Shown here one piece after another: positions 1-64,000 of a stretch of DNA of 64,000 bases. A program made the position numbers and the translations under genes. The number at the start of each line of letters is the position of its first letter. Position 1 is the first letter of the stretch. Source of the stretch: Cenococcum geophilum (lineage: Eukaryota); assembly GCA_050273025.1 (NCBI GenBank), contig CP158635.1, forward strand, positions 21,948,001 through 22,012,000, read 5' to 3'. Below the pieces are notes generated by a model. The model was not told where the DNA came from. It saw nothing but the letters and a program-made list of their open reading frames with translations, and ran no database searches.

Positions 1-670
1 CTATATATAGCGACCCCTATATATAGGCCCTTAGCGATTAAAGAGCTTACTTCTTATATAGTTAACTAGGCTACCCTATAAGAAACTACCTAATAAAGGT
101 AAAGATAAATAAGGTCCTATTAATTTAGGAGGATAGTATAGAGTTGGAAAAAGAGGAACCCTAAAGGAAGACTCCTCTCTAGGGTTAAAAGGGATTAATA
201 TATTATATATTAATCTAGGTTAGCTAATTAGTAAAAGAAGCTACACTATCCCTTATACTTTATTCCGTAATAGATATTAAGTTTTAACCTTTACTTTAGC
301 TAACTTAGAAGCAAATACCTTTACCTTAATTAATATAAAGTGCGCGGCAAAACTGGCTAACTTTTTAAATGCACCCTTTAAAGAACTGCCTAAACTAATC
401 CCTATTTACGGGTATAACGGATAGATAGGGCTACCTATTATAACTATCTTATAAATCTACCTTCGCGTTAATTAACGAAGATAGTATAATATCCCCTTCC
501 TTATTACGGACCTTAGAAGCTATAATATAATCTTAGGAAGAAAATAGCTAGCCTATTTAGGCTTATAGCTTAATATATAAAACAGGCAGCTTATTTAGCC
601 TAAAATTATACCCCTAACGCCTTCCTTTATAAAAGAAATTAGTATTATAATAGAAAACCTTATACGGCTA

Positions 671-1399
671 CAGTTAGGTGTCATAAGTGTCCGTGCTAAG
701 CGAATTTTCAAGATAACCCACCCTATTAAATTATATATAACAACCATATAATTAATTTTAAAGCTTTAAAAAATAGCTGAAGTTTATATTATATATTAAA
801 TCTAGCTATTACAGCTTTTTTTTCGGTTTAAAACCTATAACTCTTTTAGAAATCCTATTAGTTCCCTAATAAGATCTATAATATTTAATGTATATTTTCT
901 ACTACTAGATATTTATATTTATTGTAACTTAGTATATTTAGAATATTATTTTAAAAGTATAAAAGTTTATTATAATGTTATAAAGTTGAAAATTTTTAAT
1001 TTATATGGGGAATTTCATTTTTTTCTACTTTTTCGACTTTATAACCCTACAATAATTTTATATATATTTTAAACAAAAATTTAAATATAGAGAGTCTTAG
1101 TAAAAGCAAATCTCTATAAAATATTAGAATTTTAAGGAATATTTTTAATCCCTAGTAGTAAAAAATATATGCTAAATATAGTAAGTTTAGTAAAAAATCG
1201 GTAAAACATCGAGACTTTTAATAAAGGACTGTAAAATATAAGACTTTAAAAAAAGGTATAATAGCTAGATTTTATATAGTAATAGGCCTTATAACTATTT
1301 TAAAGCTCTAGAATTAATTTTGTGGTTGCTATATAGTAATTTGGCAAAAAATATCACATTTGATGTGGTCTGGGCACGGACACTTATAACACCCCACTG
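671..1399. mobile_element. MITE / non-autonomous Tc1-mariner-like DNA element (729 bp)
   Basis: TIRs cagttaggtgtcataagtgtccgtgc and gcacggacacttataacaccccactg. TA duplicated at 669-670 and 1400-1401. Further degenerate subterminal inverted repeats (~740-830 vs ~1240-1330). No ORF; interrupts Gypsy-A pol. Confidence 0.88.
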
Positions 1400-3469
1400 T
1401 ATAGATAAATACTATTTACTAGGCTAATATAACACGTAGGGACTAGGCTTTTAAGAAGGATATATAGCTTAATCTATAACGGATCCGTATACTACGCCGC
1501 CCCTAGACTACCTTTATTATACTACCCGCACTAGAGACTTAGGAAGTTAATAGTAGCCTAGCTAAGTCCCTAATAGAGAACTTAGGCCCTATATAGCCAC
1601 AAAGAAAGGCTAGGGATATTAGACGATATACCAAACTAATATATTAAAAGGATAACTTACGGAAGATAAAATATAAGCTAAGGAAGACTATAAACCCTAT
1701 ACCGCAAAATACGGCCTAAATATCCGTAAAGAAACCCACAGACCTCCCACTAATTAATATCTACTGCATTAGCGCTATAGGATTCTACCAGAACCTAGTT
1801 TAGCCTAATACTATTACCTTTATAACTAGCTTATACAAAATTAATTAAATAATTAAAGAGGAAAAAGCCCTAGCCTAAGAAAAAGGTAAACTTATAGATA
1901 AGGAGCTAGTAGAACAGAAACTGCCCTATTAATACTAGAAATTTAAAGATACCTTTTCTAAAGTAGCGTCTAATATACTTCCGCCTTACCGACCGTATAA
2001 CTATAAGATTAAAATTAAGCCATATAAGGTGGTTACCCTTAGCTATAGCCCCCTCTAACAGCAATTTACTGCCGAATTATAGGCTATAAAGTAGTATTTT
2101 ATTAATAACCTGGATAAGGGCTTTATTAAGCCTAGTTAAGCCTCTTTTAACTTACCTATTCTCTTTACCAAAAAATTAAATAGAAGACTTTGTTTCTGTA
2201 TTAACTACCATAAGCTTAATAATTTAACCCTTAAAGACCACTACCTACTACCTTTACTTAATGAGACTTTGGCCTAAATAAGTAGAGCTAAGATCTTTAT
2301 AAAGCTTAATACCCGCTAGGCTTTTTACCAAATTAGAATGGACCCTAAATTAGAAAACCTTATTACGTTTTAGACCTATTACGGAACGTATAAATATAAA
2401 GTACTACCTTTTAAACTAATTAACGGACTAGCTATATACTAACGATATATAAATAATATACTATTTAACTACCTTAACAACTTCTATATAGTATACCTAG
2501 ATAATATTATAATTTACTCTAAAAATAAACTAAAATATAAAGAGCATATCTATAAAGTCCTACAACGGCTTTAGGAAGCTAGCCTCTAAGCCAATATTAA
2601 GAAGTTAGAATTTAGTGTTAAGTATATAAAGTACCTAGGGTTTATTATTAGTATAAGCGGAATTAAGGCAGACCTAAAAAAGACGGCCGTAATTAACTAA
2701 TGGGTACTCCTAAGGACCGTAAAGGGGGTATAGTTATTCTTAGGGTTCTATAACTTCTACTAACGCTTTATTAAGAACTATAGCAGGATTACTTAACTAC
2801 TAAGCCTACTTACCTATAAGGACCGGCCCTTTTACTTTAATACTGTATATAGGTAGGCCTTTAATAAGCTTAAGAAACGACTGGTCTCTGCTCCCTTACT
2901 CGCCTACTTTAATCTAGAACAGCCCTTAATGCTAGAAACTAATACCTTAGATAGCATTATAGCTAGCGTTTACTCCTAAAAGTAGATAGACAGAAAATAG
3001 CACCCTATTGCTTACTATTTAAAGACTATAGTAGATACTAAGCTAAACTACCTAATTTATAACAAAGAAATACTAGCTATTATCTCTAGCTTTTAGCACT
3101 GGTAAGCCTAACTAGAGGGCACTCCTAAGTCTATTTAGGTAGTTTCCGATTATAAGGCCTTAGAATAAAGGCCCTTATAGCCCGATAGGCGCGCTAGGCA
3201 GATACCCTATCTTAGTTTAACTTCCTAATTATATATAGGCCTAACGCTACTAACTATGCGGATGCTCTTATAAGGTATAAATAGGATATAAATAACCAGA
3301 TAGCTGTAAAGATCTTATTACGGATTTAGGCGCTACTATAACTAAAGTACCTTAACCCCTAAATACGGGCAGAACTAAATATAGACTCTTTAAATGCTGA
3401 GATATGCCCTATTAACTCTATAGAACTAGACCTTATTAATAAACTACTATAGGTAAACTATAAGGGTAC

Positions 3470-3630
3470 TGTTAGTCACACAGGGTGACTCACCAATAAC
3501 GACTACTCGAGTAGGTTACAGTGATGTTAGTTAATATGCTTGTAGGAATGAGGAAGGACGAGGAGCCTAAGACTCCTTGCTACGCTAGTGCTGCGGCGAC
3601 ACGTGACGACCGCTTGCCTTATTCCCGACA
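3470..3630 (-). repeat. 3' LTR of GalEa-like Copia copy 1
   Basis: Direct repeat of 17171-17331. Confidence 0.95.
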
Positions 3631-3814
3631 CTGGCAACTCTTCTTTTATGGTTGCCATCTATATACATAGATACCGCTTAACTTGTGTAGCGTTATGGAA
3701 CCACCCTATAATACCTTACGCACGCCTACTAATTAGGCCCAGTTATAAGACCGTACTTTACCGTAATCTGCCACAACCTACCATAATTTGCTATATTCTG
3801 CCATGCCATAAAAT

Positions 3815-3992
3815 TTTACTAAATTCTGCTAAGTTATAAACTTCTGCTAAATTCTACTAAGCTATAGACTTCTGCTAAATTCTGCTAAGCTATAGACTTC
3901 TACCAAATTCTACTAAGCTATAGACTTCTGCTAAATTCTACCAAGCTATAATATTCTGCCAAATTCTGCTAGCTATATTCTGCTAGCTATAT
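3815..3992. repeat. 28 bp tandem repeat (ttctgctaaattctgctaagctatagac)n, about 5 copies plus shorter subunits, in Copia 3' UTR
   Basis: Periodicity directly visible. Confidence 0.9.
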
Positions 3993-6900
3993 TTCCTACT
4001 CCCTCTTAACCTAACCTTTAACTCGCATACGTAGAGTATTTATATTAACGAATGTCTCTAGTGCCTTATTTGGGTTTGCCTTTATTATTATATCTACCGG
4101 GTTATTTTAGCTATTAATTTATTAAATTTTAAAGAGTTCTTAACGCTTATAGGATTATTAAAGTGCCATAATATTAATTATAAGGCGCTTCTCCTTTATG
4201 GTACCAAGCTTAATTAAATATTTATAGAGGGAATATAAGTCGGTGTATATAATTATAGGGATAATAGGGAGTTTAAGTTAATCTGTAATTATCTTTAGGG
4301 TAGTTCTAATTATAATTGCTATATTAACTCCGCTAACTATTCTATATATCTCTAACACTAGAACACTTTAAGTGACGCGCTTACTCTTAGTTAAGCTCTA
4401 ATAGATAAAATTGCCGTGGATTGTAAAGTTATTCTCTCCGGTAAATTTGTTCGCGATAATAATCTTATATCCTAGCTAGGAGCTAAAATCTTTATTATTT
4501 ATGAATAATCTATTAATAAACACGAAGAGCTTAGCGGTGGGAAGATTAATAGGTACGTAGAGTAGTCCCCAATTAAGATAGTTTATTTACTAGGAAAGAC
4601 GCTTATTTAGGGCAAGAACGTTATCCTTAGTTAGTTCCTAGTGTTAAGCGGTAATAAAGAGATTAAATAAAGCCTTAGGTTAATAGATAGAAGTAATATA
4701 AGCTCCGTAAGCGCGTTGCTCTATATATCCTTACTTTAGAGAATTAACGTTAATAACGTTAATCTTCTTACCCTAACCCTTCTGGCGTAAAGTAATAGAA
4801 TCCTTATTTAGGGAGAGGATACATCTATTAAAAAGTAATAGTGTTATTAAATTAAGCTTTTCCTTTGGCTTTGCTATAAGATTTGCCTTTACTAGCTTAT
4901 CTTCTTTAAGAGCTAAGAATTGGTCGTCTCCTAAGATAATTATATTATTAGTTTATATGCCGACAATTCTGAATAGAGTTCCTATAGTTATAATAAGGAA
5001 GTATAGATTAAATATAGAAGTAGTTATTAAGAGCCTCTCTTTATGGTACTTACTATAGGTAGCCTACTAATAAGTTCCTACCTCTACAATTCCATATAAT
5101 GGCTTAAGCATAACTATAATTATATCTTTGGGATATTAGTGGCGAATTTGCTCTAAAAGGTATGCTAGTATTAAGCGCTGAAGGTGCGTCTTTAATTGGG
5201 TGTAGGCCTAAGTAATATCTTATAAATAAACCGCTATTCCGTTCTTTATTAAGGAGGGAGCTAGCGTAATAATAACTTACTAACTAGCTTGTTAAATTAT
5301 AGAAGATTACGTAAGAATTACCTCCTTACTATTATTGTTGTAGCCTTAGATAATAAGCCTTAATTTCTTAAATAGGGCGTTAGTAGCTTTGCCCTTAATC
5401 TTATTAACTATTCTTAACTTAAAGATATAAACTCTATTGAATTTAGTAGGGTTATACTTCTTGAATTTAAAAACTCCTCTTGTAATAAGACTATCAATCT
5501 CCTATTTATTAGATGCTTAGAAAGGAGCTCCTAGAGTTATAATACGACCTTCCTTTTAGAGCTGTTTTGCGAGCTTAAAGTTAGCCTTCTCTTTAACTGT
5601 TATAAAGGCCATTAATAACTTAACTCTATTCTTAATAGCGGTAACAAATTACTCTTTAAAATTAATAAGATATTAGCAATTTTGTAATTCCTTCAGGTAA
5701 CCTCTACCGCGTTATAGTTACGGCATATCTACTATAATTATATTAGAATTATAGTCGCCTTCTAGAGTATATTAATTGCAGTTCTCTTCTAGGGTATCTT
5801 TTGGGGCGTCTTATAAAGGCTTAAAAATGTTATCTTTATAGTAAGGCTTAATAACAGTTAAATGGAATTAAGTGGGTCTATAAGGCATCTAAATAGTATA
5901 AGTTTAACTATTAATTGTAATAAGTTGATATAGGCCTAACTATTCTCCCTTTTTACGCTATACGCGTACCTTAGACTAAAGTAGTAGATTAAGCGTAGTT
6001 AAGGTATTTAGGCCATTTCTTATTCCTAGTATATTATTAACCTGGCATATAGCGTAGAGACGTCGCACCTCCTTTATTGCCTTGTGAATAGCCTTAGCTT
6101 ATTATATAATGGAGGGAGATAGTAGAGAATTATTAGTTATTTAAGGGTAGGCGCTAAAGACTAGTAATATAGGTATAAGTCTATCTAGGCCAGCGGAATT
6201 ATTAATAGCTTTAATAGCTATTTATAAGGTAAGTTCTTTACTAGCATTCTCTAGTTTTAAAGAGATAATCTTATATACGCGGCGTAATAGTGTGTAATAC
6301 CGCTTTACTTTTCTAATACTATTATATGTCTTAATAGGGACTTCCTTAACCTTAATTGCTATTACCTTTATCTATTATTAAAACTCTATAAATAAGAAGT
6401 TCTTTCCTATATTATGGACGATTTAATTAGGGGGTCCTAGGTAGATATTAATCTAGTATAATTAAAGGGTATCCTATATATTTCTAGCTAATATATCCTT
6501 TAAAAAACGTGCGGCTTGGAAGGAGGTTAAGAAGTTAATAACTTAGAGTACTAGCTTGCCGCTAAGATATATAACGTCAATAATAATACAGAAGTTAAAG
6601 TTATAGTTATCTTTAAGGGTAAACTTAAATCAGCTAGGGGACTTCTGGTTTATTTGGTAGTAATAGTAGTACTTTATAAGATACTTAATTGCCTTAACCT
6701 TGACTTTATAGCCTACTTACTAAAGAACCCTAAGTAATTAATGAATAGATAGGTGGCTAAATTAACGGTGTAGTTAACGTAACTCTAACTTAGTTAGGTA
6801 GCTTTAAGCAATACTCTTTTCTAGTTAATAAAGGAGCAACTAAGGGTGACCCTACTTGCGCACGATGGGTACCCAGTTATCTCCCTAAATAAGTATATTC

Positions 6901-7739
6901 TTAAGGTTATTAAGCTTAACGCCTAATTTATCTATATCTTTAATAACATGCGGAACGTTGGTCCCCCAACGCAAATTTTGACCCGAGTGTAATAAGCCAA
7001 TTAGTTAACCCAAAGCTTTAATTTAGAGCTTTATTATATAAACTTTAATTAATATATATAGAGATGAGGTTTTCCAGGGGGAGACCCCCTGGGACCCCCC
7101 TATATAGAGCTTTTGCTTAATTTAGAAGTAGTAGTAAGATTAAGGCGCCTTGGTTACTGCTAGGTAAGGATCTACTGCAGTGACCGAGGCGCCCTACTTG
7201 AGCCGGGCCTAAAGAATATATTGGTCACGAATATAGCACATATTTGGACTGCAGAGCTTTAATATAGAGCCCTCTATGTAGGATATAATATAGTAGATTG
7301 TGATTCTAATTTAAAGCTTTATATACTAAATATTTTTAATACCTAATAACTATTAACCACGTCATTGCCCACCCAGTTCGGACGTATGATAATATAATGG
7401 CTTAGCGACGACACAATAGCTTAGCGCCGAGTAATGGGAGGGAGGAGAGGGAGGGGAGGAGATTAGGGGTGGCTTGGCCACTGCAAGAAGGTCGTAATAT
7501 TAGTATGGTGTTAAACTTTAAAAATTGTGTCCTAGGAGCTTGATCGACGACCCCTATATAAAACGTCAATAACGTTTAATTGTAGAGCTTTAAACCAGCA
7601 GATCTCTTAGGAATGCCTATTATAAGCAGCTCTAAGTGCGAAATCTAGAATATTTAGTAGTGGTGTGAGTATAGAATAGGGTATATATTTGCGTTCCTAA
7701 ATGTTGTCACGTAACGCAATTTTTAGGTGACGAAAACCA

Positions 7740-8480
7740 GCTATTAATATTGCTCGACTAACACCTACCGGAGGTTCCTCCGTCCTTCCTGTCTTCTCTC
7801 TCGCCCGTCTCCTCATCTAATACTATCCATATCGCCACGTTAACTAATAGATCCCTTAGTGGGGACTAAGGAGTATTGGAGCACCTCTAGCTCTTATAAG
7901 GAAGAAGAAAAGAAGAGAGGAAGGTGTAAAGGAGGGAGTATTTATAGACGGGAGGAGGCCTGTAAGCACAGGAGATTAGGCAGCTATAATATAGCCATTA
8001 ACATTGCTCAACTGACACCTACCGGAGGCTCCTCCGTCCTTCCTATCTTCTCTCTCACCCGTCTCCTCGTCCGATACTATCCATATCGCCACATCAACCA
8101 ATAGGTCCCTCAGTAGGGACTAAGGAGGAGTATTAGAGCACCTCCAGCTCTTATAAGGAAGAAGAAAAGAAGAAAGGAAGGTATAAAGGAGGGAGTATTT
8201 ATAGATGGGAGGAGGCCTGCAAGCATAGGAGGTTAGGCAGCCATAATATAGCCATTGACGTTGCTCGACTGACACCTACCGGAGGCTCCTCCGTCCTTCC
8301 TGTCTTCTCTCTCGCCCGTCTCCTTGTCCGATGCTGTCCATATCGCCACGTTAACTAATAGGTCCCTTAGTGGGGACTAAGGAGGAGTATTAGAGCACCG
8401 CCAGCTCTTATAAGGAAGAAGAAAGGAAGAGAGGAAGGTGTAGAAGGAGTATTTATAGATGGGAGGAGGCCCTGCGAGCA
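7740..8480. repeat. Three tandem copies of a ~255 bp unit in the Helitron 3' region
   Basis: Units start at about 7740, 7993 and 8251 and share ttgctcgact.acacctaccggagg...ctcttataaggaagaagaaa...gagtatttataga.gggaggaggcc. Confidence 0.92.
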
Positions 8481-8618
8481 CGTGATTTGGTAAGTACTAA
8501 TAGCACGAGATTCTCGTATAAGATGGGCTTAATTGCTTACCAAAATATAGGGTATCTCTGTCACTGCAGTGGCTACTACAGTAGTAAAGACGCCTTAAAT
8601 ATTTGATGTAACCGACTA

Positions 8619-9092
8619 CTGAGGCTGTCGATGAGTGGAAGGTAGGCTACCGATATGGTGCGAACGATGTAGTTGTTAATATCGTTTATGGCCTGTTTTT
8701 GCTTCTAGTGTACGCGTAGATCGTCCTTATATTCGGCGTAGAGCTGGTTATAGGTAGTGAGCTGGTTTAGGTCTAGCTTTGCTATCAATATAGCCGTGGG
8801 TAGTATGTCCCTTGGTGTAGGCCGACTTAGTAGTTCTAGCTTTAGAAGATTTAGAAGATCGTCTTTCTTCTTAGATGGGTCGATATACTACTATACCTCG
8901 TTAGTTTTGGCTGTGTCTTAGATAATAAAGAACTATTAAATCTAATCGGATGGCTTGTTAAGGATAAGGTTGATTTTTAATTTGGTAGGGGTCGTCATTT
9001 TTAGAATTTAACAGGTCAGGAAGGGTCTAGGTTAGGGTCCAGCTAGCGTCTTGGCAGAACCTTATTTAGACGTTAATTTAATTCGTCAGTTT
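8619..9092 (-). pseudogene. Fragment of Copia gag N-terminus and 5' UTR carried inside the Helitron
   Basis: Colinear similarity to 60258-60718 (Copia-D gag start). No LTR or TSD around it. Confidence 0.85.
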
Positions 9093-9615
9093 GGATCACC
9101 AAAATCCAAAATTTTGTCACGGGGAGCGCGATTAATGACCCCTACTGACAGCTCTAACTACGTCTAATTTTTAATTTATAAATCGGCAGATCTATAGGTA
9201 ATAGTTATTGCAAGCAGCTCCAGGTGCGGTATATATAAAATCTTAACTATAGGGTAGAGAAGTCGTGGCTGCTAATATGCGGTCCCAAGTAGCATGTATT
9301 CTCGGAGGTCACGTGACTCCTTATATAAGCGACATTTCCGCCCTTTAAAAAAAAACTTAAAAAATTCTAAAAATCGATCAACGCTACAGACAGCAGCAAT
9401 ATTGATCCGGCAAGACTGCCAATTCTCCCTATATACCATTATATGTATATCTAACAGCTCTAGAAGCGGTAAGAAGGTAGGACGGATAGGGGGGTTAAAA
9501 TTTAGAAAATTGGATTTCGCGGTTAAGCTATTCAAAAATTAGGAAACTAAGACGAATGCCGCATTCTCCGCTTACCTCCGAGCCAGTACATGATTTCCTA
9601 TTTAGGAAAAGTCGT

Positions 9616-12600
9616 TTACAAGTAGTTGCTACTGCCTCCGTATAAAATCTTCTTGTCGTGCCTCTTTAGTCTTACTCGTAGATGACTGAAATCGTTCTAT
9701 ATCGAACCCACGCTCAAACATAAGCCCTAAAAGCTTCTTAACTCATGAGATTGCTACATAGGTTAGCCTAGCTGTCTTATCCTTTTCCTTAACATCTAGA
9801 ACCACCCAGTTAAGTGTTAGGCCCTGGCTTTTATATACGGTAAGAGCAAAAGCCAAAGTAATTAGAAATTGACGCCGTAAGCAAAAGCCTCTTATACCCT
9901 CCCACTTACAAAGCACGGAAAATATAGGGATGACTTTCTTACCATCCTGCCAAGTAAATAGGGCAGGTCCGTTGTACCCATCTACCGCAATTAGTAGTAA
10001 CTGAGGCTGATCCTTTTTAATATCCGCGTGTCCCTTCCATACGACATCTTTAACTGTACCAGTAGTACCGTTTACTAAGCCTAGTTTAACCCAGATATTC
10101 TATATTAGCATTACTTTCGCGCCAATACATAGGGCTAGATTCTCTATAGTATCGCACTAATTAGGAGTAACTTTCCGCGTACCTACACCAGTGTTAACTG
10201 ACTTAATAACTACCACTGGCTGTAAAAGGTCGCAAAGCCGAATAGTGTTATACTTACCTATAGCAGGGCGCGTGCTATATAGCCGAATTGCGTTGTCAAA
10301 GCTCGCAACCTCATCAGTAGATAGGCCTTACTTACCCCTAGTTAAAAGAAGCTTCCAGGTCAAATCACTTACAGAATTACTACGTAGCTCCGCAAGGGCT
10401 GTCCTAAATGCAGAGCTCTTAGCGTCATCACCGCCCTACCGCATAACTTGATCTAGGACAGCTATTCGGTCAATCGCCTTATAGGCTCCCTTTCCATAGC
10501 TAGCGAGCTCTAACGGCCTAGCGGGTAGATTGCTGTATAAGGCCGCCTGACCTATAGGGGGAAGCTAATGGAAATCGCCTACTAGCAAGATATTTAAGCC
10601 TCCGAAGTAGTCGTTATTATATATAGGGTAGATCTAACGGAGGCGGCGATCGATCTAGGCCAGATGTACTTGCCCAATCATAGATTTCTCGTTAAGGACG
10701 AGATAGTAAATATCCTTAAAAGCTTGCTGTAGAGGCGTAAGACTGGCAGTAGGCAATTCCTTAAACAGGCGATTTACTGGCAACCTTAATAGATCATATA
10801 TAGTTCTGCCGTTAATATTAAAGGCAGCTACCCTAGTAGGGGCCGCTTAAGCCAATGGCATCGGCTTACCATTAGCCCTTACCATATCATAGAGCGTAGT
10901 AAAGAGGACAGCAATAAGATATAATTTGCCGGTTCCTGCCTCTCCATTAACGTTAATCCGCAGTAGGGGGGGACCAAGGCCCGCTTAGATCTGCCTATAG
11001 TAATTAACTACAACATTATAGATATAACGCTGACCTGGTTATAAGGAGGACGGAGTTGCTGTTTGGGATAGGCGGCTCCATAGTAGAGGCTATAGCCGTA
11101 CTTCCTACCAATAAGTCCTCTTATTAAGCTGCGGGTACGTACCCTAATGCGTACTTTAGTCATAGTTATAATTAAGCTCCCTATTACCAAGCCTATTAGG
11201 ATCCTCAATTTTAACTCTATTAGTATTTTAAACACGGGCATACAGGGCCTTAAAGGACTAGTATAGCTCCAAGTCGTCTACAAAACCGCTATTAAACTCA
11301 TTAATATTATCAGTAGTTTCGCGGCCTTCCTCTAGTTTCTAATTACAGAAGTAGTCGGGCGGGTACTAATAAGAGTTAACGCAAGCCTAATAGGAAGCCA
11401 CATAATCAGGGGCCCCGAATCCATTAGTATAAGTAGCCACTTCCTTATACTCCCTCTACGGGTAATGAAGAATAAGCTTTATACGGCAGAACTTAGGATA
11501 CTATAGATAGGAACGATCGCCGTTATATTGCGGAAAGTACGATATAACTTAAGGCCTTGCTCTTAGCCGACGCTTATAAGTAGAGTAATTAAAATAAAGT
11601 AGAAAATCGAGGAAAGTAACGTCCTCTACCCCATCTGGGTGGCGCTTATATTTCTTATAGTCAAACAGTCCGCACCCTCTTAGTTACCCATTATTAAGCT
11701 TATACGTAGCGCTTCGATCATCCTCCTAGCGGTAGTTTAAAGTTACTATATTTCTAGAGCCTTCGCAAAGGGGAATGTTAAGAAGTAAATAATATACCTC
11801 CTGCGCTAACTAATTGCGTTTAGCAATAAGCTTGTTTATAAACCTGGCCACAACCGAACTAAAGGCATAAAGGCTATTAGCGTACGGCTGTACTAATTAG
11901 AGTAACTCCTAGTAGGAAGTTAACTTCTTCTTTTCCTTACTGCAATATTTGCCTATATAGTTAACTATTACTAATATACTCATAGCAGGTGACGTATTAA
12001 TATTCGCCATCCACGCTAATATTATAGCTGCATTATAACCATTAAGAAGCTTATCATTATGCTACGGACAGAACGTCCAGTGATATGGATTTTGATCCTT
12101 TAATACAGCGGCCTTATTATAGAGAGAGCGTGGAAAATAGAAGCGGCACTCCTTTACTCCAGTGGAGCTTTTCTTTAATCTTAAGTAGTAAGATTCGGTG
12201 CAATTACGGTGCCGTTAAAATCGATTAAGGTAGGCAGTAAGAAGCTTACTGGTATTAAACTGTTTTTTATAGCTAAGAGTAGAAGGATATCGGAGATCGG
12301 GAGGCCTAAATTAATTAGGATTAATTACGGATATAAAAGTAGCCCAGTACTTAGCAAAAGCCGCCCTTAAGTTACTAGCTAACGGATCTAGCCTTAGGGC
12401 TGTTAAACTCCATAAGAAGCTATATATGTGGCCGCTACCTTATACCTACCACTTATATTAAGACCAAAAGTCAGTACTATCAAATAGGCCTATAAGTACG
12501 TGCTTCCTAAACAGATCAAAGCGGTAATGCAGCCAGTAAGCAGTAATATGCGGATTATCGTTAAGATTTTAAGAAGCAATCCAGTAGCGCTAAGCCTTAT

Positions 12601-14365
12601 TAGCAGCCTTATATTCGTTAGATAGAGGCATATAAGAGTATAGATTATACTAATGTAGATTAATAGCGCTAAGTGTAAAGAATAGAGACCCGCTCTTAAT
12701 ATTCTCAGTATAAGCCGTAAGCTTATTTCTCTTCTGCCTCTAGTAAGGTCTAGTGCCCTTAAGGTTCCATACATACCATACAATCTTATTCAGTAACTGG
12801 CCACCCCTATTACTATTTATAAGATTACTAAGCTTATTTAAAGATAGACTATTCTTATCTAATCAGCCGCAAAGGAAGCGGGTGGCGTTAAGGGCTTACT
12901 CTCTTATAATCTAATTAAATATATAGTAGTGAAATAAGGGGTAGCGGCCAAACCAACCGTTCTAATACTTAAGCATATGCTTAGCGTACGCAGCTAGGGT
13001 AACCGTACGGCTTCATAGCATGTCAAAATCGGCTTTACCATAAGGAAACAGAGTAGGAAAGGCGCTACGCATAATGAAGCTAGCTAATCGCTCAGAGAGA
13101 GGTGTCTATCGCACAGTGGGAACCTCTAGGCCCGCTTATAGGTCTTGTTAGTGTTGAACCTCGCGACCTAAAAGCTCCAATTCATTAAGGTTAGGTACTA
13201 AATCAGGAACCAAAGTATCCAGTACGTCGTCATTAAATTCACCGTCTAGTATATTACTGCTAAGCTTGGTAGGCAGAGGATTAATAGCAAAAGGACGTTG
13301 CACAGGAGTAGTAGGGTAAGCCGTTGGGCCACTAGAATCAGACTCTAACTTATTAATATAAGGTAGCTAATCTAATATAGAGCCATTTTCGGGTAAGCTA
13401 GTAAGCCGAGTGCTATATATTTCAACGTCGCGATAATTAGGATGATTGGCCTTTAGAAAGTAAAGCCACTATACTATAGCAGAGCGCCTTATAGTATACC
13501 GCTTGGTGAACCGCTGACCTAGGTATTCGCCACCCTTTACTGCCGCAGGCCTCACGACCAGTATATCGAGTTCAGTAGGTAGCCGTGGTAGCTGCCTCTA
13601 AGTCTTTAGTATGTTCTGGCCAAAGCAGCAGATGTGGCCAGTATAGTAATATTACTGGCCGTATACACGCACGACTTGCAGATAAACGTATACGCGCGCA
13701 ATTAGAAGCTCCTCCACCGCGGTAAGTATAGGTAGGAAGCCAGGAACAGGCCCTAGATCAAGCCCATTGCTTTCACCAAACAGGGGAGAAAGGGTTAGAT
13801 ATTTAAGGCTATTGGCGTCCTTAATGCAGGCTTTATATATACCTATATTGTCACCCTCCGTAGCTAGGCCCATTTAGAACCACCACTCCTTGTAACGACT
13901 GCACGTCTCTATACATTCAGCCTATAGTATACTCCTAAACTTCTTAATTCGCTCCCAATTAACAGCCGAAACGGGTAGTAATGTAGCCGTAGTCGGAGCT
14001 TGCCGCGAGAAAGGTGGTATTAGTGGTAGGGTAGGTATTAGCGGTAGAGTAGGTATAGGAGCTAGTTCCGGTAAGGACGTATTTGGGCCATCTAGGGTGC
14101 TTCTTCTGCTGCACGGAGCTTCATCTGTAGTATATAGCGGAGGAGTAGGCAAGTAAGCTTCACCCCGCCGATTAAGAATGCGGTGCTCCCGTTATATTAC
14201 CCTAATTGTCTTCCGCCATTAAGCTATTTTAGGGGTATCTTAACTATTCTAGCCGCGAGGTAAGAAGATGTCCTCAGTATCGGTTTTAGGTAAAGCATTT
14301 CGCTAGCGCTTTATAGGACGAGTCTTAGTAGAACTAAGCTCTGCTTTCCGCCTATTTAAATCATA
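9616..14365 (-). pseudogene. Helitron Rep (HUH endonuclease)-PIF1 helicase, RIP-inactivated; start approximate
   Basis: After reversing RIP: C..CKE.WF (~13890), LTAVEELLIARV (~13720), Rep motif RYEWQ.RGSGHIH (~12440), INYIGKY (~11955), Walker A GEAGTGK (~10935), LLVGDFHQLPP (~10575), QF..TLAFALTV.KSQGLTL (~9840), YVAISRV (~9750). Confidence 0.9.
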
Positions 14366-17170
14366 TTTAGAGCCCTAGGAAAGTAAGTAAAAGTAGAAGA
14401 AATATATAGGGAAAACGCGCCTTTAACCAACATAATTGACATTACTTTAAAAGCTTAGTAGATAGGCCGTTTTTAATAAAATTAATACAGGGTTGTATTA
14501 AACAGCACTTACTACACTTAATTAGAGCAGGTTCTACTATAGTTAAGACGCGTATAGTAGTATTAATAGAGATATCAACAAAAAGGTTAATTTGTCAATA
14601 GTGAGATCTTAAATATTTTAATGTTCGTCACGTATATTCTGCAGGTAAATACCACCCACGGTTTTTTTTAGACCAATTAAAAGCCGGCTTGGCAAGGGTT
14701 TGAAATCCAGGACCTGAAAATATAGACCACTCGTACCTCGGGTCAATAAAATAGAAACGGGGTATTTATAGGAATAACGTAAAAAGTAATATACCCTAAG
14801 GGGGTTTAGACTCTAATTATGCTAAAAAAGATCGTAGTACCCTTACCAAAACAAATCGTATATTGGCCTGCCGTTAATTAGTTAATCTAAACAGAGCTAT
14901 TAAGCTACTAAAGAGCTTAAACTTAAGGTTCTCCTGCTATAAATACTCCTGCGGCTTTAGTATCTGGTATAATACTATAGAAGACATTTACTAAGTATCT
15001 ATTATTAAAGGAGAATATAGAGCTCTCCTTTAGCTTATTAAAGATATCTAACTTTATAATAGAATATAGCGTAGATTAGTTATTAAGAACAGTGATGGTT
15101 TGTATACTATCTACCTTACTATACTTAGTAAAGTATTAGTTAGGTAAGTAGTTCTTAATTTCTATATCCATAAGGAGCTGTTCAGCCTTATTAACCTTAC
15201 CCTTAAGATCTTCTATACCTTTATATTAAACCAGGAAGCTTTAGAAGTAGGCCGTAGTAACCTTATAATTTCTAACGTTTCTTATACTTTGGCGAAACTT
15301 ATTATATACCTTCTTTCGCTTATTAAGAAAATGCCTAGTTAACTAGCAATTTAGTTTCTTATAAATATAGCACTTCTTTTAGCGATTACTTCGAAATAAA
15401 CCTCTATAAGGACCTCTACCTTTACCTTATAGTCGTTAATTATACCCTCTACCATATTACCTACCATGGCTACTATATATTCGATTAGTCCAGTTATAAT
15501 TATATTAGTTAGCTAGGTCGTCCGGGTTAATTAAAGTAGACTAAAGTTAGGTATTAAATTGCTGTACTTCTTAAGAGCGTAGAGTAGTGCTAATAGAAGA
15601 TCTTAATTAAGTATATACTCCTTCGTAAGTATTTATAGGATTAAAGAGAGTAAGGTTATATTCTTTAACACCTTAGCATACGCTAATAACTTAATCACGT
15701 AGGTTAAAATCCTCTTAATATGATTTAGATAGATTACGCTAGATTATCTAAAGTTAATTAAAGAGCTTTTAAAGATAATTAAGCTAAGGAACACCTGGGT
15801 TTATAGCAATAATCCTTAAAAAGGTAATCTCTCTCTATTCTAACATATACTACTACTTATTCTCTTCTATTTTAAAGTAGTATCTTAACTTATATATTAT
15901 GCGGTTAAAGTTATATCCTTTTCCTACTAAACAATTATAATAGAAGGTACTAGCTCGGCCCCTAAGCATAACAGAATAGGTGTTGTAGTATTAATTAGAC
16001 TCTATTCCTACCTTCTAATAATAGTTATAGAAGATACGCAATTTTAAATTAAGAATATTATATAATTCCCTACTAAACTTCTTCTCCTAATCCGAATAGA
16101 GCTTTGTAAGCTCTATAAGCAATTTTAAAATGCCTCCAATTTAAGATTAAGATAAAGGAGGTAGGAGTTGCATTGCAGGCTGCAGTAGGGACGTAGGTCT
16201 GGTTGGTAGAGTCTTTAGGTTATTAAATCGCGAAGTAATAGGATCCTGTGCCTACTCTTATTAGGGTATAGTATCCAACATTAAAGTTACGGGTTAAATT
16301 AGAGACAGAGAAGTTAAAGGTAGAGGTAGATTTATCTCTAGAGATATATTACTTAGATTCCATTATAAGTTAAGCTTCCTTATAGTACGTAGTTAATGCT
16401 TAATCTCTTATAGAGTCTATTTATGCTCTTCTTTTGCGTTAATAATATGCTCCTAAATATTATCTCTAATAACTCCCCCATTTATAGGGATAAATACTCT
16501 ATACTCCTAAAGGAAGTTACGGAAGTCCCGTATAATATCCTTATTTATAGGAACCTATATTTCCTTTATCCATCTAATAAAGTCCTCCTTTATATAATAC
16601 TATAGTATAGTATTATTATATTTGCTGTCTTTATAGTATGCCATACGGTATAATAGGAATCCGTTTAGGTCCTATTGCTCGGCGTTTATAGGGTTAATTA
16701 TAGCTTTATTCTATATCTTTAGGTTAATATCTTTCTTATACTTCTTTGGGTAGGTTAACGCTATAATAGCTATTATCTCGTTAATTAAAAAATAAGGAAA
16801 ATAAAGGTTGTTTAACGTATATTTAGGTATTAATTATAATCCTATAATCTATGAAGGTACACAGAGGGTGTTAAGGTAGTTATTTAACGCGTTTTAGACG
16901 TTGACTTAGGACCCTAGGTTTAGTGATACTTCTAACCTAAAGTACTTAACCAAGTCTTCGTAAATATGGTTGTTCTACATAATAGACGCAACTTAGTATC
17001 TCCTAGTACTTAGTGACACTTCTATTACTAGTTTTCCGCAAGTCTAAGGTAGTATAGTATCGCCGAGATCTATTCCATATAAGCGCATATAGCACCCCTA
17101 CACGAGATTATTTCTTCTATTTGAAAACCTAGCTGCTCTATAGTTGACTGTGTATTTAACCACTAATTAG

Positions 17171-17331
17171 TGTTAGTCACATAGGGTGACTTACCAATAA
17201 CGACTACTTAAGTAGGTTACAGTGATGTTGGTTAATATGCTTGTAGGAATAAGGAAGGACGAGGAGCCTAAGACTCCTCGCTACGCTAGTGCCGCGGCGA
17301 CACGTGACGACCGCTTGCCTTATTCCCGACA
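17171..17331 (-). repeat. 5' LTR of GalEa-like Copia copy 1
   Basis: Direct repeat of 3470-3630, followed by TSD GGTAC. Confidence 0.95.
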
Positions 17332-20300
17332 GGTACAGATAATACGTGAGCTGATATATTAAGTTAAAAGGCTAAACTGTAAAATAATAAAAAGCTATTA
17401 GGGGCTTTATTGCGAAAAGACATAGATAGATTAATTAGATATAATTATCCGAAAATTACAGCGACTTATAAAAATAAACTAGATAGAGTTTATAAGTTAC
17501 TAAAAAGCTTTTAGGTATAAAGAATTCTAGAAGTATAGCTAGAAGATCTATAGATGGATATATATAAAAACTAAGAAGTAAAGTACATCCTAAGAAGCAT
17601 AGCAGAGCAATTTATAGAAGATTTCTATAAAGGACTAACTTAAGGACATAACGGAGCTATAGGCTTAGTATTAAGACTCTAGGAGGAGTACATTATTGAC
17701 GGAATCTAGGGTATAGCACGAAAAGTTATAAAGAAGTGTTTAGATTATTAAAGGAATAAACTAATGAAGTATAAGCTATATAGAGGGTTATAACCTATTA
17801 AAATACCAGAGAGACTATAGGAGGTTATATTATAGGACTTTATTATTAAGTTACTAAAATTAAGAGATCCTATTATAGGATAAGATTATAATGCAATCTT
17901 AGTAATAGTAGATAAGCTTATAAAGTGGGGATACTTTATAGCCTATACGGAAGAAATCTCAGCGGAAGATGTCGCTAGAATCTATATAAAAGAAGTATTT
18001 ATAAGATATGGAGCACTAAGTAAAATTATATTAGATAGAGATCTAAGATTTATAGCAGCATTCTAGGAGGTATTCTTAGCGAAGTAAGGAGTTTAAGCAG
18101 CAACTTTTACTATATATTATCCGCAGACAGACGGTTAAATAGAAAGATTAAACTAGATACTAGAGTAGTATCTAAGGCACTATATTAATCACGCACAGAA
18201 TAATTAGGTATTATTATTACTAGTTATATAGTTTATATATAATATAACACTATAGGAAGGAATAGGTACTTTACTATTTAAGGCGAATTACGAATATAAG
18301 CTAAGAATATCGTTATCGCCACGTTAAGTAAAGAAGATAAGTAGTACAGCTAAGTAAAGAATGGAGACTTTAATAAATCTTTATAAGAACCTTATAGAAA
18401 TAGCTAAGGTAGTATAGCAAAGGATAAAAAAATACTACGACGCTAAGAGATCTGAGGGACCAGATCTTAGGGAGGGAGATAAAGTATAGCTACTACACAA
18501 AAATTTTAAGAGTTAATAACTAAGTAAGAAGTTAGACTACGTTAGACTAGGACCTTTTAAAATTATATAGAGAATTTTACTAGTTACGTTTAAGTTAAAC
18601 CTACTAGCTAGAATAAAAATCTACCTAGTATAGTATATTATAATGCTAGAGCTAGTATATAGGAATGTTAAGCCATTAGTTTATAAAGTAGATATGTATA
18701 AAGGATAAGAAGAAGATAAATAGCAAGTTTTAAAGATTATTAGTTATAAGGACATTAACAATAAAATATAGTATAAGGTAAAGTGGATAGGCTATAATAA
18801 GACTACTTAGGAACTATTACGGCCTATTCTCTATAGGAGTACCGTAAAAAGGCAAAGAACTTTTCTAGCCTATAGTCCCTTAAAAGTAAACTGCTTAAGT
18901 ACTACGAACGGCTAGTGGTAGTAAAGGAACAGAACTTACGGACTTGGCTTATTGCCGAAGTATATACCTAGGTCTCTACGGCCTACCCTAAAAAAAATAA
19001 AACCCGTAAGATTATTAGCGACCGCTACTACTAGCCCAAAATAATTATAGATATTAACCGCTATATACAGAACTGTAATAACTGCCGTAGGTCCATAATT
19101 CTATAAGATAAAACCCTAGGACTATTAAAACCCCTCTTAATACCCAACCGCCTCTAGTAATATATCTCTATAGACTTTTATAAGCTACCTCTAGACTATA
19201 ATAGATATAATATAGTTATAATCCTAGTTAACTGCTTTAGCAAGCGCCCGTTCTTAATTCCCTATTATAAAAATATTAATGCTAAAGAGGCGGCCCGACT
19301 ATATATTTACTATATCTACCAAATTTACGGACTACTAGATACTATTATATCCGATTATAGGCTATAGTTTATATTAGCCTTTTAGAATAAGTTTACCCGG
19401 ATTTTAGGTATTAAGCTAAAGCTTTTTATAGTATATTACCCCTAAACAGACGGTTAAATAGAGATTATAAATTAATACTTAGACTAGAGACTCTGGCCTT
19501 TTATTAACTACTTTTAGGATAACTAGGCTAAACTATTACCCTTAATAGACTACGCCCAAGTAACCCTACCTCATAACTCTACCGGATTTACCCCTATTTA
19601 ACTAGAAATAGGTTACTTACCCTATATAAGCTTTAACTAGGAAAGACTAGAAGGGCCCTAGACTATACGCGAAAAACTATCTTATAAGGAAGCCTAGCAG
19701 TATACTAAGCGCTTAGAAGAAGCCTAGAAAGTAGCCTATACAAACCTAAAAACGGCCTAGAAATTAATAGAATAGTAGGCAAATAAGTATAGGCGTGAGC
19801 CTAACTTTACTATAGGCGATATAGTTTAGGTTATAATAAAGAACTAAAAAATAAAATGGCCTAGCTATAAGCTAGACTATAAGATAGCAGGACCATATAA
19901 GATTTTTAATAAAGTAGGTAACTTATATAAGGTTAAGCCCCTAAACTTAAGTAAAGTTTACCCTATCTTCTTACTAGATAAGCTATAGAAAGCTATAAAT
20001 AACCTACTACCTAAATAAAAGAATAAACCTCCCCTACTAATTTAAGTTAATAGCGATAATAAATAGGAAATTAAAGAAATACTGGCCTATAAACTTATAA
20101 AGGGAACGTTAAAATATTATATTAGTTGGAAGGGATATAACCCGGACCCCACTTAGTACCCTATATAAAACTTTATAAGTAGTCCCTATAAGCTTTAGGA
20201 GTTTTATAGCCGTTACCCTAATAAACCTAGACCGCTAAAGTACCTAAATAAGTGGATAGAATATTAGTATAATAAAGATAATAAGCTACCAGAAGAATAT

Positions 20301-20458
20301 AAGGATAAAAACGCCCTAGAAATTTCTTAGTTATATAAGGTTTTAAGATATATAGGAACTTTAACTGGCGGTTAAAGTTATCTAATTAGTTAGATTCTCT
20401 TACTAAGACTTTTAGTGATAAAGCCTAAGGGCAGGCTTTTTTAGAGGGGGGGGGGTAA

Positions 20459-20662
20459 TGTTACGGCACTGGTAGAACTTGGTAAAACTTTGCGGTTATA
20501 TAACTAGAGGACCGCATAAAAGAACCCTTCTTTAACTAGCGCTGCTCTCCTTCTCCTTTCCTTTCTCTAGCTTTAGATTCTTGTTTATAGACAATCTAAT
20601 CGTATAGGCTTGTATACGTCCTTCTTACTGTGCTTATATCTCGATTAACTAAGTCGCTAACA
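20459..20662 (+). repeat. 3' LTR of Gypsy-A (204 bp)
   Basis: Follows the PPT; tgtta...taaca ends. Partner LTR is outside the window, so the right edge is unconfirmed. Confidence 0.75.
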
Positions 20663-22160
20663 ATACTTAAGCTTAAAGGAAGAGGCAAGGCTAGGCGTAA
20701 TAGCGCGATATAGGAAGTTATCCTTTATATAGAGTTTCTAATAAGGCACTATAAAGAAGTTAAAGCTTAATTAACTAAGGTAATGACGAAGGATTATCCT
20801 AATTAAGAGGTAATTAAGGATTACTATAAAATTAATGTTAATTGTAGGTGGGCGAAGCTTTAAAAATACTACGCGGCGCTTAATTAGACGCCTATTTACT
20901 ATGTAGCTTGCCTACTATACCCTAACCTTAAGCGATTCTGCTAAAATAACTAGAAAGAGAGGCCTAATTGGATAACTAGCTATAATGCTTTCTTTTAGGA
21001 GCTCTGGCTTAAGTATAAAGGAAAGAAGCTATAGTCGGCAGAGTAAGCCTCTAAGAAGAATTAGCCTTTGCAATCTAATATTAATAACTTTATTAGAAGC
21101 TTTATAGGTACCGCCTTTATTATAGCACCTTTTTTATCTAATAATTAAGAAAACGAGTACAAGTAGTGGAAGAAACTTAATTTATTAGCAGAAGATTATC
21201 TACTAGCTCGCGATCCGTTCTTATACTGGAGGATAATAGTAATAAAGTTTCCTAACCTTAGTTAAATGGCGCTTAATATACTAAGTATACTACTATTAAG
21301 CTATAATTACGAACGATTGTTTAGTGAGCTCGGTAATATACTTAAGCCTTATTACTTATAAATACGGCCTAATATTATTATAGCCTTGCAGTGTACACGA
21401 AGCTAGAACCGCAACGGCTTTATTAAATGCAAAAAATAACCTTTCCTAATAAGGAAATTGTATACTAGTTTGGACTTAACCGGAGATTGCGCCATTTAAT
21501 TTAGTTTACTGACTTTTAAATAGTACGACGTCCTACCTAAATTTTTAATTCTAGCCTCTAACTTTAGCGCTATTAAAAGGCGCGATCTCCTACTTTAGGA
21601 GCTTGTTTATATATATATAATAATATATAGAGAGGATTAGCTATATAGCTAGGTTAATATTACTGCCGTTATAGCGGGCGATTGATTTTTTGGGCATCTT
21701 TTATATAGGAAAACTCTGCATTAAATTTTAAGTTATATAACCTTCTCTGGGAACCGCTAGAGCGACAATAAGGTTTAATCCACACTATAGTAAGCTATCC
21801 TTATATAACATTTAGATATTATTATAGTAACTAATATTAACAGATTTGCCGCTTTAGATTAATAGAATTAAACCTTACTATTATTAATACTAGGGGTAAT
21901 TAATTTTGTTCCCTCTTAACTTTTAAGCTTAGCGCGAGCATTATAACACCAAACGCCTATTACTAGATTATAGCGTAGAGCTCCTAGATCCTCTTACCGT
22001 CGCGTAAAAATGTATATAAATCTATCTAAACAGTTAAATCTATTTAAACCGTTTACTAGTTTAATTAACTAAATAAAATAAATAAGCTTAAAGCTTTAAA
22101 ATATCCAATTAACCAAACCGAAGATTCGTAGTTTGAATTGTTTGTTTATTAGCAAGTCTA
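20663..22160 (+). mobile_element. 3' part of a hAT DNA transposon, RIP-degraded
   Basis: 21216-21408 reads PFLYWR...KFPNLS.MAL.ILSI....YERLFSELG...ALQCTRS(W), the hAT C-terminal dimerisation domain. Ends in TIR tttgtttattagcaagtcta 22141-22160. Confidence 0.82.
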
Positions 22161-22512
22161 TATATAACTTAACTGCTTATGTTTTTAAATCTTATCCATC
22201 CTCTTCAAGCCGTCTATTCCCCACCCTTCTGCTACAGTATATTAGCATTAGCTGTATTAGTTTGTATTTCCTAATAAGGCAAAAAATAACCTTATAATAA
22301 CTTAATGTTATGTACATATATACGGATTATAAGAATGTCCAGGATCACGAATTCAGAGGCCTGTGAAGAAAGACCAAATTTGTAGGAAGACGTTACTGCG
22401 TTTTAAAGCGGCCTTTTAGGAACTAAGGGCTTCTAGTTTGCTACTAAGGTCTAAAGGAAGTAGCGACATGTCGCCCTAGAGCTTATTCCCATATTTAAAT
22501 ATGTCTTACTAT

Positions 22513-23000
22513 TAGACTTGCTAGTAAACAAACCCCGTTTGCTAGTTTGTTTACTTATTTATTATTAATAACTATAATATAAAGTTCTTTAATTATACCT
22601 AGTTTTTATAGGTTATTAATACGTATAAGCTTTTAAAATATACTATTAAGTATATAGATATTAGACTACTAAAGTATATTATCCTTTACTTTAATTTAGA
22701 ACAACTTAATATAATACTAAATAACCTAATTTAACTATATATAACTCCTATTAGCTTTTATAATACTATCTTTTAAAAATAAATATAAGGTATAGTGTAT
22801 AGTATAATATAAGGCTATAATATATATCTAGATACTATATAAATAATATATCTTTACTTTATACTTTTATTAGTTAGGCTAAGTAGCTAATTATAGGTCT
22901 TAATATAAGAGATTAAACTAGAGATTAGACAGCTAAAGACGTTAAAGGAAATAATTCATTTAATAAGAAATCTAGGAATATAACTATTAATCCCCTGTTT
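22513..23000 (+). mobile_element. Truncated end of a second element of the same hAT family; right limit uncertain
   Basis: Begins tagacttgctagtaaacaaa, the reverse complement (19/20) of the TIR at 22141-22160, followed by extremely RIPed sequence. Confidence 0.6.
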
Positions 23001-23097
23001 ACTTACGTATCGAATACTTATAGAAAGAGGTCTTTTATGCACACTCTATACACCGCTATTAGAATCCTTCCATGCGAGCGCGCCCGTAGGCAGGTGA

Positions 23098-26000
23098 CTA
23101 GGAGTCTGGAGTAAGAGTAAGCAGCCGCACTACGGTGTTATGCCCTCCCAAGGCCGCTAGGTGTAGCGCTGTATACTCATACTGATTCCTCGCCTTGACA
23201 TCGGCCATGATCTCAACCAGCAGACGTACTACGGCCTCGTGCCCTCCCCAGGCTGCCAGGTGCAGTGCTGTCCGTCCATCCTGATCTCTTGCCTCGACGT
23301 CAGCTCCACTCTCGACGAGCAGCCGCACGACAGACTCGTGCCCTCCCCCCGCCGCCCGGTGCAGTGCAGTCCATCCATCCTGATCTTTCGCCTCGATGTT
23401 GGCCCTGCTCTCAATGAGCAGACGAACTGTGGCCTCATGCCCTCCCCCGGCCGCCCAGTGCAGCGCCGTCCGTCCCTCCTGATCTCTCACCTTGACGTCA
23501 GCCCCGGCCTCGACAAGCAGATGTACCGTAGCCTTGTGCCCTCCCCAGGCCGCTAGGTGCAGCGCTGTCCGTCCATCCTGATCCTTCACCTCGGCATTAG
23601 CCCCGCTCTCGATGAATAGATGCACCACGGGCTCGCGCCCTCTCCCGGCCGCCCAGTGCAGCGCCGTCCGTCCGTTCTGATCCTTCGTCTCGATGTCAGC
23701 CATATTCTCAATAGGCAGCCGCACCACGGCCCCGCTCTCAACGAGCAGCCGCACCACTTCGTCATGCCCTCCCCAGACCACCAGGTGCAGCGCTGTATGT
23801 TCATACTGATCCTTTGCCTCGACGTTGGCTCCACTTTCGATGAGCAGACGCACCACGACCTCGTGCCCTCCCCAGGCTGCCAGGTGCAGTGCTGTCCGCC
23901 CATTCTGATCCTTTGCCTCGACGACGACTCCGCTCTCGACGAGCAGCTGCACAACAGACTCGTGCCCTCCCCCGGCCGCCCGGTGCAGTGCAGTCCATCC
24001 ATCCTGATCTTTCGCCTCGATGTTGGCCTTGCTCTCGACAAGCAGACGCGCCACGGCCTCATGCCCTCCCCAGGCTGCCCGGTGAAGCGCTGCCCGTCCC
24101 TCCTGATCCCTCACCTCGACGTTGGCTCCGCTCTCGACGAGCAGCCGCACGACAGGCTTGTACCCTCCCCAGGCCGACAGGTGCAATGCAGTCCGTCCCT
24201 CCTGATCCTTCGCCTCGATGTCGGCTCCGCTCTCGACGAGCAGCCGAACGGCGACTACGCTCTCAACGAGTAGCTGCACGACAGACTCGGGTCCTCCCCC
24301 GGCCGCCCGATGTAGCGCTGTCCGTCCATCCTGATCCTCCTCGTCAACACTGGCCCCGGTCTCGATGAACAGATGCACCATGGACTCGCCCCCTTCCCCG
24401 GCCGCCCGGTGCAGCGCTGTACGCCCATCCTGATCCTTCGCCTCGATGTCGGCCCCGGTCTCAATGTACAGCCGCGCCACGGCCCCGCTCTCGACAAGCA
24501 GACGCACCATGGCCCTGCGCCCTCCCAAGGCCGCTAAGTGTAGTGTTGTCCGTCCGTACTGATCCTTTGCTTCGACGTCGGCTCCGCTCTCGATGAGCAG
24601 ATGCACCACGGCCTCGTGCCCTCCCCAGGCCGCCAGGTGCAACGCCGTCCGTCCGTCCCGATCCTTTGCTTTGATATCGGCCCCGTCCTCGATGAGCAGA
24701 CACACTACGGCCTCATGCCCTCCCCCGGCCGCCCGGTGCAGTGCAGTCCATCCGTCCTGGTCTTTCGTCTTGACGTCGGCCCTGCTCTTAATGAGCAGAC
24801 GAACTATAGCCTCATGCCCTCCCCCGGCCGCCCAGTGCAGCGCCGTCCGTCCCTCCTGATCCTTCGCCTCGACATCGGCCCTGGTCTTAACGAGATTCAC
24901 GATGGCTTCACGCCCTTCCCAGGCCGCCAGGTGCAGTGCAGTCCGTCCATTCTGATCCTTCGCCTCGACGTCGGCCTTGCTCTCAATGAGCAGACGCACC
25001 ACAGCCTCGTACCCTCCCAAGGCTGCCAGATGCAGTGCTGTCCGTTCATCCTGATCCTTCGCCTCGATGTCGGCCCCGCTCTCGACGAGTAGACGTACAT
25101 CACTCTTGATAAGCAGGCATACCACGGCCTTGTGCCCTCCTAAGGCCGCTAGGTGCAGTGCTGTCCGTCCATCCTGATCCTTCGCCTCGATATTGGCACT
25201 GTTCTCAACGAGTAGACGCACCACGGCCTCATGCCCTCCCCCGGCTGCTAGATGCAGTGCAGTCCGTCCATCATGATCTTTCGCCTCGATATCGGCCCTG
25301 GTCTTAACAAGCAGACTCACCACGACCTCATGCCCTCCCCCGGCTGCCCGATGTAGCGCTCTACGTCTATCGTGATCCTCCTCCTCAACATCGGCCCCGC
25401 TCTCGATGAGCAGATGCACCACGGCCTCGTGCCCTCCCCAGGCTGCTAAGTGCAACGCCGTCCGTCCATCCTGATCCTTCGCCTTGACGTTGGCCCCGCT
25501 CTTGACGAGCAGTCGCGCTACTTCGCAGTGCCCATTCTCACTAGCAATGCTTAAACCTAAGTTTCCTTGTCCATTCAATTTCGTCAAGTTAGCGATTATT
25601 GTCGCTGGTGAATCGCCTATGACCTCAGAGAATCCCCATACACAGGCCGCAAAGAAAGGATTTGGTGATGAAGAAATGGTGTCCCGTAGTCTCTTCTCTG
25701 TCGGCAGCGGCTCCCACAGGAGGTAGGATTCTATTGCTTGAGGCAAGATCCCAACCCAATCTATGAAAGGAAATTTTGCTTTCCCTGGAGCCCAAAATTT
25801 GGCAAAAAGTCGTCCTAGACGACCTGATCCTCTATTTACAGACGCCATCTCGCAATGCATGGCCCAGTGCAAGACAGAGTACCCGGGAAGACCGGCCTTG
25901 AACTCTCTGATGTCGCTAATGTGGATTTGGGGATTGTTCAGACATTCTAGGCAAGTCACTGCCACCTGTGTATGTGCCAGCTCTGAGGAATACTCCTTGA

Positions 26001-28733
26001 TCTCGTCGGTTTTCCGCTTCTCCAGATACTCTCGAACCGAGAGGTGAGCAAACTGAGCGATACCCGATGTGTCTACGATGATGAAGTTGCTGCAAATCAT
26101 CAGGATACTCTGTTCGTTGACTTCGTTATTTGGGATTCCGTCATCATCAATAGATGCTGCCTTTGCAAGCTCAATGATCTGCAAAGGCCGCTGGGCACAC
26201 ATCATCCATTTGAAAGCTCTGGTTGCAACAGCTCGAGCATCTGATTTCGGTTTTGTGTTCATGTCGTATATCTCAGCGTATACCTTGTCCAAGTCTGGAT
26301 CTCCGGTCTCTTTCTCCAGCCTATCAAGCTTCTTCGTCACTTCTATCGAAAGTTCCATTTTGGAATTTGGACCGAGAAAAGCTGCTAGCTGAAGCTCCAC
26401 CCACCTGAACCTAGAGAAATGCGATAATATTAGCGACTCTGCTGTTGGGTAGCGATCACATCGTCAACTCACATTCCCTGAGCACGAAGAGTCAATATTT
26501 CGATAAGCCTATCTTCTAGATATGGCCGCGTTCCTTTAAGAAGACGAGTTCCCAAATTCAGCGTTTCTATGTCCTTGACCTGAGTGCGGACGTACGTCTT
26601 CATGTCAGGCGCCGTCAAGTTTCTCTGGGAATCGAGGTCGAGTTTCTCACAGTCATTAGAGACCTCTACATTCGGTCGGCTCGAAAAGAAGAATTTAAGG
26701 GCCCCATGTGCATCATCTGAAAGCTTCTTTATATGAAGGAGAAGTTTTGTGGGATCCTCGCATTCGTCAAGGGCATCGACAATAACCGTAGTTCGGTAAG
26801 GTGTAACGAGGCCTACGAGTAGCTTCGAACAATCGTCTAAGAATAGCTCACTTTTCTTCCACCTGTTGTTGTATTCGCTTTTGACCGTTTCCGCAACGGA
26901 CGAACCATCTGGAGACCAAGCGAGTTGGGCCACAAGGCTGCGAAAGACGTCTAGTGGAAGAGTTCGCCGGCCTTCCTTTCGGGAACAGTAGAAAAACGCA
27001 AGACGATCTGTTTCACTTGCCTGAATCTCTTTCAAATGCCACTCAATGACGTGGGACCTGCGATATATTGTTAATTCTAGCTGTCAATGCAATTGACTTC
27101 GTAATAGGGTCTTACACTAACGAGCTCTTGCCAGTGCCAACTGCAGTTTCCCATCAATTGTCAGAGTCAAAGTTTTATTGGAAAAAGAGTACTAGCCACA
27201 AACCTGAGCCGCACAGCCAAAAATTCGGCTTGTCTGTAGATGCAATCCATTCATCATACCATGATCGGAGCCACTGGCCGGAATTTTGATATTGAGATCC
27301 GAGCTTTTCCCTGACCCGGTTATGATCAGCTTCGACGTCAACATTTGACACCCATGAGATGATATTCCTGCTTTGATCAGATTGGAGCTTGAATTCTTGA
27401 AGTAGGTCATTTGTTGCGCGAAGCTGTTGCTCCACCAAATCCTTAATTGTCTCCATGCCTGTTCGCTGCTCTTGCGAACGAAATTCATTGGCGAATTTCC
27501 GGAAAGTTTTATCAGACGTCCTAATCGCCTGAAGCTGGCTGTCCCAATCATCGATCCTCGGAATGTTTCTAGCTATTCTTTCGATTGTGTTGAGATCGAA
27601 GTAGCGAGCGGCTATGGCCAGGAAGAGCAAGATTTCAAAATAGAGATGTTCCAGCTTCTCTATGAAATTCCTCATAAATATACCCCCGTCCTGTTTCAAG
27701 TATACGTTTTCGATCTTGGTGTAGAGACCGATAAGGTCCGTGATCTCCTCTAAACCCTTTAAAGCTTTTTCGTGCTCTTGAGAGTCGTTCGTTATAAGCT
27801 GCAAAGTTCATCAGTCTACTAACCGCTAGCAAAGAAGTCGAAGGTCGCCCACTGGCAGCAGTACGCAGATCCCGGCAAATGGTAGCCCCGCGTGAATAGG
27901 GTCGGTACTCGCTGCTACTGACCCGACCTCCTTGAACTTTAGAACGACCCTAACGATCTTGTCTACCACGCTTCGGACGGCCATTGGTTTATCCTTCCAT
28001 GGGATCTGGACTGTCCATTTCTTGTTGGTCATAATACGCAGCTCTTTAGTAATGACAGCTGACATTTTCTCCTTCTGAGAAAGACCCTCCGGAATACCCG
28101 CAGATTTGGCTAATATACCATCGTACGTTTTCATCAACTCCTTCTCTTTGTTTCTCAGCCTGAAAAATGCCTTATCCCAGAGGTACTTGTGGTATTCGGC
28201 ATCTGACTGTGTCAGAGGAGGCACATGGACGCGCTCAAGTGTAGATGTTGGATTTGGGTTCGAAGGGATCGGTTCATTGGTGGTCTTTGGAGCACGCCCT
28301 GCGGTGGTAGACATGTCTGGGAAACTACGTTTCGTCTTATGGACAATCGACTTGTCAGGGTATTATCCACCTCCAAGTATGAGACACCAAGGTCACTTAC
28401 CGTCGAAGGAGCTTCAGTCCCAATATCTTTCGCATGCCTATCACTGGCTGCTAAATCATTTCGAAAGCGCTCTGGTCTCAGATCTACAGAGTCTTCATTG
28501 GGTCCAGGCTGTAGATTCACTTTATCAGCTCAAAAGCCATCAAGGCGGGCCGGCCCTGCTGATATCGAGTCAACCAAATGAGGCAAATCCCTTACAACTG
28601 ATAATCCCAAGGCCGGATCCTCCTTCTGAGACTTCTTCCTCGAGCCCCCAATCAGCCAACCAAAACCCAACCTGGGTTTAGCCTGGCCATTCGTTCGCCT
28701 CGCAGCAGACTTTTCGCGGGAAAACAAACCCAT
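23098..28733 (-). CDS. Fungal NLR-like STAND protein: low-complexity N-terminus, NWD NACHT-N (Goodbye-like) domain, NACHT NTPase, ~24 ankyrin repeats; 7 exons, ~1748 aa
   Basis: Exons 28733-28596, 28508-28401, 28335-27853, 27798-27204, 27140-27116, 27057-26473 and 26410-23098 join in frame across six GT-AG introns of 54-87 nt (5247 nt total). Motifs: LWDKAF, DPIHAGLPFAGICVLLPL, SGQWL, Walker A WLCGSVGTGKS, FFYC, Walker B VIVDALDEC, FFSSRP, QGMFRWV, FAHLSVREYL, then TALHxAAxGGHxAVVRLL repeats. The first two exons are least certain. Confidence 0.92.
23115..25575 (-). repeat. Ankyrin tandem array, 99 bp / 33 aa unit, ~24 copies with high internal nucleotide similarity
   Basis: Repeating (plus strand) ...gtgcagcgc.gtccgtccatcctgatccttcgcctcgat... 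and 33 aa periodicity in the translation. Confidence 0.96.
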
Positions 28734-29130
28734 GGGGTTTTGCTTCTTTTATAATCCACACCGTGTGTATGGTGGTATGAAGCAATTCTCCTTTCAAGAA
28801 GGCGGCCAAAAGTCTGGACTTGAATGGTTTGTTTTAGGGAATGAGATGATATTTCGTTCGTCTTCTAACTTACGCTGATTGACAGTTGGGGTGTTGGTGG
28901 ATCTAGGCATGCGCCACGACGTGTGATGATTGACAGTGCGACGTAGATTGGACCATATGCGGGGTGCAGCTGAGGGTCGGCGAAAGCTGAGCGTGGTCAC
29001 CAATGGAACGCCGGAGAAAGGTCGGCGGTACCACACTTTTAGCCATACAGAACGCGCATTAGTAGCCACATTTAACTTAAGCGACTACGCAAACCAAAAT
29101 ATCTGGAGCATATGCTATACATATATACGC

Positions 29131-29214
29131 GGATATATAGATATATAGATATATAGATATTCGGACATATAGATAGATAGATAGATATATATATATACGT
29201 ATATTTATATATAC
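29131..29214. repeat. Compound (GATATATA)n/(GATA)n/(TA)n microsatellite at the edge of the gene island
   Basis: Directly visible; marks the shift from balanced GC to RIPed AT-rich DNA. Confidence 0.85.
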
Positions 29215-30081
29215 CTCGCTATACTTATAATAAGTAAAAACTATACTAAAGTAAATAAAAGTATAGTAGGGTAGCTAAATAGACTACTAGTTAGTATATA
29301 TAACTATATACGCAGCTATTCTAAAGCGTACTTAATATTAAATATAGAGATAATAGTTTTTAAGATAATATAATTAATAGAAAGAGTATTAAAGAAAAGG
29401 AGGATAAGGAGGGTAAGGGCTAAAATAGTATAGAATAGCGCCCTTTATTTTATATAGGTCTCTTTAAGATAAGATTATATATAACTTTATATATAAACTA
29501 TATATATACTTAAAATAGCTAGAGTATACTCTAAGACTATAGAGTACTTATTAGCTCTAATAGTAAGCATTAAGTTATTATTTAAGAGGTAATATTAAAA
29601 CGATAAATAAGTTATATCTAAGGGGCCTTAATTATAATATTAAAAGACTTTAAAGGATAATTAGAGGACTAGAAAAGCGAATAATAAATCTTAATACCTA
29701 CTAATAATAGGCTAGAAGCTAAATCGGTTAAATAGAGGTTTAAATTTAAGAGTAAAAATAAGCTAAAAGTTAACCTAAGACACCTAGTACATTATATGTT
29801 ATTATAGATTGTATATATAGATAACTAGTATAGTATATACCTAGCGCTAAAGGTAAAAAAAAAAAGAAATACCCTAAAAGGATATATTATGCGCTAAATA
29901 AGTAATAGTATAAAACTATTAAGTATATATACAGCTAGTATCTAGTAGAAGTTTAGGGGTTAGAAAACTTAATACTTGTAAGAGTACATATATTAGTTCC
30001 CGCCGCGCTTGCGAACAAGTTCGCAAGCACTCCGTGTCTTTTTGGCCGAATGGCGACGTTGGGGCGGGAAACGTTACAATT

Positions 30082-30095
30082 GTGCTTGCGAACTT
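30082..30095 (+). promoter_or_regulatory. Self-priming-type primer binding site of the TRIM
   Basis: gtgcttgcgaactt lies 3 nt after the 5' LTR and is the exact reverse complement of LTR bases 30017-30030. Confidence 0.75.
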
Positions 30096-33000
30096 ACTGG
30101 GGCCAGGTGTATGGGTCCGTTGCTGGGTGGGTCGTGGCTTCGACTCCTGACGGTCACGCACTTCGCTCTAGTACAGTCAAACACGTCTACAGGGGTTAGG
30201 CGAAGAGGCGTCGGCTTGTGTCCGATTAGGATTGGTGTAAGCTTTGCAGTGCGAAGAATTGAATGAACGACTTGATTGTGAATGTAGCTCTAAAGTATCT
30301 ATATATACACGAACAAAGGTAGGTCACTAGTACCCCTTAATCTTATCCTCAATATACCCGTAATTGACATTTTAGGCTAATTAAAGCCGGCTGTAACCAT
30401 TGCGGTCCACAGTACGTGATATAGCAGTGTTTGTGACGTAGTACTAGTAGTCGGTTACACACCCCCCCAGATTTAACGGTGTAGTTAAAGCTGTAGAAAA
30501 CAAAAATAAATGTAGAGATTATACCAAAATAGGAAATTTAGATACAATTTGGGAGTAGTAAAAGGATGTGGTGACCGTGACGGATATTGTGAATAGAATT
30601 AATTGATCTGATGTCGAATATCTACCAAATTCAATTGCTTTATCCAAGCCTCATGCTTTTAACGGGGTAGGACCTTAGTAAGGCCGTTGGCAGGCATCTT
30701 ATCTGTTAGGACCCACCGGACGTTAATCTTTTTGTCTTGGACTTCCTGTCTAAGCTAGTGCTGATGTACGTTAATATGTCAAAGCTTGGTGTCCAGTTTT
30801 AGTGTATCTTGTCTTAGCAGGCGGATAGTTTATATATTGTCGCATAGTAGGGTAAATTCGCGCTCTATATTAAAGCTGATTGCCTTAAAGAATTGTTGCC
30901 ACTAGATGATCTTAATAGTAGTAGTAGACAGGGAGAGAAGCTCTACTTTAATAGTTAAGCGAGTTACTAATCGTTGTAGGGTTACTTTCTAATTAATTAG
31001 TCCTTTGAATAGAATAAAGAGGTATCCTTAAGAGCTTTGTCTAGTCTCCTTATAGTCCACAAATACTATATTAGATACTCCGTAAAAGGTAACGTCTTTT
31101 CCTTTAGGGTTTCTAAAGTAGATATAGGCTCCAAATACTTCGCTAGAGTATTTAATAGCTATAGATTTTGTTCTAAGACAGTAGGTAATAGCTTAGTTTG
31201 CCGCGTTAAGGTATCTTTAATTTAGATTAGTAAGAAATTCGGCTAGCTTAGAATACGTCTTAGTAATATTAGGTCTTCTAAATACGGCGAGGTGTATAAG
31301 AGACCCTACTCGTTGCTAGTAGGCTAGAGTCCTTTAAGGGTTCGTTTGCTAGTCGGACGGAATCAGTTCTTTAGCAGGAAGTGGTGACTTAGGAAATCTG
31401 CCTAGTTAAATATTGAATTAATTGGCTATCTTTTCTGTTAAATTGAGGTTATGTAGCTAAAAACTCTGTATATTGCTTATTTTCTATATAGGTGGTTGAA
31501 GAGATTTTAAGGAACTTTAACCGCCGGTTAAAGTTATCTAATTGGTTAGATTCCTGCCAAGAGCTTTCTCCCATAAGTCTTATTACGTGATATCGTTGCG
31601 GGCTTGTTTTCCAACACCCTCCCTTAAGCTTAGTTAACGATATCGCTATATACACTGTATATAGGGGTATAAGATTGCTTAATAAGGGTTGCTAAAGCTC
31701 CTTTAAGGTAGAAAAGGTGTCTAATAAGGAGTTACGCCCTCCCTAGCGTCTGGAGACAGCGCCTACTCTATGGGGCGTCTCTTGGGGTTTTAGTAGCACC
31801 TCCCTATAAGTGTTCTATATTGCCCATAGAGCTCTAAAGGCCCTATAGCCTTACCCTATATCTCTCCTAAAGTATATCCATTCTTCCTATTAGTATAAGC
31901 CCTCCCTAATGTTATGGCCATTAGATTCGGGTGGTAGGTTTAGGTAGTAGGTTTGGGTGGTAAGTTTAGGTAGTAGGTTAAGTTCTGTCGCTTATATTAA
32001 GGCCTTAAGGCGTTATTTAGCGCACTTTCTAAGAATCTACTGGTTGTATACTGATTTCCTATTAAGGTCTAGTGTAGTTAATTAAGTTTCTGTACTATCC
32101 GAAGGTATTTAAGGAAGGTGTAGAATTAAGGACCTGTAAGAGGCTTAGTAAGGCCGTCAGCCGCCATATTAATTAAAGTGACGTATATAAGGTCAATCCT
32201 ACTACTATTTATCTTATCTCTTATGTAGTGAAACTAGATATTAATATGCTTCGTTTAATTATATTAAACTAGATTTTTAGCCAACGCTTTTACAGCTTAG
32301 TTATTGGTTTTAATTAGGATCCTAATAAACTATTTGCTATCGTTTAGTACGCCTAGTTTAGTAAGTAAAAGTTAAAGCCACGTAGCCTCTTTTACTACAG
32401 CCGTTAGAGCTATATACTCTAATTAGCATATTAATAGCGAAACGGTGGCTTATAGCTTTAATTTCTATAAAATTAGTCCTTTGTTTAATATAAATATAAA
32501 GCCTAATATAGAGCGTCTTGTGGTTTTATCTTGTCCCTAATCGGCATTACTAAAGCTAATTAGTGTAAGGTCTAGGTTCTTATTACCTCTATAAGTAATT
32601 CCTCTATTAAGCGAGCCGGCTAGGTATTAAAGGATAAGCCTTACGGCCGTTATATAGGTAGAGGTAGGATTATAAGTAAAACGGCTTACCGTTAATACCG
32701 CAAAGGCGATATCTAGCCTTGTTTCTATTATAGGAAACATAACTAAACTAACTATACTCTGGTATCTTCTAACGTTATCCTTACTAGTAGTTTCTTAATT
32801 GGCTATAAGCTTAATTAAGTGCTTTATAGGTACTGGTAAGGTATTAGCTTTTCGCAATCTAAAGCGTTTAAAAGCTTTAATAAGGTAGGCTCGCTATAAA
32901 AATATAATCTTCTTCTTCGTTTAATCTCTTATAACTATTATACCTAAGTAAAAGCTTATTAGCCTAAGATCTATTATTTAGAAGGCTGCTTTAAGCTCTA

Positions 33001-33394
33001 CTTTTGCCCAATTAACTACCGCTATGTCTTTATAGATAATTTTAGTATCGTTAACGTAGGTAGAAATAATTAAACCTTTTTATCCTTTACTAGTGGCGAA
33101 TATACTATAATCCGCGTATAGATAGCAAAGTCTAAGCTTTTCTAGTAGAGACTTTAAAAGCGTCTCGTACCAGATTTAAAGTGACTATTTTAGTCCATAG
33201 AGGGCCTTCTTAAGGTGGTAGACTTTGCCAGCTTCTTTATAGCCTTTTAGTATAACAACATAGAGTTCTTAGTTAATCGGTCTATAGAGAAAGGCGGTTT
33301 TAACGTCTATCTGTTTAATTTTAAGATTATAGTAGGTAGTAATCGCGAATAGAGCTCTAAAAGCCATAGGTTTTACTACCGTAGTAAAGGTCTA

Positions 33395-35854
33395 ACGTAG
33401 CTTATGGGTTTTTGACGGTTGGGGGGTTTTTGACGGTTTTTCTTACCGCTTGCCTATTTAAGCTTAGCAACTTATACTGCCGCTTTAAGAATCAAAATAT
33501 CAAAACATTTAATTCCTCAATGCTTGATCTATATTTAAGAAATTTACCATTAACGCCACTATGCCCCACTGGACTCGCGAACCTAATGCAGATTAGAGAA
33601 TTAAGTTAGCAATTACTGGCTTTAAAAATGGCCTCTATAAAAGCCGGGAAGATGCTATAAAGTCTTACGGCATTAACCCAAATATATTACGCAGGTGACT
33701 TAACGGCAAATATAAATCTTATAAAGTCGCGCATACTTACCAGTAGCGACTACTACCCCCTACAGAATCTGCGATCGTACGACAGTATATATACCTTACA
33801 AATACTGGCTTTCCTGCTTAAATTTAAACGGTCCAAGTTATTATAACTAAGATTCTTAAAAAACAAGTAAGAAAGCTTCCTTTTTATTAACCACTACCAC
33901 CACTAGGCAAAGCATAGATAACTACCTTTCTTACTCACTAGAGTAAGCTTCGCGTTTGCTACGCTTAATCACTTAATTAAGAATATGCAATTGCTGGTAA
34001 TAATATTACCGCAATTAAGGCCTTCTTTAACGACTATAATACCGTAATTCAAAACCATAGAATTCTGCTTAAGAATTAATATAATATAGATAAGACTGGC
34101 TATACTATAGGGCTTACTCTAAGTGCAAAAGTAGTAGTTCTAAGAGGTAGAAAATAAGCTTTTAAAACGGTAGACGGCTCGCGCAAGTAGGTAAGTTAAG
34201 TTAACTACATAGGAATAGGCGGTAAAACGATTCCACCTTATATTATTTTTAAGGGCAAGCAATATACAGATTAGCTATAGTAAATAGCTAAGGAAGCTAT
34301 ACCCAGCTATACTATTAGAATAACTAAGAATGGCTAGAGTTTATAGAAATAAGGCCTTAGTTAGCTAGAACACTTTAAGCGATATACTTAACAAACTAAA
34401 TAGTAGCAGGCCTTAAATAAAGAGGACGATAATAATTTTAATTTAAACGGCTACTACCTACTTATAATAGACGGTTATATAAGCCACATTAACCTTAAAT
34501 TTGTTCAGTTCTATAAGGACTATAGGATTATACTAATCTGCCTTCCTCCGTATATAACTCACCTACTATAACCTCTTAATTTAGTAATATTCTTACTACT
34601 TAAGCGGGCCTACTCGTAGAAAGTAGATAAGTATATTACTTTGGGTATTACGGGCCTTAACAGGGAGTAGTTTCTTAGGATTATTAGCGAAATTTGGTTA
34701 GAGATCTATACTACTAATTATATTAATAGCGCCTTTAAAGCTACAGGCCTCTACCTATACAATCTAGAATGTGCCCTTAGCCGCTATAGAAAAAGCGATC
34801 CTATTTAAAGCCTTACACCTACAGACAAATCAGTATTACTACTATCCTCTTCCTTATATCCACAAACTCTAATAAGCGCTAATAACCGCGCCTAATATCT
34901 AAGGACGATTACTAACCCTAAAACGTCACCGGAGGTAGTTAAAAGCTATATTTAAAAGCTTATTAAGCGGCTATAATTACATAAAGATTAAAAGGTGTTG
35001 CTTAAGTAGGAAAATAAAGACCTTTACTACAGCGCTATAGAGAGGAAGAAAAGGAAGAAGGATAAAAAGACAGTACTATTAACAGCAGCGGTACTTACTA
35101 CTAATGCTATAAAGGCGATTGTCGCTGTTAGAGAGGCTATAGAGGAAGCTAAAAGGAATACTAGGGAACAAAGGAAGCGATCTAAAATTAAGTGGGAGGA
35201 GGTAGTAATACTCTATAAGGAACAGGTTAAGGCACAGAAGGAGGCTTAGGCTGCCGCATTGGAGGCTAAAAGGAAGGTAGAGCAACACTAGCGGCAGTTT
35301 TAAGCTGCGCTATTAGCGTTAAAGAAGGCATAGAAAGCTTTAGAGACTGCATCTAGGATAGCAATAAAGAAGAAGACAGCTAAGGCACGAGAGGAATTTA
35401 GGAAGGCAGAGGATTAAGCTGCGTTAGCTAAAGCGCTTGCAACGGCTGCGCAATTAACAGCGAAGGCATCTACTACTACATTTAAGGCAGCAACGGCTCA
35501 CTTAAAGGCTTTAATAGCAGCTACAAAAAAGGTAGATAAAGAGGTTAATATATAGGTAGAGGTAGAGAACGACGAGCAGAGCAATTCGAGTGATAGTAAG
35601 GTATTAGATAAGGACGTTGGCATAGATATAGGCAACGTCGTGCAATTAATCGAGTAGAGCTTCTAATACAAACACCATAAAATGTCGCAATAGAGCCTTA
35701 ATTATATAAAACTAAAGCTTCATTTAATATCGTGGATGGTGCTGCGTGATGCCTTTTATTAAGAAAATGCCTGCAATTAAGCATTTTAAGGCACTAGTTT
35801 TGATGTTCAAAACCGTCAAAAACCCCCCAACCGTCAAAAACCCATAAGCTACGT
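33395..35854 (+). mobile_element. pogo/Fot1-type (Tc1-mariner) DNA transposon, 2460 bp
   Basis: Perfect 46 bp TIRs acgtagcttatgggtttttgacggttggggggtttttgacggtttt with TA TSD at 33393-33394 and 35855-35856. Confidence 0.95.
33561..35730 (+). pseudogene. pogo/Fot1 DDE_1 transposase, RIP-inactivated; end approximate
   Basis: After reversing RIP: NMDETG (~34085), LI.DGH.SH (~34465), LPPH.THLLQPLD (~34545). HTH-like N-terminus and A/K/E-rich tail. Confidence 0.85.
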
Positions 35855-37696
35855 TAGTCGTAGTCAACACCATACTGCTATAGATTTCCCTTAATAATCT
35901 ATCTTGCTTTATAGCGGAGGACCTCGCCATTATATCCCCTTTTAACTTTAAATACCTATTTACCAGCAAGAGGCTTATAAGGAGGCTTAAGGGAGGTAAA
36001 GTTAATAAGTTCCTACGTCTGGTTCTTAACTAGAGATCCTATTTCCTCTATTATTGCTTTTATCTATTCTTTGCTATTTAGGCCATTAATTACTTAGTCG
36101 TAAGTATGAGGCTTATCTTTATTAATTAAGGTAGTAGATATATATGTTTTAAGATCGGGTAAGCAAGTATATTAAATATAGCCCGCTAGTAGAGCTATAG
36201 GATTAACCGCGTTGCGGTCGTTTAAGTAAAGATTTTAAGGTATAGATTATAAGGGAAAGGTAAATAGAAGGGCTATTAGTTTGTCGCCTACTTTATTATC
36301 CTAGTTACTTAGTAGCTTATTAATATTATCGGCCTATTAGTTAAGGCTTTAGTCTATACCTATAAGGCTTATAAGGAAGGCAGTAGGGTTACTTAATAGG
36401 TTAATTCTTAACGTCTAGCGGCCTAATTAAGTAATAGTGGTAGTAAGGTTTTTAGGCAGAGACTTAAGCCCACGGGGTAAGCTGTCGCGGCCTTCCTTCT
36501 AATTAATTCTTTATTGTCTTTTTCTTAATAGAGGCTTTAGCTAAGGAGTAGTAGTGTCTTTATCTTCCCTCCCTTGCTTATTAGATAAGTTAATAAGTTC
36601 TTCTATAAATATAGTAGTAGTCTTTAAACTAATGCCACCTTTATAGATCTTAACGTCTTTAAGGCGCTTAATTTTCTGTTTATCTAGAAGCCAAACGTAA
36701 TAGATTATCTTGCTATTATAGCTAATTAAAACGCCCTTTTTTACTTGTAGAGCGAACCTAGCTAATTTTAGGCGATCTTCTTTAGCTATAAGGGAGTAGA
36801 TAGTAGATCCTAGAGCTCACAGGTGGTATACTAAGGGAGGTTTACCCTTAAGTTTTTTATAAGGTAATATACCACTAAAAGCTCTTATAGGGCGTCTATT
36901 TTTAATATATATAGCTATAAGGAGTACGTTAGGCCACAAAAAGTCTAGTATATTACCGGCGAAAATTATTAAGCGAGTAATTTTAGTAGAGGTTCGCTGT
37001 AAGCGCTCCGCTACTCTATTCTCTTCCTAAGCGTATAAAGCGGCAGGTTTAAATTCTATACCTAGATCGTCTATCTAGGTCGTTGCTTTCTTGCTACAAA
37101 GCTCTACTCTATAGTTAGTACAAATTCTAGCGATTTTAAGGTTAAATTTAGTGCGGATCTAGTTATAGTACCTCTATAAAGTACTGAGCTACTTATCCTT
37201 GATATAGACAGTATAAACTATAGTAAACCTCATATAGTTGTCGGTAAAAGACATGTAGTATCTTTCGCCTTTAAAGCTAATGGGGGTAATATATCCTACT
37301 AGATCCGTATAGATGAATTAAAACAGCTATATAGCTCGTTCCTAAGGTATTTTATTATACTTCTTTTTAGCTTTAGATTAAGCGTAGGGCTTATAGTATT
37401 TATTGCTAATGTTATTAAACTTAATACCGAGTTTATTTAGGTAGTGTTTAAGGTCATTATAGTTAAGGTAGCTAAATTAGTAATGCTAAATGGGTAGACT
37501 TTTGTTGTCTTTAATTATATAAAGGACTGATTTTAACGGGTAGTTATACTATTAAATTAGGTAGAGTCGTTGAACTTTAGGCGCGTATCCTATTACCTTG
37601 CTATTGTATTTAAGTTCGTAAGTCTTATTATTAAAGAAGACGCCTATTTCCTTAAGTCGGCCTCTAGATAGAAGGTTTACTAGTAAATATAGTACA

Positions 37697-40600
37697 TATC
37701 ACGGCTTGAACAAATGCCTCTGAACCGAAGCTTAAACGAATGCTGTATTACCAAGATACTAAGCTAAAGAGAAGGAAAAGGGGTCGCCAGGACCAATGTA
37801 AACAAATATATAGGGTAAGCCGCCAAGGCGCTAGCTTTAGGCGGGCCAATCGCAGGTCGGCAGAATATAGCAGAATTTGGCAGGTAACGTGCGATAGCGC
37901 CATTACATCACCCCCCTCTTTAAAAGAAAGCCTGCCCTTAGGCTTAGTTAGAAAAAATAGGGTAGCACTAGGCTTATAAACGTAGGATTACAAAAATATA
38001 AGATAAGGAGATAAAAGGGGACATAAGTCCATCCTGACTAAGTATAAAGGGCGATTGTGGGCTAAGTGGAAGCACTAGGCCAGAAAGAGTAGCCGCTAAA
38101 AGTCTTGGCACGGATCTAACCAATCAGACAACTTCAACCGGCGGTCGAAGTTCCTGGACATCTGAAATTTTATGGTACTGGCAGAAAACGGCAGAATATA
38201 GCAGAATTTGGCAGACAGCTGTATTAGAGCTTTAGGGCGTTTTTATCCCTATATTCTTCCGGTAACTTATCGTCTTTATTATGCCAGCATTCCATCTATT
38301 TATCTAGGTACTTCGGGGGTCCAGGCGTATTAGGGTATTAGTTATAGAATTCTTTAAGCTTCTAGGGGTAGCCTATAAAGTTCTATATAGGGTACCAGGT
38401 TAGGTCAGGATCGTAGCCCTTCCATTAGACACGGTATTTTAGCGCTCCCCATACTATCTTGCAGGCTAGTATTTTATTAACCTCCTATTCGTTGTCACCG
38501 TTTACTTAAACTAGTAGGGGAGGCTCGTTCTTTTATCCAGGCAATGGGTCGTTTATAGCTTTCCGTAACTTATTTGGCGAGAAGATAGGGTGAACCCTAA
38601 TTAAGTCTAGGAGCTTTATCTTGTACAAGTTGCCTATCTTTTTAAAAACCTTATACGGTCCTACCATCTAGTAGTCTAGCTTACGGCTAGGTCGTTCGGT
38701 CCTCTAATTCCTTATTATAACCTAGACTATATCGCCAGGGGCAAAATCGGGCTCTTGACGGTATTTGTTCGCCTGCTGTTCTATTAACCTCTAAGCTTTT
38801 TCCAAGTTCTCACGGGCTACCGTCTAGGCCTCCTCCAATCGTTTGGCGTACTATTAGGCCTTAGTATAGGATAGCTTCTCTCGTATAGTCTAGGGTTCTT
38901 CTAGCCTTTTCCAGTTAAAGCTTATACGGGGTAAGTATCCTATTTTTAGCTAAATCGGGGCAAACCCTATAGAGTTATGGGGTAGGGTTGCTTGCGCGTA
39001 GTCTATTAAGGGTAGTAGTTCAAACTAGTTGTCCTAAAAATAGTTAATAAAGGGCCTAAGCCTCTAGTCTAGGTACTAATTTACAATCTCTGTCTAACCG
39101 TCTATTTAGGGGTAATAAGCTGTAGAAAGCTTTAGCTTAATACCTAGGATCCAGGTAAACTTATTCCAAAAGGCTAATATAAACTGTGGCCTATAATTGA
39201 ATATAATAGTATCTAATAGTCCGTAGATTTAGTAGACGTAATAGATATATAGCCGGGCTGCCTCTTTGGCATTAATGTTCTTATAACATGGAATTAAAAA
39301 CAGGCGTTTACTAAAGCGGTTAACTATAACTATAACTATATCATATCTATTACGGTCCCTAGGTAGTTTGTGAAAGTCTATAGAGATATGCTGCTAAGGG
39401 CGCTCTAGTATTAGGAGTGGCTTAAGTAGTCCTAGGGTCTTATCCCGTGGGATTATAGCTCTCTAGCAGTCTTCGCAGTTCCGTATATATCGATTAATAT
39501 CCGCAACCATTCTCGGCCAGTAGTAGCGGCAGTTAATAATTTTATAGGTCTTATTCTTACTAGGGTATACCATAGAGACTTAGTAATAAGCTTCGCGGAT
39601 TAGTTCGGTCCATAGATTATCGACATTAGGGACTATAAGCCGCTCCTAGTATAGAAGCAATCCTTCCTCCGTCTTAAAATTGGGGTCTCCTTTTACGGCT
39701 TATTCGCGGAGGGCCCTTAAGGCGTTAGCCGTACAATTTACAGTTAGAAGGCGGTCAATTAGCCCTATTAGCTTATCTAAGGACTCCTCCATTAGTGCTA
39801 GCTCGTTTTGCTAAGAGTCTAGCTCCTTAAGGATCCGCGGGTCGAGCTATTCTAGATAGAGGAGGGCGCGCGTCCGATATTAGGTCTTTAGCTCATCCTA
39901 GGGTCCTACATCTTATTCTCTTTAGGTTAGGGCATTAGCCTTAGAGTTTTACTTACCAGAACGATATATAATCGTAAAGAAGAATTAGGAGAGTATTTCA
40001 GCCTACTAGGCTTATCGCCCTATAAGCTACTTTATAGTTATAAAGTACTCTAGGGCTTTATAATCTATATATATCTTAATCCGGGAGTTCGTACCTTTAA
40101 GCTCTACGCGCTATTGGGAGAGTAATTAAATAATAGCTAGCATTTCTTTATTATATACTTCATAGTTATACTTAGCCGGGTTTATTATCTTTAAGAAGAA
40201 AGCCATAGGGTACTATTCACCGTCTAGATATAACTGTAATAAGATTCCCGCTACAACCCCATTAGAGGCGTCTGTTTCTAGCATTAATTTAAGGTCCGGG
40301 TTATAGTAACAAAGGATTAGGGAAGAGATAAGCCGATCCTTTACCTCTTTAAAGGCCTCTATATAGCTATCGTTAAAGACAAAAGGCGTATTCTTCCTGG
40401 TTAGTCATACAAGAGGTTTTGCTATAATTCCATAGTTACGGATAAACCGGCGGTAGAAATTATAAAAACCAAGGAAGGACTGGATTCCTTTTACTATATA
40501 AGGGGGCTTCTAGTTACGGATTGCCTCTACCTTCTTAGGGTTAACCTTAATTCCTTCCGTAGTTACAATAAACCCAAGGTATTTTATACATTTTACCCTA

Positions 40601-43600
40601 AACTTATATTTCTTAATATCAACTTATAAGCCCACATTCCGTAGTCTCTCTAGAACCTTCCTAATATAAACTTAATACTTAAGTTTATTATCCAAGTATA
40701 TAAGAATGCCGTCTAGGTATGCCGTGTAGAATTTGTTAAGGTAATTAAAAAGAACGTCATTTATATACCTTTAGTACGTAGCCAGTCCGTTTATTAGTCT
40801 AAAAGGAAGAACTTTATATTTATAGGAACTATAGCAGGTACGGAACGTTGTTAAATCTTTAGATACAGGGTCTATCCTAATTCGGTAAAAAGCTTGGCGG
40901 ATATTAAGTTTGGTAAAGATCTTTACCTGGCTTAGATGTATAAGGGTCTCGTTAATTAAAGGAATAAGATACCGGTCCTTTTAAGTAATAGCGTTTAGCT
41001 TCTAATAGTTAATATAAAAACGAAGGCCTCTATTAGGCTTTTTTACAAATAGGATAGGGGAAGTAAAAGGGGCTTAACTTAACTCGATAAACCCTTTATC
41101 CAGGTTGTTAATTAAGTACTACTTTATTACTTTTAGCTTATCCATCAATTAATAATAGAGGGGGCTATAGCCTAGCGAGTTATAGGCCTCTAATTAAATC
41201 TTGTAATCGTATATCTGGTAGGGGGGTAACTTATCTAAGGCCGCCTTTAAGAATGCATCCTTATAGCCTATATAAATAGTAAGAAGGAGGCGTTCGACTA
41301 GTTCCTTATCAGTTTCCTTATCTAGCCTTTCCTCTCTATTATTAATAATTCAGTTAATCTTATATAGGCTCGTTATAAAGACCTTATTATCCTTCTAGTA
41401 TATATTGAAGTAAAACGCTACAGCGCTAATTGCGGCGATATTTATGGTAGGGGGGTTAACTAACAATAGGGGCGTATGTGACTTTAGGGACTTCTAGGGT
41501 ACTGGCGTCATCATTACTCCTTTTAGCTCCTATTGCATCTTTTAAAGGTTATCCCTCATATCCTATTAATACGTTCTTTTCTATAACGGTTAGATCTATA
41601 CGATTTAGACGTTATCTACGTTATTATCTGTCCCGCTTTTATACGTAGAGTCCTTTTTAAACGTAGCGCTTCAAGAGAGTATCTTTATTGGTATAGAGTT
41701 CTTTCCAGCTTTATGGCGGGCGTCCTCTTAGGCAAAGGCTAGGTTACGGGCCTAGATATCCTACTAGTAGGTAGGGTTAGCCCTTACGGCTAGTGTCTTA
41801 CAGTTAGTTCAGATCTCCCTAATAAAGGAGGGCAACCTCAGTCTATCCTCCAGCTAGACAAACCGTCTTTTTCACACGTTTAACTAAATATTAAAATAGG
41901 ACATCCATTTTTATCCGAGGATTATATCGTAGGACCCTAGGTCTAGGATACAAAAGGGGATGCCGTATTAGCGTCGTCTGTTAAGAGCGATATACAACTT
42001 TAAGACGTAGGTAACAGGCCAACCGGCTTGGCTATTGTAGCCCTTTACCTAAACAGGCTTCTCTAGTTAGATAGCTTCTATATTTAGAAACTTGGCAACA
42101 TTATTTATATAGGCAGTATTTATAAAGGCGAAGCTATTTACTCTAGTGTTAATAAGGGCGGTTGTATTAACTCTATATCTATTTTAAAATACTGTATATA
42201 GAACCGTAAAATACTTTCCACCTATTAACTAACTAAGATTAATCTCTTCGAGATCGATAGGGTACCCTAGGGGGGAGTCTTTCCCTAGGGTTCTTCTTTT
42301 CCTAACTTATTGGACGTTTCTCCTTCCTCCATCTCCTTAATATCGCCTATATCCTTTAGCTCCGGGCAGGACAAGACAAAGTGACCTTACTTATCGCAGT
42401 TAAAGTACATAGCCAAGGCAGGGTCAATTGGAGTATTACGGCGAATACTAGTTAATGGCGTGGTATATAGCTGGTTAGGCGAGGCTCGCTAGTGCGTAGT
42501 TGTAACCGCCTTTGGTATAAGAGCAGTCGTAACTTATCTTCCTGCTTTAGCTCTTATAGGTATAGCTGGCGAGTTCTAATTATTATAGAGTCGCTTCTAC
42601 TAATTAGGGCGGGCGTCGATCCGCTTTAGTTCTAAGTCTAATAATAGGTAACGAGCTGCGAGTCTTTTATAGGTTGGCAGGTTATTTAAGGTTATAGCGA
42701 TCTTTTCTTATAGCCGGATTATTAGCTTATTATACAGGTCTAATCAGTAGTTCTTAAGGGGAACCTAGCCTTCTCCTGTAAGGTATAGAAATTAAGTCTG
42801 GAATTTGGCAAAGGGTTAGTTCGGTTTTATTATTAGGTAATTATAGTTATAATAGGCATCCCGTACTTTATTTAGGTTAACGTAAATAGCCGCTAGGTGC
42901 CGTATTATCTTATTAACAGATATAAATTAGACAGGGGAGTCGTCCTTAAACTTGGCTTAAAGGTGCCATTAGGCGTCCCTAATAGTTTAACTAAAGAGGT
43001 AGAGCATTTTGGCTTCTTTAGAAAGGAAATAGTTATAGTTAACACAGAGCTTTCCTTATACTTAAATCCTCCAATTCTTAAAGGTAGGGTCTATCCCGTT
43101 AGATAGTGGTGGGGGGTTAGGGAGCTTAATAGACTTTAATTACTTCGTTATTATATCCATACTCCCTAATATATTACATTTAGTAGAGTAAATAGGTCGA
43201 CTAGGGCTTTAAGAAGGGGAAGCTGGGCTATTTCGTAGGGCCGTAAGGCTTTCTAGGATCTCTTGTAGGGTCTTTTATATATTTCTTACTTTAAGACGAT
43301 TGGCTTCCTAGCTGGCTGCGAGGGCACGAATCTGCTCGCGTATGTCTACGACATCATTATTGTCTTCAATTTCTGATCCTAATTAGATCTCAGGTTCCTC
43401 TCGGGTAGAGGCAGCTCTCTTAGATAAGCTTGCTTTAGGTGCCATCATTAGCTTCCTAAGGTTTGTCGGTATTGTACGCTTTAGTTTCAATTCCGGGGGT
43501 ATAGGTCTAGTCCTATCTAGCTTATAAGGTGGGATATTATCCAGGCCTTCCCAGGTAATATAGGGTTGTTTTGGTGTCTGAGTATAGCGCGTTAATGCGT

Positions 43601-43886
43601 CGTTGCAGACGAAGTTTCTTTAGGGTGGGATATTATTGAGGCCTTCCTAGGCAAGGTAGGGAGAGCTTAGTATAATGTTACGGCTTAAACAAATGCCTCT
43701 GAACCGAAGCTTAAACGAATGCTGTATTACCAAGATACTAAGCTAAAGAGAAGAAAAAGGGGTCGCTAGGACCGATGTAAACAAATATGTAGGGTAAGCC
43801 GCTAAGGCGCTAGCTTTAGGCGGGCCAATCGCAGGTCGGCAGAATATGGTAGAATTTGGCAGGTAACGTGCGATAGCGCCGTTATA
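37697..43886 (-). mobile_element. Full-length Ty3/Gypsy chromovirus 'Gypsy-C' (6190 bp), RIP-degraded, related to Gypsy-A
   Basis: 211 bp LTRs at 37697-37907 and 43676-43886. TSD gtaca/gtacg. PPT agaggggggtga on minus. gag with CCHC knuckle (~42390), protease, RT (AYLDGILIY ~40710), RNase H, integrase, chromodomain (~38400). PBS atactaagct is complementary to agcttagtat in its own LTR. Confidence 0.95.
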
Positions 43887-46800
43887 GTACGTAAAAAACA
43901 TTATATATAGTAAGCGTGCTTCTACAGCTTTTATTAGGTAGTGCGGTTTATATAAAAATAGACCCTTTACCTACTAAACGAGCCCTATAGGGACCAACTA
44001 TCCCTAATAAGGTGTCGTTATTAACGTAGTTAAAAAAAAGTTCGCGATCTTTATAGTAGTAGACGGTAGTGGCGGTATTAAGGATAAAGTTATACCTACT
44101 TAGTTAAGCTTATACTACCGCTACTGTAAGCTCTTATTATAGATTTGCGTTAAGCTTAGCTTAACTAAAATATTTATTAAGCTAGATAGACGCTTAAGTC
44201 CTAGGCCTCTTCCTTGCGCGGATTTTATTGCTAATTTCCTTTAGAGTGTTATCTGGCTTCCTCTCCTAACAGTCTTCTTTATAGTACGTAGTTCTGTTAA
44301 ATCTTACGTAGTTAAGGTGCTTATATATCCCAACTAGTGCTATTTTTCTCTTTATAGACCCTCTGTTATTTAATTATACTACTAGTATAAATACTTCTTA
44401 ATTAAGTTTGCTGTTAAAAATAATAAGTTCTTTACCTAGAGCTCGCGGGTTAGTATTTTCCTATATTTAATTTATTTAATTTATTGTTTTAAACTAAGCG
44501 TATTTAGTAGAGTTAACCCTATATAGAAGGGCCGCTTAGGTAAGAAGTTTGTAGTTAATAGGTTAGTTAATTTTAATAAGATAATTAAGGTTTAATGTAA
44601 TATAGGAGATAAACTCCTTTATGTTCTTAAAGTCTTATATACGTTTAGTAAAGAGGGTAGCTATAATATTGGTAACAGCTACCGGATTAAGATCCTTAAA
44701 ACGCTCTTTTAAGGCCTTCTATTTTTTAAGCGCCTATCTAGCATTTAATATAAACGGCTTATAGATATTATTAACGCTCTAGTTAATAAAACCGGCTATA
44801 TAGGCTAGCTGTTTCTCATATTTCTCCCGTTCCTTTACTAGCTTAGTTAATTTAATTTTTAGCTATTTACTAGTAAAGCCTAAGTCCGCCTATTTCTCCT
44901 TAATCGACTTAAGTATAGGAAGAGGCTGTGGTAAATCGTTAAGGACCTACTCGATGTTCTTAGATTGGAGGTGGTTTTATATATTAATACTAAACATTGG
45001 CCAGTCTTCCCGTTTAACGAGCTTTTAAATAGAGGCTTGGGCGGTACGTTTATTGCTTATATTAGCGGGGCTTTAATTATAGGTAGTTTGTAGTAGGCAG
45101 TCTATAGGCCTTATTAGAAACAACGTTGTTAAATTGGTTTCCTTTATAGGGAGTATAGGTTTTTTAACTTAATATATTCCTTAGCTGGTATAGGCAGTTC
45201 CAATAAGCTTCTTTTAATCCCCTACTAATGTGGATATTATAAAGCTTTATTCTCAAAACTCTATTATTCTATAATAATAATAGTAAGGTTATCTACCGAA
45301 TAAGAGGTCCTCCTAAGCCTCTAGTGCCGCTATTTGGTTACGGACTGTATTAGGCTCGTCCTTAGTAGGATCCTCTTATATATTTAGCGTAGAGTCCGTT
45401 AGCAGCTACGTAGCTGCTTGTTATAGGTTTTTAGCGTTATAAGTTGGTAAACGTTTACCGACTTCTGTTAACGCCCGTATGGTAATATTACGACAGCAAT
45501 TATTATAACAATAATAAAGCAATTAGATTTAGCTTATTAGGCGCGAACCCAGGCTTATAACCTATTGAATTAAGGTTATATAGCTAAAAACTCTATATAT
45601 TGCTTATTTTCTATATAGGTAGTTAAAGAGATTTTAAGGAACTTTAACCGCTAGTTAAAGTTATCTAATTAGTCAGATTCCTGCCAAGAGCTTTCTCCCA
45701 CAATTCTTATCACGTGATATTGTTGCGGGCTTATTTTCCAACATTTTTAATATAGGAATCTTGGTAAAGCCAGAGCTTTTAACTTAGTCGATCTCGTTTG
45801 ATTTAAATTCCTAGGAACTACTATAGGTCTCCTAGTGCACGGATTTTATATCTTTGTAGAAGCTTAGCTTTAAATTCTTTAAGTTTTAAAAGGTCCTTTT
45901 TGGCAAATAGAACGGCAATGTTATCTATATAGAAGAAGATAATAAGTTATCCGTTAGTGTATAGGCAGTTAGTACCTAGGATAGGCTTTAATCCAAATTC
46001 GGCTAGTGTACTAGTGAGCTCTTTATACTATAGTAGTGGTGATATTTTTAATCTATATAGCGCCATAAGTAGCTTTAGGATATATCTATCTTGACCAAAT
46101 CCTTCTAGGTAGTAGCAGTAGACTAGTTTACTAAGCTTAGCGTTTATAAATGCGTTTATAGCGTTATACTATCGAATTTCCAAATTAAATGCGGCTGTTA
46201 TAGCTATAAGAGTATAGAATATTCGAGCAGCTAGGGTTGCTGCATAGGTCTCTTCTTTGGTAATCTATAAGTCTCCGCGGACGTAGTCTAGCTTTAAGCT
46301 TTTATAGGTAGCCGTTACTATTAAGCTTATATTTAAAGACCTATTTTAGTAAAAGGATCTGCTTATTACTTACTTCTTCTTTTAGTACAGTCTTAAATGT
46401 CCCTCGGCGTTTTAGGTCATTATATTCTTTTTCTATAGCCTTTTAAAAGATAGTAGTTAAAGGATACTTTCTTAGTTCTTTAAGGTTCTTTAGTTTAGGG
46501 GGAAGATTGTCCTAATATAGAGATAAGGATAAGGATTTAGTTCGGCTGATATTCTTTACTAGTCCTATAGCAAATCTAGCGTAGTAACCAAATAGGGTAG
46601 ATAGATTGGCTAGGGCTGTTGTATACGCTTAACGTCGAAATCGTTTAAATCCTTCTGGTAGGATAAGGTTGACAAAAGGTTTGGCTAAGACTTTATTAGC
46701 TTATAAAGCTGTATTTAACGGTTCTAATAAACTGCTTGGCTAGGTAGGACTTGTTTTAATTATATCTAGGATATTGTCTTAAAGTCCTCTTAGTGTAGTA

Positions 46801-48532
46801 TTTATTTCTAGCAGATCTGGAGATACCGTTCTGCTAGGAGTTAGTAACTACTTAGTATTCTTTGTAGGAGGCTCTGCCGAATCGTTTGATTTAGGTATAG
46901 TCGTTTAATCTACATTTAAGGTAGGTCTATATAGGATAGATTTATTCTTAGATTTATTGTTAATAGGCTCTAGTAGACTAATCGCCTAGATAGTGTCGTT
47001 TAATGCTTTCCTTAGTAGGTAGTTAATGTTTTAACCCTTAGGGTTATAGAACAAGGTTTTGTTAAATATGACATCTCTAGTTTAAATAACTTTGTGGAGA
47101 CTTGGAATCTAGATACGGTAGATATTAGTTAAATTGTAGCCAACTAGATGTCTAATTACTATATAAGGAGCTAGTTTATCTCCCCTTTTGATTTGTTTGT
47201 CGAGCGTATAGGTTTTACAGCCATATATATATATATAGGTAAGTGATAGCGGCTTGCCGTAGGCAATCTCGTATGGAGTTTTCTACCCTAGCTGCTTATT
47301 TGGGGTTTAATTAAGTGCGTAGCTAGCAGTAAGGAAAGCTTCTAGTCCTAGAGATGGGGGTAAGGACGCTTCTAGCTATATAGCCCTTAATCGTTCTATA
47401 AGGGTTCGTCTAGATTATTCTACTCTACTATTTTGTTCTTTAGTATATAGTGTTCGATATTTAAAAGTAATGCCTTTGTCTACGCACTATGCCTATAGAG
47501 TGTCTCCTATCTGTTTAAAAGCTTATTTATTATCGCTTTAAAAGAAGATAACGTCTTAGTGGAATTATAATTTAATTAATTAATATGTCTTATGAATGGT
47601 AGGTAGGATAGTAGCTTTATCCTTATTCTTGGCGGTAAATATAAAATTAAATTTAGAATACGTGTAATAGAAGTACATTATATATCTATCGCCGTTGTAC
47701 CCTAGTTCTCTAAGGGTAATAATATTAAATACTAGCCGCTCGAATGGTTAAGTAGCTAGAAATTTATATTCTTGTCTTTAAGAGATCTGCTACGTGTACT
47801 TTGCTAAAGAGCAAACTTTATATTCGATTTTAAGCGGTGCTTATTTATCGATTAGCTCTTTAAGCTCTGTGAGCTTTATAAGCTCTGCGCCATTAACGTG
47901 CTTAGGAAGCTGCTTAATAGCGTTAGGTCCTACATGGCCAAGTATTTTATACCATTTTATAGCTGTGGCTCTGACTAGTTTACGGGCCATTCTGCTTAGT
48001 TAATATCTTCTTGTTAAGAAGGTCGATTAAGTTATCAAATCTAGGGTATCCGTAGGCGTAGGATCTCTGTGTATTAACGCTTAGTGGCCCCCTAGTCGTT
48101 TCGCATAGCATACTATTTCGCCAATTACTAGATGGTATAGCAAGTTTCATCCTAAGTTAAAATGGATGTCATTATTAGTAGCTCTTAAGAGTGCTATAAT
48201 ATTTATAAATATAGTAGGTACTAATGCTATATAGGATAGCTTTATCTTTAAGCCCCTAGTAGGTGTATTAATAGTAATGGTTACTATTCCGTAAGCTTAA
48301 ATCTTTTTAAAATTTCCGCTAGTAATTAGGTAGTCGTCTTCTATAGCTAGGTAGGAAAAGGTAAAGTCTTCTTAGTTGTTATAGACGTGGGTATCTGTAC
48401 TAAGGTTAAGTATCTAGGTATTCTAGAGTTTAAATAGAGTTTGACTAGTATTAAACACGGCAGCATAGCTAGTTGGGGTTTTAGAAGGTAGGGTTTTAGA
48501 ATTAAAATCAATTATAGATTCTATATTCTTTT

Positions 48533-51500
48533 TATTGGACTCACAAGGGGATATCACGTAGCTACGGTTCGTAGATAGTATAATGGTTGTTCTTCTTTTT
48601 CTTCTTGAAGAAAGGGGTAAGGAACTTAAGGTTCCTCACCACGTTAGTGCCGCGGCGGCACATGATGGCAACTTGCCGCACGTAACGGCAACTTGCTACA
48701 CATAACGGCAATATGCCTCATATAGTGGCCATTTGCCTTTATTCCCAACACTAGCAACTCTTCTTTTATAGTTGCCATCTATATATATATACCGCTTAAC
48801 TAGCGGAACAAAAATCAATCCTCCTTACTTACTATTACCATTATAATATAAGTCTCGCTGTCCCAAAATTTGCCTCTTAACACGTGGTGCTTTCTTACTT
48901 ATAAGTTATAGGTAAGTATCTTATTAGTAGGGCCGCCAAGGCGCTAGCGGTAAGTAAGCCAATAGCAATTTTCCATCCCGGGGATGGAAAATCCTGATTA
49001 GCTAGTTTAAGTCAGGGTCTGCAGAATCTAACTAATTAGACAACTTTAACCGCCGGTTAAAGTTCCTGGACATCTTAAGACCTTACGTAACTAAGAAATT
49101 TCTAGGGACTCCCTTTTAACCCAACCTTTAACTCGTATATATAGAGTATTTATATTAATAAACGTCTCTAGTGCCTTGTTTAGGTTCGCCTTTATTATTA
49201 TATCTACTAGGTTATCTTAGCCATTAATTTATTAAATCTTAAAGAGTTTTTAACGCTTGTAGGATTGCTAAAGTGCCATAATATTGATTATAAGGCGCTT
49301 TTCCTTTGTGGTACCGAGCTTAACTAAACACTTATAGAGGGAAAATAAATCAGTGCATATAATTATAGGGATAATGGGAAGTTCGAGTCAATCTATAATT
49401 ATCTTTAGGGTAGTTCCAATTACAATTACCATATTAACTCCGCTAACTATTCTATATATCTCTAATGCTAAAACACTTTAGGTAATACGCTTGCTCTTAG
49501 TTAAGCTCTAATAGATAAGATTGCCATAGATTATAAAGTCATTCTCTCTAGTAAATTCGTTCGCGATAATAATCTTATATTCTAACTAGGAGCTAAAATC
49601 TTTATTATTTACGAACGATCTATTAATAAATATAAAGAGCTTAGCGGTAGGAAGATTAATAAGTACATAGAGTAGTCCCTAATTAAGATAGTTCATTTAC
49701 TAGAAAAGACGTTTATTTAGGGCAAGAACGTCATCCTAAGTTAGTTCCTAGTGTTAGGTGGCAACAGAGAGATTAAATAAAGCCTTAGGTTAATAGATAG
49801 AAGCAATATAAGCTTCGTAAGCGCGTTGCTCCATATATCCTTACTTTAGGGAATTAATATTAATAACGTTAATCTTCTTACCTTAACCCTTCTAGCGTAA
49901 AGCAATGTAATCCTTATTTAGGGAGAGGATGCATCCATTAAAGAGTAATAGTATTATTAAGTCAAGCTTTTCCTTTAGCTTTGCTATAAGATTTACCTTT
50001 ACTAGCTTATCCTCTTTAAGAGCTAAGAATTAGTCGTCTCCTAAGATAATTGTATTATTAGTTTGTATACTAATGATTCTAAATAGGGTTCCCGTAGTTA
50101 TAATAAGGAAGCAGGGATTAAATATAGAAGTAGTTATCAAAAGCTTCTCTTTATAGTGCTTGCTGTAAGTAGCCCACCAGTAAGTTCCTACCTCTACAAT
50201 TCTATATAATAGCTTAAGCATAACCATAATCGTGTCTTTAGGATACTAGTGGTGAATTTACTCCGGAAGGTATGCCAATATCAAGCGCTAAAGGTACGTC
50301 TCTAATTAGGTGTAGGCTTAAGTAATATCTTACAAATAAACTGCTATTTTATTCTTTATTAAGGAGGGAGCTAATATAACAATGACTCGCTAACTAGCTC
50401 GTTAAATCGTGGGAGATTATATAAGAATTATCTCTTTACTATTATCGTTATAACCTTAAATGACAAGCCTTGATTTCTCGAATGGGGCGTTAGTAGCTTT
50501 GCCCTTAATCTCGTTGACTATTCTTAACTTAAAAATGCAAACTCTATTAAACTTAGTAGGGTTATATTTCTTAAATTTAAAGACTCCTCTTGTAATAAGA
50601 CCGTTGATCTCCTACTTATCGGATGCTTAGAAAGGAGCTCCTAGGGTTATAATACGACCTTCCTTTCGGAGCTATTTTGTGAGCTTAAAGTTAGCCTTTT
50701 CTTTAGCTGTTATAAAGGCCATTAATAACTTGACTCTACTCTCTATAGCAGTAACAAATTGCTCTTTAAAATCAATAAGATATTAGCAATTTCGTGATCC
50801 CTTCGGGCGACCTCTACCGCGTCATAGTTACGGCACGTCTACTATAATTATATTAGGATCATAGTCGCCTTCTAGGGCACGTTGATCGTGATTTTCCTTT
50901 AGGGCATCTTCTAGGGTATCTTCTAGGGTATCCTGTAAAGGCTTAGAACTATCATCTTTATAGTAGGGCCTAATAACGGTTAAACGGAATTAAGTAGGTC
51001 TATAGGGCATCTAAAGAGTGCAAGTTTGACTATTAATTATAATGAGTTTATGTGGGCCTAACTATCCTCCCTTTTTACGCTATACTCGTACTTCAGATTA
51101 AAGTGGCAGATTGAGCGTAGTTAAAGTATTTAGGCCATTTTTTATTCCTAATACGTTATTAACCTGGTGTGTAGCGTATAGACGTTATACCTCCTTTGTT
51201 ACTTTATAAATAGCCTCAGCTCGTTATATAATAGAGGGAGATAGTAAAGAATTATTAGTTATTTAAGGGTAGGCGCTAAAGACTAGTAATATAAGTACGA
51301 GTCTATCCGGGCCAGCGGAATTGTTAATAGCTTTAACAGCTATTTGTAAGGTAAGTTCTTTACTAGCGTCCTTTAGTTCTAAAGAGATAATCTTATATGC
51401 GCGGCGTAATAGCGTATAATATCGCTCTACTTTTTTAATACTATTATATGCCTTAATAGGGACTTCCTTAACCTTAATTGCTATTGCCTTTATTTATTGT

Positions 51501-54500
51501 TAGAACTCTATAAATAAGAAGTTCTTTCCTATATTATAGACGATTTAATTAGGGGGTCCTAGGTAGACATTAATCCAGCACAACTAAAGGGTATCCTATA
51601 CGTTCCTAGCTAATATATCCTTTAAGAATTATACGGCTTAGAAGGAGGTTAAGAAGTTAACAACTTAGAGTACTAGCTTACCGCTAAGGTATATAACATT
51701 AACAATAATACAGAAGTTAAAGTTATAGTTATCTTTAAGGGTAAACTTAAATCGGCTAGGGGACCTCTAGTTTATTTAGTAGTAGTAGCAGTATTTTATA
51801 AGATGCTTAATTGCCTTAACCTTAACTTTATAGCCTACTTGCTAAAGAACCCTAAGTAATTAGTAAACTAATAGGTAACTAAAATAACGGTATAGTTAGC
51901 GTAACTCTAACTTAGTTAAATAGCTCTAAGCAACACTCTTTTTTAGTTATTAAAGAAGTAGCTAAGGGTAACCCTACTTACATATAATAGGCACCCGATT
52001 ATCTCCCTACACAAGTATATTCTTAAGGTTATTAAGCTTAACGCCTAGTTTATCTATATCTCTAATACAAAATAGAAATGGGGTATTTGTGGGAATAATA
52101 TAAAAAATAATATACCCTAAGAGGGTTTAAACCCTAATTATGCCGAGAGAGATTATAGTACCTTTACCAAAATAAATTGTGTATTAGCTTGCCGTTAAAT
52201 GGTTAATCTAAATAGAGCTATTAAGCTGCTAAAGGGCTTAAACTTAAGGTTCTCCTACTATAGATACTCCTGCGGCTCTAGTATCCGGCATAATACCATA
52301 GAAGACGTTTATTAAGTATCTATCATCAAAGGAAAACGCGGAGCTCTCCTTTAGCTTATTAAAGATATTTAACTTTATAATAAAATAGAGCGTAGATTGG
52401 TTATTAAGAATAGTGACAGTTTATATACTATTTACCTTACTATACTTAGTAAAGTATTAGTTAGGTAAGTAGTCCTTAATTTCTATATCTATAAGGAGCT
52501 GTTTAGTTTTATTAACCTTACCCTTAAGGTCTTCTACGCCTTTATATTAAACTAGGAAGCTTTAAAAGTAGGCCGTAGTAACCTTATAATTTCTAACGTT
52601 TCTTATACTTTAACGGAACTTATTATATGCCTCTTTTCGCTTATTAAGGGAGTATCTAGTTAACTAGTAATTTGGCTTCTTATAAACGTAGCACTTCTTC
52701 TAGCAATTACTTTAAAATGAACCTCCATAAGGACCTCCATAATTACCTCATAGTTGACGTTAATTATACCCTATACTGTATTCCCTACCACGGCCGCCAT
52801 ATATTTAATTAGTCTAGTTATAATCATATTAGTTAAGAACGCTTAGTTAGGTAGGGCTTTTGGTATAGAGCTGTTAAGATTCTTATATTCGCATTATAGT
52901 ACCTATAGCGGAGCGTAGCTCGGCACATACTCCTTTAAATATATCTACAGGTTTATATAGCGCTAAGTTACACTTAGGAACGCTATGGCATGCTAAGATA
53001 ACCTAGTCCCTTAGACTGTTCTTATTTTAGTAGGTTTCAGTAAAACTATATTAGATTTTCTAGAGTTTATTAAAGAGTAGTTAAAGATACTCTAGGTAAG
53101 TTATTATTGGGTTAGAAGCGATAACTCTCTAGAATATAGTCTCCCGCCATTTAGATATATAGAGTTAGCGGTTCTTATTAGTTTTAAAGTAGGCTCTAGT
53201 AAGCTAAAGCATTATATTAAAGCTATAGTTTTTACCTATAATATAGTTATAATAGAACATTACCGCCCGTCCCTTTAATATAATAGAGAAAGTATAATGG
53301 AACTAGTGGCGTTAAATTCTGACCTTATTACAGCAGTTATAAAAGACCTATAGTTTTACTCCGAGTATGTTATACAATTCTTCTCTAAACTTTTTCTCTT
53401 CGTCTAAATATACCTTTATTAGATTCGTGACTTCTTAAGATAGAGGCTTATTGGTTGGCTGGGATAAAGGAGTTAGAGGTAGTAGAGGTAGAGAAAGAGC
53501 ACCTTTAGGTAGGAAAGTACCTCTAGGTAGGAGAGTAGCGTTCTAGGGGTTTTGTTCTAAATTAAAGTTACCTTCTAAAGAATATAGGTTGGTTTTAGGT
53601 TTCTATAGTTAAAGTGTAATCTTAGCTTCCGTTTATACTAGTTCTTCTATACTAGTAAGAATGGCGTAAATATTACTGGTAATTGGGTTACCGTCCTTAG
53701 TAATATACACTCTATTCCTTTAGAGGGAGTCTCAAAAATCCTAAATAATATTAATATTGCTAAGTACCTAGGTGTCAGCGGTCTATCCTATAAAATCCTC
53801 CCTAAAGTATTCCCATAACTATAAATCGGCATAATAGCTATCTCGGTAGAATAGAATATAGTATAAAAAAAAGCCGTTAACTTGTTTTACGGTATAGGTT
53901 ATTATATTAAAGGTAAATGCGTCCTAATTTTTATTAATAAGTTTCGCGTATATAGCTACCCCTAGTAGTAAGGAGTCTCTCTAGTTATTTAGAGTGGCCA
54001 TAGTTATATCTTCGGAGGAAGGGAATATTGGTAGTATAGGGATTGTTGTTTAGTACGCATTCGTAACGTATATTTATAATTATAGGGCTTAGGACTAGTT
54101 CTGGCCTTAAATCGCAAAGACTTATAAAGCGTATTATTCTGCGTAATGGACGCAAGAATCCGTAATCTTAAAAAGGCTTAGGACCAGTTCTGGCCTTTAG
54201 ATCCTTAGATTTATAAAAGAGTTCTATTTAAGGTTTAGGACCAGTTTTAATCTTAAAAGACAGCTTCCTTTAGCACGAGTAGCACTAGTATAGTGGCTTG
54301 TCTCTTCTTAGTGGAATACCTAGCTGCTCTGTGGTATAACAGTGAAGTTAACCACTGATTAGTGTTGGACTCACAAGGGGATATCACGTAGCTACGGTTC
54401 GTAGATAGTATAATGGTTGTTCTTCTTTTTCTTCTTAAAGAAAGGGGTGAGGAACTTAAGGTTCCTCACCACGTTAGTGCCGCGGCGGCACATGATGGCA

Positions 54501-54580
54501 ACTTGCCGCACGTAACGGCAACTTGCCACACGTGACGGCAATATGCCTCATATGGTGACCATTTGCCTTTATTCCCAACA
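48533..54580 (-). mobile_element. Full-length GalEa-like Ty1/Copia 'Copia-F' (6048 bp), RIP-degraded
   Basis: 218 bp LTRs at 48533-48750 and 54363-54580. Perfect TSD CTTTT. CTAATCAGT immediately after the 5' LTR. RT QTDDT-type motif (~50060). pol colinear with copy 1. Confidence 0.95.
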
Positions 54581-57500
54581 CTTTTGATCGTTCTTCTATT
54601 TTCTTATTTAAATGAGATTAATAATGCGTTTAATCCAAGGTATAGATGAGATCTTTTCTTCTACTTCCTTCTAGACGTCTAGGTTTGGCTTTTATCCCTA
54701 AGGGTGCTTCTGCTTAGTAATGTAGTAGTAGTTGCCGAATTGATGCTTAAGGCCGTATACGCATATCTTATTCCATTTAGAATTGAAATTACCATTAGAA
54801 TTTACATCTAAATTAGTATTTGAGTTGCCTTATAGGGTTGCAAATGTAGAGCTATTAGTAGTGGTAGTAGAGGATGTTACTTACTACATATAGTAGTGCT
54901 CCTTAAATTCCTTAATAAGATCAATAATAGATAGTGCGGCTTTATCCTTATATTTCTTATAAATAAGGTCTACTTCTAGAGCTCCTACGAAGCTAGAAGA
55001 GATAGGCTTAATTGCTTAAATATTACGTGTCTATACATTGCTTAGCCGAAAACCCTGCAACTTAGGTATTCAACCAGATGTTCAACACGGTCAATAACAT
55101 CATCGCTTACAACTGCACTTAATAGGTTGTTCTTTTCATCATAGATTGCTTGCGATTAGTGTTCTTAGTGGCCTACATTAAGGCCCATGACCGACTTTCC
55201 AGCCAATAGCACCCGCTTAAAAACTCCTCGCTCGACCGCCCTATTATCTACCTCCTTATCTACTACCATCCCATCTACCGAATATACTATAGTTTCATCT
55301 TTAGAAGAAGAAAGAGCTAGGAAACAAGATAAGAGGGCCCAACAACTCTATAACCTAGAGATTTAAAAAAGGGAGTAGAAGGAATAGGCACAGATTTAAA
55401 AGACGGAATAGGAAGAGGAGTTTCACTAGGCAAGGCTAGCCGCTCTAAAGCAGCCTACTCTACTAGAGCACCCCTCTACCGCTAAGGCGGATAAACTAAG
55501 TAAGTCCTATAACCTACCGGAAGGCTTAGGCACGCTTAAGCTTAACCTCCCTAGCCTAGCCAGAAGAGACCTTTATAATATATAGAAAGGATCCTTCCGC
55601 CTAGAGAATCTAGCACGTCTATAGGTACACTCTGGCCGCCTAAACCTCTCTAATATGGCTACTATTAAAAATAGAAAGCTTGTTTTAAAGAGACCTACTA
55701 CTAGCTATAAGGTTTACAAGAATAAGGAGGTCTAGTTTACTAGGTTTATAAACTACATAGTAATTATAAGCACTCTCTATATATGCCCAACTAACCTCCA
55801 TATAAGGATGTTGCTCTAGATAAATAAGATCCGCGACTATTCCGCGACTTATAACTGGACCTCTATCCTAGACCTCGCACTTAACTACTATAGGTATATT
55901 ATAGATTGTAATTAGCTTAAGCCTAGTAACTAGGACATACCTATTTAGTTTAAGGCCCTATACTGCCGGGCGGCTAATATAAAGGCATAGAGCCAAGGGC
56001 TTAAAGTCCGTGGTATAGCATTAAAGAGATCGCGAAAGAATACCTCCCCTTCCCCTACCTCTAATAAGCCCTGTTATAGCTAGAATAACTAATAGGCTTA
56101 TAGAGAAGATCCGTGTTATTACCGCTATATATACTCTAAATGCAATAAAGACTACCCATTAAAGTTATGCCCTAGGTAGCTTACCGCCGTAAGTAGTTAA
56201 ACCCAAGATTTAATAGTAGATGAAGACATCTTCCTAGGTTTAACTATCTAGTTGGACCTACTATAGGCGCTAAGGCTCCAAGGCAGGCCTAATTTAGTAC
56301 CTCTTTTTAAAACTTACTTATAAATAACCTTTCTGGCCGACTTACTATCACCCCTAAGGCCTCTTACTTAAAGCACGCTCCTTTGTAGGTACCTTAGAAA
56401 TCTTCTAGCAATTTTATAAGGTATCCTTACCTACGGGACGGAGATAGGTCCCTTGTTACCTATGCTATCTAGTATCTATAAAAACCACCTCTCCTTACGT
56501 GATAACGAAGATCTTATTTCTAAAAAGATTATTACTAACCTAGCCCTAGGCTATATATAGACTACTAACTCTGCAGTTACCTTACCTCTAGGCCTAGTAC
56601 CTAAGGTAGACGGCGGCTTTCGCTATATCCACAACCTCTCTTTACCTAAGGGCTCCTTAGTTAATAACTTAATCAACCTAGCTTAGGTAATACTACACTA
56701 TACCTAGGTAGAGACTATACTAGCATATATAATTATAGCCAGTAGGGGCTGCTACCTGGTTAAATAAGACATTAAAGATGCCTTCCAGATTATACCCGTC
56801 TTAATACAGTCGTGTCACCTACTTAGCTTTATCTAGAAGGGAGTTACTTATATTAAATGCTGTCTACCATTTGGCTTATAAATAGCCCCATTCCTCTTTA
56901 ACCTATTTACTAAAGGTCTTTACTAGATCCTAGTATAATAAATTAACTCTACTATTAAGCACTACCTTAACAACTTTATATTTATAGTTAAGTGCCTAAC
57001 TATACTGCTATTACTAAGGGAGGTATACCTCTTGGTTACTAACTAGCTAGGGGTACCCTAAAATAATACTAAAAATATTAAAGGTACGGAGGCTAAAGTT
57101 CTGGGTTACACTATTAACACTATAGCGATAGAGTTAAGACTCTTACCAGTTAAGTAATAGAAAGCTATTAATTAGGTAACTAAAGCCCTTTAAAAGGGCT
57201 AGCTATTATTACAGCAAGCCTAATAACTAGCGGGCCGCCTAGTATAGTGTATAAGAGTTATCTGCCTTAGGCGCTCGTACTCTCACTCCTTATAGGACTT
57301 TATAATAAAATAGCCTACTAGGTTATCAAGATATACGCCCTAGCGCCTCCCCCTAGAGCTTAAAGAAGACCTTAACCTCTAGCTTAAGGTTCTTATATTA
57401 AGTAATAGTATACTATTCTTTAATAATAAGGAGAGGCCGTAGTTTCACTTATTTACTAATGCCTTATCGCTTAAAGGCTATAGAGGCTTCTACTTTAGTA

Positions 57501-58059
57501 AAGAGAATAGCTATTGGCCTAATTACGTGTCTTCCCTACCCTAGGCCCAGGCCTTTAGCTATCACCCCCTACTAGACTAGGTAGATAACTATATTAACCT
57601 AAAAGAGATATATACTATTGTAGAGGTATTTAGAAGGTAGTTATCGGTCTAGCGGTATAGGTCTCTTTATATCCATATAGATAATATAGTTGCCTACAGC
57701 GGCATCTAGAATAATATTATAAAAGGTCCTAGAAACCGATCACTCTAAGAGATATTTATATCCTCAATAACAAATAATATTACTATAACGACTATATGGG
57801 TCTCCAGCGCCAATAATGGGCTTACTAATACTCTCTTGTAATTTAACCGCAAGAAATTATTATTACTGTGCCCTAAGTGGCAAATAAATAACGGCTTCTT
57901 ACCAAATAAATAATAGCTTCTTACTAGATAAACAAAGGCTTCCTACTAAAAAAATAATATCTCTCCTTTGAGTGGCTACTAACTCTTACAGTTAACTTAG
58001 AGTTGTTTAATTAACCTCCCCTAACCTTTTAGAGCGAGACTAGTAGGTTTTATTACTTT

Positions 58060-59020
58060 TTATTACTTATATGGCATGGCTTAGCAGCCAATATAAGGAA
58101 GGGCTACTCCTTCGCTACTAAGAGCTAGGAGGCCTTCTTAGCCCTAAATAGTTTATTACCGTATCCGGCTAAAAGGATGAACTTAGGGAAATAGATCGCT
58201 TAACAAGCGTTTAATACAGCCGCCCCTCTAATAGGCAGGGTTAAGCCAGAAACCCTCTCTAACTATATCTCTATAATCTAATCTCGTTATATAGATCTAG
58301 GTTACTTAATTGCCGCCTTTAAAGACTATATTATTAAGAGGGCCCTAGCGGGGGCTATATCACTATTCCTATCTACTAAAAAAACTAAACTACTAATTAT
58401 AAAGGATATTCTAGACAAGATTATTACCTTTAGGCTATATAAGGCTAATGCAAACATAGATGCGGCATTTACGATAGCGTTTATAGGTTTCCTATATATA
58501 GGAGAGATTACGTACCCAAATAGGAAAGCTAAGGACTTTAGCACTATAAGGGCCCTTTATAGCGACGTTAGGATCGCCCCTAATGGCTATTTAATAGTCT
58601 TCCACCTTAAATAGAGTAAGACAGACAAAACCTATAGAGGCGTTAATATTTAGATCGCCGCTATACCGGGAGATTATCTATACCCCATAGCCGTAATGAT
58701 ACGGTTATTCAACCGTAACCCCCGGCCTCTATTAGATCTATTATTTAGCGTTAATAATACAGTATTTTCGGCGCTAGTAGTGCGTAAGATTCTATTAACC
58801 TACTTAGCTGGCGGCGGCATTCTGCCTAACGGTTACTTTAACTACTTCTTCTATAGGGGTGCAGTATAGCATATATATAATTGTGGCTTCGCAAAGTTAT
58901 AAACGGCGCAGTTAGGTCGATGGACATTAGATATAGTTAAACTTTACTATAACACCTTAGAAACTGAACGACTTTAATTAAACTTAAATTTCCAGCGGAG
59001 TGTGCCTATACTGGCTATAT
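58060..59020 (+). pseudogene. Tyrosine recombinase of the Ngaro element, RIP-inactivated; ends approximate
   Basis: After reversing RIP: AF.GFLR.GE (~58480), RSKTD (~58615), H.F.RGA (~58845), LGRWT.D.VKLY (~58920). Confidence 0.85.
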
Positions 59021-59090
59021 AACGGTGCTGGAGGCGCGTCACCTGCCACGTTCTGCTATATCTGCAATATCTATAATTATTATTGGATTC

Positions 59091-59190
59091 TTAAGGTTCT
59101 GTGTATATATCTACCTTAAGGTTCTGTATATATGTCTACCTTAAGGTTCTATATATATGTCTACCTTAAGGTTCTGTGTACACGTCTACC
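59091..59190. repeat. Four tandem 25 bp repeats (ttaaggttctgtgtatatatctacc) in the Ngaro 3' region
   Basis: Directly visible. Confidence 0.9.
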
Positions 59191-62100
59191 TATTTCTACT
59201 GCAAAGATATTAGTTCCACTCACCGCCCTCAGCCAAGCTAATAGCAATTTTCTATCCCGGGAATAGAAAATCCTAATTAGTCCGTTCAACGATAGAGCCG
59301 GCAGAATTCTATACCGCCACACCATTCTGCCTACCCGTCTTCCTATAGCAATATTCTGCAATATTCGGCATATTGCCGCGACATTGCCGTAATATGCCGT
59401 ACATTGCCGTCTACCGTTCTACTATGTTGCTAAGCCTAATATAGAGTAGAGACTTCATACTTTCGGACTACGGAAATCGCTCTTATTTTAACTTAATTCT
59501 TTATAGGTAGCAGGCGCTTCGCTAGTGGGTACCGGGTAGGATTCAGGCCAGATCTCTAAAGTTTAGGCCTAAAAAGCCTTATAAACGCTAGAATATCGCC
59601 TAGATCCCGCCCTATAAGCCTATACCCTCTATAATTAATATACTTAAAATGGACTATAACCTATTTATGCCGTGCGAGAGATAGATATCACGTGTCTATA
59701 CATTACTTGGCCGAAAACCCTGCAACTTAGGTATTTAACCAGATGTTTAACACGGTTAATAATATCATCACTTATAACTGCACTTAATAGGTCGTTCTTT
59801 TTACCTACCTACCCCCCTTACAATGTACATTAGATTAGATACTTGCAGTCCTATTTAGGTCTAGCGGTGGGCTACCCTATTAGGGGTACTGGGTAGGATT
59901 CAGGCCAGATCTCCGAAGTTTAGGCCTAAAAAGCCTTATAAACGCTAGGATATCGCCTAGATCCCGCCCTATAAGCCTGCACCCTCTACAATCAATATAC
60001 TTAAAATGGACTATAACCTATTTATGCCGTGCGAGAGATAGATGAAGTTATAGTGTAGCCTAAATCCCTATACATCCGGTAGCTCTAATTGCTCCATAAG
60101 CTTGTAGACGTTCCGCTAGCTATTTAACTATTTGTTAATATTCTACTTTTTATTATAGGCTTTTAGAGCCGTGTATTAATTGAGGACGTTGTGCTTTTAA
60201 CCCGAGGAGGTAGGGGCTAGAGCTTTCTTAAGTGCTTATAGCCGTTTGTATACCGTATTAAGGCTATTAATAAGTAGAAGGTAGGCTACTGATGTGGTGC
60301 GGATAATATAGTTGCTGATATTATTTATAGCCTATTTTTACTTCTTATATACGCGTAAATTGTCCTTGTATTCGGCGTAGAGCTAGTTATAGGCAGTGAG
60401 CTTAATTTGGTCCAGTTGAGCTATTAATATAGCATTAGGAAGTACGTCCGCTGGTATAGGTTAATACGGTAGTTCTAGCTTTAGAAGCTTGTTTTTTATA
60501 AATAGGTTGATGTACTACTATACCTCATTAGTTATAGCTATGTCTTAGATAATAAAGAACCACTATATTCAATTAGAAGGCTAGTTAAGGATAAGGTTAA
60601 CTTTTAATTCGTTTATAGTTATCATTTTTAGAATTTGTGGGGTCAGGCAGGATCCAATTGGTAGCTTAGCAAAAACCTTATTTTGACGTTTCAAACTTTT
60701 AATTTAATTCGTTAGTTCGTTCGTCGGTTAAGTACGTATAGTCGTTAACTAGGGTTAATCATCTATTTGTTTAGTATTTGAAGAAGCTTAAGACACTGCA
60801 AAGGTAGTAAAAGTAGTGACTTCTTAAATATAGTAGTAGATTAATTGCTTAGCAGGTAGTGCAATCTGGGCTTATAACTATAAGCTTTATAGTACGAAGA
60901 ATTAAATAAACAACTTGATTGTAAATGTAGCTCTAAAGTATTTATATATACACGAATAAAGGTAGGTCACTAGTACCCCTTAATCTTATCCTTAATATAC
61001 TCGTAATTAACATTTTAGGCTAATTAAAGCCGGCTATAACTATTGCGGTCCACAGTACGTAATACAGCAGTGTTTGTAACGTAGTACTGGTAGTTAGTTA
61101 CACTTGGACTCTAAGCAGCCTTTATTATTGGGGACTCCTAATATATGCGACTCTTAGTGTGCGGACCCCCTGCGGCTTGGCGTTCGAGGGCGAACGCGTA
61201 GAGGGGAGGGCAATTGTAAGAGTATATATATTAGTTCCCGCCGCGCTTGCGAACAAGTTCGGAAGCACTCCGTGTCTTTTTGGCCGAATGGCGACGTTGG
61301 GGCGGGAAACGTTACAATACTATAGCTAAAAATATTCCTTATAGAAGAATGCCTAGATAAATAATAGTAGTGGAAATATCTAAAAAAACACGTATCTATA
61401 GTATATTAAAGAAAAGAAATTAATAAAGTATTAACTTAAAGAGGATTAAGTATAAACGGGATTTAGTAGCTAATAGTTAGGAAAAGGAGAGGTTTATAAA
61501 ACTAGAAGGAGCTAGTAGTAGAGCCTTAAACCCTTAAAGGAATTTAAGGATAATACCTAAATTTACGAGTTAATTAGTAATATTAGTAGTTTAAAGTACT
61601 AATAGATAGTAGAGCAATAAGGAACTATATCTTATTAGTAGTAATAAAAAATAGAGCTACTATATAGATAAAAGGAATACCCTTATCTACTAGTTATAAT
61701 TTTAGGAGATTAAATAGCCTATAGAGGGGGCATTATTAATCTTAAAATAGGATCTATTTAAATAACTATTAAAGAGAGACTAATTAGAAGATCTTTTAAT
61801 ATCCTACTATTAGGACGGAATAAGGCAGTATTAGGTATACCTTAGTTATAGAAATATAACCTAAAGATTAATTAAGTTATAGGTTAAGTTAATATTAGGG
61901 ATATGTAACGCTATAAAACGTAATAATAAACTAAGTTAGTACAGTACTAAGTCGGAGCAATATATAAAGAAACTAAGTAAGGCTTAAGTTCTATACTAAA
62001 GAAATACTATAAGTATAGTAAAAAGCTATTAGAGTATATAGTATAAAACTATAAAATAGAATTAGAACTAGGAATAAGTCTAAGATTTTTATAATTTATA

Positions 62101-64000
62101 AGCTAACTAAAGAAGAGTTAAAAGTACTTAAAGAGTTTATCTAGGAGAATCAATAAAAGGAATATATTAGACTATTATAGTTATTAGCGGGTCATCCAGT
62201 ACTATTTATACCAAAGAAGAACGGGAAAACTTAGGTTATACATTAACTATAAGTAGTTAAACAGTATTACTTAGAAGGATAGATATCCTTTACCCTTAAT
62301 TAGTAAAATCTAAAATAAGATAAGTAATACGCAAATCTTTATAAAGATAGATCTAAAATAGGCGTACTATTAGATTAGGATTAAGAAAGGTAATAAATAA
62401 AAGGCGGCCTTTAGGTTAAAGAAAGGACTATATAAGCTATTAGTTATATAATTTAAACTTATAAACGCACTAGTAATATTCTAAAAGCAAAGTAATAATA
62501 TATTAAAAGAATGCTTAAATAAATTTGTTATAGTATACTTTAATAACATTATTATCTACTTAATAAGTAAGGAAGAATATAGAGAATATATTAGATAGGT
62601 TTTAAAGAGACTATAAAAGGAGCAAATACTAGTAGTAATTAAGAAATGCGAGTTCTTTACAAAAAAGAATTTTTTTATTAGATTTATTATTAAACTAGAT
62701 TATATTAATATAGACCTAAAGATAATTAAAGCTATAGTAAGTTAGCAAGAACTAGAGAATATATTATAGTTTAAATTGTTTCTAGCGTTTTATAACTACT
62801 ATAAAAGGTTTATTATATAATAGTTAAAGAATATTAAGCTATTTATAAGGCTTATAAAGAAAGAGAAACTATAGGTATAAGGAAATAAGCAAAAGAAGCT
62901 ATTTTAAAAACTTAAGGAATTATTTACCTAGGAACTAATCCTTAAAATATACTAACTAAAGTTAGAGATAGTTATAGAAACGGATATATTAGACTTTATA
63001 CTTAAAGTATATTTACTATAAAAGCACTAAAACATATAGTATCTAGTAATATACTATAGTTAAAAGATAATACTACTAGAGTTAAACTATAACATTTATA
63101 ATAAGGAGTTATTAGGTATAGATATAACACTTAAAAAAAAGAGTATTCTTATAAGGCATAGATAAACTATTTATAGATAAGATAAATTATAAAAATCTAA
63201 CGGGGTTCCTAACTATAAAAGAATTTAACTATAAATAAGTTAAATAGGTAGAGATGCTTACAGAATACGATTTTAAAATTCGGTATACTAAGGGCATAGA
63301 AAATACAAGAGCAGATATACTAAGTAGAAAGGCTAAATTATAGGACAATAAAAAGCTATTAGGGGCTATATTACGAAAAATAAAGACAGATTAATTAAGT
63401 ATAACTATCTAAAGATATAATAACTTAGGAAGAATGGACCTATAAGGTACTAAAGAGTATATAGTCTTAAAAGATCTAAGAAGTATAGGATAAGGATTTA
63501 GACTTAGAGTAATATACGTACTAAAAAGTATTATAGAAAAATTTATTAAAGATTTCTATAAGGGAATAATATAAGGATATAACGGAGCTACGGGCTTAGT
63601 ATTAAGACTCTAAAAGAAGTATATTATTTAAGGAATTTAAGGCTTAACAAGATAGGTTATAAAGGAATATATAAATTATTAGAGAGATAAACTAATAAGA
63701 TATAAGCTATATAGAGGGCTACAACCTATTAAAATACTAAAACGCCTATAGGAGATAATATTATAAGACTTTATTATAAAGTTGCTAAAGTTAAAAAACC
63801 CTATTACTAAATAGGCCTACTTTATAGCATATATAGAAGAAATCTTAGCAAAAGATATTGCTAAAATCTATATTAAGGAAGTGTTTATAAGATATAGAGT
63901 ATTAATAAAGACTATATTAAATAGAGATCTAAAATTTATAGTAGTATTTTAAGAAGTATTTTTTAGCGAAATAAGGGGTTTGCGTAATAATATTAACGGC

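Follow-up and report, generated by a model that had tools for sequence, protein, structure and literature searches.

The window, by which we mean the whole 64-kb stretch of Cenococcum geophilum DNA that was analysed, contains four LTR retrotransposons of the Gypsy and Copia superfamilies that share a short non-coding sequence, cassette M1 (Table 1). Gypsy-C encodes RVT_1, RNase H, integrase and chromo domains on the minus strand, has a 3' LTR beginning TGATG with the PPT AAAGAGGGGGG before it, and lies, together with a DDE_1 transposon, nested within Copia-E, in which RVT_2 and SH3 domains were found on the minus strand. A Pfam search of Copia-F in six frames, read through with X, returned 0 families, and its minus-strand assignment was made from the frame-4 translation and a CHSeq1-like motif, CTAATCAGT (54355-54363), directly after the 5' LTR. 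The pol region of Gypsy-A shares 62% protein identity with that of Gypsy-C over 18777-20273, and is followed by a pol stop at 20328-20330 and a PPT-like G run at ~20440.

Table 1. Retrotransposons and non-coding cassettes in the 64-kb window.
Feature	Position	Strand	Description
Gypsy-A, 3' part	17722..20470	+	pol region, then 3' UTR, PPT, LTR start
M1 core, Gypsy-A 3' UTR	20345..20397	-	antisense to + strand element
Copia-E	31435..45743	-	LTRs 31435-31616 and 45562-45743 (182 nt, 91%)
M1 core, Copia-E 3' LTR	31501..31553	-	sense, inside LTR
Gypsy-C, chromovirus	37701..43884	-	LTRs 37701-37905 and 43680-43884 (205 nt, 95.6% identical)
M1 core, Gypsy-C 3' UTR	38112..38164	+	antisense to element; -10..+42 from pattern start 38122
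M1 core, Copia-E 5' LTR	45628..45680	-	sense, inside LTR
Copia-F, GalEa-type Copia	48535..54582	-	LTRs 48535-48752 and 54365-54582 (218 nt, 96.8%)
M2, Copia-F 3' UTR	48956..49001		25-nt palindrome ATTTTCCATCCC-N-GGGATGGAAAAT, inverted CCAAT...ATTGG flanks
M1 core, Copia-F 3' UTR	49024..49076	+	antisense; within 85-nt stretch 49023-49107

In order to locate M1 a 36-nt RIP-aware pattern was used, comprising the CCAAT side, the palindrome and TCCT, and this matched the window five times with 0 mismatches (20354-20389(-), 31510-31545(-), 38120-38155(+), 45637-45672(-) and 49032-49067(+)), the chance expectation over 100 dinucleotide shuffles being 0.00. The 23-nt palindrome searched by itself returned the same five sites, no sixth copy was found in the window at ≤3 mismatches, and each element or LTR holds one copy. 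The initial annotation, which had placed a unit of about 50 bp at five named locations, is borne out at all of them; its figure of four elements also stands, its total of six copies being replaced by the five found here. It had likewise read the unit as lying in sense in the Copia-E LTRs and antisense in the 3' UTRs of Gypsy-C, Gypsy-A and Copia-F, with a TATA-like string beside the Copia-E unit, and we find the same contexts and the string TATATAG 23 nt downstream of M1. Read in sense the Copia-E LTR thus runs CCAAT, palindrome, 23 nt, TATATAG; the latter occupies 31484-31491 in the 3' LTR, where an E-box remnant lies on the other side of M1 at 31584-31589, and the 5' LTR retains an intact CACGTG at 45711-45716. 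These two are the only copies in the window that sit in a true LTR. The Gypsy-C copy is antisense and has the end of pol (~38.3 kb) on one side and the start of the PPT/LTR (~37.91 kb) on the other, being set ~190 nt inwards of that boundary, and its core consists of a mini inverted repeat around CCAAT, the palindrome (38130-38152) and then TCCTGGACATCT. Similarity between the 3' UTR copies and the Copia-E LTR is confined to ~66 nt, and contig loose ends at 31502, 45629 and 49078 in two DNA runs fall at the edge of the M1 core.

M1 is a discrete non-coding cassette of about 53-65 bp whose conserved core of 53 nt spans positions -10 to +42 relative to the pattern start. Read from the left, it often has GTCTTGGCA first, followed by the mini inverted repeat TCTGA-CCAA-TCAGA, which contains the CCAAT box, the palindrome AACTTCGACCG-S-CGGTCGAAGTT, and CCTKGACATCT. 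The arms of the palindrome are perfect over 11 nt and enclose one central base (AACTTCRACCG-S-CGGTYGAAGTT, with CCG-S-CGG at its centre), such that the 3-nt loop of the initial annotation, GGC or GCC, reduces to a single position at which the G/C difference is real. Both the un-RIPped L101 and the de-RIPed class consensuses retain CCAAT intact.

A metagenome scan added at least 125 further loci with 127 instances of M1, giving 132 instances in total, all distinct. The scan was limited to RIP-type variants of the pattern, by which variation at positions 0-33 is censored; outside the pattern (-10..-1 and most of +34..+42) almost only RIP-type transitions were seen, the exception being position +34, which is T, A or G and differs by flank class, and past the core the flanks are class-specific. 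All loci were also searched for copies of M1 bearing changes other than those of RIP; none was real, the yield being 56 AT-rich chance matches. In four flank classes both G and C occur as the central base, whose state is shared by nearest neighbours in 18/22, 16/17, 16/17 and 16/17 cases, and in 10/17 for class L1R1. The central state mostly tracks subfamily structure, and its flips are few events and no constant flip-flop.

The instances span at least nine flank contexts in both orientations. Among their carriers are three Gypsy lineages that have diverged deeply, a fourth lineage, of chromovirus type, and two Copia, of which one is GalEa-type. Identity in pol between lineages R1, R2 and Gypsy-C/A is only 35-43%, and the conservation of the M1 core is therefore far above what descent allows. 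Every class that could be placed lies beside the PPT or within an LTR, the non-coding zone that M1 has entered by lateral copying being the 3' UTR or the 5' part of U3. A PPT-like run occurs 28-264 nt from M1 on its LTR side in 22/22, 17/19, 15/17, 7/17, 5/6, 5/5 and 6/13 instances for the antisense classes and 17/17 for the sense one, and in no class examined was it ever on the other side. M1 is antisense in most carriers (classes R1, R2, R4 and R5, in which ~100 of the 132 instances are internal to the element, a short way upstream of the 3' LTR), and the 3' end of pol was found within 700 nt on the opposite strand in 52/132 instances. It is in sense in the 3' UTR of the R3 chromovirus lineage (17 loci), where Integrase_H2C2, SH3 and Chromo domains on the strand of M1 end ~820 nt upstream and the PPT follows at +183 in 17/17, and also in L101 and L104, 258 nt upstream of an ATG. 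CCAAT in sense upstream of a TATA or start is confined to the Copia-E LTR and perhaps L101/L104, most carriers having M1 inside the element.

M1 was transferred from Gypsy to Copia at least once. Copia-F (49023-49107) and Gypsy-A (20314-20398) are 90.6% identical over 85 nt, a pairwise similarity reaching beyond 50 nt. Metagenome copies of Copia-F hold a patch of Gypsy-A made up of the pol ORF's final 17 nt, the 3' UTR with M1, the PPT and ~8 nt of the LTR start, and it is the inclusion of the Gypsy pol end, PPT and LTR edge that gives the direction of copying; the proposal that the unit had moved laterally between superfamilies is upheld by these copies. The left part of the patch has been lost from the Copia-F of the window. 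M1 is absent from the related Copia copy at 3467-17331 and from one Copia-F-family contig in each of two DNA runs, and membership is thus polymorphic within the Copia-F family.

A CACGTGA E-box is frequent ~50 nt from the pattern start. YACGTR occurs at +40..+90 in 50/128 instances against 3.2% expected, a count that is inflated by shared descent within families and corresponds to only ~4 independent arrangements. Its offset is ~+50 in R1, R4, R5(L6) and R7 and +54-57 in R2, the spacer sequences differing; factor sites would be expected to show this combination of a conserved island and a diverged spacer before it. In Copia-E the E-box is on the opposite side of M1, and a RIP-mutated version (TACGTA) lies near the Copia-F M1 at 49084-49089. 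RIP converts CACGTG to TACGTA or TATATA, with the result that 'TATA boxes' in RIP-mutated copies can be artefacts, and the TATA-like string by M1 in Gypsy-A and Copia-F is such a mutated CACGTG.

From the arrangement of these sequences we tentatively favour the view that M1 is an orientation-independent cis-regulatory cassette spread by recombination. A promoter or enhancer function is plausible given its U3 site upstream of TATA in Copia-E, its CCAAT box and the recurrent CACGTG ~50 nt away. M1 would work at the DNA level as an upstream activating or enhancer block in either orientation, and its likely readers would be the CCAAT-binding complex, a dimeric factor on the CCG-S-CGG dyad and an E-box factor; in Copia-E it would form the core of the U3 promoter, and in the 3' UTR carriers it would be placed 28-264 nt upstream of the 3' LTR. 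Spread would have occurred through inter-element recombination, most likely, we infer, by template switching between co-packaged RNAs, and the identical 53-nt core may then provide homology between unrelated elements, making further exchange of LTR-side sequence possible. Against this reading, M1 in a 3' UTR cannot drive the 5' LTR of a new insertion as a classical upstream activator, and an enhancer role therefore misses the commonest context; moreover, the M1 copies are all young relatives, and conservation of the core may thus partly reflect recency.

M1 might instead be a structured element of RNA or minus-strand cDNA at the 3' end of the genomic RNA, with a part in reverse transcription close to the PPT, in RNA dimerisation or packaging, or else in RNA export or stability, which we consider less likely. 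The un-RIPped core is predicted to fold into a closing stem and two hairpins (dG -23.2 kcal/mol, z -2.78; z -2.90 for the reverse strand), and all placed contexts fall within a few hundred nt of the 3' end of the genomic RNA, at the distances from the PPT given above. The stems are perfect palindromes and therefore form the same hairpins in either orientation, which accords with the occurrence of M1 in both, and the presence of G or C at the centre within four flank classes is expected if the loop flips. Sirevirus LTR palindromes are likewise reported to keep their structure whilst the sequence drifts (PMC4728375). That the core consists of nested inverted repeats, with z of about -2.8 on either strand, was counted against the regulatory reading.

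The second cassette, M2, bears on the same question. Beside the copy in the Copia-F 3' UTR there is another at 59235-59280, and M2 occurs in either orientation. Position 10 of the arm carries a transversion in 9/63 copies, and all nine are symmetric or symmetric with one RIP change (A-T 4, G-C 3, G-T 2), 0 being uncompensated, although these cases represent only ~two events. The central base is free (G18, C16, A15, T14). A dyad kept by compensatory transversions is better fitted by a nucleic-acid hairpin than by a protein site. For M1, however, conservation of the CCAAT side, of the TCCTKGACATCT side and of the E-box equals that of the stems, and these would be complementary between orientations; the distance to the PPT varies nine-fold; and the closing stem (CAAGGA/TCCTTG) is, on our reading of the consensus rows, lost in some classes. 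Rfam 15 gave no gathering-score match in the window and none at E≤1 in L101 and L104, and a tRNA scan found no tRNA-like gene.

We also regard as less likely the possibility that M1 has no function for element or host and is a neutral recombination patch, surviving only in the insertion-tolerant zone of a compact LTR element (3' UTR, 5' U3) and recurring because its hairpins would stall RT and promote template switching. The flank combinations are indeed mosaic: left class L1 pairs with right classes R1, R2, R3, R4, R8 and R9, R1 pairs with L1 and L2, and R2 with L1, L3 and L8. M2 takes either orientation and is a ~119-nt indel abutting the left edge of M1 in one lineage and a portion of a replacement in another, and the polymorphic presence of M1 in the Copia-F family, the loss of the left part of the patch from the window copy and the two orientations of M1 all agree with neutrality. 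However, the same core with the same edges is fixed in at least nine contexts, in place of random donor pieces; the adjoining spacer has diverged by transversions, which the core and E-box have not; and the Copia-E core lies at promoter distance from a TATA box.

It is improbable that the role of M1 in the 3' UTR is that of a dedicated antisense promoter, firing into pol and giving antisense or small RNAs that control copy number. Antisense promoters are known at the 3' ends of other retroelements, which was counted in its favour, as were the orientation of classes R1, R2, R4 and R5, the opposed pol 3' ends noted above and TATA-like strings 60-130 nt downstream in the R2 flank. The initial annotation had suggested that the unit points antisense to drive antisense RNA, and as a general rule this lacks support: the R3 lineage carries M1 in sense with its PPT at a constant distance, no TATA downstream of antisense M1 is consistent across classes, and the TATA-like string of Gypsy-A and Copia-F is a RIP product. 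A raw RNA run gave almost no depth over the Gypsy-C and Copia-F copies, but both are RIP-dead, so this says little.

A very improbable reading is that M1 inserted itself as a tiny mobile element in its own right, whether MITE-like or a solo-LTR fragment: its edges are sharp, it forms a discrete unit and it has inverted repeats inside, but these repeats are internal only, the core edges (GAATCT..., ...GACATCT) not being inverted repeats of each other, no target-site duplication was seen at the Gypsy-A/Copia-F patch or the M2 indel, and the placed copies are all by the PPT or in an LTR, with none in random contexts. The Copia-F patch carries Gypsy coding sequence and PPT, which indicates an origin in an element and not in a free unit. 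An independent MITE had been named beforehand as the finding that would overturn the shared-module proposal, and neither TIR nor TSD was seen. Two related candidates were rejected: a solo LTR or LTR fragment, given that homology to the Copia-E LTR extends over only ~66 nt and that the Gypsy-C copy lies well inside the boundary, and a Helitron end for the 80-nt unit (TC...CTAG), in which 40 nt separate the hairpin from the end and Gypsy coding sequence is present in the patch.

A wider reading, possible though rather doubtful, is that M1 belongs to a pool of PPT-proximal cassettes (M1, M2 and GGCAGAAT-type repeats) that move between Gypsy and Copia, form one host-factor regulon and use the core as homology for LTR swaps. 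Were this so, mobility would operate below the level of the element, in either orientation and between unrelated lineages, and binding of the same host factors would place many families under one control, a transposon 'regulon'. Sharing of non-coding sequence between Gypsy and Copia is unexpected, and M1 offers a concrete, datable crossing with an identifiable donor, and the block is met again in many lineages at a single functional landmark, the PPT/U3 border. If M1 is regulatory, one host signal could trigger bursts of several transposon families in this repeat-rich fungal genome; if it is structural, it may reflect an unrecognised requirement or hotspot in the reverse transcription of fungal LTR elements.

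Literature searches for a CCAAT-plus-palindrome module in fungal LTR elements found analogues only and no report of such a module. Cis elements placed internally or between the last ORF and the 3' LTR include the internal enhancers of Ty1, the C-module antisense promoter of TRE5-A and the retroviral CTE/RTE export elements. Each of these is, to our knowledge, restricted to a single family and one orientation, and we know of no shared cross-family cassette among them.

The closest analogue is the RM box of Sireviruses, which is present in 8-32 copies per element, is conserved by descent in one plant Copia genus, and is proposed by its authors to have a cis-regulatory role and to be swapped by co-packaged transcripts (PMC2829016, PMC4728375). 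M1 resembles RM boxes in its dyad symmetry and CGG/CCG core, in its placement both in the LTR, upstream of TATA, and in the stretch linking pol to the 3' LTR, and in a palindrome maintained through sequence change. RM boxes, in contrast, have no CCAAT partner and are many per element, against one M1 per element, and are found within one genus, whereas the 53-nt block of M1 is near-identical across fungal Gypsy and Copia elements, with a direct Gypsy-to-Copia patch. [quoted passage not shown] Like the CHS, M1 is a non-coding feature, of palindromic or hairpin type, of fungal Copia elements; unlike it, M1 lies on the 3' side close to the PPT, is present in Gypsy as well and differs in sequence, and Copia-F has its separate CHSeq1-like motif, M1 not being at the CHS position. 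Mosaic LTR retrotransposons formed by template switching show segment exchange, and their non-coding regulatory regions can evolve in concert between distinct elements (PMC1950507, PMC5491270); the reported cases known to us involve related families or whole LTRs or domains, not one small cassette recurring across superfamilies.

M1, a non-coding block of ~53 nt made up of a CCAAT box and a 23-nt palindrome, was found at all five places where the initial annotation had put it, and reading each of them gave the identical block. The palindrome consists of 11-nt arms enclosing a single central base, so that the contrast drawn there between GGC and GCC ‘loops’ is a genuine G/C difference, but of one base and not of a 3-nt loop. 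A search of the window with the exact palindrome at 38130-38152, allowing ≤3 mismatches, matched 3 of the 5 M1 sites. A RIP-aware version (C/T and G/A free to vary) matched five sites with 0 mismatches and none in 100 shuffles, and a 36-nt RIP-aware pattern (CCAAT side, palindrome and TCCT) gave exactly five matches with 0.00 expected. No sixth copy appeared at these thresholds, and the count of six proposed previously is lowered to five.

The carriers in the window are the LTR retrotransposons Gypsy-A, Gypsy-C, Copia-E and Copia-F. The minus strand of 37906-43679, translated with stops as X, encodes RVT_1, two RNase H models, Integrase_H2C2, SH3_Tf2-1 and a chromodomain. In the sequence flanking Gypsy-C, RVT_2 and a retroviral SH3 also read on the minus strand, with a DDE_1 transposase on the plus strand. 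From these domain strands and the layout of the LTR pairs, Gypsy-C is nested in Copia-E, with both pointing leftwards. Contigs of DNA runs X1 and X5 omit 6195 nt at 37687-43883, and other copies of Copia-E therefore lack the nested Gypsy-C. The DDE_1 (pogo/Tc1-like) transposon occupies 33394-35860 within Copia-E (~2.47 kb, plus strand); X1 contigs connect 33393/33394 to 35860/35861, so other copies represent the empty site.

Along the sense strand of Gypsy-C the order is pol, antisense M1, ~190 nt, AAAGAGGGGGG and the LTR start TGATG, and in Gypsy-A (plus strand, 62% protein identity to Gypsy-C) antisense M1 lies immediately 3' of the stop codon at 20328-20330. M1 is in sense in the Copia-E LTR with TATATAG 23 nt downstream, confirming its earlier description as upstream of a TATA-like string. 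Copia-F gave no Pfam match; its frame-4 translation reads like Copia RT/RNase H, ending near 49110. According to PMC5445492, the CHSeq1 palindrome replaces the primer-binding site in fungal GalEa Copia elements and defines them. A relative of Copia-F at 3467-17331 (87% identical internally) lacks M1 and has short tandem repeats in its place. At the same place in the LTRs of both there is an odd palindrome of 21-25 nt (48616-48640, 54446-54470 and 17260-17280), and the differences between the two elements are symmetric transitions, consistent with RIP on both arms. Elsewhere in the window, 6997-7044 has a layout like that of M1 (CCAAT, 10 nt, a 21-nt palindrome at 7012-7032 and TATATAA). A GC-rich island (~0.6) between repeats, at 23098-28362 on the minus strand, encodes in four consecutive open frames an NLR-like protein with NACHT_N, an NPHP3_N-type NTPase and an extended series of almost identical ankyrin repeats, these last encoded by 99-nt tandem units at 23120-25516.

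Features of the M1-carrying elements (window positions; values with a plus sign are offsets from the start of the M1 search pattern, and R and L denote right- and left-flank classes)
Feature	Position	Carrier	Remark
LTR pair	37701-37905 / 43680-43884	Gypsy-C	self-comparison
LTR pair	31435-31616 / 45562-45743	Copia-E	self-comparison
LTR pair	48535-48752 / 54365-54582	Copia-F	self-comparison
CTAATCAGT	54355-54363	Copia-F	directly after 5' LTR end (...CCAACA); RIP form of CHSeq1 palindrome
M2 (second cassette)	48956-49001 and 59235-59280		25-nt odd-length palindrome, inverted CCAAT...ATTGG flanks
E-box arrangement	about +50	R4/R5(L6)/R7	
E-box arrangement	+42 or +49	R1	
E-box arrangement	+54-57	R2	
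E-box arrangement	opposite side of M1	Copia-E LTR	

When copies were aligned, Copia-F and Gypsy-A shared, in the same order, ~8 nt from the beginning of the Gypsy-A LTR, the Gypsy polypurine tract (PPT), M1, an E-box remnant and the end of Gypsy-A pol, represented in Copia-F by the final 17 nt of the reading frame with its stop. In this alignment two AAAAG repeats bracket a gap of 25 nt, and a further segment at the left of the patch has been lost from the window copy of Copia-F. The direction of transfer, as read from the aligned copies, is Gypsy to Copia, because the Copia-F patch includes Gypsy coding sequence and the Gypsy PPT. M1 has spread laterally, and the exchange between superfamilies proposed initially is seen directly in this patch.

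M1-carrying families were present at very high summed depth in two DNA runs, in which contig loose ends accumulate at the M1 edge (31502, 45629 and 49078). Each of two DNA runs has one contig in which 49027 connects to 49108 via 11 other letters, which represents a Copia-F copy without M1. A metagenome scan with the RIP-aware pattern gave at least 125 loci (80 with 3-kb flanks, 45 with only ~300 nt), mostly under three sets of record names (five prefixes overall); they offer depth within a lineage rather than breadth across species, and probably come from a single fungus or a small number of related ones. They hold at least 127 instances, making 132 with the window five, none a 99% duplicate of another. 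M1 is a discrete core: among the matches listed, obtained with a scan confined to RIP-type variants of its pattern, the pattern-free positions (-10 to -1 and most of +34 to +42) vary almost only by RIP-type transitions, +34 excepted (T/A/G, class-specific), and outside the core at least nine left-flank and at least ten right-flank classes occur in mosaic combinations.

Placement was judged with window-derived pol queries. Among the matches listed, a pol 3' end lay on the opposite strand within 700 nt in 52/132 instances and on the same strand within 1 kb in 11/132; 23/132 had none, and in 46/132 the flanks were too short to call. The pol genes adjoining R1, R2 and Gypsy-C/A share only 35-43% identity. 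M1 is PPT-proximal: every antisense class listed has a PPT-like run towards the LTR (median distance 28 to 264 nt), and among these matches none was found on the non-LTR side. R3, a chromovirus, has its Integrase_H2C2, SH3 and Chromo domains on the M1 strand, ending ~820 nt upstream of M1; its PPT lies 3' of M1 (PPT-like run at +183 in 17/17 members listed) and its 225-nt LTR ends at +420. M1 therefore occurs in both orientations, and the antisense placement in 3' UTRs noted at the outset is common without being a rule, since the R3 3' UTR holds it in sense.

The true M1 arms, read from the one locus without RIP mutation (L101), are AACTTCGACCG. GC is 0.43 in L101 versus 0.29 in L104; the latter is RIP-mutated, and the L101/L104 sequence, which may belong to an LTR or a 5' leader, was therefore repeated and not a single-copy host promoter. 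Class consensuses, in which C/G was preferred wherever both states were present, derive the ‘TATA-like’ TTATATAAC (Gypsy-A) and TTACGTAAC (Copia-F) from TCACGTGAC. M1 is accompanied by an E-box: a YACGTR hexamer falls at +40 to +90 in 50/128 of the instances listed, which are non-independent, where the background of the loci themselves predicts 3.2%. These form about four arrangements, with transversion differences between them in the core-to-E-box spacer.

We tentatively favour M1 as a DNA-level, orientation-independent regulatory cassette, a reading which we put somewhat below an even chance, because in Copia-E it makes up the U3 core, at promoter distance, has a canonical CCAAT box and is accompanied by the E-box across diverged spacers. 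The weak point of this reading is that M1 is internal in most carriers: it precedes the 3' LTR, a position from which an upstream activator brings the 5' LTR no evident benefit. A structural role for M1, in the 3' terminus of the genomic RNA or in the corresponding cDNA, would account better for position and orientation, but leaves the conserved asymmetric flanks and the E-box unexplained, and we consider it rather unlikely. The un-mutated core folds into a closing stem enclosing two hairpins, a small one with a CCAA loop and the 23-nt palindrome (dG -23.2, z -2.78), and the opposite strand gives the mirror fold (z -2.90). Among the matches listed, the M1 centre is G or C within four classes, mostly following subfamilies.

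M2 is laid out like M1, with a CCAAT box and then an odd-length palindrome, and is also found at L001, L009, L011 and other metagenome loci, near M1 in four flank classes and in either orientation. M2 keeps its dyad symmetry: in 63 copies, gathered without symmetry bias at arm position 10, the pairs there were C-G 48, A-T 4, G-C 3, G-T 2, T-G 3 and C-A 3, the transversions being compensatory with none uncompensated, and the central base being any of the four. M2 is a ~119-nt indel abutting the M1 left edge in R1 and part of a replacement in R2, with no TIR or TSD seen at either. In raw RNA run X21, ~36 reads match only the M2 core (48957-48999) and extend both ways into unlike, non-RIP-looking sequence, and M2 is therefore part of a transcript expressed elsewhere in that organism. 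Short repeats of GGCAGAAT type, which may be a third shared module, occur at 38175-38215 (Gypsy-C 3' UTR), as an identical 26-mer in both Gypsy-C LTRs (37858-37883 and 43837-43862) and, in the Copia copy 3467-17331, as a tandem array within the 3' UTR (3789-3985); comparable GGCAAT/GGCAGAAC repeats come after M1 in other lineages.

M1 could also be a neutral patch in the sole insertion-tolerant zone, recurring as hairpins provoke template switching; this accounts for mosaicism and polymorphism but not for the sharp common edges and diverged spacer, and has about the same modest chance as the structural role. A dedicated antisense promoter fits poorly and is improbable, and a MITE, which also fits poorly, is very improbable.

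Our literature search found no paper on a CCAAT-plus-palindrome block common to fungal Gypsy and Copia elements. At the junction with the 5' LTR, fungal GalEa elements possess a conserved hairpin site, an ‘extended’ version of which is common to families of one species (PMC5445492). Of the systems described, the closest to M1 is found in plant Copia elements, namely the RM box and palindrome region of Sireviruses. The RM boxes are dyad motifs built on a CGG-CCG core, found in the LTR upstream of the TATA and in the linker before the 3' LTR (PMC2829016, section 9), and according to PMC4728375 (section 16) the palindrome is retained while its sequence changes, and swapping via co-packaged transcripts is suggested. 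The Sirevirus RM boxes differ in being multi-copy and inherited within one genus.
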